From a virus, in the IMG/VR virus record IMGVR_UViG_3300042197_004918, positions 96,001-160,000 of that record: a stretch of DNA of 64,000 nt; one strand, 5' to 3'. Every line of letters starts with the position of its first letter. Within the stretch, counting starts at the first letter, position 1. This document shows positions 1 through 64,000 of this stretch, one piece after another. The notes under the pieces were generated by a model, which made no database searches, was not told the DNA's origin, and saw only the letters and a list, made by a program, of their open reading frames with translations. The translations under genes were made by a program, and so were the position numbers.

Positions 1-2043
1 TATGGTTTTTGCTAGCTCAAGCCGACCACTTCCGTTTGTAAATGGGTTGGCGTTGAGATAATCGAACGTCGTAATGAAACGCCTTCCTACCACCGGCCCA
101 CGAGTTCCTGGGTCACCCTTGATTAGCACCGCCGAGTCAATTGCACGAGGTTTGTCACCGATTACCATTGCTCTTGCCGGAGTGAACGGGTGGTTAATCT
201 CGTGAGTTATTAGTTTCCCACGTTGCTGCCTAAGTTCGTTATCATATTGCATCGTTTTCTGATTACTACTATAGAACCTCGAAAACGAATCTCGGTCTAT
301 ATCAAGAGGTCCACCATTTTTAAAAATTGCTGATGAGAATGCTTCCAATCCAACTATATTCGTCGGTGTAGTATTCACGGCCAAGACGGCATTGTGATAT
401 GCGGATGCCAAATCTCTCATATTCTTTATCACGCCGATTTTCTTTATGTGAGACAGAAGGTATGGGTTAGTGTTTTCAGAATTCTCCGATAGGAATGTTG
501 CGAATTCATCTTTAAATTTACCGTCTTCCACGTTAAACATCGTTCCGAACGGTAGAAACACCGCCGACTTTGGATTTGTCGTGGCGGATTTCGTTCCTTT
601 TGGTGTGGATTGAACGGCCACGCCTGCGTCACTTGAAACCACCGTCAATTCCATTCCACCCCTCATATTAGGCGTCCGGACATTTATCATAGATGTCCAT
701 CGTTGAATCATCCTTACATTCAAGCCGGAATCTCGAATGTAATCCGTCCTATTTGAAGATGCTACGGAATTTAGAGCGTATCCACCGTATATGTTTTTGA
801 AAGTGTTTGTTCTAAATTCTGTCAGTGCCGCCAGATGCCGAGAGTTTATGAAACTTTCGATTTCTCCTTCTATCGTATTTCGTTTGTTTAGATAATCCTT
901 GTAACCACCCGTCTCTGATACCGGGTTCAGAAGAGGTTTTTCGGAATCACTTGGAAAATAGGAACTATTCATCACGCCATGTAGAGCGTAATAATCTTTT
1001 GTGCTTACGGGGTCGAACTTGTGGTCGTGACAACGGGCACAAACAACTGTCGTGGCCATAAACCCCTTAAATATTACATCTATTTGGTCGTCGATAATGT
1101 CATTGGCGTTTCCAGAGTTCTTACCGAGCGTCAAGAATCCAAGACCTGCCAAATCCGGCTTCTTGATGTCGTTCAATCTGTCTCCTGCTATCTGTTCCAG
1201 TATGAATCTATCAAAAGGTTTATTCTCATTAAAACTTCGGATTACATAGTCACGGTAGGTGTATGAATATGTGTAACGGGGCTCTCGGTTTCCATTCACC
1301 GTTCCAGTGGTGTCACTGTATCTTGCGGTGTCGAGCCAGTGGCGACCCCACCGTTCACCATACATGGGATTGTCTAAAAGTCTATCCACTAATTTAACGT
1401 AAGCATCCGGAGAAGAATCTTTAAGGAAGTTCTCAACCTCTTTTTCAGTCGGAGGCAATCCGATTAGGTCAAAATATGCTCTACGAATGAGGATTTTCTT
1501 GTCAGCTATCTGTGAAGGCATCAAATTTGTTTTGGATAGTTCCGAAAAAACAAAGTTGTCGATGGGATTGGCAATCCACTTGCTTTTTGAAGTCGGAGGC
1601 ACCGGCTTGATTGGTAATGGAGCATAGGCCCAATGTTTCTTTGCTTCCGCATTGACATCCACGGTTTTAATCTTATCAATTCTCGGATCAGCCGCTCCAC
1701 TCTTCACCCATGCCTCAAAATCAGAAATGATTTGCGGAGAGAGCTTTCCATCCGGAGGCATTTGAAGGTCTTTATCTGAATATCGTATCGCCTTGATTAA
1801 TAAACTCTGTTCCAAGTCATTAGGAACGACAGCAGGACCATTCTCCCCACCCTTTAGTGTGGATTCCTGATTGTCAAGTAAAAGTTGTCCCTTGGCCTTT
1901 TTGTGTTCAGCGGAGTGACACTTGTAACACTTCTCCACTAGAACGGGCCGAATCTTCTTTTCAAAGAAATCCGACTCGTCTTTGGTTATTCCGTTTACAG
2001 ATATTGCGCACAGAAGTGCGACGAACGTTAAAATTCTCTTCAT
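1..2043 (-). CDS. PVC-type cytochrome c (PSCyt1) + DUF1549 + DUF1553 protein, 3'-truncated by the window edge
   Basis: Absent from the ORF track because its stop lies outside the window. Manual translation from ATG 2043: signal peptide, FFEKKIRPVLVEKCYKCH (CxxCH), MPP..KL, HWAY, NPIDNFV, RRAYFDLIGLPPT, YGERWGRHWLDTARY, CARCHDHKFDP. Confidence 0.9.
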   Translation of the reverse strand, partial: MKRILTFVALLCAISVNGITKDESDFFEKKIRPVLVEKCYKCHSAEHKKAKGQLLLDNQESTLKGGENGPAVVPNDLEQSLLIKAIRYSDKDLQMPPDGKLSPQIISDFEAWVKSGAADPRIDKIKTVDVNAEAKKHWAYAPLPIKPVPPTSKSKWIANPIDNFVFSELSKTNLMPSQIADKKILIRRAYFDLIGLPPTEKEVENFLKDSSPDAYVKLVDRLLDNPMYGERWGRHWLDTARYSDTTGTVNGNREPRYTYSYTYRDYVIRSFNENKPFDRFILEQIAGDRLNDIKKPDLAGLGFLTLGKNSGNANDIIDDQIDVIFKGFMATTVVCARCHDHKFDPVSTKDYYALHGVMNSSYFPSDSEKPLLNPVSETGGYKDYLNKRNTIEGEIESFINSRHLAALTEFRTNTFKNIYGGYALNSVASSNRTDYIRDSGLNVRMIQRWTSMINVRTPNMRGGMELTVVSSDAGVAVQSTPKGTKSATTNPKSAVFLPFGTMFNVEDGKFKDEFATFLSENSENTNPYLLSHIKKIGVIKNMRDLASAYHNAVLAVNTTPTNIVGLEAFSSAIFKNGGPLDIDRDSFSRFYSSNQKTMQYDNELRQQRGKLITHEINHPFTPARAMVIGDKPRAIDSAVLIKGDPGTRGPVVGRRFITTFDYLNANPFTNGSGRLELAKTI

Positions 2044-2062
2044 ATTTTGTAACACCTTTAGT

Positions 2063-3451
2063 TTAGGCTATGACCGGCTTTGCAACTTCACCAAATACAT
2101 CGGTGAGTCTGAAATCTCTTCCATTGTATCGGTAATTGAGTTTTTTGTGGTCAAATCCAACGAGATGTAAAATTGTTGCGTGAAGGTCGTGAATAGACAT
2201 TTTATCGGTGACAACTTGAGCACCGAGTTCGTCAGTCTCACCATAAACCGTTCCGCCCTTGACGCCGCCACCAATAAGAACGGATGACATGGCTCTGTTC
2301 CAGTGACTTCTTCCGAATCCGTTAGGGCCACCAACACCGTCTCTTGATGGAGTTCTTCCAAATTCACCGGTCATCACGATAAGGGTCGAGTCGAGCAATC
2401 CACGGTCTTTTAAATCTTTGATTAAAGCAGCTATTGGACCATCAACTTGGTCAGCAGCATTCTTGAGAGAACGACTGATTCCATCATGGGTATCCCATCC
2501 GCCAGTCCAAACTTGAACGAAGCGAACGCCCTTTTCAACCAACCGTCTAGCAATCAACATTTGTTTGCCTTGGTTTCCGGTTCCATACGAATCTCTAACC
2601 GAGGCAGGTTCCTTGCTGATGTCGAATGCATCCGTGGCTTCGGTCTGCATCTTGAACGCCAATTCAAAGGATTGAATCCTTGCGTCGAACGCTTCATCTT
2701 TTTGAAAGTTTTGGCGATGGAGTTCGTTGAGAGCTGAAAGTGTATCCAACTGACTACGTTGTTCTTTCAATGATGCGTATTGACTCTTGATGTTTTGAAT
2801 CATTCGGTCAACTGAACCCAACGAGGTATCAATTGGTGTTCCTTGATACATACCGGGCAGAAACGCGCTTCCGAAGTTTTGTGTTCCTCCGGTGGGCATT
2901 CCACCACTACGTAGGCTTATGAAAGATGGGAGATTGTTGTTTCCACTACCCAAACCATAAACTACCCAAGCACCGAGGCTTGGTCGGACGAGCCGGAGAT
3001 TTCCGGTATTCATCAGTATCGTGGCTGTCTCGTGCGCCGGGACATCGGTTGTCATGCCACGGAGAACAGCAGCGTGGTCAATATATTGAGCGGTCTTACT
3101 GAAAACTTCACTTACTTCGATTCCACTCTTACCACTTTTGATAAATTTGAAAGGTGAACCACAGGCCAATCCATTTACACCCGGCATCGGCTGTCCGTCC
3201 ATTTCAACCAACTTTGGCTTCGGATCCCAAGTGTCAATGTGCGACTGACCACCGCTGAAAAATATATGAATGACGTGCTTGGCCTTAGCAGGAAAGTGTG
3301 TCGGTAGAGATTCTGCCGCACCAAGGGAATTTTCAAACAATGAAGCCGCTCCGAGCATTCCCATTCCCATTCCAAATCGTGAAAGGAACTGTCGCTTGGT
3401 CATAATTAAGTCGGTGGGCTTTACTTGGTCTTGGTTGCAGTATTCTTTCAT
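2063..3451 (-). CDS. DUF1501 family (sulfatase-like, Tat-like signal) protein
   Basis: KRQFL signal, AKAKHVIHIFFSGGQSHIDTWDPKP, ARRLVEKGVRFVQV, WDTH, GEFGRTP, DLHATILHLVG; usual partner of DUF1549/1553. Confidence 0.92.
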   Translation of the reverse strand: MKEYCNQDQVKPTDLIMTKRQFLSRFGMGMGMLGAASLFENSLGAAESLPTHFPAKAKHVIHIFFSGGQSHIDTWDPKPKLVEMDGQPMPGVNGLACGSPFKFIKSGKSGIEVSEVFSKTAQYIDHAAVLRGMTTDVPAHETATILMNTGNLRLVRPSLGAWVVYGLGSGNNNLPSFISLRSGGMPTGGTQNFGSAFLPGMYQGTPIDTSLGSVDRMIQNIKSQYASLKEQRSQLDTLSALNELHRQNFQKDEAFDARIQSFELAFKMQTEATDAFDISKEPASVRDSYGTGNQGKQMLIARRLVEKGVRFVQVWTGGWDTHDGISRSLKNAADQVDGPIAALIKDLKDRGLLDSTLIVMTGEFGRTPSRDGVGGPNGFGRSHWNRAMSSVLIGGGVKGGTVYGETDELGAQVVTDKMSIHDLHATILHLVGFDHKKLNYRYNGRDFRLTDVFGEVAKPVIA

Positions 3452-3504
3452 AAGTAGGGTGTATTAAATATAACTATCAATCAGTGTTCAAAACGTATCG
3501 AGAA

Positions 3505-3765
3505 TTAGTAACTCGTTTGACGTCTTAGAGTGAAGCCAAATCCTAACAATTTGACTGAAAATGCCCAATAATATTTTACTCCGTCATCAAACCTTGTATC
3601 TATATAAAGTATCTCGGTCGGAAAGGATATGGACGCTTGGGAACCTTTATCATCCTCAAATATACACTGACGTTTCTTGGTAAAGACAAATTCCGGGAAG
3701 TAATGGATGGTAAGTGTGAGATAATGGAAATCTCCCTGCCTTAATATATCCCAAGTTTTGTTCAT
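3505..3765 (-). CDS. hypothetical protein
   Basis: ORF; ATG overlaps the upstream stop. Confidence 0.55.
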   Translation of the reverse strand: MNKTWDILRQGDFHYLTLTIHYFPEFVFTKKRQCIFEDDKGSQASISFPTEILYIDTRFDDGVKYYWAFSVKLLGFGFTLRRQTSY

Positions 3766-4184
3766 TTTACTGTTGGTTTGAAACCACATAGGATTGCGCT
3801 CTCTTTACAGAGGGTCTTCATTAAGAATCCCCGTTTGCACATATCTCCGATTCCACCTGTGAGTTCACAAGTATCCAAGGAGAGGTCTTCATATTTTGAA
3901 ATCACGGCATTAACTTCTTTCCACACCTGTTCTTTGGCATCGCCATCAATTTTTACGTAAAATCTCAATCCACCAAACTTCTCTTTAATTTGTGTGGCCA
4001 CGACCTGACTTCCATACGCATCGGACCAACCTTGGAGTTCTTCACATAGGTTGTATATCAAATCATACCAACCATCATCACATGATATTCCGTATGCCAT
4101 ACAGGTGTGCTGCGGATTTCCATACATATCCACTAACAACTTCGGAAATCTTTCTCTGAGTTTTAATTCTAACGATTTAGTCAT
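3762..4184 (-). CDS. conserved phage hypothetical protein
   Basis: CDDGWYDLI...QIKEKFGGLRFY motif typical of large-phage proteins. Confidence 0.75.
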   Translation of the reverse strand: MTKSLELKLRERFPKLLVDMYGNPQHTCMAYGISCDDGWYDLIYNLCEELQGWSDAYGSQVVATQIKEKFGGLRFYVKIDGDAKEQVWKEVNAVISKYEDLSLDTCELTGGIGDMCKRGFLMKTLCKESAILCGFKPTVK

Positions 4185-4492
4185 ATTACGGTAGTATTTA
4201 GGTTTATGGAAACGATGTCAGACTTCTTTATAACAAGAGAATCGAATAAATTTACTAGGTCTTTATCCTCGGAAGTTTTAAGGCTTTCAACGACTCTCTT
4301 AATTTCTTCACAAAGTTCTTTTTTCAGTTGAATGAATTGTTCTCGGGTGACACAATCTTCTTTGGAAATATATTCGGATAATCTCCCATCAGTTGCTGAC
4401 CGGAATACTACTTTGACACCAACTGAACCAAAGCCCTTGGCTCTAGCCAGAATTTTTTCTACATCATCGTCTGCGTTTTTATACCACGGCAT
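4181..4492 (-). CDS. hypothetical protein
   Basis: ORF in tightly packed operon. Confidence 0.6.
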   Translation of the reverse strand: MPWYKNADDDVEKILARAKGFGSVGVKVVFRSATDGRLSEYISKEDCVTREQFIQLKKELCEEIKRVVESLKTSEDKDLVNLFDSLVIKKSDIVSINLNTTVI

Positions 4493-4496
4493 AATG

Positions 4497-4889
4497 TTAA
4501 ATTCCTTCTCCTTGAGCGGCCAAATCTGTTCTATGTTCGGCCCACTTCAAAATTTGTTCGTAAACTTTCATAAGATGGTCATAATCATAATCCTCTTCCG
4601 AGGCAATACGTCCAGGCAATGCCGGGTCGGTTTTGTATTTTGCCAATCTCACTAAATCATTCACATTTCCCGACCAATCCCAGTGGGGTTGATTCGGCCC
4701 CTCATCATCGGATATTCCTCCGCCGGTGATGGATGCCCATGTATCATAACATGAACAATGTCCGTATTTGGTCAAGGCGGCCCAATCTCCGACCACCACG
4801 GCGACCCAACCTGACTCGGAATAGTCACAGTCATCGTCCTGTGCGATTATGGATTTTTGAAATAAATCTCTTTGTCCTTTAGTTATCAT
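4497..4889 (-). CDS. hypothetical protein
   Basis: ORF with GHCSCY motif. Confidence 0.7.
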   Translation of the reverse strand: MITKGQRDLFQKSIIAQDDDCDYSESGWVAVVVGDWAALTKYGHCSCYDTWASITGGGISDDEGPNQPHWDWSGNVNDLVRLAKYKTDPALPGRIASEEDYDYDHLMKVYEQILKWAEHRTDLAAQGEGI

Positions 4890-4926
4890 TGGGATACTTT
4901 ACTTCACCTTTAATGAAGTGTCAATT

Positions 4927-5154
4927 CTAAAAACTATTCGGTTGTATTGTTTCTCCGTCTATTATAGGAAGTGGAATCGGATTCTCGCTCCAAAGAGAAC
5001 CGTTTTCATATTTTACTTGAAACCCGTATTCTTCGTTACTTGCATAAAATCCTCTGCCCATCTTTTCTACATGAAGAATACACGGCGTATGCTCGCCCAT
5101 ATCTGACCACCAATAATATCCCGCTTTAGTCGGAATCTTTTTTGTCATTTTCAT
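4927..5154 (-). CDS. hypothetical protein
   Basis: ORF with PTKAGYYWW phage-type motif. Confidence 0.6.
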   Translation of the reverse strand: MKMTKKIPTKAGYYWWSDMGEHTPCILHVEKMGRGFYASNEEYGFQVKYENGSLWSENPIPLPIIDGETIQPNSF

Positions 5155-5265
5155 AGTTTTTCTTACACTTTTTACACACACCGTCGAACCGTATATAATT
5201 GAATCTGAAAAACTTCTTTTCAGAGAGCATACATTTACACACTCTACACTTGATGCTTACTACGG

Positions 5266-5586
5266 TCATTTAATGCTTAGGATTACAATTGAAGTCACGC
5301 CCAGTAAAATTCCTACCCAGTCAAGGAGTTTAAGAGGTTCTTTAAAAATTCCACAGCCCACAAATAAACCGGCAAACACTGCTGCAACACCGAACAACAC
5401 CGCTCCCTTACCAATATCCATTCCTCTTTTTATACAAAACAACCACACAACGGATGTGACTACGTAACTTAGACATGAAAGTATTGCTAGGGTTAAACTG
5501 TTAGATTCTCCGAACTTTTTTGAAAAAAAGTCCCCGAAACCATACGCTAGTATCAAAATCATTCCGATTAAAAAGAAGTTAGTCAT
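5266..5586 (-). CDS. SMR/EamA-like 4-TM small transporter
   Basis: Four hydrophobic helices, C-terminal FKEPL..WVGILLG. Confidence 0.7.
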   Translation of the reverse strand: MTNFFLIGMILILAYGFGDFFSKKFGESNSLTLAILSCLSYVVTSVVWLFCIKRGMDIGKGAVLFGVAAVFAGLFVGCGIFKEPLKLLDWVGILLGVTSIVILSIK

Positions 5587-6001
5587 ATTTTTGAAAAATG
5601 TTTCCGATGACTTTTATGGAAGACCTAAAGTTATGGATTTGCTGACCAGCGAACTCAACCCCCACACCGTCAAATTTGTATCCTACTGGGAAAACCGCCC
5701 AGCCGCAGTAAAATTTAGACCATCGGACCTCTTGGTCCAGTCTGTATCCATCTTTGTCGTCCCAGTCTTCATATGAAGTAAATTCTACTATATCTCCCTC
5801 AAAAATAGGGTCGCCGTCCACATCATTCATTTCGGTGTATCTCTGAACAACGTAATCCGGGTCGTCGGTTCTTGTGAGAGATATTTCGTTGCCGGTGTGC
5901 AGCCATAGAAGATGGTGGCCGCACGCACCCAAGAATGGAATGTCTGAAAAATGTTGTGAGATTTTACACCAGACACGAATTTTGTTTTTTAGAGTCATCA
6001 T
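5579..6001 (-). CDS. YopX family protein
   Basis: KIRVW..QRYTEMND..IFEGDIV...VIGNIF. Confidence 0.8.
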   Translation of the reverse strand: MMTLKNKIRVWCKISQHFSDIPFLGACGHHLLWLHTGNEISLTRTDDPDYVVQRYTEMNDVDGDPIFEGDIVEFTSYEDWDDKDGYRLDQEVRWSKFYCGWAVFPVGYKFDGVGVEFAGQQIHNFRSSIKVIGNIFQKYD

Positions 6002-6013
6002 ATCAAGTATACC

Positions 6014-6268
6014 TTATCTGTATTTTAAACACAAGACTAAGTTTAATGCAGCCAGTGTAGTAAATATTATATTACTTACTAAAAAATGATAAGGAATCGG
6101 AACTGTTGTGACGGAAGATAGGCACGCGAAAATATTTCCAAATAAAGCGATAACACAAGAGGATGGATTTATATCTTTTGTACTCTTTGTTTTTAAAATT
6201 TGTAATATCTGCGGAACATTACACGTTATAAAACAAATTGTCATTAATAATACGAATATCTCTGTCAT
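6014..6268 (-). CDS. PQ-loop/SemiSWEET-like membrane protein
   Basis: VPQILQILKTKSTKDI, three TM helices. Confidence 0.75.
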   Translation of the reverse strand: MTEIFVLLMTICFITCNVPQILQILKTKSTKDINPSSCVIALFGNIFACLSSVTTVPIPYHFLVSNIIFTTLAALNLVLCLKYR

Positions 6269-6867
6269 TTTTCTTGAAAATAACTAGGTTTCAAATCATA
6301 AAACATCCACTCTTGACTCTGTGATTCGCTCCCAGAACCCTTTCCGTCCTTCCCACCTTTTTGACCGGGAAACCCTTTTCCATCTTTTTGTCCCTGACCG
6401 TCAGCAAAACCCTTCGTTAGAGTGCCTCTGACCATTTGCCCACGTTGGGTCCGTTTTATGACGCTTCGTTCTTCGCCCTTTGATAACTGTTCGTGTAGTT
6501 TTCGACTGTATGGTAATCCAAACAATCTAGGTTCACTATCCTTGACATTGTAACCAAAAAGGTTAAGAGTATATTCGTTATATTTTACGGTGGGCTGTTC
6601 TACTAAGAACCAGATTCCTCCTTGTTCGTTGTTAATTTGGTTTGGCTCTTTCACCACGACGGACCTAATACTTAATATCTCTGGCAAAGCCCTCGGCGGT
6701 GCTCCCCATCCAAGAAATGAAATCGTCGAATTGTAAAATGCCACGGTGAAGAATGAAAATCCCAAAATTAACAGAACTTTTAATTGCCACTTAACATTCG
6801 ATGACGCTAACACCCAGAAACTAAGTGAGAAAAGACAGAGGAGAAGAATGGATAATGAGACACTCAT
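6265..6867 (-). CDS. membrane protein (likely partner of the ExbB/ExbD-like pair)
   Basis: Two N-terminal TM helices, EPRLFGLPYSRKLHEQ, Gly-rich tail. Confidence 0.65.
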   Translation of the reverse strand: MSVSLSILLLCLFSLSFWVLASSNVKWQLKVLLILGFSFFTVAFYNSTISFLGWGAPPRALPEILSIRSVVVKEPNQINNEQGGIWFLVEQPTVKYNEYTLNLFGYNVKDSEPRLFGLPYSRKLHEQLSKGEERSVIKRTQRGQMVRGTLTKGFADGQGQKDGKGFPGQKGGKDGKGSGSESQSQEWMFYDLKPSYFQEK

Positions 6868-6868
6868 A

Positions 6869-7255
6869 TTAAGGTTTATCGAAAATATTTCCTACAACTT
6901 CATACCGCTTTATAGCACAAGTCAAGTGACCTATACAAATTTTGTAATCAATGTCAAACAAAATCCACGAACAGTCGCCCCAACGGATTTCTGCGTTTAT
7001 GATGTTCGACATATCGGATGCAAGGGGATATTTGATTATATCCCCTTCGTAAATTTCTTTTCCATTCTTGTCCTTCACCCCGGTGAATTGTTGAATCACG
7101 TATCTGATTTCATCAAGAACATACCCACCTTTAATATACCATTCCCCCGAGTTAGAGTATGTCAAATCAATATCGTCATAATCATTACCCGTCCACGGAA
7201 TTATAAAGTGGTTTTCCTTTTTATCCCAAACTCGTAGTTTTAATCTGTGACTCAT
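6869..7255 (-). CDS. YopX family protein
   Basis: KLRVWDK..QQFTGVKDKNGKEIYEGDII...EVVGNIF. Confidence 0.85.
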   Translation of the reverse strand: MSHRLKLRVWDKKENHFIIPWTGNDYDDIDLTYSNSGEWYIKGGYVLDEIRYVIQQFTGVKDKNGKEIYEGDIIKYPLASDMSNIINAEIRWGDCSWILFDIDYKICIGHLTCAIKRYEVVGNIFDKP

Positions 7256-7497
7256 ATATTTTTAAATCCGCAGTCGTGACAAATATACCCATCCCACGCC
7301 GACTCTCCGCACTGGGGACATTTTTCAAGTTCTATTTCTGGTTCCTCGTCAACGTTACATTCAACCGCAGGAGCCTTTAGAAACCCAACGATTTCTTCAA
7401 GAATAGTAACTAATTCCTTAGTATCGGTCGGTCTTTCAAAGGTGACGGACGTTCCGAGGATTTCTTCGTTGTTGAATTTGATGGAAATTCTGTTCAT
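7252..7497 (-). CDS. small zinc-ribbon protein
   Basis: CPQCG...CHDCG. Confidence 0.6.
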   Translation of the reverse strand: MNRISIKFNNEEILGTSVTFERPTDTKELVTILEEIVGFLKAPAVECNVDEEPEIELEKCPQCGESAWDGYICHDCGFKNI

Positions 7498-7554
7498 TTT
7501 TTGTGCAAGTAGTATTCGGAAACCGAGTCTGATTTTACTTCGTTAGAAAGGTAT

Positions 7555-7770
7555 CTAAATCCTCACCCAAAAGGTTTCGTATTCGTATTCGTATGTAGAA
7601 CTAAACCAATGTTTCTTTTTAGTTGGTCGTCTGCTACTTTCAATGGAACGATGTAATCCACCGTCAAAAAACCTTACCGTTCCCTCCACGATGGATTCTT
7701 TAGACCTCCACGGATATTCGTCTCCGCTTCTGGTATAAATTTCATCTAAGATTGAAGTTTTCATAAGCAT
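7555..7770 (-). CDS. hypothetical protein
   Basis: ORF in operon. Confidence 0.5.
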   Translation of the reverse strand: MLMKTSILDEIYTRSGDEYPWRSKESIVEGTVRFFDGGLHRSIESSRRPTKKKHWFSSTYEYEYETFWVRI

Positions 7771-7771
7771 T

Positions 7772-8359
7772 TCAGTTATCCTTCACGTTCTGCGCTACAA
7801 ATGATTGCATACTGTTTATGTTACTCACTTTTCCATCTTTGTCGAGTGTAAAACGAAAGAAAGTGGTTTCATCACCGGCAGTTATCATCATATTTGTCTT
7901 GACGATGACCTCTGCATGAGGTTTCATTTTGACCAACTTTATTATCACAGGAGTAGGAGTGGTATCTGTTTTCCGATAGACATGACAGTTAGCGATGTAT
8001 TCTCCCGGAGTGATTCCTCTAATGGCAATGACTTCTTGGTTGAAATCCAACTGTGTCCCTTGTTGATTTTGAGAATATCCGAGGTTATCATGGTTCAGAT
8101 TCATCAAAGAGCCGTCGCCGCCTTCTCTACGTTTGAATCCAACGATATGTCCCTCCGAGTCACTTGCCCATAAATCCATGTCGTCATTCGACTTAGAAGG
8201 CCACTCCATAACGAGAGTGTATGCGGCTTGAAATGATTGCGTAGGTGTAGAATCTTTAACTCTGTGATTCACCACAAGAATAATTGCCAAACAACATAGA
8301 AGAAGTGAAAATAACACGTCCAAAAATGGAGTCATTGATTGATTGGATTTGTATGTCAT
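7772..8359 (-). CDS. ExbD/TolR-like single-TM protein
   Basis: MTPFLDVLFSLL TM segment with the conserved Asp, then a beta-rich periplasmic domain. Confidence 0.65.
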   Translation of the reverse strand: MTYKSNQSMTPFLDVLFSLLLCCLAIILVVNHRVKDSTPTQSFQAAYTLVMEWPSKSNDDMDLWASDSEGHIVGFKRREGGDGSLMNLNHDNLGYSQNQQGTQLDFNQEVIAIRGITPGEYIANCHVYRKTDTTPTPVIIKLVKMKPHAEVIVKTNMMITAGDETTFFRFTLDKDGKVSNINSMQSFVAQNVKDN

Positions 8360-9054
8360 AATTTTGAAAGTTTTTCCGCGACATTCCCAAAGGTGTCCGT
8401 GACTATTTCCGACTTTTTAGATGAGAGGTAGTTTAAGAGATTGTTATGAGTCTCCGTGGAAACTGACATATTTCCTTCGCCTATTCCATGAAAGTATAAA
8501 ACCAGCCAGCCTCCGTCTCCGATAGCATTAACTCTATCAACTAAGTCACCCGCACGGGAGGCTTCCACGCCGGGTATCTCAAATCGTGTATTTCGGATGT
8601 GTTCCTTGGCATCGGAACCATACATTGTTCCACCACCAGCGAGTCTAGCAAATTTATGAAATTTCGATACAACGTGAATGTATGATGCCTCGAATTTTCC
8701 CATTGTCGTGATTCCACAGGGATATGCGAATGACGGGACGGAAGAACAACCAAGTTCCATTATGGCTTCGACGCCTCTGGATATTTCTCTTTCTATTCCA
8801 GACTCTCCCAATTCCTCAAAAGTGTTTCCTGACACCGCCCACCTAGCCTCCTTCGGACCGGGGTGAGAGAATGTGTGATTGGCGATTTCATGGTCGCTTT
8901 TCATCACATCTTTCCACCTTGATTCGTTTTTTCTGAAACCGGAAGTTCCCGTATTAACAAAAAACGTCCCTCTCAATTTTCGAGAACTTAGTTCCATAAC
9001 CGCCCTAAAATGGCTCTGTAATGCGTCGTCGTATGTTAGTGAAACGTAAGTCAT
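8356..9054 (-). CDS. polysaccharide deacetylase (NodB/CE4)
   Basis: SLTYDD, HEIANHTFSH, FAYPCG, LYFHG. Confidence 0.88.
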   Translation of the reverse strand: MTYVSLTYDDALQSHFRAVMELSSRKLRGTFFVNTGTSGFRKNESRWKDVMKSDHEIANHTFSHPGPKEARWAVSGNTFEELGESGIEREISRGVEAIMELGCSSVPSFAYPCGITTMGKFEASYIHVVSKFHKFARLAGGGTMYGSDAKEHIRNTRFEIPGVEASRAGDLVDRVNAIGDGGWLVLYFHGIGEGNMSVSTETHNNLLNYLSSKKSEIVTDTFGNVAEKLSKL

Positions 9055-9296
9055 AAGTCTTTTTCGGTCAATCTATTAACCGTGGATAGGATTGTTGATT
9101 TACATTCGTCATTATCAGCGGGCACCCAGTCTGGATGTCCATCACACAATTTCGCAGCTCTCAACATCCCTTCTTTAATTGCATCAATCTGAATCTGTTT
9201 GATAATAAACGAATACTCACTCTGCATCAACGGATAGCCATCTTGTCTATCAATCGCTGCTCCTATTTGTTTTGCCCAGTCTTCTGCGGGTTTCAT
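9051..9296 (-). CDS. hypothetical protein
   Basis: ORF from MKPAED. Confidence 0.55.
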   Translation of the reverse strand: MKPAEDWAKQIGAAIDRQDGYPLMQSEYSFIIKQIQIDAIKEGMLRAAKLCDGHPDWVPADNDECKSTILSTVNRLTEKDL

Positions 9297-9300
9297 AGAG

Positions 9301-9663
9301 TTATTGCCTTTCTGCCCAATCCCACGCCCAAATCCAAGCTCCGATTGTCGCCAAAAACCCAGCCAAATAGTGAAACGGTGTAGGAGACTCCTTGTATGCG
9401 TGCCATAGAGATGACAAAGCAAGGAAAGCAAGGAATAATACAACGATTAGAACGAAGCATCCGATGACCAACATTGTTCCGCTAGTAATAAGTTCGGCGA
9501 CAATTTTTCTCCAACTTTGTTTTTTTAGATATGCGAAGTAATTTTTCATATTATTTGTCAGTAGCTTAGTCCCTCTTAAAAAGTATCCATAGATCACTAA
9601 TCCGATATACAAAACCACAAGTGTTCCTATTGCTATAATAAATTCCAACATTTCATCACTCAT
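9301..9663 (-). CDS. membrane protein
   Basis: Three hydrophobic segments. Confidence 0.6.
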   Translation of the reverse strand: MSDEMLEFIIAIGTLVVLYIGLVIYGYFLRGTKLLTNNMKNYFAYLKKQSWRKIVAELITSGTMLVIGCFVLIVVLFLAFLALSSLWHAYKESPTPFHYLAGFLATIGAWIWAWDWAERQ

Positions 9664-9665
9664 AA

Positions 9666-10142
9666 TTAATCCTTCATCGAATACTCAGCAATAAACATCT
9701 GCAATCTGAGAATCAAATTTGCGACCATCCCGACAAGGGTAGGAATGAAAGCCGTGCTAAGACCATTCTTAATCGCGCCTATGAGAGAATTAACATCGCT
9801 GCCCATACCGAGGAACATCATAACGAGGCCGACGATGGTGGAGAGAAGCCCGAGGTCGAAACATATCTCCGAAGCGAATCTCACTAATCCTATCTCTTTT
9901 AAGATAACATCTTTTTCGGGATAATACGCAGAGGAACATCTATATGTTGCGTTCCACACATCAATTTCTTTTGATACTTTCCCCATTAAACACGCCGCTG
10001 CCGTGGCAACTGCAATGATGACGAATCCTAAATAAGAGCTGTCGTATTTAAGAAGCCCTGTGAATGCTCCGGCTTTTCCTGCGAAGTAACATCCGACTGT
10101 TGTAGATGCCATTATGATTGTCCAACGTGTGAATATTTTCAT
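9666..10142 (-). CDS. MotA/TolQ/ExbB proton-channel-like protein
   Basis: LGLLSTIVGLVMMF...GLSTAFIPTLVG. Confidence 0.75.
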   Translation of the reverse strand: MKIFTRWTIIMASTTVGCYFAGKAGAFTGLLKYDSSYLGFVIIAVATAAACLMGKVSKEIDVWNATYRCSSAYYPEKDVILKEIGLVRFASEICFDLGLLSTIVGLVMMFLGMGSDVNSLIGAIKNGLSTAFIPTLVGMVANLILRLQMFIAEYSMKD

Positions 10143-10146
10143 TATC

Positions 10147-10971
10147 TTAATTATTGGTTCTAGTTGTCGGTGTATTTGTGACTCCGATAAAATTGTTTGT
10201 AGAGAACCTAAACGGGAAACCATTGGTTCCTTCTGGAACCATAAAAAGTTTAACAATAGGTCTGATTGGGTCGCCCATATAGTCTCGATTGTAGTGCCAC
10301 GGCGGGTTTATACCCGATTCATACGCTACCTTCTCAATCATCTTAGAATAAGGCTTGTTGGTGAATCTGTCAAGGTGGAACGAATAGAAATTGCTTACAG
10401 TAAGTTGGCAATATAAATCGAACGACATATCAATGGGTCGTTCAATTTTAGCTCTGACCGTATGTTCTACGTCAAGATTGCTTGCGTGAAGACACTCGTG
10501 AATAACAGTGCTTCCGAAATCTCTCATCGCATTCAAGTCGTGAATACTAGGCGGTTTCAGTGACGTGGTTATTGCGATAAACGCCCTCCACGGTTCTCTA
10601 TATTGATGGAACACTGTCATTCCAAGAAGGGAGTTGTTGGTTCCCATGCTTGTCAACATATCATCCGACCAATACATATTTTTGTAATCTACATTGTATT
10701 TGATTCCAGTGATGTTCTCCATAAACGTGACTGCGAGTTGAGCCACAGCAACATCTTGTGTAGAAAACTTTCGTGAAAACGTCCAATCTACACCAGCAAA
10801 TTCGTCGTTTTCTCGTGGGACATTGATTTTTACTGCTGACATCCTCTTGCCGGTTACGTTTTCTAATTGAATCGGTGTTCTAGGGTCAGCGACCGTAGTA
10901 AATGACTCTGGTTTTTCTTTACATCCTAGTAAAAATAGGAGCCCAATAATAGTTAATGTAACGATTTTCAT
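10147..10971 (-). CDS. lipoprotein, putative zincin metallopeptidase
   Basis: Lipobox LLGC; HECLH motif. Confidence 0.55.
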   Translation of the reverse strand: MKIVTLTIIGLLFLLGCKEKPESFTTVADPRTPIQLENVTGKRMSAVKINVPRENDEFAGVDWTFSRKFSTQDVAVAQLAVTFMENITGIKYNVDYKNMYWSDDMLTSMGTNNSLLGMTVFHQYREPWRAFIAITTSLKPPSIHDLNAMRDFGSTVIHECLHASNLDVEHTVRAKIERPIDMSFDLYCQLTVSNFYSFHLDRFTNKPYSKMIEKVAYESGINPPWHYNRDYMGDPIRPIVKLFMVPEGTNGFPFRFSTNNFIGVTNTPTTRTNN

Positions 10972-11014
10972 AACACACTTGACCGCAAATAATACGTATC
11001 AATTTGTAACCAGA

Positions 11015-11416
11015 TTAATTGAATTTGTTTTCTGGAAACACATCTAATTCTGGATTCCAAACTCCTTGAGAAATCATCTTTTCCTTGAGTCGTTTTCTAG
11101 GTTGCATTTTTCTCTTTTTTGCTACAAATTCAACTGTGGCCCAGTCTTCAATCTTTTCGTATAAAGAAAAGAACCCGGGGAGGTCATTCAGTGTCAGACA
11201 ATCCGAGTCAGCACCAGGACCAAAACAGTCATTACAATTTAGGAAGAGAACAATAGTTTCTTCCATAACTTCTTTGTTAAATGGGTCTACAAATTTTCGG
11301 CTATTGCAGAATAGAACGTCTTCATCCAAGAGTTTAGCCAACATGGATTCCTCATTAGGGATACGTTTTCCGTCAATTACGAACCAATATTCGTTTTCAA
11401 TCATAAAATCATTCAT
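11015..11416 (-). CDS. hypothetical protein
   Basis: ORF. Confidence 0.65.
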   Translation of the reverse strand: MNDFMIENEYWFVIDGKRIPNEESMLAKLLDEDVLFCNSRKFVDPFNKEVMEETIVLFLNCNDCFGPGADSDCLTLNDLPGFFSLYEKIEDWATVEFVAKKRKMQPRKRLKEKMISQGVWNPELDVFPENKFN

Positions 11417-11730
11417 TGCATGAAGAGGATGTCTACCCGGAGTCCAGTTTCCGTGGAACAGATAGCAACGTTTCTCCCGTAATCCTTATCCGCATAGACT
11501 CTGAAGTTTTCTCTCGCCGATTCACTCATGGTTACACCTAAAGATTCAAGAAGCGCGTTCTTATCAAAGGGCATCTCTGGATTATGCGGATATGCAATCA
11601 CGTCGAAGTCTTTTGTGGATTTCCCCTTGAATAGAACTGATCCTGTAAATCCGAGGTGGAAGTTCTGTGCTGCCGCAATTGGTTCTTTCTCTCGTATCCA
11701 ATTTATTGCGATTTCGGGTGTAATGGTCAT
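11413..11730 (-). CDS. minimal nucleotidyltransferase-like protein
   Basis: GFTGSV...KDFDV (GS-x-DxD) plus a later VDI aspartate. Confidence 0.55.
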   Translation of the reverse strand: MTITPEIAINWIREKEPIAAAQNFHLGFTGSVLFKGKSTKDFDVIAYPHNPEMPFDKNALLESLGVTMSESARENFRVYADKDYGRNVAICSTETGLRVDILFMQ

Positions 11731-12338
11731 AGTTTGTTTATTATGTATGATTCTATTGTTCTGGACGTAGGTATCCACCGCGTAAGTCTTCTCCATGTTT
11801 TGAATATCTGATGAATTGCATTCTCCAGTGGTTTGGGTTTCATCGAATTGAAGAGGGCGTCTAATCTGGCTTCTCTTTCAGACCTATCTCTACGCTCAAA
11901 CTTCAACAGTTTTACATCTGACATGATGGAGTTTGAAAACGTGACTTCGTATTCTATCCAATAATCGAATTTGGTAGTATATTCATACCGTTCATCCATA
12001 GGCGAATAGAATTCGTGGATTGTGATGGTTTTATTGTGAACATAATAAGGGACCCACGTTATGTTATATTTTACTGACTTTTGGAGATTGGTGCTGATGT
12101 CAAATAGTTCGGAATATTTCTTAGAATACTCCGGGTCGTCCACGTATTTTAAATCATACTTCTCAGCCCAGAGAGTTCCGTCTTCACGCAGTTCGTAACT
12201 ACCCATTCCCCTTCCAAGGCCTTTTGTCTGAAAAGAAACCAAGCTTTCGATTGACTTCCCGCCAAACTCTGATAATAATCCCTCATCTTTTGGGAGGGGA
12301 AGCTTGATTTTACATCTTATTGTGTCGTATAATCCCAT
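11727..12338 (-). CDS. conserved phage hypothetical protein
   Basis: MGLYDTIRC..FQTK motif. Confidence 0.7.
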   Translation of the reverse strand: MGLYDTIRCKIKLPLPKDEGLLSEFGGKSIESLVSFQTKGLGRGMGSYELREDGTLWAEKYDLKYVDDPEYSKKYSELFDISTNLQKSVKYNITWVPYYVHNKTITIHEFYSPMDERYEYTTKFDYWIEYEVTFSNSIMSDVKLLKFERRDRSEREARLDALFNSMKPKPLENAIHQIFKTWRRLTRWIPTSRTIESYIINKL

Positions 12339-12347
12339 AATAAATCC

Positions 12348-12626
12348 TTATTTTCTGAAAATTAAGTCTGAAAGGTGTTGGTGGAGTTCGGTGAGCGCAT
12401 CTTGTTTGCCCTTCAAAACTCCCTCATCGTATGCACGAGTGTTAACTATGGTCAACAATTCTCCCATATCGTGAACATGAAAATCCAACGGAACGTATAT
12501 TCTTCTGAAATGTAAATGCCATACGGAGTGTCTATCTGATATGTCTGCTACCGGCAGCCCGCCCATGAATTTCAAATAATTGACCGTTGCTTCATCGGGA
12601 TGATCTCTGTGTGCGTAGTATGCCAT
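12348..12626 (-). CDS. hypothetical protein
   Basis: ORF. Confidence 0.55.
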   Translation of the reverse strand: MAYYAHRDHPDEATVNYLKFMGGLPVADISDRHSVWHLHFRRIYVPLDFHVHDMGELLTIVNTRAYDEGVLKGKQDALTELHQHLSDLIFRK

Positions 12627-12627
12627 A

Positions 12628-12945
12628 TTACTTTGTTGTAGGTGGTGGAACAGCTAGATATGCGATGGAAGAAAGATTGTGGTTTGAAACGGTTCTTGGG
12701 TCAACTCTCGTTCCATCCTCGAACGCTGATTTTGTTGCTTCCGTCATCTTTAAAAGGTCGGTAAGACTTAAATTATGTCGTTTCTTTGAAAATGCTTCGA
12801 TTGCACCTAACAAGTCTGATAGTTCAACCAGTGCCATGACCGGGTTTTCCGTTTCGAGCGCATCCTTAAATTCGAGGTATTCTTCGTCAATTTTACTAAC
12901 CTCTCCTAAAACTCCCTTTGGTATTTTATTTTTGTGGTATCCCAT
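12628..12945 (-). CDS. MazG-like all-alpha NTP pyrophosphatase
   Basis: KIDEEYLEFKDA...VELSDLLGA (EExxE..ExxD). Confidence 0.7.
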   Translation of the reverse strand: MGYHKNKIPKGVLGEVSKIDEEYLEFKDALETENPVMALVELSDLLGAIEAFSKKRHNLSLTDLLKMTEATKSAFEDGTRVDPRTVSNHNLSSIAYLAVPPPTTK

Positions 12946-13501
12946 ATTTTTCCATTACTCGTGACAACCGTGGTTCCGCTACACCAGTAGCATACACCCA
13001 ACTCAAAAAGTCACAACTTCTTATACCATAACTTCCAAGTTCGATATTGTCAAATGAAATGTCGTATTCTCTTCCGGGAACGATGGTTTGAATCACAACT
13101 CGGTCGCCGAGCCTAGTTTGAAAAAAATCGAACGCTGTGCCCAACACGTAATCCAAAGAATCTTCATCAACTTGGTCGGTTTTAATGAGTTCGTTTTTTA
13201 AGAAATACTTGGTATGAAATGAATCGAATGAATCTTCACGGAAGCATGGAGTCACGGTCTGAAACTGGCCCTTGGGTAGAAACCCCTTATTGTAAAGATA
13301 TAAAAACGATTGTTCTCCGGAAGCCACAAGGACTTTGTTTTTCTCCTTGATGGTGAAATCTGGAAGAGTTTCTCCTGGGCCGAATACGGGCTTAGTTATA
13401 TCGGAGATAGCCTTCGTCACCGTCCACGGGCTTTCTACTCTCTTAAAACCACGTTTTTCGTAGAATTCTATTGAATCTTGGATGTTCTTGTAATTTATCA
13501 T
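12926..13501 (-). CDS. stand-alone class II aminoacyl-tRNA-synthetase-like catalytic domain
   Basis: Motif 1 GFKRVESPW, ASGEQ, motif 2 TPCFRED..YFLKNEL, ELGS, motif 3 ATGVAEPRL; no anticodon-binding domain. Confidence 0.75.
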   Translation of the reverse strand: MINYKNIQDSIEFYEKRGFKRVESPWTVTKAISDITKPVFGPGETLPDFTIKEKNKVLVASGEQSFLYLYNKGFLPKGQFQTVTPCFREDSFDSFHTKYFLKNELIKTDQVDEDSLDYVLGTAFDFFQTRLGDRVVIQTIVPGREYDISFDNIELGSYGIRSCDFLSWVYATGVAEPRLSRVMEKYGIPQK

Positions 13502-13764
13502 ACAGTTGGTTTTAACTTTAGAATGTCAGTCAATACTCCGCCAGTAGCAAGAACTAAATGAACGTAATCTAGGTTATCATCTATTAGGACGCCGCCGAAA
13601 ATGTCTCCATTCATAGGTTTCCATAGATATTCGGCTCCAGCGAAGTGACGTTTATGTTCGTCCGTGAGTTGTGAAATGTCCGTGAAAGATGCGGCAATTT
13701 TTGTTTTCTTTCCAGACTTCAACCAACCGTCTAACAGTGATTCCAGTTCTTTTACGGTTCTCAT
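13498..13764 (-). CDS. hypothetical protein
   Basis: ORF, overlapping start/stop. Confidence 0.6.
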   Translation of the reverse strand: MRTVKELESLLDGWLKSGKKTKIAASFTDISQLTDEHKRHFAGAEYLWKPMNGDIFGGVLIDDNLDYVHLVLATGGVLTDILKLKPTV

Positions 13765-13991
13765 AAATCAATTATTTCCACATCAAACTCATTCTTACTA
13801 CAGAGTTCTCCGTCCGTGCTTCCATCGGGCATCATTCCTCTCACACAAATTCCCCATCCCAGGTCGTCTTCTTCCCATTTTTCCAAAGTGATATGTTTCT
13901 TTAATTCGTATTCCTCATTATAGTCATACACTTGGGTCCCTGACCTAAACCACGAAGAAGGTTCTTTTACTGTAAGTTTTACGTATTTCAT
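13761..13991 (-). CDS. hypothetical protein
   Basis: ORF, overlapping start/stop. Confidence 0.6.
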   Translation of the reverse strand: MKYVKLTVKEPSSWFRSGTQVYDYNEEYELKKHITLEKWEEDDLGWGICVRGMMPDGSTDGELCSKNEFDVEIIDL

Positions 13992-14245
13992 ATCAATATC
14001 AATGCCAACTTTTCTTTTCTCGAAAGTTTCTTTATTTGGTGTTCACGCTTTAATGCTTCGGATTTGGTTTTTAACTCTTCTGAATACACTAATGTCACCG
14101 GTGTTCTTCGTCGAGTATATTTAGCGCCCTTCCCACGATTATGAGTCTTTACTCGTTTTTCCAAATCATCGGTGTAGCCACAATATAATGTGTTATCTAC
14201 ACATCTCAGTAGGTATACAAAGTAAACTTTTGTGATATTATTCAT
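13988..14245 (-). CDS. GIY-YIG nuclease (UPF0213/YhbQ-like)
   Basis: FVYLLRC..TLYCGYTDDLEKRVKTHNRGKGAKYT..EALKRE. Confidence 0.9.
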   Translation of the reverse strand: MNNITKVYFVYLLRCVDNTLYCGYTDDLEKRVKTHNRGKGAKYTRRRTPVTLVYSEELKTKSEALKREHQIKKLSRKEKLALILI

Positions 14246-14630
14246 TTATTCCTGCGAACTCTTCCGCTCCAGAACTTACATCGGAATAAAAAAACCTTGT
14301 GTTTCCGTGGACATTAAGTTCCAAATTTCTTTCTAAATCCATCCTTGAACAATTCTCAAGGGTTGAATAAATTTGGTCAGTTGACTTCTGAAACAGTCGA
14401 ATAGTGGTATCTCTGACGATTGATATGTTATTCCCCATATAAAGCATAAACTAGGTTTAAATCTGATATTGTCCGAACGGCACTTTCGATTGGAATTGAA
14501 ATAGATTGTGCTTCTATTCTATCCATTGTTTCTTTTGAAATTTCGTATAAGCATCTATTTGTCGAATTATGGTCTACCGAGTGGCTAAATTTTTCAAATA
14601 CCCTATCAATTCGTCTGTTTGCTGACAGTT

Positions 14631-14924
14631 TCATTTCATGTCTATGTAATGGAACACTAGCCCTGCCCATTCATCTTGAAGAAAATCGACTTCATCCGAA
14701 TTTAATCTCGAAGAAATGGTTTTTGGCATATCAAGATAATCGGGGTAATCAAACGAACAAGCAAGGTCATCACTTAACGACTCACATTCACGTTTGGTTA
14801 ACAACCTCATGCCATGTTCTGTAGCATATTCCTTTATTATTCGTTTTCCATTTCGATTAAACCACTCAACTGCCTTTTTGAGAGTTTTAGTGACTCGGCC
14901 GTAAGGATAGTCGGATGATTTCAT
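14631..14924 (-). CDS. hypothetical protein
   Basis: ORF overlapping the thyA stop. Confidence 0.55.
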   Translation of the reverse strand: MKSSDYPYGRVTKTLKKAVEWFNRNGKRIIKEYATEHGMRLLTKRECESLSDDLACSFDYPDYLDMPKTISSRLNSDEVDFLQDEWAGLVFHYIDMK

Positions 14925-16039
14925 ACAGCCACCGCCGCTTTAATTGCATCCTGCGGATGGTATCCGGTCAATTCTATGTCTTCAAATTTTATATCAAATA
15001 TGGATTTGCCCGGAGTCTTAATCGTCACTCTTGGAAGTTCTCCGGGATGTCTTCCCAGTTGAGTCTTGGACTGTTCGACATGATTCTCATACAAGTGTAG
15101 GTCAGCTATACTTGCTACCAACGTTCCTACCACCATGTTTAGTTGATTTGCTACCAGATGGGTTAATAGGGCGTAGAATGCGTCATTATAAGGCTTTCCT
15201 AAGAAAATATCGTTTGACCTCATCGAATAGTAACAATTCAATCGCCTGGTAGGAATGTTATGATACTTTCTTTCTCCCTCCGAACCGTTTCCGGTGAAAG
15301 GTTTATCTTTTGGCCAACACTTTTCGTGAAGCAATCTGTTTTGTTCATCCAACGTCAGCTCTTCCGTCCCAAATTGAATATAGTTGTGACAGGCAGGAAG
15401 AACCGCATCTTCCTTTCGGTTACTGTGGAACGGGTGCCATGCTGAAATGATTATCCTACGACTGTCTGGGTTTGTTTTTAAATCGTTTAAGGCGGTTGAC
15501 AACTGGTCGATTTCGATACTGTCTTCTTCATACGACATATCCGCGCCTGCCTGCCACGTTCTAGCCGGAAATCTCCGCCACAGACCACCGTAAGCAAACT
15601 TTCCCACGCTACCGAATCGAAATGCAAAGATTTCGTTGTCAACAATCCGTTGTTCAAATTCTTTTTGTGTAAACGGTCGGTTACTTCTAGCACCAATATC
15701 CATGCCATAAAATGTTCCTCCCTCGGTGCAAATTGCCATACCGTTTTCTTCATAATGTTTGAGATATGACTGATACGGCCACTCCGTCCAGAAAGTCACT
15801 CCGTTTTGAAGCAAATAACGGATGTTTGTGTCTCCGTGAATCATCCACAAAAGTTCGTGAACCACACTTTTCCAATACATCTTCTTTGTGGTCATCAAAG
15901 GAAATCCCTGATTCAGGTCAATGTGTGTCTGCCGGCCCCATACCTTACGGGTATCAATTCCTGTTCTGTTTGAGGATTTTCTACCGTTTGAAAATACATC
16001 GAATAACAATGCAAAGTAATCTGATTCGTATTTATTCAT
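14921..16039 (-). CDS. thyA: thymidylate synthase
   Basis: NRTGIDT, GFPLMTTKK, ELLW, NPDSRRIIISAW, LPACH, RSNDIFLG.PYN, DLHLYENH. Confidence 0.95.
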   Translation of the reverse strand: MNKYESDYFALLFDVFSNGRKSSNRTGIDTRKVWGRQTHIDLNQGFPLMTTKKMYWKSVVHELLWMIHGDTNIRYLLQNGVTFWTEWPYQSYLKHYEENGMAICTEGGTFYGMDIGARSNRPFTQKEFEQRIVDNEIFAFRFGSVGKFAYGGLWRRFPARTWQAGADMSYEEDSIEIDQLSTALNDLKTNPDSRRIIISAWHPFHSNRKEDAVLPACHNYIQFGTEELTLDEQNRLLHEKCWPKDKPFTGNGSEGERKYHNIPTRRLNCYYSMRSNDIFLGKPYNDAFYALLTHLVANQLNMVVGTLVASIADLHLYENHVEQSKTQLGRHPGELPRVTIKTPGKSIFDIKFEDIELTGYHPQDAIKAAVAV

Positions 16040-16427
16040 ATTCTTCTTTAATAATCTCCAAAAGACTTTGTAGTTCGTCTTTATCAATGCCACCGTTCAT
16101 ATAGGCCACGAACGGATAGTAACCTTTTTTAATCTCAACTGTGGCAGCACTGTTCTCATATACATCAGTTTTCTCTATGAGACTCCACTGATGGCCGCCG
16201 ATATACTCCCATTTTCTGTTTTTCATAAAATCGGATTAACGTCACGATTTAATTGGACTATAAACGCAACATCAGCTGTATAGGCAGCTTTGGATAATGG
16301 GTCTATGAACAGCATATATGGAGAATTGAGTTCCCAACCTGCTTTTGCTAAAAATTCGTTGATATACTCGACGGCTTCTTTCCCAGCTTCCACTCGTTCA
16401 CTCGTTCTCATATTCATAAATCAACGG

Positions 16428-16676
16428 TTATCTTTTAACAAATTTACTAAATTTTCGGTATTCATTCGCGTGGTCGTAAGAGTCGAACGACATACGTTTG
16501 TCACAATCAAGACATCTTACCACCACCCAATATTTATCATCCATAGGATCAAAATTTCCCGTATTTGAATCATAATGTGCATCAACACTCTCATGTGAAC
16601 ATTCGGCTTGAAGATTTCTCAACTGAACATTGAGTTTATCAATTTTCTTGATGACGGATTCAATTTTCGTATTCAT
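16428..16676 (-). CDS. hypothetical Zn-binding protein
   Basis: CSH...CLDC. Confidence 0.55.
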   Translation of the reverse strand: MNTKIESVIKKIDKLNVQLRNLQAECSHESVDAHYDSNTGNFDPMDDKYWVVVRCLDCDKRMSFDSYDHANEYRKFSKFVKR

Positions 16677-16959
16677 AAATCATCTTTTCCACTTTTGCCC
16701 ACTCTTCGTTGGACTTTTTAGCAACAGCAAGTTCTACAGCCATGTGGCCTGCGGCCACTTCTATCTGAGCTTCCACGGAATTCATCTTTTCGGTGAATCC
16801 AAGGGAGAACCTTTCGTCCGATTTTTCCATCCTATCCTTTAATTCCATCAATCTGTCAAATTCTGCAATCCAGAAGTTGGCGGAGGATTTAATCATGGTG
16901 TCGGATTCGCCTTGGTCTATTAACCTCTCACGGGATTTCTTTGTAAGTGTCTTTTTCAT
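16660..16959 (-). CDS. hypothetical coiled-coil protein
   Basis: ORF. Confidence 0.55.
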   Translation of the reverse strand: MKKTLTKKSRERLIDQGESDTMIKSSANFWIAEFDRLMELKDRMEKSDERFSLGFTEKMNSVEAQIEVAAGHMAVELAVAKKSNEEWAKVEKMIYEYEN

Positions 16960-17429
16960 TCGGTGAAGTATTCTCTGACGGTGTTTTCTAGTATTTTTCT
17001 GAGCTGTGGTGGGATGTTGTATTTTTGAGAGTTGATTTCGATGGATTTTCTTATATTTCCATCTTTATTCCGCATCGTAGCAGCTTTCCAGTCGGCCAAC
17101 ATTTCCAATACGTCAACCAACGTCATGTCTTCTACACCATTCGGCCAGTGTTCAGGGTGATGACGGTTCTTTGAATAATGGTGGGTTATGGCCGGGCGGA
17201 CTTCATCCAACAATTTCTTATATTCATCGCTTCCATAAACAGTTTCACCTAATTTGTGAGTGTTAGCTGCGAAGATTTCAAGTTCCGGTTCTTCAAACTT
17301 GGAATTATCGTGGTTTTCTCCACGGATGATTAAATCGGTAACGAACAGATTGAGGTTTTTCTGAACGGTTCTTACGTGTTTATGAGTCTCGGCCAAACAA
17401 TGGCTAATCTCATGGTCTGTAGCTTTCAT
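16956..17429 (-). CDS. DUF5662-like HD-superfamily protein
   Basis: H..HDNSK, HHYSKNRHHPEH, EMLADW. Confidence 0.75.
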   Translation of the reverse strand: MKATDHEISHCLAETHKHVRTVQKNLNLFVTDLIIRGENHDNSKFEEPELEIFAANTHKLGETVYGSDEYKKLLDEVRPAITHHYSKNRHHPEHWPNGVEDMTLVDVLEMLADWKAATMRNKDGNIRKSIEINSQKYNIPPQLRKILENTVREYFTE

Positions 17430-17430
17430 A

Positions 17431-17901
17431 TCACCGACTATATTTCACAACACGATGTCCGTCAAATTCTTTTACCACCGACTGTGTAGGCAATAAATGT
17501 TCAAACGGAGGCATGAATGTGTCGCCTTCATATTTCCCCGCGACGTGTGTGACGTAAAACTCGGTGATTCTATGTAAGAACTGTTCGTAAATCTTGGCGC
17601 CGCCACAGATTATAACATCTTCCGGTGCTTCGTCGGCAACTATTTTACCACAACTTACAATAAACCACTCTTCAATCGTGGTGTCGCCCTTCATCCAATT
17701 CTCCGTATTGGATGCTACTACAATATGTCTCTTCGGGAGGTATCCCCTACCAAAAGATTCGTAGGTTTTTCTCCCAACCAAAATGGTTTTATCCATAGTG
17801 ATTGATTTGAACCATTTAAAATCCTCTTGGATTGACGGCCAAGGAAGCCTTCCGTTTAACCCCAAGACTCTCCCCTCTGACATGGCAGCAACAGCAATCA
17901 T
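17431..17901 (-). CDS. folA: dihydrofolate reductase
   Basis: LPWPSIQEDFKWFK, VGRKTYES, LPKR, ICGGAKIY, GDTF. Confidence 0.93.
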   Translation of the reverse strand: MIAVAAMSEGRVLGLNGRLPWPSIQEDFKWFKSITMDKTILVGRKTYESFGRGYLPKRHIVVASNTENWMKGDTTIEEWFIVSCGKIVADEAPEDVIICGGAKIYEQFLHRITEFYVTHVAGKYEGDTFMPPFEHLLPTQSVVKEFDGHRVVKYSR

Positions 17902-18056
17902 TCGAGTGCGACCATTTTCTTAGATACACCGTTGGTGTTATAGGCGTAGTTAATCGTTTCCACATCCTTCTTGGAAAGAAGGTATTCAACGTTATCCACT
18001 CTGTCACCTGTGACTGAATCTACAAGTTTGTATTTTTCGTAGTTTTTTTCCATATC

Positions 18057-18455
18057 TTATGTAGTTTTAATTGTCATTACTCTATACACCGACTCAAACC
18101 CATTGACGTCAGCAATCTTAATCACCAAATCTTTTTCCGTTGAGAAATAGTGAGTCACAAACTTAAATTTTGAAGACTTATCTTTGAATCCCTTCTCAAG
18201 AGCCTTCTGTAAGAACTCCGTGAACTCTGCTTCAGATAATTCGGTTTTCTTTGCTTTATCTACAGCCGGTTCTTCTGACTCGATACCAGATAAAAACGCA
18301 TCAACCTTCTTGTCGTCGTGAAACACTCTATCTCTTAAAATAGATACTAATGCTTCTCTACTCTCCGACTGGTCAATTTTTTCAAGAGTCGGATCCTTAG
18401 AAATTTCTTTGGTGAGTTTGAGTTTTACTTTGGTTGCGAGGGTTTTCAATTCCAT
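18057..18455 (-). CDS. hypothetical protein
   Basis: ORF from MELK. Confidence 0.6.
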   Translation of the reverse strand: MELKTLATKVKLKLTKEISKDPTLEKIDQSESREALVSILRDRVFHDDKKVDAFLSGIESEEPAVDKAKKTELSEAEFTEFLQKALEKGFKDKSSKFKFVTHYFSTEKDLVIKIADVNGFESVYRVMTIKTT

Positions 18456-18502
18456 AGAAACATGATAGTAGATTTCTGCCAAAAGTCAATTCCGTAATTA
18501 CT

Positions 18503-19105
18503 TCAATCCCAAAGGTTTCTGAAGTATTTTCCGAAAAGTTCAAATCCCTCGTCAACTCTTTTTTCGTGATTGAAAACAGGTGACCAATCAATAGGGCGTT
18601 CATCCGCTGCTTTGAATGTAGTTCCTCTTTCCTCAACCGAAACCACAATTTGACGTTTATCGTATCCGGGTGGATAAATTGGGTCAACGTCATCCCCATG
18701 ATGTTCCATAGACCAGATGATTTTGTCTAAAATAGCTTCCCACTTTTCGTGAGCAGTGGGCGTCACGGTGACATCCTTAATAAAGTCGAAATAAAGCTGC
18801 TGAGTTGCATTCAAGTCGTCAGCCTCAGTGCAAAAATACACAGGATGTCCACTTAGATTGTCTCTAAGCTGTTTAAGTCTCGGTAAAGACCACTTTGAAC
18901 AGTGAGAATAGAAGTCAAAAGACTCTTCGGACGGAAATCCATCACGAATCGACTGCCCCTTTTTTCTAAACCAATATGAAATGTCATTCCACCACCATTT
19001 CGGTGTGTATTGGATCCGTTCCCACCACTTTAGCGGAGTAAAATCAAACCCAAATGCTGAAACATAATCTCCGACTTTTAATTCTTTTCGTTTAGCCATA
19101 ACCAT
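18503..19105 (-). CDS. conserved phage hypothetical protein
   Basis: C-terminal EGFELFGKYFRNLWD motif. Confidence 0.75.
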   Translation of the reverse strand: MVMAKRKELKVGDYVSAFGFDFTPLKWWERIQYTPKWWWNDISYWFRKKGQSIRDGFPSEESFDFYSHCSKWSLPRLKQLRDNLSGHPVYFCTEADDLNATQQLYFDFIKDVTVTPTAHEKWEAILDKIIWSMEHHGDDVDPIYPPGYDKRQIVVSVEERGTTFKAADERPIDWSPVFNHEKRVDEGFELFGKYFRNLWD

Positions 19106-19110
19106 TTATA

Positions 19111-19410
19111 CTACGACTCATCCTCAATGTCAATACCTTCGTTATAATATGAATATTCACAACACGGATACTCTCTACCAAGTTCATCGGTGTGGACCCA
19201 TACCATGCCTTCTTTTATCCACTTGAACTCCTTTTCTGGAGGATTTTGTCCCACATTTAATCCGTCATAAGTAGCATCCGGGTTCTCCGGCGTAAGTTCT
19301 CGGTTACAGCTACATCCACGAGAAACACAGTTTTCACAAAAATCTCCGTTTCCTGGCATATAAGACCACACAGCCATTTCCTTTGCACACGTATCACACA
19401 GTTTTTTCAT
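19111..19410 (-). CDS. Cys-rich hypothetical protein
   Basis: CDTC, CENC, GCSC, PCCE. Confidence 0.65.
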   Translation of the reverse strand: MKKLCDTCAKEMAVWSYMPGNGDFCENCVSRGCSCNRELTPENPDATYDGLNVGQNPPEKEFKWIKEGMVWVHTDELGREYPCCEYSYYNEGIDIEDES

Positions 19411-19411
19411 T

Positions 19412-19906
19412 TTAAGTTAAACGTATGTATTTTATCTCTTCCGACGAAAGCTTTTGTTTAACAGATTCCCAAATTTTTGACTTCTTTTCTTTAAGAGCAT
19501 CTCTCTTCTGTTTTAACGTCAACTTCTTCTGTTCTACGACTGACTTATGTTTGGATACCTCTCTATCAAATTCTTTTTTAAAATCCGCTTCCCATAACCA
19601 TCTAGTAGGAAACGAGTTATCGCAACCGTAAGGTTCTGGTAAAGATGCATAATCCCCACCTACGGTTATTTCCGTCTTATACTCGACTATATCAAAATCT
19701 CCGTCGTGGCCGTCTTCTCCATATCCACAGTTTCCGTAGTCAATCCAACCTTTTTTGTTGATATTCGGAAGCATGACGTTAACAATTTCATAAAATCGGT
19801 CATTTATTTTCGATATTATCTCATCATATCTTTGACAAGTTATCTTTGGATTATACAACGACTCGAAATCTTTTTTTGTTATCGTATTATTCATATGTTT
19901 CTTCAA
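19412..19906 (-). CDS. hypothetical protein
   Basis: ORF. Confidence 0.6.
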   Translation of the reverse strand: MKKHMNNTITKKDFESLYNPKITCQRYDEIISKINDRFYEIVNVMLPNINKKGWIDYGNCGYGEDGHDGDFDIVEYKTEITVGGDYASLPEPYGCDNSFPTRWLWEADFKKEFDREVSKHKSVVEQKKLTLKQKRDALKEKKSKIWESVKQKLSSEEIKYIRLT

Positions 19907-20264
19907 AGTGAGTGTATCCGGCCTTTTTTAACTTCTCAAGTCCCTCGTTTAAGTCAGCGGTATATTCATAGGTGCTTTCCATAGACTCGTGAAATCCATT
20001 CGGAATAAATCTACCAAAATTCTTCAAACCCGAGTTGTAATAGAAATCTTTGAACTCACCTTTCTTGATTATCCCCAAAATATATTGAGGTGGCCCACCG
20101 TATGCGGCCCTGAGATATTGAACTGCAAGGGTCAATTTTTTAGACTTCGCTTCGGCTTTTATCGAATTGTTACTCAGTGACTCTTCATACTCAGCAACAT
20201 CCTTATGTCGGCGCCTCACTTCGGCAAGCAAATCTCCGATTGGTATTTTTGATAAATCTTTCAT
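19887..20264 (-). CDS. hypothetical protein
   Basis: ORF. Confidence 0.6.
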   Translation of the reverse strand: MKDLSKIPIGDLLAEVRRRHKDVAEYEESLSNNSIKAEAKSKKLTLAVQYLRAAYGGPPQYILGIIKKGEFKDFYYNSGLKNFGRFIPNGFHESMESTYEYTADLNEGLEKLKKAGYTHFEETYE

Positions 20265-20872
20265 ATTTCGTAAATCTTTCCATCTAACATAGTCTTGACC
20301 CCCAACTTAGCACTCACAACTCTGACTTTGATGTGGGATTCATAAATCATCAAGTCGCTTCTTGCTCCACTAGCCGCCCACTTCTCTCGTGCAGCCTCTA
20401 ATGAAAGCCCATGTTCCCACTCCTCGTGCAAAACTATCTCTGAAATTCCTGATTGGATTATGGCCCGAGTGCAATCGCTACACGGAAGTCCCTGTGTGTA
20501 TAGAGTTGTTCCTAAAGTAGATATACCATTTCTGGCACAGTGGTAGATGCTGTTCCTCTCCGCGTGTTCTGCCCAAAAATACTTTTCGGGTCTTTCGTGT
20601 CGTTCGGGGAAAGTGTCTATAACTCCTCGACAAAATCCGTTATATCCCTCACTTATTACCGCATTGTTTCTTACAATTACCGCACCAATCTTTGTCATCT
20701 TATCCTTGCTTTTTGAAGCAATAAGATATACGTGTCTCAAAAACAATTCATCCCAATTTGGGATTTTCCAATCAGAATGGTCCACTATATCCCTCCATAA
20801 TGTCCTGTCCAGCATGAAACGTCTCCCACCATTCTGAATATTGTTGAACTTGATTCTCGTGGATAAGGTCAT
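20261..20872 (-). CDS. dCMP deaminase
   Basis: KIGAVIV, GYNG, HAERN, PCSDC. Confidence 0.92.
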   Translation of the reverse strand: MTLSTRIKFNNIQNGGRRFMLDRTLWRDIVDHSDWKIPNWDELFLRHVYLIASKSKDKMTKIGAVIVRNNAVISEGYNGFCRGVIDTFPERHERPEKYFWAEHAERNSIYHCARNGISTLGTTLYTQGLPCSDCTRAIIQSGISEIVLHEEWEHGLSLEAAREKWAASGARSDLMIYESHIKVRVVSAKLGVKTMLDGKIYEI

Positions 20873-21014
20873 TCAAAGCACATTTTAAAGCCTCTACGTT
20901 GGCTACATCTTCGGTTGTGAATCCATGACTATCCACGAGGTCAATGATTTCTTCGACGAGCTGATATGGTGATTTCTCTGTCATAAAGGTATCTTACATC
21001 CGAACAATGCTCGG

Positions 21015-21716
21015 TCAACTTTTTTCATTAACATGGTGGTCAACTTCTTTGATTTTTTTCTTGGACATTACACTCTTAATGTCATCGAAGGAATATGGTC
21101 CGAGATTTCCATCCCATCCGATGTCCAGTATCAACCCTTCCTTAGCGTCTGCCCTGGTAGCAGGAAAGCTATAGTGACTGTGTCCACAAAGCATGAATGC
21201 ACCTTCCTTCATAAAGTTCCACACAGAAAGAGGGTAGTGCATCATAATCAAAATCTGTCCATCAAGAAGAAGTTCTTGATAGTCTCCAAGAAAAATTACG
21301 TTCTTATAACGAAACGGCGTGACCTTAATATCCTCTCCATACTTCGCGAAAACTTCCCTCCGATAGACAGATTCCACCGGATTGTTATGGTTCCCCCACA
21401 ACATATAGATGTTCTGGCAATTAATCCGTGAAAGATACCCCTCAAATTGAGACTCTTTTGTGTTTAAACAAAAATCTCCGATGAAGAACAACTTATCTTC
21501 TGGCTTAACCTTCTCGTTCAGTGTTGAGATGATATAATCTGTGCATTCATCTACGTTTTTGTGACCCCTCTTCTCCCAAACAAACGGTTTGTTATGTCCG
21601 AGGTGAAAGTCGCTACTAAACCAGACCTTAGAATTTTCTTCGGTCTTCATCTTCATCATGTGTGATATGTTTGACATTGTTTCTTCTAATGTAACACTCC
21701 GTTTGTAAATAGTCAA
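21015..21716 (-). CDS. calcineurin-like metallophosphoesterase
   Basis: SDFHLGH, IGD, GNH, HYP, GHSH. Confidence 0.88.
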   Translation of the reverse strand: MTIYKRSVTLEETMSNISHMMKMKTEENSKVWFSSDFHLGHNKPFVWEKRGHKNVDECTDYIISTLNEKVKPEDKLFFIGDFCLNTKESQFEGYLSRINCQNIYMLWGNHNNPVESVYRREVFAKYGEDIKVTPFRYKNVIFLGDYQELLLDGQILIMMHYPLSVWNFMKEGAFMLCGHSHYSFPATRADAKEGLILDIGWDGNLGPYSFDDIKSVMSKKKIKEVDHHVNEKS

Positions 21717-21761
21717 CGATATTAAATCGACAATCTTTCAGTGAATGTGTAATGTGTTGAT

Positions 21762-22199
21762 ATGGATACAGTCCCACCACCAAGTTTTGTAAAAAACCGA
21801 TACAAACCGGTTACTCAACGATTTGATGGGTCGTTTCATAAATTTGGGCCAGAGATGACTAAGCTGTTATCCGCCTATCCGTCGGAAAATCCTATTTGGT
21901 ATGTGATTGGAGAAGAATTCATAACCTCATACAAGTTAGTTAGAAGCGACGCACAACTTCTCGACCCCTGGAATCGTCCGTTTCCTGATGAAATGATTTC
22001 TAAGATGGTCACAGTGGAACTTCCCGAAAAACACGTAAAAATTCCAACCACTGTCAGTGGAACACTGTATATGTGCAATGTTTATGTGCGGGATTTAAAT
22101 CAATTGGAGATCGACTGTAACGATTGTATAGGCAGAAACGAGTGTATAGAATGTAATAAAACTCGTCGGAAAATTGTCGTATTTCCAAAAATGAATTGA
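21762..22199 (+). CDS. hypothetical protein
   Basis: First ORF after the strand switch; C-terminal CxxC pairs. Confidence 0.55.
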   Translation: MDTVPPPSFVKNRYKPVTQRFDGSFHKFGPEMTKLLSAYPSENPIWYVIGEEFITSYKLVRSDAQLLDPWNRPFPDEMISKMVTVELPEKHVKIPTTVSGTLYMCNVYVRDLNQLEIDCNDCIGRNECIECNKTRRKIVVFPKMN

Positions 22200-22211
22200 A
22201 TATTTATTGGC

Positions 22212-22586
22212 ATGAACGAACTTTTGAAGAGTATCTTTATCGTGTCGATTTCCGTGGCATTATCAATGCAATGGTGTCATTCTCATTTTGATAAACGGCT
22301 GCCACCAGCTAGAACTGACTCGCCAGCGCCAAAAAACATCCCTGCGTCAAAAATGATGACAGTGACAAACTACCTTACCATCACGAATTACGTCACGGTA
22401 ACGAATATCGTCGAAAGTGTGCCAGCGGAGAAGAAATCAATCCTTTCTCCAGGAATACCGCTTCAGCAAGACACCCAATCGGTTTCATCCGTTGACATTC
22501 AACCACCGATTGAAAACGAAACTCGTCTCCGTAAGATAGCCAAAGAGTTGACAGACATCTTAGATGAGGTTAAGATAAAGAAATGA
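22212..22586 (+). CDS. membrane-anchored hypothetical protein
   Basis: N-terminal TM, (V/I)TNY repeats, TATTTAT motif upstream. Confidence 0.6.
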   Translation: MNELLKSIFIVSISVALSMQWCHSHFDKRLPPARTDSPAPKNIPASKMMTVTNYLTITNYVTVTNIVESVPAEKKSILSPGIPLQQDTQSVSSVDIQPPIENETRLRKIAKELTDILDEVKIKK

Positions 22587-23602
22587 TAAAGTTAAAACCT
22601 ATCGCGGAATCTATTATTAAGGAGGGAGGAAAGCTCTTTGGAGCCAGAGCTCAACGTGTTTCCACGGCTGAAATGAACGCGGTTTTCAATGAAATTCAAC
22701 AGGTCCTAAAACCCAACTTTCAGAGAATGGAACTTTCCCGTGCGCTGAAGACAAAAGCAGACCACGGTGACATCGACATCGTGATTTTAAATCGAGACAA
22801 ACTACTGATGATGGACGTTCTAAAGAAAGCGTTCGGAGACAGAATAGAAGACCTCAGTAGAAATGGAAACATATACAGCATCCTTTATAGATCTCCAGCA
22901 ATAGGAAAAACCGTCCACATTGATTTTCTGACCGCAGCCTCACCGGAGGCTTTCGATTCACAATGGGAATATCTAAGCTATAACGATTTCAGCGGAATCT
23001 TAGGAGTCTTCGCTCGTAGAATGAAGTTCATTTACGGGACACATGGTTTTTTTAAAATCTACATAGACAAAAAAGGAACGCACCATCACGTTTTTATAAC
23101 AAATGATTTGAGAAAGGGGCTCAAGATATTGGGTTACACTGATATTAAGAAATATGACGACATAAGTTCGGTGGATGACATAGTTTCCTTCATAATAGAC
23201 TCTCCGCTGTTCGCCAGCGAGGATTATGTGGGTCAAACCATGAATCACAGTGATAGAAAGAGAGTCCGTTCGGGTAGACCAACGGCCGATTACATCCGTA
23301 ATAAGTTGATTTCTCTTAACATCCCTCGGAAGATAACCGACGAAGACTACTTCTTCAAGAAGCTTTATCCCGATGATTATACCAAATATTTAAAGAAGTG
23401 TGAGGAGATAGAATCGACCGTCATACCAAAGAGTAAATATAACGGAGGATGGTTGATGGCTAATTTTCCAGAAATAAAGCCCGGTCCGTTTGTAGGGAAG
23501 GTTATTAAATTCTGGTTCGACACCTTTGGGGATAAACTGGATGATGTGGATGAAAGTGAACTTAAAAGAATTACGGCTGAATTCTTGAAGAAGAATACGT
23601 GA
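22583..23602 (+). CDS. Pol-beta-superfamily nucleotidyltransferase with putative capsid-targeting N-terminus
   Basis: HGDIDIV, VHIDF; tail NGGWLM..EIKPGP..G resembles CCA-enzyme C-termini; MIKLK..IKE leader. Confidence 0.65.
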   Translation: MIKLKPIAESIIKEGGKLFGARAQRVSTAEMNAVFNEIQQVLKPNFQRMELSRALKTKADHGDIDIVILNRDKLLMMDVLKKAFGDRIEDLSRNGNIYSILYRSPAIGKTVHIDFLTAASPEAFDSQWEYLSYNDFSGILGVFARRMKFIYGTHGFFKIYIDKKGTHHHVFITNDLRKGLKILGYTDIKKYDDISSVDDIVSFIIDSPLFASEDYVGQTMNHSDRKRVRSGRPTADYIRNKLISLNIPRKITDEDYFFKKLYPDDYTKYLKKCEEIESTVIPKSKYNGGWLMANFPEIKPGPFVGKVIKFWFDTFGDKLDDVDESELKRITAEFLKKNT

Positions 23603-23654
23603 ATAAATAACGTCGGCAATCCGTGGTAGACTATATTTATAGGGAGATATAGAT

Positions 23655-26333
23655 ATGGCAAACGTAAAAATCTCCAATTTATCCGCCACCTGGACATCCT
23701 CAGCTGAGCTGACGGCTATTAAGATGGACGTGACCGACACGGCTTCGTCAGGTTCAAGCAAACTCATGGACCTACAGTTAGGTTCGGTGAGCAAGTTTTC
23801 CGTCAGAAAAGACAGCGTAGTTACTGCTACATCATTTGTCGGTGGTCATACCGGGTCATTAGTAGGAACCTCCAGTTTTGCGGTAAGTTCAAGCACCGCT
23901 CAGTATAGTTCGACTGCGAGCTATGCTTCATCGGGCATCAGTGCGAGTTTTGCACAACAAAGCAATCAATCAGTGACGTCAAGCCACTCTGTAAGTGGTC
24001 TTAGCTCAAGTTATTCTTCATATAGTGGTCAGAGTAATACTTCGTTGAGTTCAAGTCAATCCAACTGGTCAAACACCGCAAGTTATGCTCTGAATGCGGG
24101 CAGCAGCGCAGGAACAACTTTGAACAGCGGTAGCTCCTATAATATCACAGCATCTTGGTCAGTTTCATCGAGTTATGCGTTAAATTCTTCGGTAGGAACT
24201 ACACTTGAAAGCGGAAGTTCTTACAATATAACCTCGTCGAGATCGATTTCTGCAAGCTTCGCTCACTCCGCTAGTTCGGCTATGACAGCAAGTTTTGCTT
24301 TAAGTGCAATTGCATCTCTTTCTTCGGGGAGTTCTTACAATATAACTGCCAGCCGTGCGGTCACTGCGAGTTATGTTCTGTCTTCCAGTTATGCTATCAC
24401 AGCAAGCTTCGCTGAACGGTATGCACCATACTGGCCTTCAAATGTAGAAATTTCTGGTGCCGGCCTAACTCCATCACTTAACAATGTGGTGAATTATGTG
24501 GCAACAAGTGGGTCATTTAGTTTATTCGCGAGTGCTCTAGGGAACACCCCTCAGTATTTTAAATGGTATATCAACTCCTCTTCATTATTACAACAGGGAA
24601 CAGCGAGTGCATACAATGTCACTTCTTCTATGAAGAATCCCAACAGCGGCATTTATACGTGCCAGGTGACCAACAGTTATGGCTCAGCGACTTCACAAAA
24701 CTTTCAAGTTCAAGTCCTCGATCCTGTGGAGTTAGTGTCAGAAACTGCTCCAACTCCAACTCCCTCGGTCAACTCAATGGTCTATTTCATCGTGAGTGCG
24801 ACTGGAGACCTTATCCGTTACAGGTGGAAGAAACGTGGAACAACGCCGGCTTTAGACACCTATGTTGTAGACGGTGTGCCTAGTATTCTTAATGAGGGTT
24901 ATGCATCTTCAACGTTAACCATCCAAGCCATAAGTCCAGAATCCGAGGGGTCTTATTTCTGTGAAATATCAAACAGCGTCAGTAACACATCTTCCTCAAA
25001 TATGTTGATTTATGTTACAGCACCTACAATCGTGACACAACCGGAAGATTTGGATACATTTGGAATGGCCACGGTATTGGCAACCGGCTCGGCCATCAGT
25101 TATTCGTGGCAATATAATGGCATTGATATAGTCGAACAGACCGCAGCGACTTTGAATTTATCCACTGCTGTCAACGCTAATTATTTTACTCAGCCGATGA
25201 TGGATCAATTATACTCCTTACGGTGTAAGGTCTATAACGGAGTCGGATACAACCTTAGCGATTCTATTCAAGTCAAACCGTTTAAGAAGGCCGGTGTCGC
25301 ACTATCAGGTCACGCTGGGTCTGCCACGAGAACCGATCACTTTGTCGTCGCAATAGATGCTGCCTCTCAAATCATAGCCCCAGTGGGAACAACGTATGCA
25401 GTCGTTAAAAACAACGTTAACGTGGGTTCCGATGTCACTGCTTTGGGAGAGTCTACGCCAAAACTTACTCTCCATAACGTCCAATCGTCGGACGCGGGAA
25501 CATATGCTGTAAGTGCCAGTTTCAATGGACTTAGTGTTACAAGTGACGCGATATCTCTGACCATTGCCGAGAATGCTAGTTATCATAACGCGTTTCCTTT
25601 GATCAGGTATGTTTTTGACGATGAAACTCATACATTAGTCGCGGACTATGGAATGTCGCTTGGAACCACATATAACGGCCCCAACGGCACACCTCCAGGA
25701 ACTTATTACATAGGTCGCGCCATCCGCCAGTCTCAGAACTTCACTGCATACGACCAGGCCGATTTGAATGGAAGTGTTTCATGTCCCGATCACGCGCCGT
25801 TTCCGACCACGTTGGGTTTTCCAACTTCCACGGTCACAATTACTGGCCGAAACATATCCGGCTCGTCTTCCTCGGGTTCTACAAGCATATTTTACCAATA
25901 CGCTTACTCATACACGTTCGCCTCTTGCCCAACCAACTCTGTTAGCACTCCTAATCCGTGGCCGTGCGTCCACCCTGACACGTTGGCAGACACCTGCTCG
26001 GGTGGACAAACAGCCACGTCGGCTGCCAATCTAATGACCGTCACCGTAATGAGTTTTGGTAATCTTGGAATTACCGTCCATCCGACTGGTAGCCAGTCAA
26101 AAGCCACCGGAAGCGCCGTGGTGCTTAGAACCGTCGGAACTGCCGGTGGCGCAGACCTACACTACAGATGGTATAGGAACGGTGTAAGAATCCCTGACTC
26201 TGATTCAAGCCTCTATTCTATATCCAGCGTTGCACTGAGCGACTCGGGCTCTTATTATTGTATTGTCGGTGCTAAATCCACACTGTCTTATAGAACGATG
26301 CAGTCGTCTGCATCTATACTTAACGTGGTGTAA
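23655..26333 (+). CDS. virion/tail protein with Ser/Ala-rich repeats and several Ig-like domains
   Basis: TASYA / SGSSYNITAS repeats; Ig motifs YRWYRNG..DSGSYYC, GIYTCQV, GSYFCEI. Confidence 0.75.
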   Translation: MANVKISNLSATWTSSAELTAIKMDVTDTASSGSSKLMDLQLGSVSKFSVRKDSVVTATSFVGGHTGSLVGTSSFAVSSSTAQYSSTASYASSGISASFAQQSNQSVTSSHSVSGLSSSYSSYSGQSNTSLSSSQSNWSNTASYALNAGSSAGTTLNSGSSYNITASWSVSSSYALNSSVGTTLESGSSYNITSSRSISASFAHSASSAMTASFALSAIASLSSGSSYNITASRAVTASYVLSSSYAITASFAERYAPYWPSNVEISGAGLTPSLNNVVNYVATSGSFSLFASALGNTPQYFKWYINSSSLLQQGTASAYNVTSSMKNPNSGIYTCQVTNSYGSATSQNFQVQVLDPVELVSETAPTPTPSVNSMVYFIVSATGDLIRYRWKKRGTTPALDTYVVDGVPSILNEGYASSTLTIQAISPESEGSYFCEISNSVSNTSSSNMLIYVTAPTIVTQPEDLDTFGMATVLATGSAISYSWQYNGIDIVEQTAATLNLSTAVNANYFTQPMMDQLYSLRCKVYNGVGYNLSDSIQVKPFKKAGVALSGHAGSATRTDHFVVAIDAASQIIAPVGTTYAVVKNNVNVGSDVTALGESTPKLTLHNVQSSDAGTYAVSASFNGLSVTSDAISLTIAENASYHNAFPLIRYVFDDETHTLVADYGMSLGTTYNGPNGTPPGTYYIGRAIRQSQNFTAYDQADLNGSVSCPDHAPFPTTLGFPTSTVTITGRNISGSSSSGSTSIFYQYAYSYTFASCPTNSVSTPNPWPCVHPDTLADTCSGGQTATSAANLMTVTVMSFGNLGITVHPTGSQSKATGSAVVLRTVGTAGGADLHYRWYRNGVRIPDSDSSLYSISSVALSDSGSYYCIVGAKSTLSYRTMQSSASILNVV

Positions 26334-26541
26334 TTTTATAAAGTCCGTTCAACTATATATTGAATATGAGATATTTCACAGGCATGGTACCACTCCAACC
26401 AATCGGAGGACTCGTCACAAACAACCCAGCTACGACCGTTCAGGAACAAGCTGATAAACAGAAGCAAGAAGCGGCCATCAAAGAGGCCATGAGGCAGACA
26501 CAGTTGGAAAAGGAAGAGAAGAAGAAAGCCAGATAAAGCGT

Positions 26542-27051
26542 ATGGACGAAGATGTGAGAGAATACGGTTGTTTAATGGCGTATATCGAACCGGCTTCTGC
26601 GAATAAAGTGGTGGAGCTTGGAAAAAAGATTATACCTCAATCAATTCTCTACGAGGTTCCTGGTGAAGAATATGGTAGAGAGACAGAACCTCACGTCACC
26701 ATAAAGTATGGTTTCACCCGAGATTTGACCGACGAAGAAGTAAAGAAAATCATCGGAAAAACAAAATCATTCTCCGTAGTCGCTGAAGGCCTAAGCACGT
26801 TTGATGGTAAAGAATTTCAAGTTGTAAAATTTGATATTCGCAGGGATGGGGTATTGTTATCCATGCGTAAGCTATGTGACGCATTTCCAAATAAAGACTC
26901 GCACCCCGACTTCCATCCTCACATGACATTGGCATACACAAAGCTAAAGTCATTCCCACACAAAAAGACCGGTCTATCTCTATCCTTTCGAGTAAACAAA
27001 TTTGTCTACTCTCCTATAACTGGAAAAAAGAGAGACTATAACCTATCTTAA
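26542..27051 (+). CDS. 2H phosphoesterase, T4 gp57B/Acb1-like
   Basis: Two HxT motifs PHVTIKYG and PHMTLAY; GCLM N-terminus. Confidence 0.75.
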   Translation: MDEDVREYGCLMAYIEPASANKVVELGKKIIPQSILYEVPGEEYGRETEPHVTIKYGFTRDLTDEEVKKIIGKTKSFSVVAEGLSTFDGKEFQVVKFDIRRDGVLLSMRKLCDAFPNKDSHPDFHPHMTLAYTKLKSFPHKKTGLSLSFRVNKFVYSPITGKKRDYNLS

Positions 27052-27127
27052 TGTGATGCCCAAATATATGGGCATCAATGAGATAAAAACTTTACTTTAA
27101 GCAGGCATGAGTTAGTATTTATTCAAA

Positions 27128-27679
27128 ATGAGTAACGATACCACAAAGTTTTATGTAGAGAGTGGGAACTGGAGAGGTTGCATCTCTTTGCCGGTGAAGA
27201 GGTCTGAGGTATCTAACTATGATTATATTGAAGCTGCCACCAGAGCAATGGAAGCGGTGTTCGATGAACGAAAAGAGATAGGCAAAGAGTTTGAAATTAT
27301 AAGTCTGCTCGATAAATCAGGAAAAGATTACTTCGACTCAGAGTTCACCGGACAGTTGAGTGATGTTCCTGAATGTCTCTTCGGATTGCTTACTGCCTGC
27401 TTCCTTGAAAAAGATGTAAACAATCAGGAAAATTGGTGGTATTTCCTATCAAGTAAGATTTTCGCCAATGCTGGACAACATAGAAACGTTTCCCTTGCTA
27501 CTGCGGTAGAGAAACAGTATTCCAAAGAGGTAAATGAGTTTAAAGCCAGAGAGGAAGAGCTCATAGATTTAGACAAGCGGGGAGAAATGGATGCCCGGAT
27601 AGCGGAAGCGAAAAAGAAGATGAAGAAAAAATCTCCTCCCAAAAAGGACTCCGGAAATGAATCTGATAATCAGTTGTGA
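27128..27679 (+). CDS. hypothetical protein
   Basis: ORF with TATTTAT upstream. Confidence 0.65.
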   Translation: MSNDTTKFYVESGNWRGCISLPVKRSEVSNYDYIEAATRAMEAVFDERKEIGKEFEIISLLDKSGKDYFDSEFTGQLSDVPECLFGLLTACFLEKDVNNQENWWYFLSSKIFANAGQHRNVSLATAVEKQYSKEVNEFKAREEELIDLDKRGEMDARIAEAKKKMKKKSPPKKDSGNESDNQL

Positions 27680-27950
27680 ATTGACTGCCCCTCCCAGTGA
27701 GATTGGAGCCTTCCGAAATCTCACTCTTTATGCGACGATTTTCAAAAAAATGGATTGTCTCATAGAAGCCGAACCAGATGAAGTTGATTTTTACTACAAC
27801 TGGCTGAAACGAAATTATGCCTACGATTTCGTCAAACAGTTTGTGAAGAAACGTGAAGTCACGGGAATAAGATTGAATTACGATAGAATCCAACGTCTCA
27901 CATTCAACAACTTAAATGATATGATATTCGTAGTGAGTATGGCAAAATGA
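27657..27950 (+). CDS. hypothetical protein
   Basis: ORF. Confidence 0.55.
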   Translation: MNLIISCELTAPPSEIGAFRNLTLYATIFKKMDCLIEAEPDEVDFYYNWLKRNYAYDFVKQFVKKREVTGIRLNYDRIQRLTFNNLNDMIFVVSMAK

Positions 27951-27951
27951 C

Positions 27952-27980
27952 TTGACAAAAAAACGGACTGTTTGTATATT
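27952..27980 (+). promoter_or_regulatory. sigma70-type promoter (leaderless)
   Basis: TTGACA-17-TATATT; ATG 6 nt downstream at 27987. Confidence 0.65.
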
Positions 27981-28128
27981 GCTGTAATGGATAATGCCCG
28001 CCTTAAAGAAATCGTCCTCAAGTTGATGGATGATAAGCAGAAATCTACTTTGGTATGTGACCACGGAGATTATAAAGTGATGTTCCCATACTGTATTATG
28101 CAGCATCTAAACGAATTGGAGGATCTTT

Positions 28129-28335
28129 ATGCAGATGAAACTTCGCAAGAAAGTTAAACTTTACAATATCAAGGAACGTCCCGACGGAAACTGGAAACTA
28201 TGTCCACTTTGCGACTCGGAATTGGATTCTTGCCATATCGGAGTATTTTGTTCAAGTAAAAAATGTCGTTATGTAGATGGTATCGCTTTTTTGACCAAAG
28301 GCGAATACAAAAAATTTAAAGATAAAATCGAATAA
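28129..28335 (+). CDS. small zinc-finger protein
   Basis: CPLC...CSSKKC. Confidence 0.5.
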   Translation: MQMKLRKKVKLYNIKERPDGNWKLCPLCDSELDSCHIGVFCSSKKCRYVDGIAFLTKGEYKKFKDKIE

Positions 28336-28373
28336 TTTAGCGGTTTTCAAAATTTCGTAATATGTATTGGATA

Positions 28374-28460
28374 ATGAACGTAGAATCGTATTTACCGTCA
28401 CTGTCTGTGTGGGCACCAGTTGCCCTCGGGAGTGCTGTATTGTCAGCCCCTCTCGGGTAA
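28374..28460 (+). CDS. attenuator leader peptide (28 aa, MNVESYLPSLSVWAPVALGSAVLSAPLG) upstream of the tRNA array
   Basis: Short ORF whose stop abuts an antiterminator/terminator pair; codon content matches the array tRNAs. Confidence 0.7.
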   Translation: MNVESYLPSLSVWAPVALGSAVLSAPLG

Positions 28461-28462
28461 CC

Positions 28463-28500
28463 TTTCTAACGGCATATCTTTACATAAGGACCGTTGGAAA
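28463..28500 (+). promoter_or_regulatory. antiterminator helix
   Basis: TTTCTAACGG (28463-72) pairs 10 bp with CCGTTGGAAA (28491-500), the 5' arm of the terminator. Confidence 0.7.
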
Positions 28501-28517
28501 AACTTCCAACGGTTTTT
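28490..28517 (+). terminator. intrinsic terminator of the attenuator
   Basis: ACCGTTGGAA-aaac-TTCCAACGGT followed by TTTT. Confidence 0.85.
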
Positions 28518-28546
28518 GACGTTTTTGGGATGGTTGAAGAAAGTAG

Positions 28547-28574
28547 TTGACGGATTTGAAAAGAAGTGTAAGAT
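28547..28574 (+). promoter_or_regulatory. possible sigma70 promoter at the head of the RNA array
   Basis: TTGACG-16-TAAGAT. Confidence 0.45.
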
Positions 28575-28717
28575 AGTAACAGTTGAATTTGAAACAAGAC
28601 GTTCGGTTGAAACTCCGAACCGTAGAGGCAGAGTCTAAAAGACAGAGCCGGTCGGGCTAGTCCCGGTCACCACACGATAGGTCTGCCGACTAACCCCCGG
28701 AAAATAAAAGGGTCAAC

Positions 28718-28791
28718 GCGGGTATGATGTAATGGTAGCCTATAACTTTGCCAAAGTTGATGCGAGGGTTCGATTCCCTTTACCCGCTCCA
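28718..28791 (+). tRNA. tRNA-Gly(GCC)
   Basis: Cloverleaf, loop TTGCCAA, U73, CCA. Confidence 0.9.
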
Positions 28792-28792
28792 G

Positions 28793-28879
28793 TAAATTGT
28801 TGTGTAAGTGGATTTAACCACCTTGACAACGGATATAAACCCCTTAACTGGGTTTTCCAATGTAGTCACAACGATTTAT
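28793..28879 (+). ncRNA. unidentified stem-closed small RNA
   Basis: TAAATTGTTGTG/CACAACGATTTA closing helix with two internal hairpins. Confidence 0.5.
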
Positions 28880-28887
28880 CAATTAAT

Positions 28888-28961
28888 GCGGAATTGTTGT
28901 AATGGTAGCGATTCTGATTTACACTCAGACAGAGGGGGTTCAATTCCCTCATTCCGTACCA
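28888..28961 (+). tRNA. tRNA-Val(TAC)
   Basis: Cloverleaf, loop TTTACAC, CCA. Confidence 0.88.
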
Positions 28962-29052
28962 ATTAATTTGTTAACAAAGAAAGCCGAAACCCTTCTGGTA
29001 TGGGAGCGTTTTTATCGGGGGTAAAAGTCCCAACTATCACCGCATTTTCAAT

Positions 29053-29129
29053 GGCCCCGTCGTCTAAGGTGGGTAGGACTTTTGATTCTCAATCAAAGAA
29101 ACTCGGTTCGACCCCGAGCGGGGCTACCA
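29053..29129 (+). tRNA. tRNA-Glu(CTC)
   Basis: Cloverleaf, loop TTCTCAA, CCA. Confidence 0.9.
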
Positions 29130-29217
29130 AATTTAAGGCAAAGCATCCTTTAATCCCAAACCGCACGTAAAGCGGGGATGGAAGCTTGACAGCTGGAGAG
29201 AAAGCACCAATTTTAAT

Positions 29218-29290
29218 GGTCGGCGTATGACACCTCTACAACGGGTTGCTCTGTTGAACAGTGAATAATTACGAGGATCCCCGGCCGCCA
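29218..29290 (+). ncRNA. tRNA-sized RNA with acceptor stem + GCCA but non-canonical core
   Basis: GGTCGG/CCGGCC-GCCA, 73 nt, no TTCR loop. Confidence 0.45.
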
Positions 29291-29294
29291 ACTT

Positions 29295-29376
29295 AAATCA
29301 CGGAAGTTAGGGTTCGAGGTCCTTGGGTCTTCTTGTAGGGAGGACACTTAATGTAAGTGGAAGCATACCGTGATTT
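29295..29376 (+). ncRNA. unidentified four-way-junction small RNA
   Basis: AAATCACGG/CCGTGATTT closing helix with three hairpins. Confidence 0.5.
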
Positions 29377-29386
29377 GAAGTTTTTT

Positions 29387-29461
29387 GGGGGATTAGTGAT
29401 AATGGTAGCACGACTGATTTGCACTCAGTAGGTACTGGTTCGATTCCTGTATCCTCCACCA
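29387..29461 (+). tRNA. tRNA-Ala(TGC)
   Basis: G3:U70, loop TTTGCAC, CCA. Confidence 0.92.
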
Positions 29462-29462
29462 A

Positions 29463-29535
29463 CCGTTCGTAGGATAATGGCTATTCCGCCTGCTTTGGGA
29501 GCAGGATATTGTGAGTTCGAGTCTCACCGAGCGGA
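29463..29535 (+). tRNA. tRNA-Pro(TGG), no encoded CCA
   Basis: C1:G72, loop TTTGGGA. Confidence 0.88.
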
Positions 29536-29604
29536 CAGCGTAGCGCCGGGTTGGGTATTGCTCCAACGGTAATGTGTTAGTGTTAACGCCCGGCGGTCAC
29601 GTAT

Positions 29605-29680
29605 GCTCAAGTGATGTAATTGGAAAACATCTTTGTCTCAAAAACAGAGTTTTGTGGGTTCAACTCCCACCTTGAGCACC
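29605..29680 (+). tRNA. tRNA-Leu(CAA), short variable loop
   Basis: Loop CTCAAAA, A73. Confidence 0.85.
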
Positions 29681-29760
29681 GTTCAGTTGATGAAAATCGT
29701 AGGGAAACATCTGGGACGAAAATCTCGGTTTTGTAGGTTCGACTCCTACACTGAACACCA
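29681..29760 (+). tRNA. tRNA-Phe(GAA)-like with 6-nt anticodon loop
   Basis: Normal acceptor/T arms and CCA; loop CGAAAA lacks U33. Confidence 0.6.
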
Positions 29761-29764
29761 TAAT

Positions 29765-29841
29765 GGTCACGTAGCCCAATTGGCAGGAGGCGCAACGTCG
29801 AGAACGTTGACAGTGTGAGTTCAAATCTCACCGTGACTACC
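29765..29841 (+). tRNA. tRNA-Leu(GAG), short variable loop, C33
   Basis: Loop TCGAGAA. Confidence 0.85.
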
Positions 29842-29848
29842 GTATTTT

Positions 29849-29936
29849 GGGCAAGTATCCAAATGGTGAAGGAGACTGACTGTAAATCAGTTGCCATGTG
29901 CTAAACTTACAGGTTCGAGTCCTGTCTTGCCCACCA
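29849..29936 (+). tRNA. tRNA-Tyr(GTA)
   Basis: Loop CTGTAAA, long variable region, CCA. Confidence 0.9.
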
Positions 29937-29978
29937 AACATCAAGCTCCCTTGAATTACACAACCTATGCATGGGTCA

Positions 29979-30132
29979 ACGAAATGGTGTATTAACCGAT
30001 TGGCTCGGTCGGCCTCTGATGTCTTTGATTTAAACAGACTAGCGTTTTCGGCTAGCCTGGCAGAGTGAGATAGATACCGTAGTAGGGCACGAGGCGGAGA
30101 ACATCAGTGAAATCCTCACAAAACCATTTCGT
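29979..30132 (+). ncRNA. unidentified ~154-nt RNA (rod with internal bubble)
   Basis: ACGAAATGGT/ACCATTTCGT closing helix; CTGATGT/ACATCAG inner helix. Confidence 0.5.
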
Positions 30133-30141
30133 AAGTATAAT

Positions 30142-30219
30142 GGCTACGTAGCCCAATTGGAAGGAGGCGTCTCATTTAAAACGAGAACAGTGCAGGTTCG
30201 AGTCCTGTCGTAGCTACCA
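30142..30219 (+). tRNA. tRNA-Leu(TAA), short variable loop
   Basis: Loop TTTAAAA, CCA. Confidence 0.85.
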
Positions 30220-30423
30220 TTTTTGATTTCGGGTGTATATGACACAACGAATTACGTATATTTGTGTCAAAATGTGGAATGGATTGGGCACGAAACTCCG
30301 AATTGCACTGACCAATCACACTCGAATTTTGAATCTATGTTGGGGCACGGTAGGCTCCGATGTAAGTAGAGGTCGCGGGTGGTGCCCTCGGATGGGTTCA
30401 AGTCCCAGACCACCAAATTTCAT

Positions 30424-30498
30424 AGGGATATAGCTCAATGGCGGAGCAACACAATGACATTGTGAAGGTTGCTGGTTCAAGTCCAGTTATCCCTACCA
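30424..30498 (+). tRNA. tRNA-Val(GAC)
   Basis: Loop ATGACAT, CCA. Confidence 0.87.
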
Positions 30499-30582
30499 GA
30501 TTGAAGAAAATTGTGCTAGATTTAAGCGGTAAACGTAACCGGCTCTCCTAAAGGAAGGGAAATTTTAAATCACTTCAACATT

Positions 30583-30741
30583 TTGTAGATGAGCGGTGGA
30601 GAAGTGCCACTAGAACATGAGTAGTGCGTAAATAGGTGTGTGATGTCCCGACAGTGGAATAAACGGAAACGGCCGTAACAACGGTGTAGCCGCCACGACG
30701 TAGAAAATACGCCATGAAGATTAAATTCTTTCCATCTACAA
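30583..30741 (+). ncRNA. unidentified ~160-nt structured RNA
   Basis: TTGTAGATG/CATCTACAA closing helix with several hairpins. Confidence 0.5.
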
Positions 30742-30750
30742 TCCCTTTAT

Positions 30751-30827
30751 GGTCACGTAGCCCAACGGCAGGAGGCGGGAGTCTTAGAAGCTCTACAGTG
30801 GGGGTTCAAATCCCTCCGTGACCACCA
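30751..30827 (+). tRNA. tRNA-Leu(TAG), short variable loop
   Basis: Loop CTTAGAA, CCA. Confidence 0.88.
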
Positions 30828-31248
30828 TTTTGTTTTTTCTTCTCCAGTTTGGTGTTATGGAATGGCAATTAGGACATAGAAGTTTTAAGTTTTGGTTTTG
30901 ATTATTTTTCTTGTTTCCATCCACATGATGAACCTCAAGCGTTATTGGTTCTCCCAACCAATCCGCAGTCGAGCATCGTTCGCATTTTAATCCTCTCTCT
31001 TTAATGAGACAGTTTCTACGAGCGGTTGCGGAAGAATAATCTTCTAAAGATTTCAAAGATTTACCCTTATTCCACAGTTGATGTGAAAAATGACTTATAT
31101 CAAGATTCAATCGTTCAATATGAAGTTTAACGGACCCCTGAGTCCCGCCGGCTTGAACTAATCCAAGATTTTTCAAAACTTGACTATAAGCACGACTTTT
31201 GGAAACAGCAACTTTTAATTCTTCGTCTGAGTATGTTCTTTTTTTCAT
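30793..31248 (-). mobile_element. free-standing HNH homing endonuclease, antisense, ending inside tRNA-Leu(TAG)
   Basis: CERC..LEVHHVDGNKKNN..NLKLLCPNCH; last codons VVTEGFEPPL* are the tRNA antisense. Confidence 0.88.
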
Positions 31249-31304
31249 ATCAATAAATATGAAACGGTAGACGAATAACACAATATTTATGTGTCAACCA
31301 TTTT

Positions 31305-31548
31305 GAAAACGTGAGCGTGATAAAACGCAATGGGAACTAGACCACAACGAACCGGGAAGAAATGAAAGGTCGATAAACTATAGTTCTCATGTCGATTGAG
31401 GCGGTGCGATAATCCGATGGCGAGCGGACGCTCGTTGTGATTGGAAACAATCATACTATGGGGAACTAAGCGGTGATATATCACAAGGCACCCATAGCGC
31501 AGGGCCAGTCTTAGACACATACGGGTCCGAACCCCGTCGTTTTCACCA
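31305..31548 (+). ncRNA. giant (244-nt) tRNA-like RNA
   Basis: Acceptor GAAAACG/CGTTTTC-A-CCA, D-like hairpin, T arm ACGGG-TCCGAAC-CCCGT, ~190-nt structured insert. Confidence 0.65.
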
Positions 31549-31550
31549 TT

Positions 31551-31783
31551 TTGAAGTAGTAGGCTTAGAAGCAGCCATCTTTAATCAGCGAATCGAAACG
31601 CTGGCGACGACGCCTCCGTGCAACACCGACATTACGATTGGATGTTGTGAACGAGGTGATACATAAGAAGATATAGAGAGATAATAGTCTTGTGTATTGC
31701 CGTCCAGTATCTCCGCAGAAAGTAAACGGATACTCCGTAACTGGTAAGGTCCAATTATTCCTTGGCGTAAAAGCAGACTTCAA
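31551..31783 (+). ncRNA. 23S rRNA GTPase-associated-centre (H43/H44) mimic RNA, copy 1
   Basis: TTGAAG/CTTCAA closing helix; GTAGGCTTAGAAGCAGCCATCTTTAA ... GCGTAAAAGCAGAC. Confidence 0.75.
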
Positions 31784-31786
31784 TAT

Positions 31787-31863
31787 CCATCCGTCGCCTA
31801 ACTTGGTATGGCATCTCATTTGGGGTGAGAAATAATCTCGGTTCAAATCCGGGCGGGTGGACC
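31787..31863 (+). tRNA. tRNA-Pro(TGG)
   Basis: C1:G72, loop TTTGGGG. Confidence 0.88.
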
Positions 31864-31864
31864 T

Positions 31865-32132
31865 GATTAGAAGAAAGTAGGCTTAGAAGCAGCCATCTTT
31901 TAAAAAGTGACGAGTGGAAAAAGTATCTGTTGCAACAGAGAAATAAGCGTAACGGGTTTGTCAAGTCCCCGACGTATAACCACAGGGAATATAAATCCAA
32001 AAAACGATGTAAATAGTTACGGTGGGACAAGCAAGGTTGACCAACTAATGTAGAATAACGAGTGTCTAAGGGGTTCTACAAATGACTATTTTACCCTTTA
32101 ACAGTCTTTGGCGTCATAGCATACTTCTAATC
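31865..32132 (+). ncRNA. 23S rRNA GTPase-associated-centre (H43/H44) mimic RNA, copy 2
   Basis: GATTAGAAG/CTTCTAATC closing helix; AAAGTAGGCTTAGAAGCAGCCATCTTTTAAA ... GCGTCATAGCATAC. Confidence 0.75.
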
Positions 32133-32137
32133 TTTAT

Positions 32138-32208
32138 AGCGTGGCTACTGGGTAGTGCGGAAACTCCAAATCTCTGCTTCGTCGGTTCGATTCCGACTCA
32201 CGCTGCCA
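32138..32208 (+). tRNA. tRNA-Trp(CCA), shrunken D arm and extended anticodon stem
   Basis: Loop CTCCAAA, G73, CCA. Confidence 0.75.
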
Positions 32209-32239
32209 GTGGTGTCAGTAACACAAAACTATTGATTAT

Positions 32240-32355
32240 CGCAGTTAGGGCAAAGATACGAGCCGCCACGGTATGGACTGTGGAGGGGTGTGTGAGACGA
32301 GATTTGACGCTGGAATCTATCACTGTTAACAGGTTAAAGTCCTGTAGCTGCGACC
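32240..32355 (+). ncRNA. enlarged (116-nt) tRNA-like RNA
   Basis: Acceptor CGCAGTT/AGCTGCG-A-CC, T arm ACAGG-TTAAAGT-CCTGT, extra hairpins. Confidence 0.55.
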
Positions 32356-32363
32356 TTAATTTT

Positions 32364-32438
32364 CGGGATGTAATGTCAGTGGCAGACGGCCGAGCCTGGA
32401 ACTCGGAGGTCGCAGGTTCGAGTCCTGTCATCCCGACC
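32364..32438 (+). tRNA. tRNA-Pro(TGG) with C33/A37
   Basis: C1:G72, A73, loop CCTGGAA. Confidence 0.78.
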
Positions 32439-32503
32439 GTGTGAGTGTGCATACAGAACTAATCGGGACAAATGCCGAAAAGTAATCCGAGTTCACATAT
32501 AAT

Positions 32504-32575
32504 GGTCTGTTCGTCTATCGGCTAGGACGATGCCCTTTCAAGGCGTAAAGATGGGTTCGATTCCCATACGGACTA
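32504..32575 (+). tRNA. tRNA-Glu(TTC), no encoded CCA
   Basis: Loop CTTTCAA. Confidence 0.9.
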
Positions 32576-32577
32576 CA

Positions 32578-32826
32578 GTTTAACACGGTCGATCTATAGC
32601 GGGTGTAGAAATACATCTGAGGAAGTTCGCGCCACTAAAGCAGTTGATTGGGAGAATCGGCCGAGAGCAGAAATGCCGGTCGCAAAGACAGCCGATTCGT
32701 TAATACCACACAATAAGTGCAAGCCAAACAGAGCCGAGGGTAGTGCTTCCCGTTATGGTAGGCTCGGGTTGGTGCATAGTCAAATTATAGAATAAAACAG
32801 AAGCGCGGCTACATGATATGTTAAAC
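32578..32826 (+). ncRNA. rnpB: RNase P RNA, reduced (~250 nt)
   Basis: P1 GTTTAACA/TGTTAAAC; CR-I GAGGAAGTTCGCGC pairs with CR-V ACAGAAGCGCGGCTA (P4); GTGCAAGCCAAACAG resembles the GAGCAAGGCCAAAUAG element. Confidence 0.8.
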
Positions 32827-32869
32827 CATTTTTGATTGACTTGTCGTTTGAGATGTCCTATCATTTTAT

Positions 32870-33110
32870 TATGAATACTTCATCTATTGCAGAAACTTGT
32901 TCTTTTTGTAAAAACCCGGCTGCAGGATACAATATCATGGGAGATTTTTGCAGTGGACATAAAGAACTGTTTGTCAGAGATTGGACAAAACAGACTTTGT
33001 ATGACCTATTACTTGAATACCCGAATGAACGGGTGGATGGTTTGGTGAAGTTGTTCAATGGATATAAAAACTTCACAACACGCTGGCCCGATGGTAATAT
33101 CGTTGGATGA
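32870..33110 (+). CDS. hypothetical protein
   Basis: ORF from MNTSS, leaderless behind TTGACT..TATCAT. Confidence 0.55.
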
Positions 33111-33619
33111 AGAAATATCAAATGTATCTCAACGTAGGGGATTGGTCTGGTGATGGTCACGAAAAACACGACCGAGTTTTGGTTGAATCCAACCTTCCGG
33201 TTGCCGACGTCCAACAGGCATACAAGGATTCTTGTAAGTTGACCGGAGTTCAACTCAACGGTAATGAAGATTATACCGGTATTAAACGCGATTGGATGGC
33301 CGCTAGAGAAGTCCAGCTTCTCACCGAGTATGAGGAATCAAAAATTACTCCAAAACAATTTGAAGTGTTACAAAAACACGGATTGAAGTCGAAAATGATA
33401 GCCAAGTGGAACGGAGAAGATGATGCCGAAGAAACTGCTGAAGGTGGATATTATATCTACGGTGTCGATGCGTATGTCAAATTTTGGATATGGTTCACAT
33501 CACTCTCCAACAAAAAACTAAAAATTACCGAAATTCCTGACGATGAAAACATCCCCAATATCAACGGATACTGGGATAAAAATCTCAACGCGGGATTTGG
33601 ATATGGAATTTATTCTTAA
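33107..33619 (+). CDS. conserved phage hypothetical protein
   Basis: GDWSGDGHEK ... GYGIY motif. Confidence 0.75.
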   Translation: MKKYQMYLNVGDWSGDGHEKHDRVLVESNLPVADVQQAYKDSCKLTGVQLNGNEDYTGIKRDWMAAREVQLLTEYEESKITPKQFEVLQKHGLKSKMIAKWNGEDDAEETAEGGYYIYGVDAYVKFWIWFTSLSNKKLKITEIPDDENIPNINGYWDKNLNAGFGYGIYS

Positions 33620-33624
33620 CTAAT

Positions 33625-33701
33625 GGTCAAGTGATGTAATTGGAAAACATCGTTTACTCAAAATAAACGTTTTGTGGGTTCAACTCCCATCTTGACTACC
33701 A
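33625..33701 (+). tRNA. tRNA-Leu(CAA), second copy
   Basis: Near-duplicate of 29605-29680; CCA. Confidence 0.88.
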
Positions 33702-34320
33702 ATTTCTTTGCTCGTCGGTAGTTTCGTCCGTTCTCAAGTCCGACCTTTTTAAGAGCTTGGTGGATATTTTCCGAAGATTTTAACGATTCAATCAACTCTT
33801 CATCAGAAACATTTCTTTTGATTTTATTTCTTCCACCATAAGTGGGTGTTATGGAATGACAGTTCGGACACAACAATCTTAGATTTTCACGAGTATTGTT
33901 TCTTCTGTCTCCGTTAATATGGTCTAATTGAAGAGACAGTTTAACCCCATTCCAACTATCAATTCCACACAAACATTTGTCGGATTGTTCAGATGAAATC
34001 AAAGATTTGATAACGTTTTTACTTAAAAGTTCAAATGGAGTTTTGGAAATTCTATCGTCTAAAGATTTCCGAGAAGCTATAACCGCCTTAATTCTATCAT
34101 CGTTTGTAAAAACTTTTCGTCTTGAGTCAAACCCCGAAACGAATCCTCTGCCGGGGGATGATTTACCTGTCAAGGTTTTAGACACCTTTTCGTTTATCTC
34201 CTTTCTCTTATTTTTGGTTGCAAACGACCTAGAACATTTAATAGAACAGAATCGTCCGCTTCCAATAATAATTGAAAAGTCGGAATTACAATTTTCACAA
34301 GATTTTATCACAGAGTTCAT
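33658..34320 (-). mobile_element. free-standing HNH homing endonuclease, antisense, ending inside tRNA-Leu(CAA)
   Basis: CENC..FCSIKC zinc finger; LQLDHINGDRRNNTRENLRLLCPNCH; last codons LVVKMGVEPTKRLF* are the tRNA antisense. Confidence 0.88.
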
Positions 34321-34364
34321 ATAGACATAAATATATCTCTGTAGGTTCAAAAGCAAAAATATTT

Positions 34365-34440
34365 GCGGATGTAGCTCAACTGGCAGAGCGCTTGCCTTCC
34401 AAGCAGGCTGTTGTGGGTTCAACTCCCATCATCCGCTCCA
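34365..34440 (+). tRNA. tRNA-Gly(TCC)
   Basis: Canonical cloverleaf, U73, CCA. Confidence 0.95.
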
Positions 34441-34607
34441 TGAATACTAATCAGAAACGAATTAAACACGAGGAGGATTACATAAACTTCCTCGAAAAAC
34501 GTCTCGGTAGTATGAATTTCAAAAGGAATTCTTCTCCGGAAGAAATTGAAAAAACTGAAGCAAAACTCAAGAAAGCAAAGTTGGTTTTGAGAGTTTTGAA
34601 GAAGTAA
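34440..34607 (+). CDS. 55-aa protein resembling the ValRS C-terminal coiled-coil tRNA-binding arm
   Basis: FLEKRLGSMNFKRNSSPEEIEKTEAKL vs ValRS consensus EKKLSNEGFVAKAPEEVVEKEREKL; ATG shares the A of the tRNA CCA. Confidence 0.55.
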   Translation: MNTNQKRIKHEEDYINFLEKRLGSMNFKRNSSPEEIEKTEAKLKKAKLVLRVLKK

Positions 34608-34610
34608 ATT

Positions 34611-34698
34611 GGACGGTTATCCCGTAGGGGTAGCGGTACGCGCTGTAAACGCGTTGCCTTAACAGGCTCGGGTGGTTCAACTCCATCACCGTCCACCA
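34611..34698 (+). tRNA. tRNA-Tyr(GTA), second copy
   Basis: Loop CTGTAAA, long variable arm, CCA. Confidence 0.88.
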
Positions 34699-34835
34699 TG
34701 AAAAAAATAAATCGCCTAAACGAACCTAAGAAAGATAAAACAAAGGTGAGGGTTCCTCAATGGACTCTGGCACTGATGGTTGCTGGTGTGATAAGTAAGG
34801 ATTCGGTCGTTGAGACATTAAAACAATCAAAGTGA
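34698..34835 (+). CDS. 45-aa hypothetical protein starting at the tRNA CCA
   Basis: CCA-TG junction; MKKINRLNEPKK... Confidence 0.4.
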   Translation: MKKINRLNEPKKDKTKVRVPQWTLALMVAGVISKDSVVETLKQSK

Positions 34836-34866
34836 GACTTTATCTAAGTAGTGACTATTTATAGTT

Positions 34867-35436
34867 ATGAACAGATTCAAGTTTCTTTCGGTATTTCTTT
34901 TAACTTCGTTAATCCTCTTAACGTCGGTATTTTTTACTGGATGTGAGAACGGGTCCGCTCAAACATCGACAAAGTTACCGTCAGCTCCTTCAAAGGTTTA
35001 TACAGCGGATGAGCTGCAAAATTTAATGTTTAAAAACGGTATAAACACCGGAACATTCTTACTTGCCGACAAAAACTACGTATTAACTACAAGGGAGTGG
35101 ATTAGGTCTGACTTTTCCCGTGGTCTGACAGCATTTCAGTTTCAGATGGGGATAGACAAGTGGGTGGCTGAAACAAATGATTGTGATAAATTCGCCACTG
35201 CTGCGACATTTTATGCTAAGTGGCTGAGTCATTCATCCCCGAACAGAAATGTTAGAGCATCCCTCGCTTTTGGTGAACTGCACTATTCGAGGGAGAGTGA
35301 CGGACGTGCCCACGCTATAAATTTCTTCGTAGTTAATGAAGGGGAACTCAAACTCGTGTTCTATGAACCACAAAATCATAAAATCGTGAATTTGACCAAG
35401 GGTGAACAATTTAGTGTATTCTTCTGGAGACTATGA
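34867..35436 (+). CDS. lipoprotein with papain/transglutaminase-like (MOA agglutinin C-terminal) domain
   Basis: Lipobox FTGC; NDCDKFA..HAINFF..YEPQN. Confidence 0.6.
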   Translation: MNRFKFLSVFLLTSLILLTSVFFTGCENGSAQTSTKLPSAPSKVYTADELQNLMFKNGINTGTFLLADKNYVLTTREWIRSDFSRGLTAFQFQMGIDKWVAETNDCDKFATAATFYAKWLSHSSPNRNVRASLAFGELHYSRESDGRAHAINFFVVNEGELKLVFYEPQNHKIVNLTKGEQFSVFFWRL

Positions 35437-35544
35437 AAAAACTCATTTTAATAATCGTATTTTCGTCAGTATTGATGGCCTGTAAGACGGCCGACGTGTT
35501 TCCACCAAGGAACATCCCAAAGCCCCCTGTAGAGTTCTCTAGTA

Positions 35545-35572
35545 TTGACAAATAATCAATCTACTGTATAGT
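35545..35572 (+). promoter_or_regulatory. sigma70-type promoter (leaderless)
   Basis: TTGACA-16-TATAGT; ATG 6 nt downstream. Confidence 0.65.
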
Positions 35573-35578
35573 GTTCTT

Positions 35579-35941
35579 ATGGATGAGAACGAAGTATTGA
35601 ACGAGATTTTTGGTCAGACGCCCTTGTGGAAGGGTAAATATAAAATCAAGTGGTGTGAACTGTGTCGGACTTCCATCATCGTGTGTGAAGAGTGTAAGAA
35701 CAGTTCTTGTAACGGCGGCGGATGTAAGGAGTGTGACGAAGCATTTTCGTCCTTCGCTAAGGCCAAGACAACCATTGAAGAATATCTCACCGAAGAAGAA
35801 ATATACGCATACCACAAAGCGATGTATTTGAAGGAGTTTATACAAACGTCACTCGGTAAGGGTGAAAATGAAATTGACTTTGAACGGATGAATAGAGACG
35901 GTGAACTTTCCGAAGTAACGCGAAAGATGTTTTTGAAGTAA
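35579..35941 (+). CDS. Cys-rich hypothetical protein
   Basis: CELC, CEEC, CNGGGCKEC. Confidence 0.65.
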   Translation: MDENEVLNEIFGQTPLWKGKYKIKWCELCRTSIIVCEECKNSSCNGGGCKECDEAFSSFAKAKTTIEEYLTEEEIYAYHKAMYLKEFIQTSLGKGENEIDFERMNRDGELSEVTRKMFLK

Positions 35942-35947
35942 TTTAAT

Positions 35948-36022
35948 GGGTCTATGGTGAAATTGGACATCATAGGAGTTTCCTAAACTTTTGTTTCCGG
36001 TTCGAGTCCGGATAGACCTACC
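35948..36022 (+). tRNA. tRNA-Arg(CCT)
   Basis: Loop TTCCTAA. Confidence 0.85.
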
Positions 36023-36325
36023 GCGCGGGTTTCGGTTGGGTGCCCCAAAGGACGGGATTAACTCCGTCAGAGGCCCATGTGGTCGAGGGAGTTGATTGAA
36101 ACCAACTCCAAACCGTTTTAATTTTATGAACATGGATCGTATGTTAGATGAAGGTGGTTACACCTTAGACGAAGAGTTATTTATAGCAAATCACTCTTCC
36201 ATAGAAATATGCGAACTGTGTGGTGACTATTTTGCTATTCATCCCGACTACTGTTATGTCGGACGCAATAATTTCGTAGAATTGACCTTTGGAGGACGAT
36301 TCTACTGTCAGAAGTGTAAGTAATT

Positions 36326-36416
36326 GGATGGTAAACCCGAAAGGTTTGGGAACTGCCTCGAAAACAGATTGCTGGGCTTAAAACCCAGTGGGCTTCGATT
36401 GCTCTGCCATCCGCCA
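36326..36416 (+). tRNA. tRNA-Ser(CGA)
   Basis: Loop CTCGAAA, long variable arm, G73, CCA. Confidence 0.82.
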
Positions 36417-36419
36417 GAT

Positions 36420-36686
36420 ATGGAAACAATAAGATTGTGTGCTCGAGTAGTGGACAACGGCGATAAATCCGTTAATTTAGTTGACTTGCTCGTTGGGTCA
36501 AAATTGACAAAGAGCAAACGAGAGGCGAGAGATTTAATCTCTTCGGGTGGAGCTTACATAAACGGCGTCCGAACCACTGAAAATAGAGATATATCTACGG
36601 ATGATTTGATTGGTGATGAAATAGTTCTCCGTAAAGGTAAAAAAACACATTTTGTTCTAAAGTTCTTAAATATAAGAGGTAAGTAA
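36420..36686 (+). CDS. stand-alone S4 RNA-binding domain like the TyrRS C-terminus
   Basis: LVDLLV..KL.KSKREARDLISSGGAYING...IVLRKGKK. Confidence 0.8.
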   Translation: METIRLCARVVDNGDKSVNLVDLLVGSKLTKSKREARDLISSGGAYINGVRTTENRDISTDDLIGDEIVLRKGKKTHFVLKFLNIRGK

Positions 36687-36719
36687 AACCGATAGGTTTG
36701 GTCATTGGAATGCAAAACC

Positions 36720-37454
36720 TCAAGGCGAGGTCGGTGATTGGAAATCACCTGGACGCCCTAAACCAGCGTTGAGATTCGAGTTCTCTACATTCCGCAGTAT
36801 TATTTCCAGATATTTTTCTGAAGTTCTGTCGTTGAAGTGTTTTTGGTCAGAAATATCTATGACTACTAACTTGATGCTGTTTTCCAAACAAGATTTAACT
36901 TTCTTTTTATCATTCTTGACGGTGGAAACCAGTTTATCTTTTCCAAAAATCGGTTTATAATGAAAAATACCGTTCAATTCAAAAGCCAATCTCAAAGAGG
37001 GAATATAAATATCCAACTCGGAGTTTATGTCTTTTCTCTGATTAAATCTAATCTCTAATGTTGGAAAAGTTTTTTTAAGTTTCTCTTCCAAATATTTTTC
37101 AAGTTTAGATCTCCTACAACCACACGATTTTCTAACAAAATGTTCATTATTATACTTTGCTGCACAAGAATTTGAACAGAATTGATTTCCGGTTTTTGAC
37201 CTCTTAATGAGAGAATTCTTTCTATAAAAAGAAAGGTCACACACTTTACACTTCACGATTTTTCCTTTATTTAGAGCAACATTTCTACAATCCGTTCCAC
37301 AGTATTTTAAAATTTTCCTATATCCACATTTCTCCGACCATTTGATGTCGTTTTTCTTTCCGTAAAATTGGGCATGGCAATTTTCACATTCCAACTTTAA
37401 TTTTTCCGTGGATTTGGCAGAAGAAAATTCCTCATCCGTGTAAAGCTTAATCAT
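36720..37454 (-). mobile_element. PD-(D/E)XK (Vsr/DUF559-like) homing endonuclease with zinc fingers
   Basis: ELDIYIPSLRLAFELNGIFHY; CENC, CKVC, FCSNSC. Confidence 0.75.
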
Positions 37455-37500
37455 GTTAATAAATATCAAGGAATTTTCCGAAAACACGGCTTACCGCCTG

Positions 37501-37722
37501 CTACTTCATTATGGAAACCATGTAGTCGCCAGTCAAAGATGGGGTGTAATAACTATTCGTATTTCCACGTTTCTCATATAATGGAATGAAAGTGTTTCCG
37601 TCTTTATCAGTGTAACCTTTCCTTACAAGTCTGTAATATTCTTTATTGACTTGGACGTTGTATGGGTCTGAACATGAGACAAACAATAGGGTGGTGAGGA
37701 CCAAAAAAATCTTTTTCATCAA
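37501..37722 (-). CDS. small lipoprotein
   Basis: Lipobox FVSC. Confidence 0.55.
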   Translation of the reverse strand: MMKKIFLVLTTLLFVSCSDPYNVQVNKEYYRLVRKGYTDKDGNTFIPLYEKRGNTNSYYTPSLTGDYMVSIMK

Positions 37723-37763
37723 AAATAAATATCTCGTTATGATTCTAACACATATTTATAAAC

Positions 37764-38015
37764 GTGGAAGATAAAGACATCAAACAATTAGGTGTATATC
37801 TCGACTTGTGTGGAGAACGTGAGTTTTTATTAAGTGCGGTCTGGTTATCTTTCAGATACAAGGAAATTCATCCAGAGTGGAACGTCAATCAGTGTTTTGA
37901 ACAAGCAATTTGGGATGTTATGGTGAGTGAAGCCAAGCGTGAAACTAAACTCGATTTAAGGTCAACTGTGGAGAAGATAAACCAAATCCAAAGCTTGTGT
38001 TCCACCAAAAAGTAG
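37764..38015 (+). CDS. hypothetical protein
   Basis: ORF after TATTTAT. Confidence 0.5.
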   Translation: MEDKDIKQLGVYLDLCGEREFLLSAVWLSFRYKEIHPEWNVNQCFEQAIWDVMVSEAKRETKLDLRSTVEKINQIQSLCSTKK

Positions 38016-38051
38016 GTTGACAAGTATTATAATTACACGTATGATCTCTAC

Positions 38052-38558
38052 GTGCAGACATTTCTACCATACTCGGATTTTTCAAAATCAGCAAATTGTT
38101 TAGATGACCGCCGGCTTGGAAAGCAGAGAGTAGAGGGTTATCAAATTCTAAAATCTCTAAGCATCGGCCCGTATCAACGTTTCCACAAAGATGCTTGGGT
38201 AGCTTGTGACGAGAGAACGTATAATTCGTTAAAATCATTGAAAGTCAAGAAGTTGGTTAGAAAAACTCCTTGGTATAATCATCCAGCCACAAAAATGTGG
38301 GCGGGGTCTGAGGGTTCTCTAAAAGAATACACAGTTACCGTATGTTCAGTTTGGACCAGCCGTGGATTCAAGGATACGATTACCGATAAACTCAATAGTG
38401 TCCCGAATTCTTCTATAAAGAGTAAAACTCCAAGTTGGATTGGCGATGAGTCGTTCCACGCTGCCCATCGTTCTAATTTGTTAAGAAAAAACAAAGTATG
38501 GTATTCTAAGTTTAATTGGAAAGAATCGGACGATTTACCTTATGTCTGGCCAAAGTAA
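38052..38558 (+). CDS. pyrimidine-dimer DNA glycosylase (DenV-like)
   Basis: MQTFLPY..LD..RLGKQRVE..Q, WYNHPA.KMW, H..HRSNLLRK, YVWP. Confidence 0.85.
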   Translation: MQTFLPYSDFSKSANCLDDRRLGKQRVEGYQILKSLSIGPYQRFHKDAWVACDERTYNSLKSLKVKKLVRKTPWYNHPATKMWAGSEGSLKEYTVTVCSVWTSRGFKDTITDKLNSVPNSSIKSKTPSWIGDESFHAAHRSNLLRKNKVWYSKFNWKESDDLPYVWPK

Positions 38559-38621
38559 GATTCTGAAAGAAAAGGCTAGACGAAACGGATTTCAGTGGTA
38601 TAGTTATTTTGTAGTGAGAAT

Positions 38622-38701
38622 GGTTCCGTAGCCAAGATGAAATAAGGCGTCTGTTCCGCAAGGACAGAAAATCGGTGGTTTAATTCCATCCGGGACCTCC
38701 A
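38622..38701 (+). tRNA. tRNA-Cys-like with aberrant 9-nt (GCAA-tetraloop-forming) anticodon loop
   Basis: U73-CCA; TCTGT-TCCGCAAGG-ACAGA; D loop lacks GG. Confidence 0.55.
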
Positions 38702-38704
38702 GTC

Positions 38705-38779
38705 GGGCAGGTCGTCTAGTGCTTAGGATATTCCCCTTCGCGGGGAAAGACGAAGGTTCAAATCCTTCCCTGCCCACCA
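38705..38779 (+). tRNA. atypical tRNA, anticodon TCG (Arg?)
   Basis: Loop CTTCGCG, Glu/Asp-like D arm, CCA. Confidence 0.55.
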
Positions 38780-38783
38780 GTAT

Positions 38784-39041
38784 ATGAAAACAAAACTGTA
38801 GAATTGTAAAGAAGTCGTGTTTCACTTCAACAAGGGTCACCTGGCCAATCCAGAGATTCCTATGTGGGTGTTAAAAACAAAAGGCGAAAGCTACTATGTG
38901 AATCACGTCACCGCGAGTTGTTCTTGGACAACCAAGGAAACTCCCGACAATCCTACAACCAAAGGTTCTTTGAAGTTTAAGAACGTGGATGTGGAAATCA
39001 GTGAAGATAGAGAAGCGACAATTTTTGCGTCTGTAGTTTAA
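38784..39041 (+). CDS. conserved phage protein with in-frame TAG at codon 6 (MKTKL*NCKEVVFHFNK...)
   Basis: ATG 38784, TAG 38799-801, then open to TAA 39039-41 inside the suppressor tRNA. Confidence 0.6.
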
Positions 39042-39101
39042 TGGTCAGAACTGGCGCCTCTAAAACGCCGTGTGTGGGTTCGACTCCCATTGGACGCACC
39101 A
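39027..39101 (+). tRNA. amber suppressor tRNA (CTA)
   Basis: GGCGC-CTCTAAA-ACGCC anticodon arm, canonical D/T arms, A73-CCA. Confidence 0.78.
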
Positions 39102-39343
39102 TGTTTGAAAAAATTAACGAACTGTTTAGTGCTTTGGAGAAAGAGTTCCCATATTCAACTATGGGAGTAGATTTTAAGGGACGCCATGCCATAACGAGGG
39201 AGAGAGATGGAGTATTAGTTGTCTCTGTTTGGTCCAAGGGTTCAGTCTATCCAATAGGCGTTGACCCTAAAGATTTTGAAGATATTAACAAGTTTGTGGC
39301 CGATTCGAGAGTGATAGTGGATGGATGGAAGAAATCTGGTTGA
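39101..39343 (+). CDS. hypothetical protein starting at the tRNA CCA
   Basis: CCA-TG junction; MFEKINELF..., 80 aa. Confidence 0.6.
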   Translation: MFEKINELFSALEKEFPYSTMGVDFKGRHAITRERDGVLVVSVWSKGSVYPIGVDPKDFEDINKFVADSRVIVDGWKKSG

Positions 39344-39367
39344 CGGAATCGGAAAGTCTGATATAGT
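39340..39367 (+). promoter_or_regulatory. sigma70-type promoter of the large ncRNA
   Basis: TTGACG-16-TATAGT. Confidence 0.6.
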
Positions 39368-39393
39368 TATTTCAAGGTTAGTTGAGTGAACAC

Positions 39394-40354
39394 GAAAGAC
39401 CTTAGATTAAAAACTCAACTGTATGATTGATACACAAATTAATCCGTTTACTGGTGACGATAGTGCGGTAAGACCGATGTGGGGTTGATTTAATCCACGT
39501 AGTTTTGAGGTGACTTATCATCCTCACGTTTTGTTGATTGTTCTTTGTAAGTAGAATTTGGGAGGCCTGACTCCCTTCAAGATAAACCGTCGTAAGACGG
39601 CTAAAGCAGAAACCCCCTAACGGGACTGCGCCACAGTAATGTGGACACTCAGGCAACTGACGAATCAGTGTCTTTCACTCAAAAGGTGGAAGTATGTCTG
39701 AAGCTGGATTGGTAAATGGTGATTGAGGGTAACACTGTAAATCATCTACTAACGGTACCGCCGAGCACTACTAATTCCTAACGGAACAGCCAAGAATAAG
39801 ATTCAAGTCAAACGTATAGATACAAGTCCGCAAGCAAGTGTTTATATGTAGAATGATAGAGAGTGGCCCAGGGTAACCGAGGACATAATCTTGAAATTCG
39901 GTGAAGTATCCGCAAGAGAAACACAAATGGTGTGTGGTATATTGGTTCCCAAAAGGAATTGATGTCACAAGCAACGCACGTCATTGTTAGGTGCATATTA
40001 TATCATTGTTAGATAAACTATATACAAAAAAGCCAAGTCGTTGCTTGTGTTCGTCGAAAAGAACGTAACTCTGAGGCCGTAAGGTAACTCAGACAACGAA
40101 GCGCTCGCAAGGTGTTAGTTGTTGATCCGAGTTTGGACGTGGTCCGCAAGACCTAATTGCTCGCAAGGCAACCGTTTGAATAGAGGTTGATTAGATGGAC
40201 ATTAAAGATGAAAAGCCGCATCTCTAAAAAGGCCGTTCTGTCAAATACAGACATAAACCGTAAGGTTGTGGATGTGGATACGTTGGGAAAGCAGCCCGCA
40301 AGGTTGTAATAATCCAATCAAAGGTTGACACGAAACACTGTAGTCTCAGGTTTC
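39394..40354 (+). ncRNA. large (~960-nt) ncRNA, probably GOLLD
   Basis: No credible ORF; many GCAA/GTAA-tetraloop hairpins; 3' GGGAAA..ATAATCCAATCAAAGG..TGTAGTCTCAG resembles the GOLLD 3' domain as I recall it; tRNA-adjacent. Confidence 0.6.
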
Positions 40355-40359
40355 ATTTT

Positions 40360-40448
40360 GGATGGGTGGCGGAGCCCGGTTTATCGCGCTAGTCTTGAAA
40401 ACTAGAGAGGCCTAAAAACCTCCGTAGGTTCAAATCCTACCTCATCCG
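40360..40448 (+). tRNA. tRNA-Ser(TGA)
   Basis: Loop CTTGAAA, long arm, G73. Confidence 0.92.
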
Positions 40449-40453
40449 CAGTT

Positions 40454-40545
40454 GGAAGTTAGCCAAATATTGGTTTGTTGGAGCTGTTTGCTAAACAGTG
40501 CCGGTGTAAAAGCCGGTGAGGGTTCGATTCCCTTGACTTCCGCCA
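40454..40545 (+). tRNA. tRNA-Ser(GCT)
   Basis: Loop TTGCTAA, long arm, G73, CCA. Confidence 0.88.
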
Positions 40546-40560
40546 TCCCGCAGTAGGCAT

Positions 40561-40594
40561 TCTCCGATGACGTAATTGTTGTCGGAGGATTTTT
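40561..40594 (+). terminator. terminator closing the RNA array
   Basis: TCTCCGATGAC/GTTGTCGGAGGA hairpin followed by TTTTT. Confidence 0.6.
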
Positions 40595-40641
40595 CATGTC
40601 CAAATTGGACGTAATCTTAGTTGTTGTGATATTTATTCTGT

Positions 40642-41010
40642 ATGGAAACCGACTTAAAGGGAATTGTAAAAGAATTTGGTGTATTTATAGTCAAGAAATT
40701 GTCTATCACCAAACCGTTTAAGATAGAGTTGACGAACAACCGGGAAGGTCTTAAAACCTATGCTTATTACGACCCAAAGACCGGATTGGTTAGGGTGTAT
40801 AAAGGAAATCGTTCCAAAGCAGATATTCTCCGTTCCATTGCACACGAGATGGTTCACCACCAACAGAACCAAAATGGTAAGCTCACACAAGACCCCAAAA
40901 ATCCTATTCCCGACATCGGCGGCGAAATCGAAGACGAGGCCAATGCAGTTGCTGGTCAGTTAATCAAAGAATTCAGTTACGCTCACGAAGATTTCAAGTT
41001 GTATGATTAA
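40642..41010 (+). CDS. zincin-like metallopeptidase
   Basis: SIAHEMVH..Q...EDEA. Confidence 0.7.
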   Translation: METDLKGIVKEFGVFIVKKLSITKPFKIELTNNREGLKTYAYYDPKTGLVRVYKGNRSKADILRSIAHEMVHHQQNQNGKLTQDPKNPIPDIGGEIEDEANAVAGQLIKEFSYAHEDFKLYD

Positions 41011-42049
41011 GCTGGTAGAACAACTTCTATCAGAGTCCTTGTTGACCGAGATTAGTGAGAACACCTCTCTCTATCACCGGAGCTATAAGAAAATGGAGCC
41101 GGGCGAGATAATCAAACCACACATAGCGGATGGAGGACTCTCATATAAATTCTCCGAATTAGCTTTGGAAGAAGAACGAAAACTTACCGCACCTAATGCA
41201 CCTAGTAGACTCAACTGTGTTTTCAGTAGTTTAATACCGAGAAGTCGATTTGTTGACAAGGGGTATCTATACCGAATTAAACCGATTGGGAAAATATTCC
41301 TAGCAGACAGCACTCTGATAGACGTTATCACCGAAAAATTTGAACGTGAGTATTACGACCGCATTGGTAGATATGACCAACAAGAACGTAAGCACTATGA
41401 AGAAGATTTCAAGAAAAAACCATCAATGCTTCTACAGTTCCTTCCATACGATGCGAATTATTATTGGAAGGGTTACGTTCCTGAATTTTCAAAACACGGA
41501 AAACAAGCTCTAAGGGATATTGAAGTTTTGAGCGACAGTGCCAAGGTTTTAGAAGTTGTCCAAGAATCCGAGAAATCTACACCTTTTGTGGTCGGAGATA
41601 TTGTGGAAGTTACCGAACCAAAAAAGATTCGTGCGTCGTTGACGATTTACTTCAACTCGAAATATGAAAAAAAGGACGAACCGAAGGCCAATCTATCCAC
41701 CGACGAAATGGCAGATTTGTTGCATAAAATAAAGAACCAAGTTTTTGACGGGGTTGACCCAGAACCATCGAAGTATTCCGACAGCACCTACGATTTCTTA
41801 GGTCATCTTAAAAAAGGAGCCCGTCTAAGGGTAATCAATTTAGCCAGCAGCATTAGAGGCGGCGACGGACGGTCGCAGATAAATACGGGAAGAAAATATG
41901 AGTCTCTAATGTTCGACTTCTTTTTGGATGGTAAAGAAATTCATCGGGGTGCTAAGAAGAACGATAAAAACATAACCCACAGATTTCAAATGTATAGACT
42001 CAACAATGAATCTGTTCCCGATGTAAGCAAATATCTAAAGAAGGTCTGA
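41003..42049 (+). CDS. putative capsid-targeted protein with ADP-ribosyltransferase-like (DUF2441/Arr-like) domain
   Basis: MIKL..LLSE leader; LYHRS..GEIIKP, ALEEER..P..PSRLNCVF, EVL. Confidence 0.55.
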   Translation: MIKLVEQLLSESLLTEISENTSLYHRSYKKMEPGEIIKPHIADGGLSYKFSELALEEERKLTAPNAPSRLNCVFSSLIPRSRFVDKGYLYRIKPIGKIFLADSTLIDVITEKFEREYYDRIGRYDQQERKHYEEDFKKKPSMLLQFLPYDANYYWKGYVPEFSKHGKQALRDIEVLSDSAKVLEVVQESEKSTPFVVGDIVEVTEPKKIRASLTIYFNSKYEKKDEPKANLSTDEMADLLHKIKNQVFDGVDPEPSKYSDSTYDFLGHLKKGARLRVINLASSIRGGDGRSQINTGRKYESLMFDFFLDGKEIHRGAKKNDKNITHRFQMYRLNNESVPDVSKYLKKV

Positions 42050-42316
42050 CAGTCAGATATTTCTTCTAATCTCGACCCGCGATGATTCTTTGAGATATTT
42101 CCACGCTTGGGATTTTAATTGTCTATCCGACAAATCATCGTTCTTGTCAAGAATTCTCACATAAACTGGCTTGTCGTTAATTTCAAAACAAACTTCGTGA
42201 GTGGTGAGTCTTCTAGGGTAATCGTATTCTGAGTATGTCATAAACTCTGACTATACCTCTGAGTTTTTGTTTGTCAATCTACTTGACAGATTCACGATTT
42301 GATTTATGATTCAACC

Positions 42317-42844
42317 ATGCGAATCGAACCTTCTAAAATTTCAAACTGGTCCAAAGCCACGAAAACCAAGCCCGTCAAGGCAAAACCCCTTATCAGTCTC
42401 CTCGTTGATAAATCCATCACAAGTAAATTTCTGGTAGATACCCTTGAGGGAAACGAACCCCTTGGTGCAGGGGTTGTGATTTGTGTAGGTGAAGCCGGCG
42501 ATGTTTGGCAACAATCTCCTAAAAAACTTCTCCAAAAATACAACGTAACCAGTATTGACGACGAAGGGTGGTTGCTTTGTGAACCTAAGCCGGAAAATTT
42601 AGTTGATTGTATCAAGGTTCAGAACTTTTCCGACCTCCCGTTCGCGGTTGCTCCTCCTAGCGATGAAATGTATAAAGCCTACGATTTCTATGTGATAGGT
42701 TTGTGGGGTGCCACTGTCGATGGGTTTGGAAAATGTGTCCAATGGGGGGATAGTGGAGATTATCTATGTCGAAATCAAACCGACCACTCCGACGTATGGA
42801 TTGTAAAGAAAAAAATCTTCGATAATACGTATTCAATTCTATGA
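42317..42844 (+). CDS. PGDYG-like phage protein
   Basis: KTKPVKA, TLEG, GDY, IFDNTY. Confidence 0.55.
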   Translation: MRIEPSKISNWSKATKTKPVKAKPLISLLVDKSITSKFLVDTLEGNEPLGAGVVICVGEAGDVWQQSPKKLLQKYNVTSIDDEGWLLCEPKPENLVDCIKVQNFSDLPFAVAPPSDEMYKAYDFYVIGLWGATVDGFGKCVQWGDSGDYLCRNQTDHSDVWIVKKKIFDNTYSIL

Positions 42845-43338
42845 ATGTAGTTTATTCTGACCAACCTATTGCCGCGTTGGCATTGATTAGTCCATCGGTG
42901 TTTCTGGCAGGCCCCACTCCCAGAGACGCAGAGACTAAATCCTGGAGGCCTGATGCTCTTGATTTGTTTTCAAAACACCCTCTTGCCAGAGACATAAGCA
43001 TTTTTATCCCAGAGAGAAGTTCTAAGGAATATCAGGATAATTATTATGACCAGGTGGAATGGGAAAAGCGGGGGTTGACTTATGCGAGTATAATTTTGTT
43101 TTGGGTTCCTAGAAAGATTGACAAGATGCCTGCATTTACAACGAACGTAGAATTCGGTTTTTACTTGGGCACCAGAACCAACGATGTTTTATATGGTAGA
43201 CCCGATGATTCCGAGAAAAACAAGTATTTGGATTGGTTATATACATCGGAAACTAAACGGAATCCAATCAATACATTGGACGTTCTCATTTCAACTACAA
43301 TGGAAGAACTAATTAAACGATACAAACACAACACATGA
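42841..43338 (+). CDS. nucleoside 2-deoxyribosyltransferase-like protein
   Basis: VFLAGPTPR, SWR, QVEWE, FTTNVEFG. Confidence 0.8.
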   Translation: MNVVYSDQPIAALALISPSVFLAGPTPRDAETKSWRPDALDLFSKHPLARDISIFIPERSSKEYQDNYYDQVEWEKRGLTYASIILFWVPRKIDKMPAFTTNVEFGFYLGTRTNDVLYGRPDDSEKNKYLDWLYTSETKRNPINTLDVLISTTMEELIKRYKHNT

Positions 43339-43940
43339 ATAAATGGATTACTGCCGATTGGCACCTTGGAGAGACGCGGTTTGACATCATGCAACGTCCA
43401 TTTAACGACGTTAATGTCCATTGTGAGACTATCATAAAAAACCACAATGCAGTCGTGGCTAAGGACGATATTGTGTATGTAGTGGGCGACGTTATTTACC
43501 AAAAGTCGGACCCGGAGGTTTATCTTCCAATGGTTTCCAAGATGAACGGCGTCAAGACTCTGATTAGAGGGAATCACGACGCTCCTTTCAGCGAAGAACA
43601 GTTTAAGCCCCATTTCAAAGGTGGAATAATCGGTGACGGTGACGGGGTTCCGCTTCTTATAGATGGCGTCAAGTGTTACGCGACTCATTATCCGTCCGCC
43701 GGCAAGTCAGACGCTTTCAATCTAGTCGGACACATTCACGGTGCATGGAAGGTTCAGTTAAATTGTCTTAATGTAGGGATCGACGTTCACCACTTCTATC
43801 CCGTCCCATTCAGCAACATATCCTTCTACGTCAATGCCATTACTAAATTTTACGATAATGACGTATTCGCTGCATATCTCGATGTAAATTCGACATTCAG
43901 AGAAGCCCGTGGTAAAAAATCATCATACTTGAAAAGATAA
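43335..43940 (+). CDS. calcineurin-like metallophosphoesterase
   Basis: DWHLG, VGD, GNHD, HYP, GHIH. Confidence 0.87.
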   Translation: MNKWITADWHLGETRFDIMQRPFNDVNVHCETIIKNHNAVVAKDDIVYVVGDVIYQKSDPEVYLPMVSKMNGVKTLIRGNHDAPFSEEQFKPHFKGGIIGDGDGVPLLIDGVKCYATHYPSAGKSDAFNLVGHIHGAWKVQLNCLNVGIDVHHFYPVPFSNISFYVNAITKFYDNDVFAAYLDVNSTFREARGKKSSYLKR

Positions 43941-43943
43941 TTT

Positions 43944-44147
43944 ATGAAAAGTGAATCCTCGTGGGAAGACCACAAGCCAGAAGGAAGAAATTTCAAAAAC
44001 AAAGACGTAGATGTGCGTGGATATTCCCCTAAATACGACGCATACTATAATGTGAAGACGGGAGAATGGTTTGAAGAAAATTGTGGACACGAAGACTGTG
44101 AGTTTTGTAAAGATAGGCCGGAAAAACACATAAGGCCAAAGGCTTGA
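43944..44147 (+). CDS. hypothetical protein
   Basis: C..EDCEFC motif. Confidence 0.55.
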   Translation: MKSESSWEDHKPEGRNFKNKDVDVRGYSPKYDAYYNVKTGEWFEENCGHEDCEFCKDRPEKHIRPKA

Positions 44148-44185
44148 CACTTTTGGACTTTTGTCCTATAGTTATTCTCAGACAG

Positions 44186-44245
44186 TAAATCCTGATTTTG
44201 ATAAGGGTTTAGCAGTCAGAAAACATAACAGATTAAGATACGATT
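44186..44245 (+). promoter_or_regulatory. 5'-UTR hairpin shared by both NAD genes (copy 1)
   Basis: AAATCCT-GATTTTGATA-AGGGTTT ... AGATTAAGATA. Confidence 0.5.
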
Positions 44246-45217
44246 ATGAAAGAAAAACAAGCAGATGTTACAGCGTGCGGCGTAATAGTCGCCAGATTCC
44301 AACTCCACGAACTCCACGATGCTCATCGTGATTTAATCCAAAGCGTCATTGATAGACACGAACGGGTTATTATCTTCTTGGGACTTTCGCCCCTAAAAAA
44401 TACCGTCAACAATCCCCTTGAATTCAAACAACGCAAGGCGATGATTGAAGAAGAATTTAAGGGTTGCACCAAAAACATCGAAATTCACTACGTTGACGAT
44501 AATCGTGACGACCACGTTTGGTCGAAGAATCTCGACAAACAATTGGCCAAGTGGTTGAACCCCGGACAGAAGGCAACTCTTTATGGCAGTCGGGACAGTT
44601 TTCTAAAGTGCTACCACGGAAAGTATCCGGTCTGTGAACTCGAATCGGATTATTTCGTTTCGGCCACTGACATTCGGAAGAAAATCATCAACAATTATCC
44701 GCCAACGAAGGATTTTCGTGCTGGTCTGATTGCTGCTACCGGGTTGAAATACCCGACAGCATTTCAAACAGTGGACGTGGCCGTGGTGAACGATAAAGGT
44801 GAAATTCTCCTCGTCAAAAAGCCCGGAGAAGCGCAATGGAGATTCATTGGTGGATTCAGCGACCCCCGTAGTTTGAGTTTGGAAGAGGATGCTCGCCGAG
44901 AGATTCACGAAGAAACGGGAGTTGCTACTGGAGACCCGATTTATCTCGGAAGCACTCTCATTGATGACTGGAGATATAGACGGGAAACGGACAAAATTAA
45001 GACCGCTTTCTTTGTCACAAAATATCTCTATGGGGCACCTCAAGGCGCTGATGATGTTGAGGTTGCTGGGTGGGTTAATCTCGCTGACCTCGTTAAAAAC
45101 CAGAACATTGTTCCGGAACACACGGTTTTGCTCAAAATGTTAATTGATAAATATTTGGGCAACGTTGAACTGTATAAGAAATTCAACGAACGTATGGCCG
45201 ACGGATTAATGCCTTGA
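44246..45217 (+). CDS. nadM: bifunctional NMN adenylyltransferase / Nudix ADP-ribose pyrophosphatase (NadM-Nudix/NatV-like)
   Basis: ARFQ..LHDAH, NPL, SATDIR; Nudix box GG.....ESLEEDARREIHEETG-like. Confidence 0.88.
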   Translation: MKEKQADVTACGVIVARFQLHELHDAHRDLIQSVIDRHERVIIFLGLSPLKNTVNNPLEFKQRKAMIEEEFKGCTKNIEIHYVDDNRDDHVWSKNLDKQLAKWLNPGQKATLYGSRDSFLKCYHGKYPVCELESDYFVSATDIRKKIINNYPPTKDFRAGLIAATGLKYPTAFQTVDVAVVNDKGEILLVKKPGEAQWRFIGGFSDPRSLSLEEDARREIHEETGVATGDPIYLGSTLIDDWRYRRETDKIKTAFFVTKYLYGAPQGADDVEVAGWVNLADLVKNQNIVPEHTVLLKMLIDKYLGNVELYKKFNERMADGLMP

Positions 45218-45245
45218 CTTTCGGTGATGGCGGTGATAACATAAA

Positions 45246-45301
45246 TGTGACCTGATTTAGATGGGTCACGGAAACTAAAATAGAAAGATAAAGATAACTC
45301 T
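45246..45301 (+). promoter_or_regulatory. 5'-UTR hairpin shared by both NAD genes (copy 2)
   Basis: GTGACCT-GATTTAGAT-GGGTCAC ... AGATAAAGATA. Confidence 0.5.
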
Positions 45302-46735
45302 ATGAATGCTAACGAAAATATTATCCTTTTAACGGATAGCTACAAAGTCGGACACCACAATATGTATCCGACAGGCACACAGAATGTTTACAGCTACTTT
45401 GAGAGCCGTAAAGGTGCCAAATTCAACGAAACCGTCTTCTTCGGGCTCCAAGCATACTTGAAAAAGTATTTTGCTGGAGTCGTCGTGACTCAGACCGACA
45501 TTGACAAGGCGGACGAGTTTTGCAAAGAACACTTCCTTGGAATGAATTTCTTTAATCGTGCCATGTGGCAACGTATTGTTGACGTTCACAATGGAAAACT
45601 TCCTCTCCGGATTATGGCTGTCAAAGAAGGAACTCCCGTTCCGGTCGGCAACGTCTTGATGACGGTTGAGGCCACGGACGAGACGATTAACCCTGAGACT
45701 GGTAACGCTTATTTCGCTCCTCTTACAAATGTGTTTGAAACCATCTTGACTCACGTTTGGCACCCAAGCAATGTCGCCACTATCAGTCGGGACATCAAGA
45801 AACACTTGAAGGCTGGTTTCGATAAAACGGTTCCCGACGAATTGGGTTGGTTACTTGACTATATGCTCCACGATTTCGGTTTCCGTGGAGTAAGCTCGGT
45901 TGAATCGGCTGGAATGGGTGGTGCAGGACATTTGGTTAATTTCAAGGGAACAGATACCCTCGTCGCAATCACTTATGCCCGGCGTTATTACAACACAACT
46001 GAAATGGTGGCTCACAGCGTTGCTGCCACGGAACACAGTGTTATGACCGCAGAAGGGCCTGCTGGCGAGTTTAAGGTGGTTGAGAAGTTGATTAAAGACT
46101 ATCCCGCCGGCATCCTTTCGGTTGTCAGCGACAGTTACGACATTGAGAACGCCATCAGACAGTATGGAACTACATACAAAGAGGCTATCCTTGGACGAAA
46201 TGACGGTGCTAAGTTTGTTATTCGTCCGGACAGCCCTCGGTTTGAGGACGATACGCCGGCAGCACAAATTCTATGGATTGCTCAGGAGCTTGAGAAGTAT
46301 TTCGGTGCTACGGTGAACGGTAAAGGATACAAGATGCTTCACCCGAAAGTTGGTATCATCTACGGAGATGGACTCAGCCGAGATGAAATCATCGAAGCAA
46401 TCGACACGCTTATTGTGAATGGATACGCCGCAAGCACTTGTGTCTTCGGTATGGGTGGTGGATTGTTACAGAAACACAATCGGGACACTCAACGAAACGC
46501 TTTCAAGTGTTCGGCTCAGAAGCGTGGAGACAAGTGGGTTGAAATCTTCAAAGACCCAAAGGACAAGACCAAGGCATCGAAACGTGGTCGTCTCGCACTT
46601 GTCTTGGAAAACGGCCAGTATAAGACCGTGTTGGAGAGTGAAGCGAAAGACAATCTCTTGGAAGTCGTTTTTGAGAACGGTGTTTTGACCCGAGATATGA
46701 CGTGGAACGAAGTTCGTAACAACGCAAAAGTATGA
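45302..46735 (+). CDS. nadV: nicotinamide phosphoribosyltransferase
   Basis: TDSYK..H, LHDFGFRG, GTDT, ATEHS, SVVSDSYD, IRPDS, GMGGGLLQK.NRDT, KDP..SKRG. Confidence 0.95.
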   Translation: MNANENIILLTDSYKVGHHNMYPTGTQNVYSYFESRKGAKFNETVFFGLQAYLKKYFAGVVVTQTDIDKADEFCKEHFLGMNFFNRAMWQRIVDVHNGKLPLRIMAVKEGTPVPVGNVLMTVEATDETINPETGNAYFAPLTNVFETILTHVWHPSNVATISRDIKKHLKAGFDKTVPDELGWLLDYMLHDFGFRGVSSVESAGMGGAGHLVNFKGTDTLVAITYARRYYNTTEMVAHSVAATEHSVMTAEGPAGEFKVVEKLIKDYPAGILSVVSDSYDIENAIRQYGTTYKEAILGRNDGAKFVIRPDSPRFEDDTPAAQILWIAQELEKYFGATVNGKGYKMLHPKVGIIYGDGLSRDEIIEAIDTLIVNGYAASTCVFGMGGGLLQKHNRDTQRNAFKCSAQKRGDKWVEIFKDPKDKTKASKRGRLALVLENGQYKTVLESEAKDNLLEVVFENGVLTRDMTWNEVRNNAKV

Positions 46736-47010
46736 AACCAATTACTGCTGAAGAAGCGAGAAAGTTGTCTATGACTTCCAAAGAGTCTTTGGCTTCAAAG
46801 TTTATCATTGACATTTACGCTTCAATTGCTTGTAAAGCTGAACTTGGTCATAATCAATTGTCGTATCCGATAAATAATACAAAAATCGACGAAGTTATCC
46901 TAAGTATAGTCATTTCAAAGTTAAAAGAACTTGGATATAAAGCAGAACACAGTTCTGGAAGTGATTGCCGTGACGGCGATTCTTGGAACAACCTTAACAT
47001 CTCTTGGTGA
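46732..47010 (+). CDS. hypothetical protein
   Basis: ORF ending LGY..ISW. Confidence 0.65.
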   Translation: MKPITAEEARKLSMTSKESLASKFIIDIYASIACKAELGHNQLSYPINNTKIDEVILSIVISKLKELGYKAEHSSGSDCRDGDSWNNLNISW

Positions 47011-47013
47011 ATT

Positions 47014-47970
47014 ATGACTAAACATTGGAATCAAACTAAAATAATCAATTCTTCCGACGAGAACGTGAGGAAGTATGTATTTACAAACGTCAATGCTGTG
47101 GCCGAGGCGGTTCTATACAAATACCCCACGTATGTAGAGAGAACGGTAATCTGCTGTTCCACTCAATCTGGATGTCCCGTTGGATGTAGGTTCTGTGGTG
47201 CAGGAGATAATTTTGTCAGGTCGTTAACGACAGACGAGATTGTGAGTCAGCCGGAACAACTGTTGAGGGATACCGGTGTGGACGTATCTTCGATTGACCG
47301 TCTTCAAATCATGTTTATGAGCATGGGAGAACCTATGTTAAATTGGAAGAATTTGAAGCCCGCATTGTATGAGTTGTATAAGAAGTTTCCAAAAGCACGA
47401 CTTCTTATCAGCACATCCGCTCCGAGGGTTTTTGAAAACTTCGAGGATCTCTGTAAAGTTTCAATTGACATCCCTACGATTGGTTTACAGTTTTCGGTTC
47501 ACGAAAGCACGGACGCGGCTCGTAAAAAGCTCATCCCAAGCGCCACTCAGACATTGGATGAAATTGCCATGAGCGGAGAAGATTGGTCTATTGCCACTCA
47601 ACGCCGTCCGTTTTTCAATTATTGTGTTCACCCCAACAATAATACTCAGGAAGACGTGAATCGTTTGACGAAACTTTTCCTTCCTAGTATCTGGGAAGCA
47701 ACTCTCTCTGTAATTTGCGAACGAGACGAACACGTAGCGGCGGCTAATGAACGTCAGAGGAAACTTGCTCAGGACTTCTCCGAGAAGATGTTAAAATCGG
47801 GTTACAATGTCAGAGTATTCAATCCTGCCGGGCAGGATGATATTGGAGGAGGTTGTGGACAATTATGGTTTGTCCAAGACTGGATGAAAAAACATCCGGA
47901 ATTGACCAAACATACGGCTGGTTACGGTCTTGATAAGGTCCACACACCGAAATCAGTTGACTTTGTATAA
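47014..47970 (+). CDS. RlmN/Cfr-like radical SAM RNA methyltransferase
   Basis: STQSGCPVGCRFC, MSMGEP, GGCGQL. Confidence 0.82.
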   Translation: MTKHWNQTKIINSSDENVRKYVFTNVNAVAEAVLYKYPTYVERTVICCSTQSGCPVGCRFCGAGDNFVRSLTTDEIVSQPEQLLRDTGVDVSSIDRLQIMFMSMGEPMLNWKNLKPALYELYKKFPKARLLISTSAPRVFENFEDLCKVSIDIPTIGLQFSVHESTDAARKKLIPSATQTLDEIAMSGEDWSIATQRRPFFNYCVHPNNNTQEDVNRLTKLFLPSIWEATLSVICERDEHVAAANERQRKLAQDFSEKMLKSGYNVRVFNPAGQDDIGGGCGQLWFVQDWMKKHPELTKHTAGYGLDKVHTPKSVDFV

Positions 47971-47990
47971 AACCGATATACACTGATAGT

Positions 47991-48251
47991 ATGTTACACT
48001 TTCACGGCCAATTCAAAGAATCCAGATTCGCGTGGGAACTCTGTATGTTCCATAAACTACGAGAATTTTCAGATGGATTGACTCTGGTGGATTTCGACGT
48101 TAATTACGATAAATACGTCGGCGACCACACGCCGAAATTTGAGGTTCTTCTCGTGTTGTTCAACTATGTGATTGTCGATTTCTCAATCTATAACATTTAT
48201 CATGCAGACCATGAGGCCTATCAGAGCAATCATCGACCGGGCGGTTTTTAA
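47991..48251 (+). CDS. hypothetical protein
   Basis: Leaderless ORF behind a sigma70 promoter. Confidence 0.6.
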   Translation: MLHFHGQFKESRFAWELCMFHKLREFSDGLTLVDFDVNYDKYVGDHTPKFEVLLVLFNYVIVDFSIYNIYHADHEAYQSNHRPGGF

Positions 48252-48576
48252 TTCCGTCTCAGACGCAGTTAATGAATATGAGGCCGACGAAGACGATATA
48301 TGGTTCACCTTTATGTCCATTGATGACATTTATGACGACGCTTTGTTGATTCCACACTTTTACGTGAAGGACTTAAATTCCTAAGTAACACTTATTATGG
48401 CTGTCAGAACAATAATTGATGAAGTAGTTTTTTCTCCCGTCGCAAATGCAGTCAATGAATATGAGGGATGTGAGCATGAGGTGTGGTTCACATTTTTGTT
48501 AAACGACGAAGCGGATGAGAATTTTACAGATTTGCTGAATCTGATTCAACACATTTATGCAAATTCCAACGGCTGA
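48211..48576 (+). repeat. two tandem paralogous small acidic ORFs (48211-48384, 48397-48576)
   Basis: IRAIIDRAVFNSVSDAVNEYE..IWFTF vs VRTIIDEVVFSPVANAVNEYE..VWFTF. Confidence 0.65.
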
Positions 48577-48723
48577 ACGAGCGGTCGAAAGAATGGTTTT
48601 AGACAACTATTCTTTAGACGATTACGATTTTATCGCAGATGAAAGAGATGACTTGAAAAGAATCGTCTCCGATGGTAGTCTTGAAGCAGTGATATTGACA
48701 GCGGTGAGTGACTTTTTATACAC

Positions 48724-49692
48724 ATGAACACATTAAAAATATTCAGTGGAACCTCTAATCTACCCTTGGCTAAATCTATTGCTGAGAACTTGTCTTTGAA
48801 GTTAGGAGACATTTATCATCACAATTTTCCAAGTGGAGAGAGTTATTGTCAATTCAAAGAAAGCATTCGTGGAAACGATGTATTTCTGATTCAGGGCATA
48901 ACCAATCCGGCGAACGAGAGTCTGATGCAATTGCTTGTCATGGCAGATGCGGCTAGACGTTCAAGTGCTTCACGTATCACCGCAGTTGTTCCTTATTTTG
49001 GGTATGCTAGACAAGACCGTAAGGACAAAAATCGTGTTCCTATCAGTGCGAAGTTAGTGTTGGATTTAATCGAGGCTGCCGGTATTAACCGAGTGTTGAC
49101 TATGGACCTCCACAGTCCTCAAATCTGTGGCTTCACAAATCTGCCGTTTGACCATCTGACGTTTGAACCGGTCCTTTCCAATCACATCAAATTGTGTTTT
49201 CCTAACAGAACAAATCTCGTCATTATGGCTCCCGACGTTGGGGCGGTGAAACGGGCTGAAAAATACGCAGAAACTCTTGGGTGTGAATTCGGATTCATAA
49301 GTAAAAAACGTCTCGGTGATGAATCGGTTGAATTTCAGAGTATTGTCGGCAACGTGTCTGGAAAATCTGTGGTTATCATTGATGATATGACGGAAAGCGC
49401 CGGCACTCTGATTCAAGCCGCTCAAGCGTGTAGGGCAAACGGAGCAGTTGAGATAATTTGCGCCGTGTCACATGGCTGTTTCACGGATGTTGGTCGGCAA
49501 AGACTGTGTGAGGCTATGCCGCCGGCTGGGCCAGGATTAATTGACGGGTTTATCCACAGCGACTCCGCTGACGTTGTGTGGAAGGAAAAATGCAAGCCAT
49601 TGGAAATTCAATCTTTAAGCGTTGACAAGTTATTCGCTTCGGCTATCAACAACATCCATAACAATGAAAGCGTAAGTGAGTTATTCGTATGA
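48724..49692 (+). CDS. prs: ribose-phosphate pyrophosphokinase
   Basis: PYFGYARQDRK, MDLH, APDVG, IIDDMTESAGT, SVSELF. Confidence 0.93.
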   Translation: MNTLKIFSGTSNLPLAKSIAENLSLKLGDIYHHNFPSGESYCQFKESIRGNDVFLIQGITNPANESLMQLLVMADAARRSSASRITAVVPYFGYARQDRKDKNRVPISAKLVLDLIEAAGINRVLTMDLHSPQICGFTNLPFDHLTFEPVLSNHIKLCFPNRTNLVIMAPDVGAVKRAEKYAETLGCEFGFISKKRLGDESVEFQSIVGNVSGKSVVIIDDMTESAGTLIQAAQACRANGAVEIICAVSHGCFTDVGRQRLCEAMPPAGPGLIDGFIHSDSADVVWKEKCKPLEIQSLSVDKLFASAINNIHNNESVSELFV

Positions 49693-49906
49693 AATACGTA
49701 TTTTTATACCGTATTGCCAGGAAAACCCGCGACATATATGGGACGGTTTCTGTTTTTAAGGAAATTGTGGACGGCGACGACATTTTTAGTCGAATGCAAG
49801 AAGTGATTGACGAACACAACAAAAACACCTTCAATGGGACGTTCGGAGGACTTCCAAAAAAAGCACAATTCTTTCCTATTAAAAGATACGAACCATCATA
49901 CTGTAT

Positions 49907-50536
49907 ATGATAGAATACCCCTCCATAATCAATTCAAGTAAAGCTCCCCGAGAACACTGCGTCGCATTCGACAAGTTGGACGGTTCCAACATCCGTGCCA
50001 AGTGGACGCAGAAGCATGGCTTTTCTTTATTTGGAACCAGAACACAGCTCATAGACGAAAAGACGGCTTTTTGGGGAGAAGCGGTTACGTTGTTTAAGAG
50101 TCATCAATCCGAACCTCTGGATAAAATCTTTCGTTCCGACAAAGCATATCGTAACGAACGTGAAATCATTGTCTTTGGAGAGTTTGTCGGGGAAAACTCT
50201 TTTGCTGGACACCATGAAACAGAACCTCATAAGGTGGTGGTTTTTGATATATTGGTTGGACATAAAAATCAATCATTTGTCAAACCCCGTCAATTTTTAG
50301 ATTTTGGTTCAATTGTTGAGATTCCAAAGGTCATCTATGAGGGAAACCTCAACGAAGACTTGATTGCATCGGTTAGACGCAACGATTTCGGTCTTAAAGA
50401 GGGGGTAATTTGCAAAGGTTCCACCACGCGAGGTGCATATCGTGGAAAAATTTGGATGTGCAAGATTAAGACACAAGAATACCTTGACAAGTTAAAAGGC
50501 CGTTTTGGAAAAGATTGGGAAAAATACGGCGAATAG
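49907..50536 (+). CDS. RNA ligase (adenylyltransferase domain)
   Basis: KLDGSN, FGEF, FDI, EGVI, KIK. Confidence 0.82.
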   Translation: MIEYPSIINSSKAPREHCVAFDKLDGSNIRAKWTQKHGFSLFGTRTQLIDEKTAFWGEAVTLFKSHQSEPLDKIFRSDKAYRNEREIIVFGEFVGENSFAGHHETEPHKVVVFDILVGHKNQSFVKPRQFLDFGSIVEIPKVIYEGNLNEDLIASVRRNDFGLKEGVICKGSTTRGAYRGKIWMCKIKTQEYLDKLKGRFGKDWEKYGE

Positions 50537-50542
50537 ATATTT

Positions 50543-50806
50543 ATGATAAGAATGAGATACCTTCTCTATCTTACGGTGGCCGTCCACTTCATCGCCGTGG
50601 TGGGAAACCTCGCTTCAGTTGTTTATTTACTAATCTACAGCCCGTGGTATATATGCTTTCCAGCAATAACCTTCATAGTTGACCTCGGAGTTAATAATTG
50701 GAAGTGTCCACTGACCATGTTGGAAAATTCAATTCGTATAAAACTCGGTATGCCCGTCATACGTGGGTTTATTGGACATTACTTCTTACCTAAAAAAGAC
50801 GGTTGA
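50543..50806 (+). CDS. DUF2784-like membrane protein
   Basis: Two TM helices, CPLTMLEN..GFIGHY. Confidence 0.65.
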   Translation: MIRMRYLLYLTVAVHFIAVVGNLASVVYLLIYSPWYICFPAITFIVDLGVNNWKCPLTMLENSIRIKLGMPVIRGFIGHYFLPKKDG

Positions 50807-51020
50807 CATTGTTATACTATGTGTTAGACTATTAAGGTGAGTTTGAAACGTTACGATGTAAAGTCTCTTTACAGAGACAAGAACCTTAGACGATACCTTT
50901 TATGCGAAGGGACTCGTGTGTGTATGTTGAGAGAAGACATCGTAGTTTCGATTGAAGTAATTTATCAAATGTATGATAGATTTCAATCAAAAGGATTAAA
51001 ACTCCCAGACGGATATTGTT

Positions 51021-51317
51021 ATGAACATTGAATTTCTTAAAGACAGCGTTGAACTCGCCACGTTCGTAGAATCGTGTAGAAAGATTGACGACGTGAATCA
51101 CGAAAACGAAGAAGACAGACATTTCTTCGACAGAATCTACCAGGCTCCCGACGGAAAGACTTATTCCGTTGAATGTGTTCTTAGAAAAGGAATTAAGACA
51201 AAATCGGAGTTTCGTTCCCACCGAAGAGATTTCAAACACACCGAACCATATATCGTGTTATTCCATGAGGTTGTGCCAGTTGAAGTAACAGAAACCGTTT
51301 GGGAATGTGTAGATTGA
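51021..51317 (+). CDS. hypothetical protein
   Basis: ORF. Confidence 0.6.
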   Translation: MNIEFLKDSVELATFVESCRKIDDVNHENEEDRHFFDRIYQAPDGKTYSVECVLRKGIKTKSEFRSHRRDFKHTEPYIVLFHEVVPVEVTETVWECVD

Positions 51318-51519
51318 TGAAAAATTACAAACAGACATTGCCAGTGAAGATTTGTGAGGATGATAGAACTCCTCTATGTCAGCATTTGGATGAAATCACC
51401 GGGGAGTCCTGTGACAAACTTTCGGTTGTGGAGAATTTTATCTCAGAAGGAGAAGAAACCAACCGAATTCACATAATTTTCCTTTGTAATAAACACGCAG
51501 ACCTTAGACACAAAAACTT

Positions 51520-51975
51520 ATGAAAACAGACTTAGCTTTATACATCTTGATGAGAAACGACTTGGCCAGCATGAATGCAGGCCGTTGTATGGCACAGGCC
51601 TCTCATGCTTCAAACGCATTTATTCACAGATTCGGAAAAAACTCCACCGTGAAGGAGTGGCAGAAACAGACCAATCAGGGATTCGGCACCGCGATTGTTT
51701 TGTCGGCTGACGAATTTCAGATTCGGTTGACCAACCAAAAACTTTTCGAGGCTGGTTTCGCGATTCGAGACTATTTGATTGACCCCGAATACTCTTACAT
51801 TGTTCAAGATGAATTCATTGAACTTATTGCTGAAGATAAACACGTTCTGGAACCAGTCCGCAAGGATGATGGAACGTGGATTGCATGGAGAAAAGAGATG
51901 ACCTGTTTCTACGCATTTGGTGACAGAAACAATCCCGTGTTCAAGGAACAATTCTCTGGATTAAAACTCTTTTAG
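51520..51975 (+). CDS. peptidyl-tRNA hydrolase Pth2-like
   Basis: YILMRNDL.MNAGR.MAQASHA, W..Q, T.F..FG, LKLF. Confidence 0.78.
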   Translation: MKTDLALYILMRNDLASMNAGRCMAQASHASNAFIHRFGKNSTVKEWQKQTNQGFGTAIVLSADEFQIRLTNQKLFEAGFAIRDYLIDPEYSYIVQDEFIELIAEDKHVLEPVRKDDGTWIAWRKEMTCFYAFGDRNNPVFKEQFSGLKLF

Positions 51976-51979
51976 AACC

Positions 51980-52669
51980 ATGCACCCTCAAAGAATATTT
52001 TTGATAAGACATGGTGAAAGCGTCGGCAACGCCAATAAGGAGATTTACAAGACCGTTCCTGATTACGCGGTGAGATTGACCGACCGAGGTATAAACCAAG
52101 CCACCGTCGTAGGAAAAAAACTCTCAGAGATGTTATCGGATCCGTGTGCGGTTTATTACAGCCCGTTTCTTAGAACCATCGAAACCACCAATCACATTCT
52201 GGGGGAATTGAAGAAATCCTCTCTGGTAGATAAGGAATTTGTTCGAGAAGATGCACGACTAAGAGAACAAGAATGGCACTCGGTTCTTCCTCTATCTGAA
52301 CATAAAATTCAATACGAGAAAGACAGGATTTCTTTCGGAGTGTTTCATTATCGGTTCCCGAATGGAGAGAGTCCTGCCGACGTTTATGACCGTGCCGGGT
52401 CTTTTGTAGAAAATATGTATAGGGATTTTGAGGATCCATATTTCCCACAAAATGTGTTGGTTGTCACACATGGTATGACCATGCGGATACTGTTAATGAA
52501 ACTGTTCAATAAAACCGTTGAAGAGGTGGATTCTTGGGTAAACCCACCTAACTGCACAGTGTGGGGAATAGACTACGACGAACAGACAGAACGGTTAAAT
52601 TTTGACTTTTCGACAATCAGACGTCGTGAAATAAAACATAGCTACAGACTAAAATTAATTGATTTATGA
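51980..52669 (+). CDS. histidine phosphatase (phosphoglycerate mutase family)
   Basis: LIRHGES, SPFLR, LRE, GES, VTHG. Confidence 0.9.
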   Translation: MHPQRIFLIRHGESVGNANKEIYKTVPDYAVRLTDRGINQATVVGKKLSEMLSDPCAVYYSPFLRTIETTNHILGELKKSSLVDKEFVREDARLREQEWHSVLPLSEHKIQYEKDRISFGVFHYRFPNGESPADVYDRAGSFVENMYRDFEDPYFPQNVLVVTHGMTMRILLMKLFNKTVEEVDSWVNPPNCTVWGIDYDEQTERLNFDFSTIRRREIKHSYRLKLIDL

Positions 52670-53082
52670 AAAACTGGACACAGATGATTTATGACCTACG
52701 GGTTCAAAAAGAGATCCGAGGGTGGGAAAAGCTCTATTGGGCGATTGACCTTCACGATACGGTCATAACCGGAAAATATAACAAGTTTAACCACGGAGCC
52801 ACCTTATTTCCTGGTGCAAAGAAAACCTTGGATTATCTCTACAATAGGAAAGACCATGCGACGATTCTATGGACGTCCAGTTATAGTGAAGCTGCAAACG
52901 ATGCGCTTTCTCTGTTCAACCTGAAGTTCAATTATTTCAACGAAAATCCAGAGTGTCCGAACTCGGATTTGTGTGATTTCAACCGGAAATTCTACTTCAA
53001 TTTCCTATTGGATGACAAAGCTGGTTTCGACCCACACTCAGATTGGGAAGAGATATACACAGCACTTCTAAAAAATCCTTGA
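52666..53082 (+). CDS. HAD-superfamily protein
   Basis: IDLHDT, LWTS, NENPE, LDDKAG. Confidence 0.75.
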   Translation: MKNWTQMIYDLRVQKEIRGWEKLYWAIDLHDTVITGKYNKFNHGATLFPGAKKTLDYLYNRKDHATILWTSSYSEAANDALSLFNLKFNYFNENPECPNSDLCDFNRKFYFNFLLDDKAGFDPHSDWEEIYTALLKNP

Positions 53083-53100
53083 TTTACCCCAAGTGTGGTC

Positions 53101-53107
53101 TATTTAT
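53101..53107 (+). promoter_or_regulatory. TATTTAT late-promoter-like motif (representative copy)
   Basis: Recurs 4-15 nt before the start codons of 22212, 23655, 27128, 34867, 37764, 40642 and the three antisense nucleases. Confidence 0.6.
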
Positions 53108-53115
53108 ATGGATAG

Positions 53116-54351
53116 ATGACTACACTAGAAGAAATCCTATTAAGCGAGGGCATTACCTACAAGCCCGGTGACATAATTGTGGGTATGACTAAACGTGACA
53201 CTTTCAAATCCGTTCACTCGGATGCCGTCGAAGGGCATCAACAATTAGTAGATAAACACAGGACTTTTAATACCCGCGATCTCGCTTGGAGATACAATAA
53301 AATAACCAAAGAGTTGTTTTTCTGGGACGCTAACGTGATGTTGAATCTTAAAGAAGCCGTCAAACAATACATTAACGACTTAGGATTCCAAATCTCCGGA
53401 GTCAAAAACATTTATAGTTACGATAGGGATTCTTACGAATTTAAGAAGGCGGGTTATCACTCTCATGGAGGAAGTCATTCGTTTTATGACCCGGATGCCG
53501 AGGCTATCGCTGAGGCACCAATGGATACGTTTCAGACCATTGGAGACTTTGAAAAAGGCGCATCTTTCCGAGATAGACGTGACAGAGACATCATCAAACA
53601 TCCCGTTACACTCACCAAGGTCAAGGATTTCTTCAAAAACACGTCCGTCGATTTCGATTTCTATTTCGTTAACCTGCCCGGTCGCAGACAGTTTGCTGAA
53701 AAGGGTTTGGTAAAACAAGAATTTTTATTTGAACCATATCCGAAGGGATTGGGTATAACTCCGGAACAGTTGAGGAATGGTTCAATTAACGATAATAACA
53801 TAACAGTGTTCTTCGTCGGCAACAGTGCTGGTGAAAAGGTTCCAATGACCGCGTGGACGATGGCTCACCGGTTCGGTCACGCAATAAGACGTGAATACGC
53901 ATTCGTTCAGCTGACTAACTGGTTGGAAGGACAATTCGAGGAAGTTCTCAGAGAGTATAATCTCGATAAAGGGAAAACGTCCGGTGGTTATGATTACCGA
54001 AACTATGATAGAGACGGAGGCCCTTCACGTTTACCAGATATTCATAGACTCGTCAAAGCCAGTCTCTTCAACCAAATCGGAACAATGAGAAGTGCCCGTG
54101 AAGGAAAAATATCCCGATATTTCGAGTTTTACTACGAACTGTTTGCACAGTATCTCAAGGACGGTAAAATCACTCTTAATAGACTCAAACCTCACATACG
54201 AAAGAAGTATGGTGCGTATGGGAGAGAAGAAATGGCTTACACTAAGCACGTTGAACACGTAAACGAAAGAATACATAGTATAGAACGAGATTTCGGTTAC
54301 TATGCAGAAGATGCGTTGGGAGAGCTTGTGGGCAAAGTGTTCATAATGTAA
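53116..54351 (+). CDS. putative capsid-targeted two-domain polyprotein
   Basis: ILLSE leader, internal AIAE site; first domain paralogous to domain 2 of 55475. Confidence 0.65.
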   Translation: MTTLEEILLSEGITYKPGDIIVGMTKRDTFKSVHSDAVEGHQQLVDKHRTFNTRDLAWRYNKITKELFFWDANVMLNLKEAVKQYINDLGFQISGVKNIYSYDRDSYEFKKAGYHSHGGSHSFYDPDAEAIAEAPMDTFQTIGDFEKGASFRDRRDRDIIKHPVTLTKVKDFFKNTSVDFDFYFVNLPGRRQFAEKGLVKQEFLFEPYPKGLGITPEQLRNGSINDNNITVFFVGNSAGEKVPMTAWTMAHRFGHAIRREYAFVQLTNWLEGQFEEVLREYNLDKGKTSGGYDYRNYDRDGGPSRLPDIHRLVKASLFNQIGTMRSAREGKISRYFEFYYELFAQYLKDGKITLNRLKPHIRKKYGAYGREEMAYTKHVEHVNERIHSIERDFGYYAEDALGELVGKVFIM

Positions 54352-55478
54352 TGAAGAGTTTCAAACAAATTATTTTTGAGAATATGCCTGTGGCGAAGAT
54401 AAAACATCTTTACGGAGCAGTTCCGCTGGATAAATTGATTTCAAAGAAAGCGAAGGAGTTGGTTAATGAGTCAATCCATCCTGCTGATAGATGGGTTGGA
54501 GTGGTGGACCATAACGGTTCGGTTATACTCCCGCCCAATCAAGATGGAGATAGGCAACACTATCATTACGGACTCGAAGGACATTTATATAGATTTTCAT
54601 ACTGGCCACATAAAAAGGAAGTGAGTTGGTGGAATTTTCCATCCGATGAGGAAGAACTTGCTGTGAAGGTAGAGGATTATCTGATAAGAAAAGGATACCC
54701 GGTTGACAGACACGTTGACTATACTGGAAGAAAAATACGAGACACGTTGAATGAATCAATGTTTCCCAAAGACTTCGATAGACACTCTCTCGGAAGTTGT
54801 ATGGCCGCTGCTGCCATGGCTACTGACTATCTGTTATCAAAAGGCCGTTCCGATTTCAAAGTAGTTGAGGGTTGGGTTTCTTTGGATCCTAATCAAGAGG
54901 AAGAGGATTTCTCCCCTCACACATGGATACAATTCAATAACGGCAAAATCTTTGACCCAACGAAGAAACAATGGGCCGCGTGGGGATTTGACCCAAATGA
55001 AGTCCGGTTTGAAAGTATCAAAAAGACCTACACACCAGAAGAATACCAATCGGTTTGCCAACGTCAGCCCGATGATGTCTCCGAGTTTAAGAAAATGGCT
55101 GAAGCGACTATGATTAACGATGAGATTCCTGAGAAGGTGTATCATGCCACCTATCGTGCTCTGCTCGACGAAATACTTGATGGAGGTATAGTTCCTGGAG
55201 GTAAAGACATCCAGAATTTCGATTGGTCAGGGAAGTATGTATATCTCGCTGAGACTCCTGAGAATGCAATATCGTTCGTTGAAAATGCCGAGAATGAGAG
55301 TATTCCGGAAGAATGGTTGGATGATATTGTCGTATTGGAAGTGGATATGTCTAAACTAGATTTGACGAATATGGCTCCGGATGAAAACTGGAATCCATCC
55401 ATTGAAGACGGCGAAGAGGGATACCGTTCTTTTCAATATAATGGCATTGTGCCACCGGAGGCTATAAGGGTGTTATGA
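54351..55478 (+). CDS. putative capsid-targeted polyprotein: unknown domain + transglutaminase-like + ADP-ribosyltransferase-like
   Basis: MKSFKQIIFE leader; GSC..HTW..FDPT triad; VYHAT..GI..YVYLA. Confidence 0.65.
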   Translation: MKSFKQIIFENMPVAKIKHLYGAVPLDKLISKKAKELVNESIHPADRWVGVVDHNGSVILPPNQDGDRQHYHYGLEGHLYRFSYWPHKKEVSWWNFPSDEEELAVKVEDYLIRKGYPVDRHVDYTGRKIRDTLNESMFPKDFDRHSLGSCMAAAAMATDYLLSKGRSDFKVVEGWVSLDPNQEEEDFSPHTWIQFNNGKIFDPTKKQWAAWGFDPNEVRFESIKKTYTPEEYQSVCQRQPDDVSEFKKMAEATMINDEIPEKVYHATYRALLDEILDGGIVPGGKDIQNFDWSGKYVYLAETPENAISFVENAENESIPEEWLDDIVVLEVDMSKLDLTNMAPDENWNPSIEDGEEGYRSFQYNGIVPPEAIRVL

Positions 55479-57415
55479 TAAAACTCAAAGACATTGTATC
55501 TGAATTAGACTATCCGTTAGCAGGAAAGGAAGACCTTCAATCCTACGGTGGTATGGCCGGATGGAAAGGTAAGATTGTCTATATGTCTCCTGACAAATTT
55601 CTTAGACTTGCTGCTCCTCTCCCCGATTGGGCAATCAACAAGGAAGGTCTAAAGAAGATAGAAGATAGAATGAAAGGTCAACTTCCTCTGGACTTCTGTG
55701 TATTGGAAGTCAATATGAAGACGAGAACGGTGACTGGTCACGAGGGCCGTCATCGTTGTATGGCAGCAAAGAAATTGGGAATTGAAAAGGTTCCTGTGTT
55801 GATTTACACCGGAAGCAGTTTTGACCGCGTTCCGCAGTGGGACCAATCTACTCACGATGATGTAGATAAGGCTGAGTTTAAACCACAATTAAAGGAGTCT
55901 ACTGATGGAAACCTTATCGTTGGTTCAATATCTAAAGATGGGGAGAATAGAATCATATCTTCCGATAAAGTCAAAATGCATCTGGATTTATACAAGTTAC
56001 ATCCGGAATTTGATAGAAAGAATTGTGAAAGTTGGAGGTATAATAAAGAATTGAAATCGCTGTTTTTCTGGCACAAATTCGTTGAAACAAAGTATTCAGA
56101 ACCCGTGAAGGAATACTTGAAAGGTAAGGGGTTTGAAGTGAATAAAGTTACGTCAATAAACGCTTTACCTGATGCTGGTATGAGACCGGGATACGATAAA
56201 CAAAAGGCCTTATATCAATCTCATGGAGCTGTCAGCAAGTTTTATCGGGACCCAGATGGAGAACCAATCGCTGAGTCTGTAGATTCCACATTTAAGATGT
56301 ATCACGGAGGTTCTCGGTGGTCATATCTCCCAGACGAAATACAGCCTGGTAAAAAGAATCACTATGAAGCTGGTGTAGGCATCTATTTTACAAATTCATA
56401 CAACACGGCTAGAAGGTATGCTAAGGGCGGTAAGGTGGTTCACTTGGTTGAGATTGACAAACAATTTAAAGATATTGACGATGTAACTGTTCCGGTGGGT
56501 AAACTCACAGAGTTTGTTAAAAATGTCCCGCAACTGACATCGAAGAATGATATTATACGTGACATCAACGCATATGCAACTCGTGTTGGGAAAACCGAGA
56601 TTCCGTTATCCATATTAAACAACCTCGTGGTCAATTATCAGGCGGCAAGAGGAAAATCGGGAGTTTACATTGCCAAGTTCTTTTCAGAAAACGGTGCTGA
56701 TGGACACGTTCAAGAACAGAGTGGTGGTGAAATTTGGTTGGTGGTGTTTAATCCAAAGATTCTAAAGTCAGTGAAGGTTGTGAATCCAAAAGAAATCAAT
56801 TCCGACTCACAGTTTATGCTACCCGGCAGTTTAACGGAAGAACGTGATTTAGATTATGACGTCGCTGAGGATTTCATGCGGAGAAGAGATGAAGAATTGA
56901 TGTATCTATGTCGTGCTCTCAAAAACAGCGGCGGTAAGGGTAGAGTGACGTGGAAAACTATTCCGGCGACCCTACTGAAACGAGTCTGGCTTCAGTTTGG
57001 AAAATACAATAGGATAAATTCCAACGATTTAGATAAGATAGCTGACCAAATACTCACCAATATAGCCAGATTGAGAGCTTCCACTGAAATGATGGGCCAT
57101 GCTCAAATCGGTAAAGAAGATATTGAGGATGAAACCGGATATGAATTTACAGAGGAAGAGTGGGACGACTGGATGACTTCTTATTTTACAGATTTGAACG
57201 GAAGTTGGTTGTTGAGTGATTATGGATTGCCCAAACTTGAGTCAATCTACCCATTGATTTTTAATGCGAAGACGGATGAGGAAAAATTGTATGCGTGTGA
57301 TAAGGCGTTAAACGTGATTCACCAACGAAACGACTTGGCTTCGATGTTTGTCGAGGGTGGAAGCAAAACCTTGTTGGATGTGGCCCGCCAAGGTGGTTAC
57401 ACAAGTGATACTTGA
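55475..57415 (+). CDS. putative capsid-targeted polyprotein: ParB-like + unknown + ART-like + unknown
   Basis: MIKLKDIVSE leader; EGRHR..A..LG...VPV; MYHG..GVGIYFT..ARRYA. Confidence 0.65.
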   Translation: MIKLKDIVSELDYPLAGKEDLQSYGGMAGWKGKIVYMSPDKFLRLAAPLPDWAINKEGLKKIEDRMKGQLPLDFCVLEVNMKTRTVTGHEGRHRCMAAKKLGIEKVPVLIYTGSSFDRVPQWDQSTHDDVDKAEFKPQLKESTDGNLIVGSISKDGENRIISSDKVKMHLDLYKLHPEFDRKNCESWRYNKELKSLFFWHKFVETKYSEPVKEYLKGKGFEVNKVTSINALPDAGMRPGYDKQKALYQSHGAVSKFYRDPDGEPIAESVDSTFKMYHGGSRWSYLPDEIQPGKKNHYEAGVGIYFTNSYNTARRYAKGGKVVHLVEIDKQFKDIDDVTVPVGKLTEFVKNVPQLTSKNDIIRDINAYATRVGKTEIPLSILNNLVVNYQAARGKSGVYIAKFFSENGADGHVQEQSGGEIWLVVFNPKILKSVKVVNPKEINSDSQFMLPGSLTEERDLDYDVAEDFMRRRDEELMYLCRALKNSGGKGRVTWKTIPATLLKRVWLQFGKYNRINSNDLDKIADQILTNIARLRASTEMMGHAQIGKEDIEDETGYEFTEEEWDDWMTSYFTDLNGSWLLSDYGLPKLESIYPLIFNAKTDEEKLYACDKALNVIHQRNDLASMFVEGGSKTLLDVARQGGYTSDT

Positions 57416-57449
57416 CTTCTAGGAAATTTTTAGTAAACTCTTATAGATT

Positions 57450-58880
57450 ATGTTAATGAAAGATTTATTGTTGGAAGGTATAAAGGAAACCGCTGCGTTG
57501 GATTATCTGACGCAGTTGGTTAAATCTGGCCCATTTAAGGGCAGGGTGTTCCTCGCGGGCGGAGCTGTCCGAGACATGGAACTCGGCAAAGACCCAAAGG
57601 ATTTAGATGTAGTTGTCACCGGAGGAATTGAAGCTGGGATGGAGTTTGCACGATGGGCGACTCGTCAGATGGGGAACTATAAAACGGATTCAAATCCCGT
57701 CGTCTTTCCACAATACGGAACCGCGAAGTTCACTTTACAGGGAATTACCCACAACGGAATTGATTTGAGTGATATAGACATCGAAGCTGTTGCTACCAGA
57801 AAAGAAAAATACTCTGATGGCAGTCGTAAACCGGAGGTGACTTCTGGCGACTTGGCCGATGACGTAAATCGTAGAGATTTCACGGTCAACAGTCTATTGA
57901 AAGACTTGACCACGGGTGAAATTCTGGATTTGACCGGCAAGGGTAAAGACGACATCCGTAAGGGTATAGTTCAGACTCCCCTTAATCCAGACATAATCTT
58001 CACGGAAGACCCGCTTAGGATTTTGAGGGCCGCTAGATTTGCTATCAAATACGATTGGGATTTGCCATTGTTCATGGTGAGGGCCATGAAACGCAATTCC
58101 GCGAAGCTGAAAAACATCAGTTTTGAAAGAATCAGAGACGAACTTGATAAGATGTTGCTGACCGGTTCTCCACACCGAGCCATCAAACTTTTGAAAATTA
58201 CAGGTGTCTTGGAATACGTTGTTCCTGAATTTAAGGCAGCCTACAAGATGACCCAAAACATACACCATAAGCACGACGTGTTTGCACATTCTATGGATGT
58301 ATTAAGTAAAACCAAGCCTGTTCTTGTTCAACGGTTGATGGGACTTTTCCACGACATCGGTAAAACGGTGACTCGTAGCGTAACTCCTACGGGTGTTCAT
58401 TTCTATGGCCACGAATACGAGGGTGCCAAGATGGTTGCTGAGATAATGAAGAGGATGAAATACCCAAATGAGCTTATTAAGCAAGTTGTCCTTGGAGTCA
58501 ACAGCCACATGAGGCTCAAATCTGGTGGACCGGATTCCTTTAAGTTAAGCGATAAGGCTTTGAGAAAGTTCAAGGTTGAGATGGGTGACGAAATAGAGAA
58601 CATTTTGGATGTTATCCACGCCGACAATATCAGTCACAGTGAGGCATCTAGTATGCCGGCTCAAATAGATAATATCAGAGAAAGGTTGTCTAACCTGTCA
58701 ATCACAGCTGAGAAGCCAAAACTTCCGATAACCGGTGAGGATTTAAAACTAGCAGGAATTAAGCCAGGACCAATTTACTCTGAAATAATGAGTGCGGTCT
58801 TGGAGAAGTGGTATGAGAATCCGTCTATATCCAAAGAGGAGGCTTTGAACATCGCTAGAGAACTTTCCAAGAAAGTTTAA
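57450..58880 (+). CDS. cca: CCA-adding tRNA nucleotidyltransferase with HD domain
   Basis: AGGAVRD, KDLD, RRDFTVN, EDPLRILR, ERIRDEL, FHDIGK. Confidence 0.92.
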   Translation: MLMKDLLLEGIKETAALDYLTQLVKSGPFKGRVFLAGGAVRDMELGKDPKDLDVVVTGGIEAGMEFARWATRQMGNYKTDSNPVVFPQYGTAKFTLQGITHNGIDLSDIDIEAVATRKEKYSDGSRKPEVTSGDLADDVNRRDFTVNSLLKDLTTGEILDLTGKGKDDIRKGIVQTPLNPDIIFTEDPLRILRAARFAIKYDWDLPLFMVRAMKRNSAKLKNISFERIRDELDKMLLTGSPHRAIKLLKITGVLEYVVPEFKAAYKMTQNIHHKHDVFAHSMDVLSKTKPVLVQRLMGLFHDIGKTVTRSVTPTGVHFYGHEYEGAKMVAEIMKRMKYPNELIKQVVLGVNSHMRLKSGGPDSFKLSDKALRKFKVEMGDEIENILDVIHADNISHSEASSMPAQIDNIRERLSNLSITAEKPKLPITGEDLKLAGIKPGPIYSEIMSAVLEKWYENPSISKEEALNIARELSKKV

Positions 58881-59030
58881 TAGTGAATGTCTGGAGTATC
58901 TGATGGTTTGGGTGAAGACGACTTGGATTCAAAATACATCCAAAGTATTCCTACGGAGTATATGATTCCGAAGAATACAGTCAATCCCATACACACGGAT
59001 AACATAGCTAAAAGTCTTAGAGCGTTCATT

Positions 59031-59246
59031 TTAAGGTTCTTCGTTTAACTCCTTCAACTCTTCTTCTGTAAGAGTGGATTCTAACGCACGACGTTTGTTA
59101 ACCAGTCGCCGATGTTCCATTTTCAGGCACAGCAATTTGATTTCAAGGTAGATTCCATAAAGAAACATTGAAAGTCCAGACACGGCAATACAGAGGATTA
59201 TTGCCCATAGCATCCAACCAAACCAGTATGCGGATGGTAAATTCAT
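59031..59246 (-). CDS. small membrane protein
   Basis: One TM helix. Confidence 0.5.
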   Translation of the reverse strand: MNLPSAYWFGWMLWAIILCIAVSGLSMFLYGIYLEIKLLCLKMEHRRLVNKRRALESTLTEEELKELNEEP

Positions 59247-59458
59247 TTCGGATTTTCAGCAGGGCTGATAATCTCCACTCGCATCTTTTTCTTTTCAATG
59301 AAGGCTTCGTCAATAAGGTATTGGACTAGGCTATCGGCGGTGGATTTGAAATCGTAAAAAGGGACATTGGCGTTATTGTATATCTCCAGCTTGTCTTCGT
59401 GAATGTTGATTCTGTGACCGAACAATACAATTTCCTCTACGGTTTTTTCTTTTTTCAT
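59243..59458 (-). CDS. hypothetical protein
   Basis: YL.DEAFI motif. Confidence 0.55.
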   Translation of the reverse strand: MKKEKTVEEIVLFGHRINIHEDKLEIYNNANVPFYDFKSTADSLVQYLIDEAFIEKKKMRVEIISPAENPK

Positions 59459-59580
59459 AAGATTCTATGAGTATAAGATGTTCCTCTGATTAGTCAAGTC
59501 GATTCGACTACTGCAATAAATATTGACTCACATATCGAATACATTGACAATACGGATATTTCTTTGTAAGCTTTATCAAA

Positions 59581-59928
59581 ATGAGATTAGCAATAATAGG
59601 TTCACGCAGTTTTACAAATATTGATTTGGCCGAACAGGTTTTTGTTTCATTTTTCCCAAAAGGAAAAGTTTCTTTAATTGTTTCCGGTGGCGCCAAAGGT
59701 GCGGATTTGATTGGAAGAGAAATTTCCAAAAGACATTCAATCGAACTTCTTGAGTTTATACCAGATTGGGAAAATTTAGGAAAGTCCGCCGGATTTATAA
59801 GAAATCGGCAAATAGTAGAATCATCCGACATGGTGCTTGCGTTCCACGATGGAATCAGCCGAGGAACACAAAACTCTCTGGACGTTTCCAGACAATTAAA
59901 GAAACCATCATTAATTTGGTTTTTCTAG
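59581..59928 (+). CDS. SLOG/DUF2493 (YspA-like) protein
   Basis: IIGSR, VSGGAKGAD, AGFIRN, SRGT. Confidence 0.85.
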   Translation: MRLAIIGSRSFTNIDLAEQVFVSFFPKGKVSLIVSGGAKGADLIGREISKRHSIELLEFIPDWENLGKSAGFIRNRQIVESSDMVLAFHDGISRGTQNSLDVSRQLKKPSLIWFF

Positions 59929-59963
59929 GTTGACTTTTTTTCCGTCGGTGTTAATATCATTCT

Positions 59964-60539
59964 GTGAGTAAGAAATTTTATTCGTGGATGAAGAATGGGT
60001 CGAACGTGAGGAAGGTTAAATCTCTTTACACGTTGAGGCCATACCACAATTGGAAACATATTGAGAAGTGCCTCTCGTTTTTCGATAAACGATTGCAACC
60101 TCATGCGACCGATGAATTGTTGTTTGCTGTAGTTTATCACGACGCGATATACAATCCAGGATCGAATACCAATGAGGAGGATAGCGTGTCACTGGCAAAA
60201 TTGGACCTGTCTGGTCTTGAGTTAAATCTGAACAAAATCTCAGACCTCATTATTTCAACTAAGCACCGCTATCATACATCTTTCGCTGATGACGATGAGA
60301 CACAGTGTATGCTTGATGTAGATTTGTCCATACTGGGTTCTCCGAGAGACGAGTATATCGAATACGCTCAGTCAATACGTGAGGAGTATTTGTTTGTAAA
60401 TTATCCCACGTTCTCAAAGGCGAGAATAGATTTCTTACAAAAGATGCTTTCGAGAAAAGTGATTTTCAACAAACTCACGGAATTGGAATCCGTAGCGAGA
60501 ACAAACTTATATGATGAAATCGTGCATCTATCCCGGTAG
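59964..60539 (+). CDS. HD-superfamily phosphohydrolase
   Basis: RPYHNWKH, YHDAIY, NEEDS, DVDLSILG, IREEY. Confidence 0.85.
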   Translation: MSKKFYSWMKNGSNVRKVKSLYTLRPYHNWKHIEKCLSFFDKRLQPHATDELLFAVVYHDAIYNPGSNTNEEDSVSLAKLDLSGLELNLNKISDLIISTKHRYHTSFADDDETQCMLDVDLSILGSPRDEYIEYAQSIREEYLFVNYPTFSKARIDFLQKMLSRKVIFNKLTELESVARTNLYDEIVHLSR

Positions 60540-61638
60540 TTTTGACCCACTCACTCTAGGACACCTTGACATAATCTCTCGTGCAGCCAATATGTTCGAG
60601 ACTGTTTATGTTGCAGTGGGCATCAATAAATCAAAAACGGGAGCATTTACCGTAGATGAAAGAACGTCTCTCATAACCGAGGCCACCAAACGAATTCCGA
60701 ACGTCAAAGTGGTTCAATTCAGTGGATTATTGGCAGATTATTGTTATGAATTGGGTTGCAAAGTTGTGATAAAGGGAGTCCGAAATTTTCAAGACTTTGA
60801 CTATGAACGGTTGTTGAATGATGTCGGGCATACACAACAACGGGGAATCGAAACGATTACACTTTTCGCTAAGACAGAACTATCCCATGTCAGTTCTTCC
60901 GCTGTGAAGGAGTTGGTTAAATACAATGGGTTGATAGATGGATACGTCTCACTTAATGTAAAAGAAGCACTTGAGGCCCGTTGTATGAGTCAGTATGTGC
61001 TGGGTGTCACAGGAGAAATAGGGATGGGGAAATCCTTCTTTTCTAAAAAAATGGTGGAGATTGGAAATACGTCGTTTCATTCCATGACCAAAGAAATCGA
61101 CCTGGATAAGATAGGCCACGATATTCTTCACGTTAGAACCGAACCGGTTTATCTTGAACTCCGAGAAAACATCATTAAAGAGTTTTCCCTCGGCGGCGAC
61201 GTTATTGACCGAAAACTCTTAGGTTCAATCGTGTTCAACGATTCGTCTGCGCTTGATAAATTGAATGCTATGATGAGGATTCCAATGTTGACCCGTATAA
61301 GGAAAGAAATGGGCACATGGAAAGGATTGTTAATTTTAAATGGTGCTTTATTGGTCGAATCCAACCTGTTGTCCCTCTGTAATAACAATGTGGTCTTGGT
61401 ATCTTCCAGTGAAGAAAATCAATTGAAGGTATTGAAGAACAGAGGGATGTCGGACGAACAGATTTCACGGAGAATTCGGAGTCAGCTCACCAATTCTAAG
61501 AAACTGGAGAAGATTAAGGAGTCGATAAACATTTCCGGCCACGGTGAGGTTGTGGTGATAACGGATATTTACGACAATGACTCGGTTTCCAATGTAATTA
61601 ATCACATTTCCACGAACGCGCTCAGGAAAATCCCTTGA
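60511..61638 (+). CDS. coaD: fused phosphopantetheine adenylyltransferase + dephospho-CoA kinase (CoaD-CoaE)
   Basis: YPGSFDPLTLGHLDII, SSSAVKE; then GVTGEIGMGKS, DKIGH, IDRKLLGSIVF, RI..Q. Confidence 0.88.
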   Translation: MMKSCIYPGSFDPLTLGHLDIISRAANMFETVYVAVGINKSKTGAFTVDERTSLITEATKRIPNVKVVQFSGLLADYCYELGCKVVIKGVRNFQDFDYERLLNDVGHTQQRGIETITLFAKTELSHVSSSAVKELVKYNGLIDGYVSLNVKEALEARCMSQYVLGVTGEIGMGKSFFSKKMVEIGNTSFHSMTKEIDLDKIGHDILHVRTEPVYLELRENIIKEFSLGGDVIDRKLLGSIVFNDSSALDKLNAMMRIPMLTRIRKEMGTWKGLLILNGALLVESNLLSLCNNNVVLVSSSEENQLKVLKNRGMSDEQISRRIRSQLTNSKKLEKIKESINISGHGEVVVITDIYDNDSVSNVINHISTNALRKIP

Positions 61639-61668
61639 CAATCGGAGTAAGATGTATAGAATGTATGT

Positions 61669-62226
61669 ATGTCTAAAACAGTTATTACATTCCTATCCAT
61701 CGGAGCAGTTTTGCTCGTCACCGCAATCGTGTTGGTTCTGAGCGGCGTCTCAATCTACAACGACGCAGCATCAGTAAAGAACACCTATGAAATGAAGGTT
61801 AAGTCGAACGAAGCAGAGTTCGATAATATGTGGAAAAAGATTCAGCAAGTCGCTCAAGTCCCTGACGCACAGAAGGAAGCATTCAAGGAAGTCTATTCCT
61901 CTTACGCAAGTTCACGGACGTCTCCGAATCAAGGTCAGATGATGGCGTGGATAAAGGAATCCGTTCCAAATTACAACGGAGAGATTTATACACAATTGAT
62001 GAATGTTATCACGGGGTCAAGAGACGGATGGACCATGAGACAGAACGAACTTGTGGACGTGGCCCGGCAGTATAACGCCAATCTTGTGGTTTTCCCAAAG
62101 AACATCTTATTGAAAATGTTTGGCTTTGAGAAGATTGAACCAAAGGTAATCACGTCTTCAAAGACAGAACAATCGTTCAAGACCGGTAAGGACGACGACG
62201 TGGAACTCTTTAACAAGAAGAAGTAA
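61669..62226 (+). CDS. LemA-like membrane-anchored helical protein
   Basis: N-terminal TM, YN..L..FP.NIL.KMFGF. Confidence 0.6.
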   Translation: MSKTVITFLSIGAVLLVTAIVLVLSGVSIYNDAASVKNTYEMKVKSNEAEFDNMWKKIQQVAQVPDAQKEAFKEVYSSYASSRTSPNQGQMMAWIKESVPNYNGEIYTQLMNVITGSRDGWTMRQNELVDVARQYNANLVVFPKNILLKMFGFEKIEPKVITSSKTEQSFKTGKDDDVELFNKKK

Positions 62227-62260
62227 ACTAAACTAACTAAACTAAACTAACTAAACTAAA
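62224..62260 (+). repeat. short tandem repeat (TAAACTAAACTAAC) x ~2.6
   Basis: Fills the whole intergenic gap. Confidence 0.85.
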
Positions 62261-62709
62261 TGAATATCATCAACTTTATCAGAGGCATGGATACCGAGTC
62301 TCGTGTATTGTCAGTCACCGTTGCTGTGTTTTTGTTTTGGGTGCTGTGTCTCAACCACACGGAACCATTTAACGTCGCCGTGACATATAATTCTCTCAAT
62401 GGAAATATCGGATTTCAAACAAACGGTGGGTGGCATCTAACGTCTCCGTTTGTCAGAACATCAGAAATTCCATGCCGTCCAGGCCGAGTTTCTCTAAACT
62501 CTCATCGACCTGGGTCATCCGTAATAGACGACAAGATTGTTAAATTCATCTTAACTCCCGATGCGTTGACCGAGTTTGTGAAACTGGAGGGGTTTAGATA
62601 CTCCTACACGCATAACTCACTCACGGCTTACGCGTTTTCTGGAAAGAAGTTTCCGTTCTTTGAGATAGTGGATGAATACAAGTCATCGGAAAAAACTCCT
62701 AAACAGTAA
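62260..62709 (+). CDS. SPFH/band-7-like N-terminal domain protein
   Basis: TM helix, then VAVTYN..G..GWHLTSPF. Confidence 0.5.
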   Translation: MNIINFIRGMDTESRVLSVTVAVFLFWVLCLNHTEPFNVAVTYNSLNGNIGFQTNGGWHLTSPFVRTSEIPCRPGRVSLNSHRPGSSVIDDKIVKFILTPDALTEFVKLEGFRYSYTHNSLTAYAFSGKKFPFFEIVDEYKSSEKTPKQ

Positions 62710-62714
62710 TCCTC

Positions 62715-63899
62715 ATGTATCTGTTTTACATATTTTCGCTCATCCCTCTCATAATTGGATTAGTGTTCTGGCTCCGGTCAGATAAAATAATCTGGCAAGA
62801 GTGGGTAGGTGCATCGGTTCTCGCATTCGCAATCTCTGGTGTGACACACCTAGTTGCTGCAAAAGGAATGACCGATGACAGAGAGACGTGGAGCGGACAG
62901 GTTTCTGCTGTTCAATATATTCCTCGTTGGAAAGAGTATTACGAAGAAGCGATATACAGAACAGAATATTATTCCGAAAACGAAACCAGAACTAGAACGG
63001 TTGGTTCGGGAAAAAATTCAAGAACGGAAACCTACACCGTCAGCGTCCAAAAAAGTCGGAGAGTGTTCGACCACTGGGAATCCCGGCGTAGGTGGCATGA
63101 AGCTAAGTGGCACTGTGAAACCGACTTAAATCAATCATTTTCTATCTCGGAGGGAGATTACAATAGAATCGTGTCGAGGTTCGGGAAGACTGAACCGAAG
63201 CCGGGCAGAAGGAGAACGGGTGAACATGCATCCCGTATGTTGGAAGGCGACCCGAATGACCATTGGAGTGTCAACGTAAATCGTTGGTGTGAACCCGTCA
63301 CTGACAGCAGAACATTTGAAAATCGAATCAAAGCGGCTCCAAGCGTATTCTCCTTTGTCAAGGTTCCAACTAACATAAACGTGTTCCCATACCCAAACAA
63401 CAAGGATGTTTTTCATTCCGACCGACTATTGGGCGAAGCGAGAAAGATTGACTGGCTGAAGTTCGACCAACTCAATAGTTTCCTGGGTGCTAGAAAAAAG
63501 GTAAACCTGATAATGGTTGGATTTAAGGATGCGGATTCAATGATAGCTGAATATCAGAAAGCTGCGTGGATTGGTGGGAAGAAGAACGACATAGTTCTAA
63601 TGTATAATTTGAACTCCGGGTCTACTAAACCATCTTGGACAAGAGTGTTCGGTTGGAGTGAGTCGGAACTGTGTAAGCGAAACTTGGAGACAATTCTTCT
63701 TTCTAATCCAATTGATGACACAATCCTTGAACGTATTAACAAAGAGGTGAGCACCAACTACACCATCAAGGATTGGTCCAAATTTGATTATTTGACCATC
63801 GAACCGAGAACGTCTCACTTTGTTTGGTTCTTCGCGATTCTCATCTTGACTCAGACGGGGTTGTATGTATACTTCCATCGTAACGAATTCTCAAAATGA
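62715..63899 (+). CDS. conserved phage membrane protein
   Basis: N- and C-terminal TMs, D.ETWSG, WIGGKKND, FDYL. Confidence 0.7.
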   Translation: MYLFYIFSLIPLIIGLVFWLRSDKIIWQEWVGASVLAFAISGVTHLVAAKGMTDDRETWSGQVSAVQYIPRWKEYYEEAIYRTEYYSENETRTRTVGSGKNSRTETYTVSVQKSRRVFDHWESRRRWHEAKWHCETDLNQSFSISEGDYNRIVSRFGKTEPKPGRRRTGEHASRMLEGDPNDHWSVNVNRWCEPVTDSRTFENRIKAAPSVFSFVKVPTNINVFPYPNNKDVFHSDRLLGEARKIDWLKFDQLNSFLGARKKVNLIMVGFKDADSMIAEYQKAAWIGGKKNDIVLMYNLNSGSTKPSWTRVFGWSESELCKRNLETILLSNPIDDTILERINKEVSTNYTIKDWSKFDYLTIEPRTSHFVWFFAILILTQTGLYVYFHRNEFSK

Positions 63900-64000
63900 G
63901 AGTAGTCCTAAGAAAAAACAAAAAGATAGACGGTGTGGACTACATCAAGCATGAAGAGTTTATACTCAAGGGGTTTCACTGGACGGATGTGGTTGGAAGC

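Follow-up and report, generated by a model that had tools for sequence, protein, structure and literature searches.

The stretch of DNA analysed here (the window) comprises 64,000 nt, positions 96,001 to 160,000 of the IMG/VR record IMGVR_UViG_3300042197_004918, which we take to come from an uncultured freshwater giant phage. The window contains an island of tRNA genes and noncoding RNAs. Its 24 tRNA genes, all on the + strand, form the sole tRNA array across the 173.8 kb of this record, which is about 49% complete and is classed as a provirus in IMG/VR. None of the 24 was identified by ARAGORN as a tRNA for Lys, Ile, Thr, Asp, Gln or His. Between the last upstream protein gene and the island lie a short ORF, an intrinsic terminator and a sigma70-type promoter, and the strand following the ORF is able to pair with the 5' arm of the terminator (Table 1).

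Table 1. Features of the tRNA island and of the region ahead of it (window coordinates)
Feature	Position	Strand	Details
Cys-rich 68-aa gene	28129..28335	+	ORF list; last protein gene before the element
A/U-rich stretch before the leader start	28344..28373	+	-10-like TATGTA (28361-28366); conserved in all lineages
Leader ORF	28374..28460	+	28 codons + TAA; sequence read; kept in 11 lineages
Candidate strand 1 (anti-antiterminator)	28379..28385	+	pairs with 28464-28471; strand 2 may instead pair with 28395-28398
Two in-ORF hairpins	28411..28455	+	28411-28425 and 28427-28455; folds
Strand 2, antiterminator strand TTTCTAACGG	28463..28472	+	pairs with 28491-28500; AACGG core invariant in 11 lineages
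Spacer, loop of the antiterminator hairpin	28473..28489	+	sequence free, length fixed
Intrinsic terminator	28490..28526	+	5' arm 28490-28499 (strand 3), loop 28500-28503, 3' arm 28504-28513 (strand 4), U tract
Sigma70-type array promoter	28547..28574	+	TTGACG, 16 nt, TAAGAT
5' leader RNA of the array transcript, structured and conserved	28575..28717	+	kept in all lineages, hairpin tips vary
tRNA and ncRNA island	28718..40545	+	24 tRNA genes, ARAGORN; Rfam; terminator scan
GOLLD RNA	39925-40352		inside island; Rfam RF02032, full-length, 211 bits, E 5.5e-59
Island end terminator	40559-40590		terminator scan

The GOLLD RNA directly precedes the last two tRNA-Ser genes and the terminator that ends the island, and further strong sigma70-like sites occur inside the island. 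A weak match to the archaeal RNase P RNA lies between tRNA genes at 32581-32823 (34 bits; gathering score 84). The array also includes a tRNA with the anticodon CUA at 39027-39101, an amber suppressor called ‘Pyl’ by ARAGORN, which is retained in lineage L059 (14154-14229). It may point to a reassignment of TAG in part of the phage genes; the leader stop codons described below are TAA or TGA.

The island is flanked by genes for a tRNA nucleotidyltransferase, a CCA-adding enzyme with an HD domain (57450-58880), and for a 2H-phosphoesterase/2'-5' RNA ligase-like protein (26542-27051), the latter with a weak match to Acb1. These two genes and the array look like a module for tRNA supply and repair. 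NAD salvage genes are found at 45302-46735 (nicotinamide phosphoribosyltransferase) and 60511-61638 (a cytidylyltransferase-like/dephospho-CoA-kinase fusion). At the left end of the window, a DUF1501 protein (E 9e-135) and a neighbour of 685 aa are encoded on the - strand (1-3451). The DUF1501 family is typical of bacterial genomes and the record is classed as a provirus, so the window may at this end consist of host DNA or hold a gene of host origin.

Leader, terminator and promoters ahead of the array

As a preliminary description of this DNA had claimed, the leader ORF consists of 28 sense codons followed by TAA. A recount of its codons also agrees with that description: the first 21 are each distinct, and 26 of the 28 encode one of the nine amino acids V, E, S, Y, L, P, W, A and G. 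Tandem repeats of one regulatory codon were not found in the leader. Of two in-frame ATGs, the one at 28374 is the start codon that is conserved; the one at 28362 was discarded, as it is mutated or stopped in L060, L083 and L092, the last of which has a stop codon closing the frame of the upstream ATG.

Shine-Dalgarno sites are nearly absent from the phage genome, where 8% of upstream regions contain AGGA and 5% contain GGAG, and initiation at 28374 can therefore not be judged from the sequence. The A/U-rich stretch with its -10-like hexamer in front of the ORF may be a weak promoter of its own that yields a leaderless or near-leaderless leader mRNA. The sigma70 call in the window at this place (28346-28375) is weak, with a 9/12 match, and would start transcription inside the ORF. 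The homologous site of L105 is a good sigma70-like one (TTGACT-17-TATATA) with the ATG 7 nt past the -10 hexamer, and this spacing, together with the near-absence of Shine-Dalgarno sites, makes a leaderless leader mRNA plausible, if unproven.

A T occupies position -1 in 60% of the starts of this genome, and the motif TATTTATA, which may be a phage-specific promoter, recurs about 8-15 nt upstream of many starts. Further upstream of the leader, a strong sigma70-like promoter at 27952-27989 (TTGACA-17-TATATT, 11/12), again with an ATG 7 nt past the -10 hexamer, predicts a leaderless mRNA for a 56-aa ORF (27987-28157) that is missing in the relatives.

Strand 2 begins 2 nt past the leader stop codon, and its pairing with the terminator region extends over 10 bp, including one G-U pair. 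With an inner stem of 5 bp, the resulting 2:3 hairpin has a predicted stability of -13.2 kcal/mol. The terminator itself reaches -18.7 kcal/mol, with a perfect 10-bp stem that is extended to 13-15 bp, the loop AAAC and a U tract, and it is the strongest terminator-like site within 26-42 kb. The pairing next to the stop codon, the strong terminator and the position of the array about 200 nt downstream were all part of the preliminary description and are present. When the upstream 30-120 nt are shuffled with dinucleotides preserved, 0.8-3% of the shuffles show complementarity to the terminator arm as good as this, and 6% do so under the laxer mononucleotide null; by themselves, these statistics are only suggestive. 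By analogy with known ribosome footprints, a ribosome standing at the stop codon would mask strand 2. Among public sequencing runs, none listed for this region is an RNA set, and two that might be RNA match only tRNA-like fragments and one short unrelated fragment.

The promoter between the terminator and the first tRNA gene, earlier regarded as possible, is present and conserved. Its hexamers are kept in 12 compared lineages with a spacing of always 16 nt while the spacer sequence varies, and it is found in L105 as well. Conservation of hexamers and spacing around a changing spacer is the phylogenetic footprint of a working promoter. The same promoter is kept in L090 and L093, two lineages without the terminator. 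Because a promoter lies downstream of the terminator in every lineage, the array can be expressed without read-through, and the claim that an attenuator is ‘gating’ the array is too strong. Since the array has a promoter of its own, an attenuator at this site would only add read-through to a basal supply.

Conservation of the element among relatives

Relatives were collected as syntenic metagenomic contigs through homologues of the small flanking proteins, and three more through a DNA pattern; this set contains 11 distinct versions of the element that are intact and two that are degraded. Among GenBank phage records, no DNA relatives of the phage were found, and none through its 97-aa protein either; in IMG/VR, a scan with the 183-aa protein gave no match and one with the 892-aa protein gave matches of the N-terminal domain only. 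A scan for the strand 2-to-strand 3 pattern returned 20 matches, 19 of them due to chance within coding DNA and the remaining one in the known relative L058. The same relative was the only match of a scan with the array-leader pattern, and a 17-mer match in L080 was dismissed as chance.

Nucleotide identity across the element is 83-94% in most lineages (87-94% in the close group) and 77% in L092, and L087 is alignable only from the terminator onward. Blastn does not align the neighbouring protein gene, and the flanking proteins share 50-73% identity; homologues of the 68-aa protein, for which no Pfam match was found, are 65-73% identical. Within the block 28374-28472, 7% of positions are variable, compared with 38% and 65% in its flanks. 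An ExoX-like gene is located between the 68-aa gene family and the element in L047, L092 and L105, where the element still adjoins the tRNA genes; it thus travels with the array and not with the upstream gene. The structured RNA with which the array transcript begins (28575-28717) is likewise conserved (Table 1), and in one strain's contig, both arms of its hairpin at 28654-28664 are altered together while the attenuator region upstream is identical.

Short ORF, antiterminator strand and terminator are kept as a layout in 11 lineages, which is what the preliminary description had proposed to look for ahead of arrays in related phages. The ORF has a length of 25-29 codons in these lineages and starts with ATG throughout. 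Its stop codon is located 5-7 nt upstream of AACGG in all 11, and 0-3 nt from the first paired base of strand 2. The AACGG core can pair with CCGTT in the terminator 5' arm. CCGTTGG follows AACGG at a distance of 23 nt in 10 lineages and of 25 nt in L105, even though 11 of the 17 spacer positions vary among close relatives. Strand 2 therefore appears as a conserved island outside the ORF and beside a variable spacer. Lineages differ in the bases by which they maintain the extent of pairing between strands 2 and 3, which amounts to 9 bp in L087 and, by eye, to 8 Watson-Crick bp in L105. Across the 11 lineages, the 2:3 hairpin ranges from -9.7 to -13.9 kcal/mol and the terminator from -13.4 to -19.2 kcal/mol, the terminator being the more stable in every one of them. 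The terminator stem is conserved and its loop varies, with a loop insertion in L054.

Changes within the ORF bear the marks of a coding sequence. The window and L085 differ at 21 nt of the ORF, which change 14 codons. In 8 of these the amino acid stays the same (P=0.001), compared with 2-3 synonymous changes in the other two frames; the 8 include multi-base switches between Ser codons (TCA to AGT) and between Leu codons (CTG to TTA). All indels are in frame (+3, -3 and -9 nt). The ORF of L085 carries a 3-nt insertion, and in L092 the middle is rewritten with a net loss of 3 nt, leaving it one codon shorter. L105 has only the core SLSVWAPV in common with the window and L085, and its unrelated C-terminal half is three codons shorter and ends in frame. 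The leader of L087, not alignable by blastn, encodes an unrelated peptide of 28 aa. Divergence of this extent with the ORF and its stop position retained, and the synonymous bias seen with L085, fit a translated leader in which translation and the position of the stop codon matter. Based on these patterns, the leader ORF is probably translated.

The element shows much of what is expected of an attenuator. A short ORF under selection, as judged from 11 lineages and the synonymous bias, lies upstream; a conserved terminator separates it from the genes; an antiterminator pairing at fixed spacing excludes this terminator in all lineages; and in all of them, the stop codon sits beside the antiterminator strand. 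Absence of a promoter after the terminator would also be expected, and here a promoter follows (28547-28574) and terminator-less lineages exist. That ORF, stop position, complementarity and terminator are kept even where the leader sequence is unrelated supports the core of the attenuator reading, and on balance we judge it probable, from sequence comparison, that a ribosome-dependent (leader-peptide) transcription attenuator heads the tRNA island.

The ORF could instead encode a small functional peptide, as the last gene of the upstream unit, with the terminator insulating the array promoter and the complementarity being a by-product, for instance what is left of a direct repeat of the 3' arm. 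Such an explanation would agree with the conservation of the peptide at the amino-acid level, with synonymous change, in the clade of the window, L085 and L105 (core SLSVWAPV). It would also agree with the conserved promoter directly downstream, with a terminator that beats the alternative hairpin in every lineage, and with the near identity of strands 2 and 4. We nevertheless find it unlikely. L087 has an unrelated peptide, and half of the peptide is replaced in L105 and L092, yet the ORF retains its length and the place of its stop codon; no Pfam protein family matches the peptide. A complementarity that would weaken an ordinary terminator is retained in all lineages, with extensions specific to L087 and L105. 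The element is also missing where no array follows: it was not found in six more distant phages that have the 97-aa gene and no tRNA within 3.5 kb.

The two degraded versions lost the terminator independently, through deletions by recombination between the direct repeats formed by strands 2 and 4 (L090, 2540-2570; L093, 1440-1460). In both, the ORF is damaged as well, by a frameshift in L090 and by a change of ATG to ATA in L093. Each of these lineages is known from a single low-coverage contig; L093 has an array, and the L090 contig ends before any tRNA gene.

Returning to the putative attenuator, its leader RNA is itself structured. The region 28340-28530 folds compactly (z-score -3.6), and most variable sites of the leader block fall in predicted loops. 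A candidate strand 1 at 28379-28385 is seen in the minimum free energy folds of the window and six close variants of its clade as well as in L085 and L092. RNAalifold favours 28395-28398 as the partner of strand 2, which makes the partner ambiguous in the window clade, and strand 1 is absent from the L087 fold. A hairpin just ahead of the stop codon is present in every lineage including L087; at this position, L105 has an unrelated hairpin of 8 bp (by eye). This pre-stop hairpin may serve as a pause hairpin for RNA polymerase. In the in-ORF hairpins, compensatory changes from U-A to C-G occur in L085 and L092, where the stems are reshaped; covariation amounts to two pairs.

These structural signals, the low variability of the block and the richness of the island in structured RNAs might also suggest that 28374-28472 is a structured RNA with an incidental reading frame, either a riboswitch-like sensor whose expression platform is the terminator/antiterminator pair, or a small RNA that carries a terminator of its own. 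This appears quite improbable, as a Rfam search of 27-42 kb at E<=1 gave nothing at 28340-28720, be it a T-box, a riboswitch or a known leader, the covariation is thin, the indels are all in frame, the synonymous bias is found in one frame only, and L087 is not structured in its leader (z +0.3) yet keeps ORF, strand 2 and terminator. With no Rfam match, and with a switch retained in L087 without the fold and with an unalignable leader, the leader structure is not read as a conserved ligand-binding domain of the riboswitch or T-box kind. By analogy with the trp leader, we read the leader hairpins as putative pause or anti-antiterminator elements of the attenuator.

Codon content of the leader and of the array

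The tRNAs of the array read 26 of the 27 leader codons, whereas the corresponding share in the proteome is 0.55. In the other two frames of the leader RNA, 18/26 and 19/26 codons are readable. Among 3060 open windows of 27 codons in the 12.4-kb tRNA island, one reaches 26/27. The array-amino-acid content of the leader is reached by 50 of 20000 composition-matched frames and, among the 499 short ORFs in the genome, by a single one, presumably the leader. The codon match is frame-specific and unusual in the window clade, at a level of about 1e-3, and is no artefact of composition. Lys and Ile, for which the array has no tRNA, make up 7.8% and 6.3% of residues in long ORFs, in line with the abundance earlier ascribed to them.

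Among relatives, most arrays are incomplete, and the match is less uniform. G001 alone among the relatives has a complete array, which reads 25 of 27 leader codons, and the ten rewritten codons of L092 are all array-readable. Codon 7 is ATA in L058, L081, L083 and L088 and is accompanied there by a tRNA-Ile(UAU), but not in L059 (4/5); codon 7 of the window is TTA, and its array has a tRNA-Leu(UAA) and no tRNA-Ile. The relatives' leaders also contain codons for Thr, Lys, Gln, Asn and Asp whose matching tRNAs were not found in their mostly incomplete arrays. ACA (Thr) and AAA (Lys) codons without a cognate array tRNA are counter-examples, and codon 23 of G001 is TTA with no tRNA-Leu(UAA) present there. 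In L087, 10/27 codons are readable by the ARAGORN list, against 0.22, or 13/27 against about 0.3 when a Val-like tRNA (C33), uncalled and recognized by eye, is added; with this tRNA counted, L087 tends in the direction of the window.

Of the earlier claim that leader codons match the array, the statistical part stands for the window clade, and its generality is reduced by L087 and by the counter-example codons. Given the weaker match in L087 and these counter-examples, codon sampling stays a hypothesis. Under this hypothesis, the leader would be a codon-matched test message which measures the supply of the array's own tRNAs, where a stall at any one of about 22 different codons would open the terminator, so that a shortage tops up transcription of the array in a feedback loop; we hold this to be possible but somewhat doubtful. 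Such a shortage could stem from host codon bias, host shut-off or a tRNA-cleaving defence, and one may do no more than speculate that an anticodon-nuclease defence is what is sensed.

The tRNA with the anticodon UAU (Ile, reading ATA) is unusually long at 91-93 nt in L081 (9206-9298), L083 (8424-8516), L088 (8418-8508) and L097 (2902-2994). It is absent from the window and distinct from the tRNA-Tyr genes.

Proposed mechanism and known systems

If the element acts as a leader-peptide attenuator, transcripts would arrive from the upstream protein genes, through the promoter at 27952, or from the weak promoter at the leader start. Under brisk translation, the ribosome would reach the stop codon at 28458-28460 and cover strand 2; the terminator hairpin at 28490-28513 with its U tract would then form, and transcription would end about 30 nt before the array promoter. 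A ribosome held within roughly the first 22-24 codons would leave strand 2 free to pair with 28491-28500, thereby blocking the terminator, and RNA polymerase would cross the promoter and enter the tRNA genes. Slow decoding would in this way add read-through transcription of the array to the output of the constitutive promoter. Translation of the leader, the ribosome-position logic, the direction of regulation and the supply of array tRNAs as the signal are what we infer here.

In most discussions, the tRNA arrays of phages are treated as constitutive cargo that corrects a codon-usage mismatch or replaces tRNAs destroyed by host defence systems. To our knowledge, the control of their expression is essentially unknown, and a literature search found no publication on leader-peptide attenuation ahead of tRNA genes. 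If the mechanism holds, phages regulate their tRNA supply by measuring decoding speed, and the classic logic of attenuation extends from amino-acid operons to tRNA genes. A mini-ORF whose stop codon abuts a copy of the 3' arm of a terminator would be the signature by which to search for such switches in other phages.

T-box riboswitches resemble the phage element in taking a terminator/antiterminator decision on tRNA status ahead of translation-related genes. In T-boxes, an RNA domain binds uncharged tRNA directly and translation is not needed; the phage element, on the other hand, has no Rfam match and its sensor region is not structurally conserved in L087.

The closest layout is that of the enterobacterial amino-acid leaders. 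Like trpL, hisL, leuL, thrL, pheL and the ilv leaders, the phage element has a short leader ORF whose stop codon lies beside a strand that pairs with the terminator 5' arm. It also shares with them mutually exclusive hairpins, of which the terminator is the more stable, and a partly structured leader RNA. In the E. coli trp leader, the 2:3 hairpin is weaker than the 3:4 hairpin, and in the phage element it is likewise weaker than the terminator hairpin. Sequence relationship to these leaders is lacking, and the phage element precedes tRNA genes instead of biosynthetic enzymes. Its leader contains no tandem regulatory codon, as nearly all of its codons differ and 26/27 are array-readable. It further differs in having an independent promoter past the terminator, no Shine-Dalgarno sequence and perhaps a leaderless mRNA.

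In its lack of codon repeats, the phage leader is more akin to the drug-responsive stalling attenuators, in which the short ORF is generic and a stall anywhere in a sensitive stretch flips the terminator to the antiterminator. The leaders of ermK type and those of bmrB-bmrCD, vmlR and lmo0919 found by Term-seq respond to ribosome-targeting drugs and control bacterial resistance genes. By comparison, the output of the phage element is a tRNA island, and the codon set of its leader matches that output.

Follow-up and report, generated by a model that had tools for sequence, protein, structure and literature searches.

Two RNAs in a phage tRNA gene array belong to a family resembling the uL11-binding, GTPase-associated center of 23S rRNA

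The tRNA gene array of a freshwater phage encodes two non-coding RNAs, the ends of which resemble the uL11-binding, GTPase-associated region of 23S rRNA. Each reproduces the 58-nt uL11-binding domain (the top of H42, H43, and H44; E. coli 1051-1108) as a self-closed unit, with one extra helix, free in length and content, inserted between nucleotides 1090 and 1091. A matching family was found neither in Rfam 15 nor in the searchable literature and, as far as these sources show, both units are members of a large and undescribed family of phage non-coding RNAs. The stretch of DNA analyzed here (the window, 64,000 nt) contributes to that family the rare case of two paralogs in one phage with a single tRNA between them.

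Two center mimics in one array

Copy 1 occupies positions 31551-31783 (233 nt, a center mimic with a 174-nt arm) and copy 2 occupies positions 31865-32132 (268 nt, a center mimic with a 201-nt arm), both on the plus strand. An earlier note, made from the letters alone, had reported that two RNAs on either side of a tRNA-Pro have a 25-mer in common, that each carries a 3' motif, and that each is closed by its own terminal helix. We located all of these elements: the 25-mer AGTAGGCTTAGAAGCAGCCATCTTT at 31558-31582 and 31876-31900; the 3' motif as TTGGCGTAAAAGCAGACTTC in copy 1 (ending at 31781) and TTGGCGTCATAGCATACTTC in copy 2 (ending at 32127); and the helices TTGAAG (31551-31556)/CTTCAA (31778-31783), six Watson-Crick pairs, in copy 1 and GATTAGAAG (31865-31873)/CTTCTAATC (32124-32132), nine pairs, in copy 2. 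The E. coli sequence of 1051-1108 with which these RNAs had been compared was also quoted correctly. Each unit comprises an H43 hairpin, the H43/H44 junction, the H44 loop, and its own closing helix, and in both copies the hairpin contains 18 nt identical to E. coli 23S 1062-1079. The core sequence GGCTTAGAAGCAGCC, allowing two mismatches, occurs twice in the window compared with 0.03 times in shuffles, and we found it nowhere else in the 174-kb record. Because the inserts of the two copies are unrelated, the shared 25-mer, judged from the sequences, is family-wide conservation and not the trace of a recent duplication.

In copy 1, the 5' strand of the closing helix (UUGAAG, 31551-31556) stands for the top of H42. 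The H43 mimic and junction follow at 31557-31589, with U1057, the pairs A1058-U1080 and G1059-C1079, U1060, A1061, a GGC/GCC stem bearing the loop UUAGAAGCA (A1067 at 31567), and then UUUAAU, C1087, A1088, G, and C. The inserted arm (31590-31763) rises from a base helix, GAAU (31590-31593)/AUUC (31757-31760), and is followed by C-U-U where the family has a UUU bulge. The H44 tip and closing strand (31764-31783) consist of G1090, the pairs G1091-C1100 and C1092-G1099, a GUAAAA loop with A1095 at 31769, A1101, G1102, A1103, and CUUCAA. The earlier note had copy 1 dropping one whole pair; there is indeed a loss, but it amounts to one junction U missing from the 1081-1083 run, with the register of the closing helix shifted by one and G1056 pairing with C1104.

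In copy 2, the closing strands read GAUUAGAAG (31865-31873) and CUUCUAAUC (32124-32132) as RNA. The H43 mimic and junction (31874-31908; A1067 at 31885) comprise A1057-U1081, A1058-U1080, G1059-C1079, U1060, A1061, the hairpin, UUUUAAA, A1087, A1088, G, and U1090. The inserted arm (31909-32109) is based on GAC (31909-31911)/GUC (32104-32106) and ends in a UUU bulge (32107-32109), after which the H44 tip and closing strand (32110-32132) contain G1090, a GC/GC stem, the loop GUCAUA, A1101, U1102, A1103, and the second closing strand; a C at 32115 replaces A1095. The closing helices lie directly outside 1055/1104; that of copy 1, with its register shifted by one, has 6 bp and that of copy 2 has 9 bp.

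Compensatory change is evident in both cores. The pair 1087:1102, for which 30 of the 35 aligned members have G-C, has been compensated differently in each: C1087 (31586) pairs with G1102 (31776) in copy 1, both sides being swapped relative to the family, and A1087 (31905) pairs with U1102 (32122) in copy 2, the sole A-U at this position among the 35. The swap at 1058:1080 that the earlier note ascribed to copy 2 is real but not peculiar to it, as A1058-U1080 is present in both copies. Both also carry A1061, as reported, but the weight placed on U1061A was misplaced, since it is not a family trait (U in 65%, A in 22%, and G in 9% of the members listed).

The likeness to rRNA extends beyond the hairpin through UUUAA-N-G1087-A1088-G-U, which matches the Clostridia-type 23S sequence AAAGAGUGCG, and this places the insert within the 5' strand of H44, after 1090 and before 1091. 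The inserts had previously been placed at the H43/H44 junction; they are unrelated to each other, as claimed, but sit inside H44. When the site is described as G1087-A1088-G-U, a base helix, and UUU-G before G1091, copy 2 fits fully (GAC/GUC, UUU, G) and copy 1 fits with variants (a C at 1090 pairing with G, GAAU/AUUC, and CUU for UUU).

A covarying family of phage RNAs

We collected the family by two pattern scans, and all family counts given here are of the matches listed. At least 181 distinct units in at least 210 loci were recovered, all free-standing. The scan with an 18-mer matched at least 117 loci, where nearly every match has the corresponding 3' half and none of the matches listed is a true 23S gene. 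Two units in one locus are rare (3 of the 210 loci listed). Genes for tRNAs are present in 91 of the 117 loci listed from the 18-mer scan; 718 of 720 tRNAs in the loci listed are co-oriented with the units, and approximately one-third of the listed units have a tRNA within 10 nt on either side. Unannotated members reside in cultured phages of Pseudomonas, Cronobacter, Serratia, Erwinia, Xanthomonas, and Aeromonas, including pf16, GAP32, and Aeromonas phage 4_4572, and the family is common among large phages of fresh water, soil, the gut, and the sea. In pf16 (KU873925.1) the member occupies 29417-29603 on the minus strand, flanked by tRNA-Asn and tRNA-Pro; in GAP32 (JN882285.1) it spans 289516-289757, and in Aeromonas phage 4_4572 (MK813943.1) 75082-75363. 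A blastn search of 50,697 phage records with a 600-nt stretch matched only the tRNA-Pro; a 45-nt core query was needed to retrieve members.

The family is defined by a covariance model (R1), built from 22 other phages without any sequence from the window, and by an alignment (A2). R1 matches copy 1 end to end (model positions 1-161; 63 bits, E 2.5e-16) and copy 2 at 31868-32129 (model positions 1-161; 77.6 bits, E 2e-20), and it scores E. coli 23S 1050-1109 at 63 bits. The earlier note had proposed looking for covariation among phage homologs, and it is strong: the 22-pair consensus is 90.7% paired, whereas shuffles reach 66.8%, and its covariation scores 0.604 compared with 0.168 for shuffled alignments (0 of 500 shuffles reached it) and at most 0.20 when the partners are slid. 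Of the 22 pairs, 15 covary; all 8 pairs of the family closing helix do so. A signature of G1090 (89% of listed members) and A1101 (98%) replaces another pair found in rRNA, and both copies carry it (G1090 at 31764 and 32110; A1101 at 31775 and 32121). This covariation, the signature, and the wide spread among phages bear out the earlier contention that the structure is selected and is not rRNA debris.

Within the core, U1060, G1063, U1066, G1071, C1072, G1093, and A1098 are invariant among the listed members, and the nucleotides of the tertiary fold are kept (U1060 with A1088; G1071 and C1072 with 1091:1100 and 1092:1099; the junction). The exposed A1067 and A1095 are present in 83% and 92% of listed members, compared with 48% for the free position 1097; U1094 reaches 99%, G1093 and A1098 reach 100%, and position 1095 is C in 3%. 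The interface of the L11 C-terminal domain comprises 1058-1060, 1062-1065, 1075-1083, and 1088 (PMC1802607), and every one of these nucleotides is present in both copies save one U (1081-1083) in copy 1. Prophage members do not follow the variants of their own hosts' rRNA, and the family would appear to be a lineage independent of host rRNA. In a 98%-identical relative from another study, copy 1 has one listed change and copy 2 has five (four substitutions and one deletion), and each of these falls within an arm or is the tolerated G1090A, whereas the 155-nt spacer that follows the tRNA-Trp has 19 changes in 76 nt (32272-32347), a pattern that we read as selection on the two RNAs. The same locus is present in a 139-kb contig from another study.

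The family's core fold is not reproduced by thermodynamic folding, and the nearest-neighbor energy model does not favor it: constrained to that fold, copy 1 has an energy of −47.5 kcal/mol, compared with −66.1 kcal/mol when free. The rRNA domain itself relies on ions and tertiary contacts. The minimum free energy z-score is −3.2 for copy 1 and only −0.09 for copy 2.

The arms range from 36 to 358 nt among listed members and share the register of their base helix, in which +3:−5 and +4:−6 are paired in 98% of 64 members. The 3' part of the copy 1 arm contains a module, here called module A (31721-31751), that forms a small hairpin inside an asymmetric loop, AGUA..GAU-ACU-[CCG-UAAC-UGG]-UAAG-GUC. 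More than 20 members from other phages have it in common, and an alignment of 10 members shows covariation at its pairs 310:330 and 317:322. We considered module A as a K-turn and rejected this by eye, the G-A/A-G tandem being absent. Neither among the 181 family units listed (best E 0.017) nor in copy 1 does the copy 2 arm have a relative. The sarcin-ricin sequence AGUACGAGAGGACC, with up to two changes, occurs in 2 of 119 listed units, and a looser pattern for a sarcin-ricin-like hairpin occurs in 8 of 119, which is not above the background rate; such a hairpin nevertheless has the same location, 250-274 nt, in each of four distinct members with long arms, and it is absent from the two copies in the window.

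Searches for known families and for stray rRNA were negative. Comparison with Rfam 15, a check that the earlier note had suggested, matched neither unit (31551-31786 and 31865-32132) to a characterized family, either at gathering scores across the whole window or at E up to 10 across 30800-34400. Neither the 23S model RF02541 nor any other rRNA was matched in the 174-kb record. Both units are flanked by tRNA genes and not by H41-H42 or H45, and the contiguity of H43 and H44 in rRNA, with its 5-nt junction, is broken by the arms of 174 and 201 nt. Neither arms nor flanks show likeness to 23S above that of shuffles: blastn-short against E. coli 23S, 16S, and 5S returned only matches of 8-11 nt or matches derived from the core, and Smith-Waterman scores of ten arms against 23S lay within those of shuffles, for which reason a likeness of the arms to H41/H42 seen by eye was dropped.

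Genomic setting and expression

The window contains 24 tRNAs on the plus strand, and the units adjoin two of them. The tRNA-Pro(UGG) gene (31787-31863; ARAGORN; Rfam tRNA, 46.1 bits) lies 3 nt 3' of copy 1 and 1-3 nt 5' of copy 2, and the tRNA-Trp(CCA) gene (32138-32208; ARAGORN) lies 5 nt 3' of copy 2. A tRNA-shaped RNA of 244 nt (31305-31548, plus strand) ends 2 nt 5' of copy 1; its minimum free energy fold (−77.1 kcal/mol, z −3.74) includes an acceptor stem of 7 bp and a T arm whose loop has 7 nt, and ends in 3' ACCA. The RNA goes uncalled by ARAGORN and Rfam alike, and ARAGORN with introns and a tmRNA search were empty at 31250-31600. Both genes are thus co-oriented with the array and have tRNA or tRNA-like neighbors 1-5 nt away. 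A candidate RNase P RNA also neighbors the units, and a GOLLD RNA is located 8 kb downstream in the same array; with the tRNA-shaped RNA, these make the array a dense island of non-coding RNA.

Promoter and terminator signals between the genes occur at the level of shuffles. The RNA data consist of a single 152-nt contig (depth 2.4) from one metatranscriptome, covering 31966-32115 in copy 2, and we treat it as a weak hint of expression, as carry-over of DNA could explain it. High metatranscriptome depth over 31832-31959 most probably stems from true 23S contigs matching the conserved core, and two runs labeled RNA-Seq are probably DNA. A joint in run X18 that skips 31337-31744 was too weak (88% likeness, a 37-nt side) to be accepted as a variant without copy 1.

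Possible functions

We think it probable that the RNAs imitate the GTPase center and do so away from the ribosome. The explanation that we prefer, and to which we give roughly even chances, is that they belong to a family of self-closed uL11-domain copies, released by tRNA processing, that serve as uL11-binding decoys. The array would be transcribed as a single precursor, from which RNase P and the 3' tRNA-processing enzymes would free discrete RNAs of ~233 and ~268 nt, with 5' processing of tRNA-Trp setting the 3' end of copy 2 and the 244-nt tRNA-shaped RNA setting the 5' boundary of copy 1. The core would adopt the rRNA-domain fold and bind host uL11 via that protein's C-terminal domain, and the resulting particle would mimic the base of the ribosomal stalk away from the ribosome, diverting uL11, which is required for RelA activation, or other readers of the A1067/A1095 surface. 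With their differing arms, the two RNAs would have different partners or locations. The interpretation offered in the earlier note, of stand-alone center mimics built around different inserts with a structure under selection, is thus partly supported; its proposal of L10/L12 stalk binding is unlikely in the form given, because the closing helix has only ~6-9 bp and includes no part of H42 or the kink-turn.

Several observations sit uneasily with uL11 decoys. The arm emerges next to A1088, in the uL11 interface, and could therefore hinder binding. A1067 varies in 17% and A1095 in 8% of listed members, and copy 2 has C1095, so part of the family does not need the exact surface that faces the translation factors and thiostrepton. 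Cells contain many thousands of ribosome-bound uL11 molecules, and titration would therefore require very abundant RNA. Finally, no conserved protein gene travels with the units: all-against-all blastp of 4,295 ORFs from the 181 loci listed gave no conserved neighbor, the largest cluster (18 loci) being antisense translations of tRNA genes, and the record holds no L11 gene (PF00298 and PF03946 are absent from all of it).

A broader reading, which we advance only tentatively, is that large phages make free-standing, uL11-loaded mimics of the GTPase center from tRNA-array transcripts, joined in some lineages by a sarcin-ricin-like hairpin on the inserted arm, as a general countermeasure that would blunt the RelA-dependent alarm (by diverting uL11 or uncharged-tRNA complexes) or absorb host enzymes that disable ribosomes. 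The two long-diverged paralogs described here, with their different arms, would then have two partners.

The strongest competing explanation, though unlikely, is that the RNAs are decoy substrates, soaking up enzymes that attack this rRNA site and so sparing ribosomes while the phage replicates; the targets would be host defenses or competitor toxins such as ADP-ribosyltransferases, nucleases, and methyltransferases. Phage tRNAs are proposed to replace tRNAs hit by defense nucleases in a comparable way, and the location of the genes in tRNA arrays suits such a role. We know, however, of no anti-phage system directed at the GTPase center. The high conservation of the H44 loop at G1093, U1094, A1095, and A1098 among listed members is consistent with decoy substrates, as is the fixed hairpin of the long-arm subgroup, the sarcin-ricin loop being another classic toxin target; the copies in the window, however, lack that hairpin, and A1095 is lost from copy 2. 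There is indeed a toxin directed at precisely this site: Tre23 ADP-ribosylates H44 at 1095-1098 and blocks the EF-G GTPase (PMC8661411), but it is a type VI effector and not a phage defense. Any decoy substrate must, moreover, compete with tens of thousands of ribosomes.

Quite unlikely in our judgment is a role for the center fold as a chassis, that is, as a compact, stable, nuclease-resistant base, whether or not clamped by uL11, with the variable arm carrying the function (by module A in copy 1 and by different modules elsewhere). The arms do form recurring module types across their 36- to 358-nt range, as the covarying module A illustrates in more than 20 other phages; they are the sole difference between the copies of this phage, and loop positions 1067-1070 and 1096-1097 are relaxed relative to rRNA. 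Compact members, however, are nearly armless (36-55 nt from 1079 to the UUU bulge) yet retain the whole core, A1067 and A1095 contribute nothing to the fold yet are conserved in 83-92% of listed members, and the copy 2 arm has neither relatives nor marked predicted stability.

Cis-regulation, in which the RNAs would be autoregulatory leaders of the kind that serve the L10 and L11 operons, is very improbable and close to refuted. Messenger leaders that mimic the rRNA sites of proteins are textbook knowledge, and the motif is the uL11 site; but the flanking genes are tRNAs and not ORFs, no ribosomal protein gene is near and the record lacks both L11 domains, no ribosomal-protein leader model (e.g., the L10 leader RF00557) matches across 30800-34400 at E up to 10, and the closing helix makes each unit self-contained. 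Functionless debris, whether captured fragments of host 23S, chance likeness, or an assembly artifact, has next to no probability despite the 18 nt identical to 23S and the host rRNA contamination of some phage records (seen among the core-query matches), and both the covariation and the family itself refute it, together with the absence of other rRNA from the record, the divergence from 23S just beyond the domain with self-closure by a covarying helix, the compensatory changes at 1058:1080 and 1087:1102 in each copy, the G1090/A1101 signature, the departure of prophage copies from their hosts' rRNA, and the recurrence of the locus in the 139-kb contig.

Relation to known systems

In Rfam 15 and the searchable literature we found no earlier description of a free-standing RNA that copies a functional center of the ribosome. 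Its existence suggests phage interference with translation or with the surveillance of translation, exerted through RNA look-alikes of ribosome parts in addition to the tRNAs that phages are known to carry. The family also supplies several hundred naturally occurring versions of a tertiary RNA fold that is among the best studied, along with a site at which insertion is tolerated. The presence of members in the cultured phages pf16, GAP32, and Aeromonas 4_4572 makes the functional hypothesis testable.

The closest known relative is the GTPase-associated center of 23S rRNA. The phage RNAs have the same order of elements and the same helices, the 18 identical nucleotides, an H44 loop comparable to GUAAYA, and the same tertiary partners (U1060/A1088, and G1071 and C1072 with 1091:1100 and 1092:1099); a 58-60-nt fragment of the center binds uL11 and thiostrepton, and the family model scores the E. 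coli site at 63 bits. Whereas the center runs on into H42, however, the phage RNAs are free-standing, with their own closing helix of 6-9 bp. They also differ in the helix of 36-358 nt between 1090 and 1091 and the UUU bulge after it, in G1090 and A1101 in place of the rRNA pair, in a less strict retention of A1067-A1070 and A1095-A1097, and in being encoded by phages, among tRNA genes.

Ribosomal-protein leaders, such as the L10 leader RF00557 and the L1 site on the L11 operon mRNA, imitate rRNA binding sites off the ribosome, and the phage RNAs resemble them in copying an rRNA protein-binding site outside the ribosome. Such leaders are cellular, act in cis on a downstream ribosomal-protein gene, and copy the H42 kink-turn or the L1 stalk; the phage RNAs, in contrast, precede no ORF or ribosomal-protein gene, and their copy is far more complete. 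GOLLD (RF02032) and ROOL, which are phage-borne and tRNA-adjacent like the center mimics, are reported to form RNA-only cages (10.1101/2024.12.08.627333). Unlike the center mimics, they copy no rRNA site, and there is no likeness in sequence or structure.

Decoy or sponge RNAs include 6S RNA and CsrB. A phage pseudo-ToxI RNA is reported to mimic an antitoxin, an instance of phages using RNA mimicry against host systems (PMC3475682). Tre23 acts on nucleotides 1095-1098 in H44 of the very domain copied here, but passes from bacterium to bacterium (PMC8661411). If the uL11-decoy explanation holds, the RNAs described here would follow the same protein-diverting principle as 6S RNA, CsrB, and pseudo-ToxI, with the difference that what is copied is a ribosomal center and the partner is putative.

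Two free-standing copies of the uL11 domain

Two ncRNA units inside a phage tRNA array, copy 1 (31551-31783) and copy 2 (31865-32132), imitate the uL11-binding GTPase-associated centre of 23S rRNA (E. coli numbering throughout). Both share GGCUUAGAAGCAGCCAUC, an exact match to E. coli 23S 1062-1079 (H43 with A1067), and both carry, 3' of an inserted helix, or arm, of about 170 to 200 nt, GGCGU(A/C)A(A/U)AGCA, the H44 loop with the A1095 position; each is closed by a helix of its own. An earlier note described these rRNA-like halves, arms, and closing helices, and all are present in the window sequence. The 15-nt core, allowing up to two mismatches, occurs twice in the window against 0.03 expected and was not found elsewhere in the 173.8-kb IMG/VR virus record that contains it. 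A covariance model built on 22 members from other phages (R1), which excludes the window sequences, makes exactly two matches in the window and whole record, copy 2 at 77.6 bits (E 2e-20) and copy 1 at 63 bits (E 2.5e-16); E. coli 23S 1050-1109 scores 63 bits under R1, a measure of how close the imitation is.

At 1087:1102, a G-C pair in 30 of 35 members, copy 1 has C-G and copy 2 has A-U, two different double changes that preserve the rRNA pair. Copy 1 lacks one junction U, its closing helix being moved by one, and position 1095 of copy 2 is C. The earlier note confined a swap at 1058:1080 to copy 2, but both copies have A1058-U1080. It also pointed to U1061A, which stabilises an E. coli rRNA fragment (PMC1802607); A1061 is indeed in both copies, but position 1061 is U in 65%, A in 22%, and G in 9% of the family, and the change is therefore no family trait.

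A family with selected structure

The exact 18-mer is found in at least 117 IMG/VR contigs, and no true 23S is among those listed, all of which depart from rRNA after ...AUC-N-UUUAAAGAGU-R. Nearly all of the 18-mer matches listed have the matching 3' half (those without it are locus ends or two chance hits), and 99 distinct units were counted. A second scan used a family-specific 3' word, TTTGGCGTAAYAGCACAC, absent from true 23S; its matches in viral contigs give a lower bound only, and in 185,579 species genomes it made 44 matches. Of these, 29 score at least 65 bits as members, most of them from prophages or from MAG contigs that carry tRNA arrays. The family stands at no fewer than 181 distinct units in 210 loci. 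Full-length members occupy unannotated gaps in Pseudomonas putida phage pf16 (KU873925.1 29417-29603, minus strand, 95 bits), Cronobacter phage GAP32 (JN882285.1 289516-289757, plus strand, 78 bits), and Aeromonas phage 4_4572 (MK813943.1 75082-75363, plus strand, 75 bits). Further BLAST pointers lead to Serratia BF, Erwinia pEa_SNUABM phages, Xanthomonas XacN1 and XbC2, and Pseudomonas Milchi and Astolliot; in GenBank cultured-phage records, members either fall in gaps between annotated features or are covered by a "hypothetical protein" annotation. Among the matches listed, tRNAs occur in 91 of 117 loci (within 500 nt in 75) and share the strand of the unit in 718 of 720 cases. About one-third of units with an up- or downstream tRNA in the locus adjoin it within 10 nt, with no preference for a particular tRNA identity. 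No conserved protein gene accompanies the family, and this record holds no L11 gene.

A 22-pair consensus (closing helix, H43 base, GGC/GCC stem, 1087:1102, arm base, and H44 stem) tested on 35 members gives 90.7% paired cells versus 66.8% in shuffles and a covariation score of 0.604 versus 0.168 (reached in 0 of 500 shuffles), which falls to 0.20 or less when the 3' partners are slid by 1 to 3 columns. Covariation is seen in all 8 closing pairs, at 1057:1081 and 1058:1080, and in the four arm-base pairs. The covariation, the size of the family (at least 181 units), and the lack of true 23S among the listed 18-mer contigs bear out the earlier proposal of selected structure rather than rRNA debris: these RNAs are free-standing, selected structural copies of the uL11 domain that tolerate an arm and are encoded in phage tRNA arrays.

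The 5' part of the consensus reads closing strand, G1055-R-A-N-G1059-U1060-N, GGCUUAGAAGCAGCC, A-U-C-N-U-Y-U-A-A-R, G1087-A1088-G-U, and arm; 3' of the arm follow UUU-G, G1091-C1092, GUAAYA, G-C-A1101-C1102-A-C, and the closing strand. In an offset matrix of 64 members, nt 3-4 after A1088 pair with nt 5-6 before G1091 in 98%. Real 23S of Clostridia reads AAAGAGUGCGUAAUAGCUCAC; G-A-G-U therefore corresponds to rRNA 1087-1090 of that type, and the arm's point of insertion falls between 1090 and 1091, in the 5' strand of H44, instead of at the H43/H44 junction where it had first been placed. G1090 (89%) and A1101 (98%) are a family signature absent from rRNA.

In a sample anchored on the RNA's other half, U1060, G1063, U1066, G1071, C1072, G1093, and A1098 are invariant, and G1059, A1077, A1073, and U1094 stand at 98 to 99%. 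We take the invariant set to be the nucleotides that hold the 58-nt domain in its tertiary fold (U1060/A1088; G1071 and C1072 in triples with 1091:1100 and 1092:1099), contacts that reportedly come from the Wimberly and Conn structures of 1999. Other positions vary more: A1067 is kept in 83% (G in 13%), G1068 in 81%, A1070 in 83%, A1095 in 92%, and A1096 in 78%, and 1097 is free. A1067 and A1095 are thus kept well above free positions and less than in rRNA, where to our knowledge both are near-universal. The conservation pattern fits a selection that maintains the fold and uL11 binding throughout the family, while the factor-facing surface would be selected in most, not all, members. All of the L11 C-terminal-domain interface nucleotides listed in PMC1802607 are present; in that work, the exposed A1067 and A1095, together with the N-terminal domain of L11, make up the thiostrepton pocket.

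Where prophages carry members in three bacterial genomes, R1 also recovers the true host centres at 50 to 70 bits. The prophage copies lack the host-specific variants (Flintibacter host CCACUCAUUAAAAG versus CCAUCAUCUAAGG in its prophage), and the family is, to judge from these sequence comparisons, a lineage independent of host rRNA.

Arms and paralogy

The arms of copies 1 and 2 are unrelated, which makes the copies old paralogues rather than a tandem duplication; their shared 25-mer reflects family conservation. The copy 1 arm ends in a 31-nt element, module A (31721-31751; a 3-bp hairpin with a tetraloop inside an AC/UAAG loop), common to more than 20 members from other phages, with covariation. 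The copy 2 arm has no relatives among family units, and no part of E. coli rRNA resembles the arms. Loci with two units are rare (3 of 210), and this one alone has just a single tRNA between them; the other two, L249 and L134 (a 'Candidatus Limenecus' MAG contig), each have one short and one long unit 0.9 to 1 kb apart. Long-arm members (L035:3687-4069, minus; L051:3418-3809, plus; L063; L090) carry a sarcin-ricin-loop-like hairpin (e.g., AGUAC-GGGA-GGAA or AGUAC-GAAA-GGAG) with complementary flanking stems, 250 to 274 nt 3' of the H43 core; the place of this loose pattern is constant in them, and its frequency is not above background.

The tRNA array

The array holds 24 co-oriented tRNA genes (28.7 to 40.5 kb) and a GOLLD RNA (RF02032; 39925-40352, plus, 211 bits) directly 5' of two tRNA-Ser genes. 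A tRNA-Pro(UGG) (31787-31863, plus) lies 3 nt after copy 1 and 1 to 3 nt before copy 2, and tRNA-Trp starts 5 nt 3' of copy 2. Two nucleotides before copy 1 lies a 244-nt tRNA-shaped RNA (31305-31548, plus; MFE -77.1 kcal/mol, z -3.74). It combines a 7-bp acceptor stem (GAAAACG/CGUUUUC) and a D-like hairpin with a 10-bp arm that lacks an anticodon loop, a very large branched variable region of ~125 nt, a T arm whose loop is UCCGAAC, and a 3' ACCA; neither ARAGORN nor Rfam calls it, and it has no relative among cultured phages. Between this RNA and tRNA-Trp no promoter or terminator signals exceed chance, and tRNA-processing enzymes presumably make the ends of both ncRNAs.

The intervening tRNA-Pro differs at 7 of 77 positions from its counterpart in a relative of the locus that is 98% identical, far above the flanking ncRNAs, and its Rfam tRNA score (46 bits) is the second-lowest of the array; the gene may be drifting, or its main role may be that of a processing signal. 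There are three tRNA-Pro(UGG) genes (29463, 31787, and 32364), and a tRNA with anticodon CUA (39027-39101, plus), labelled 'Pyl' by ARAGORN, could be of the amber-suppressor type. Directly after tRNA-Glu, a full-length, sub-threshold match to archaeal-type RNase P RNA (RF00373; 32581-32823, plus; 34 bits where the gathering score is 84, E 2e-8) retains both P4 strands, GAGGAAGUUCGCGCC and AACAGAAGCGCGGCUAC, along with further conserved blocks, making it a candidate compact 243-nt phage-encoded RNase P RNA. With the tRNA-shaped RNA, the family units, this candidate, and GOLLD, at least four kinds of large ncRNA thus share one tRNA array. About 1.7 kb upstream of it, an ORF of the 2H phosphoesterase/2'-5' RNA ligase (LigT) superfamily (26542-27051, plus; PF13563, E 6.8e-10) also matches Acb1 faintly; its product could repair RNA or counter cyclic-nucleotide signalling.

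Relatives and expression

Ten public runs contain half or more of the words sampled from the stretch: two are from the sample that may have supplied this DNA, and the rest are fresh-water and drinking-water runs of three further studies. Riverine and wetland runs contain 40 to 48%. In another study, a 139-kb contig matches at 98% identity; of its 34 listed substitutions, 1 is in copy 1, 4 (plus 1 deletion) in copy 2, and 7 in tRNA-Pro. A further 19 fall in a 76-nt part (32272-32347) of the 155-nt spacer that follows tRNA-Trp. The changes in the copies all fall in arms or at G1090A, where the pair with U1090 is kept. One metatranscriptome contig of 152 nt (31966-32115, depth 2.4) is a weak hint of RNA. 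In one public run, X18, a contig of low depth links 31336 directly to 31745 by way of five unrelated letters (88% likeness, a 37-nt side); the join, skipping 31337-31744, would delete the body of the tRNA-shaped RNA and most of copy 1, and another organism may be its source.

Function and novelty

The family RNA may well bind host uL11 and would then imitate the stalk base away from the ribosome, the most probable of three readings. It is rather improbable, and second in rank, that the RNA is a decoy substrate for enzymes attacking this rRNA site; such enzymes exist, Tre23 ADP-ribosylating H44 at 1095-1098 (PMC8661411). Less probable again is a fold that acts as a chassis for arms that carry the function. 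The RNA is unlikely to bind the L10/L12 stalk, since it copies neither H42 nor the H42 kink-turn.

Rfam 15 holds no matching family, full-text literature searched by topic and by core sequence returned only rRNA-domain papers, and a 224-motif survey does not mention the family. What this window newly adds is a pair of diverged paralogues together with their neighbours.
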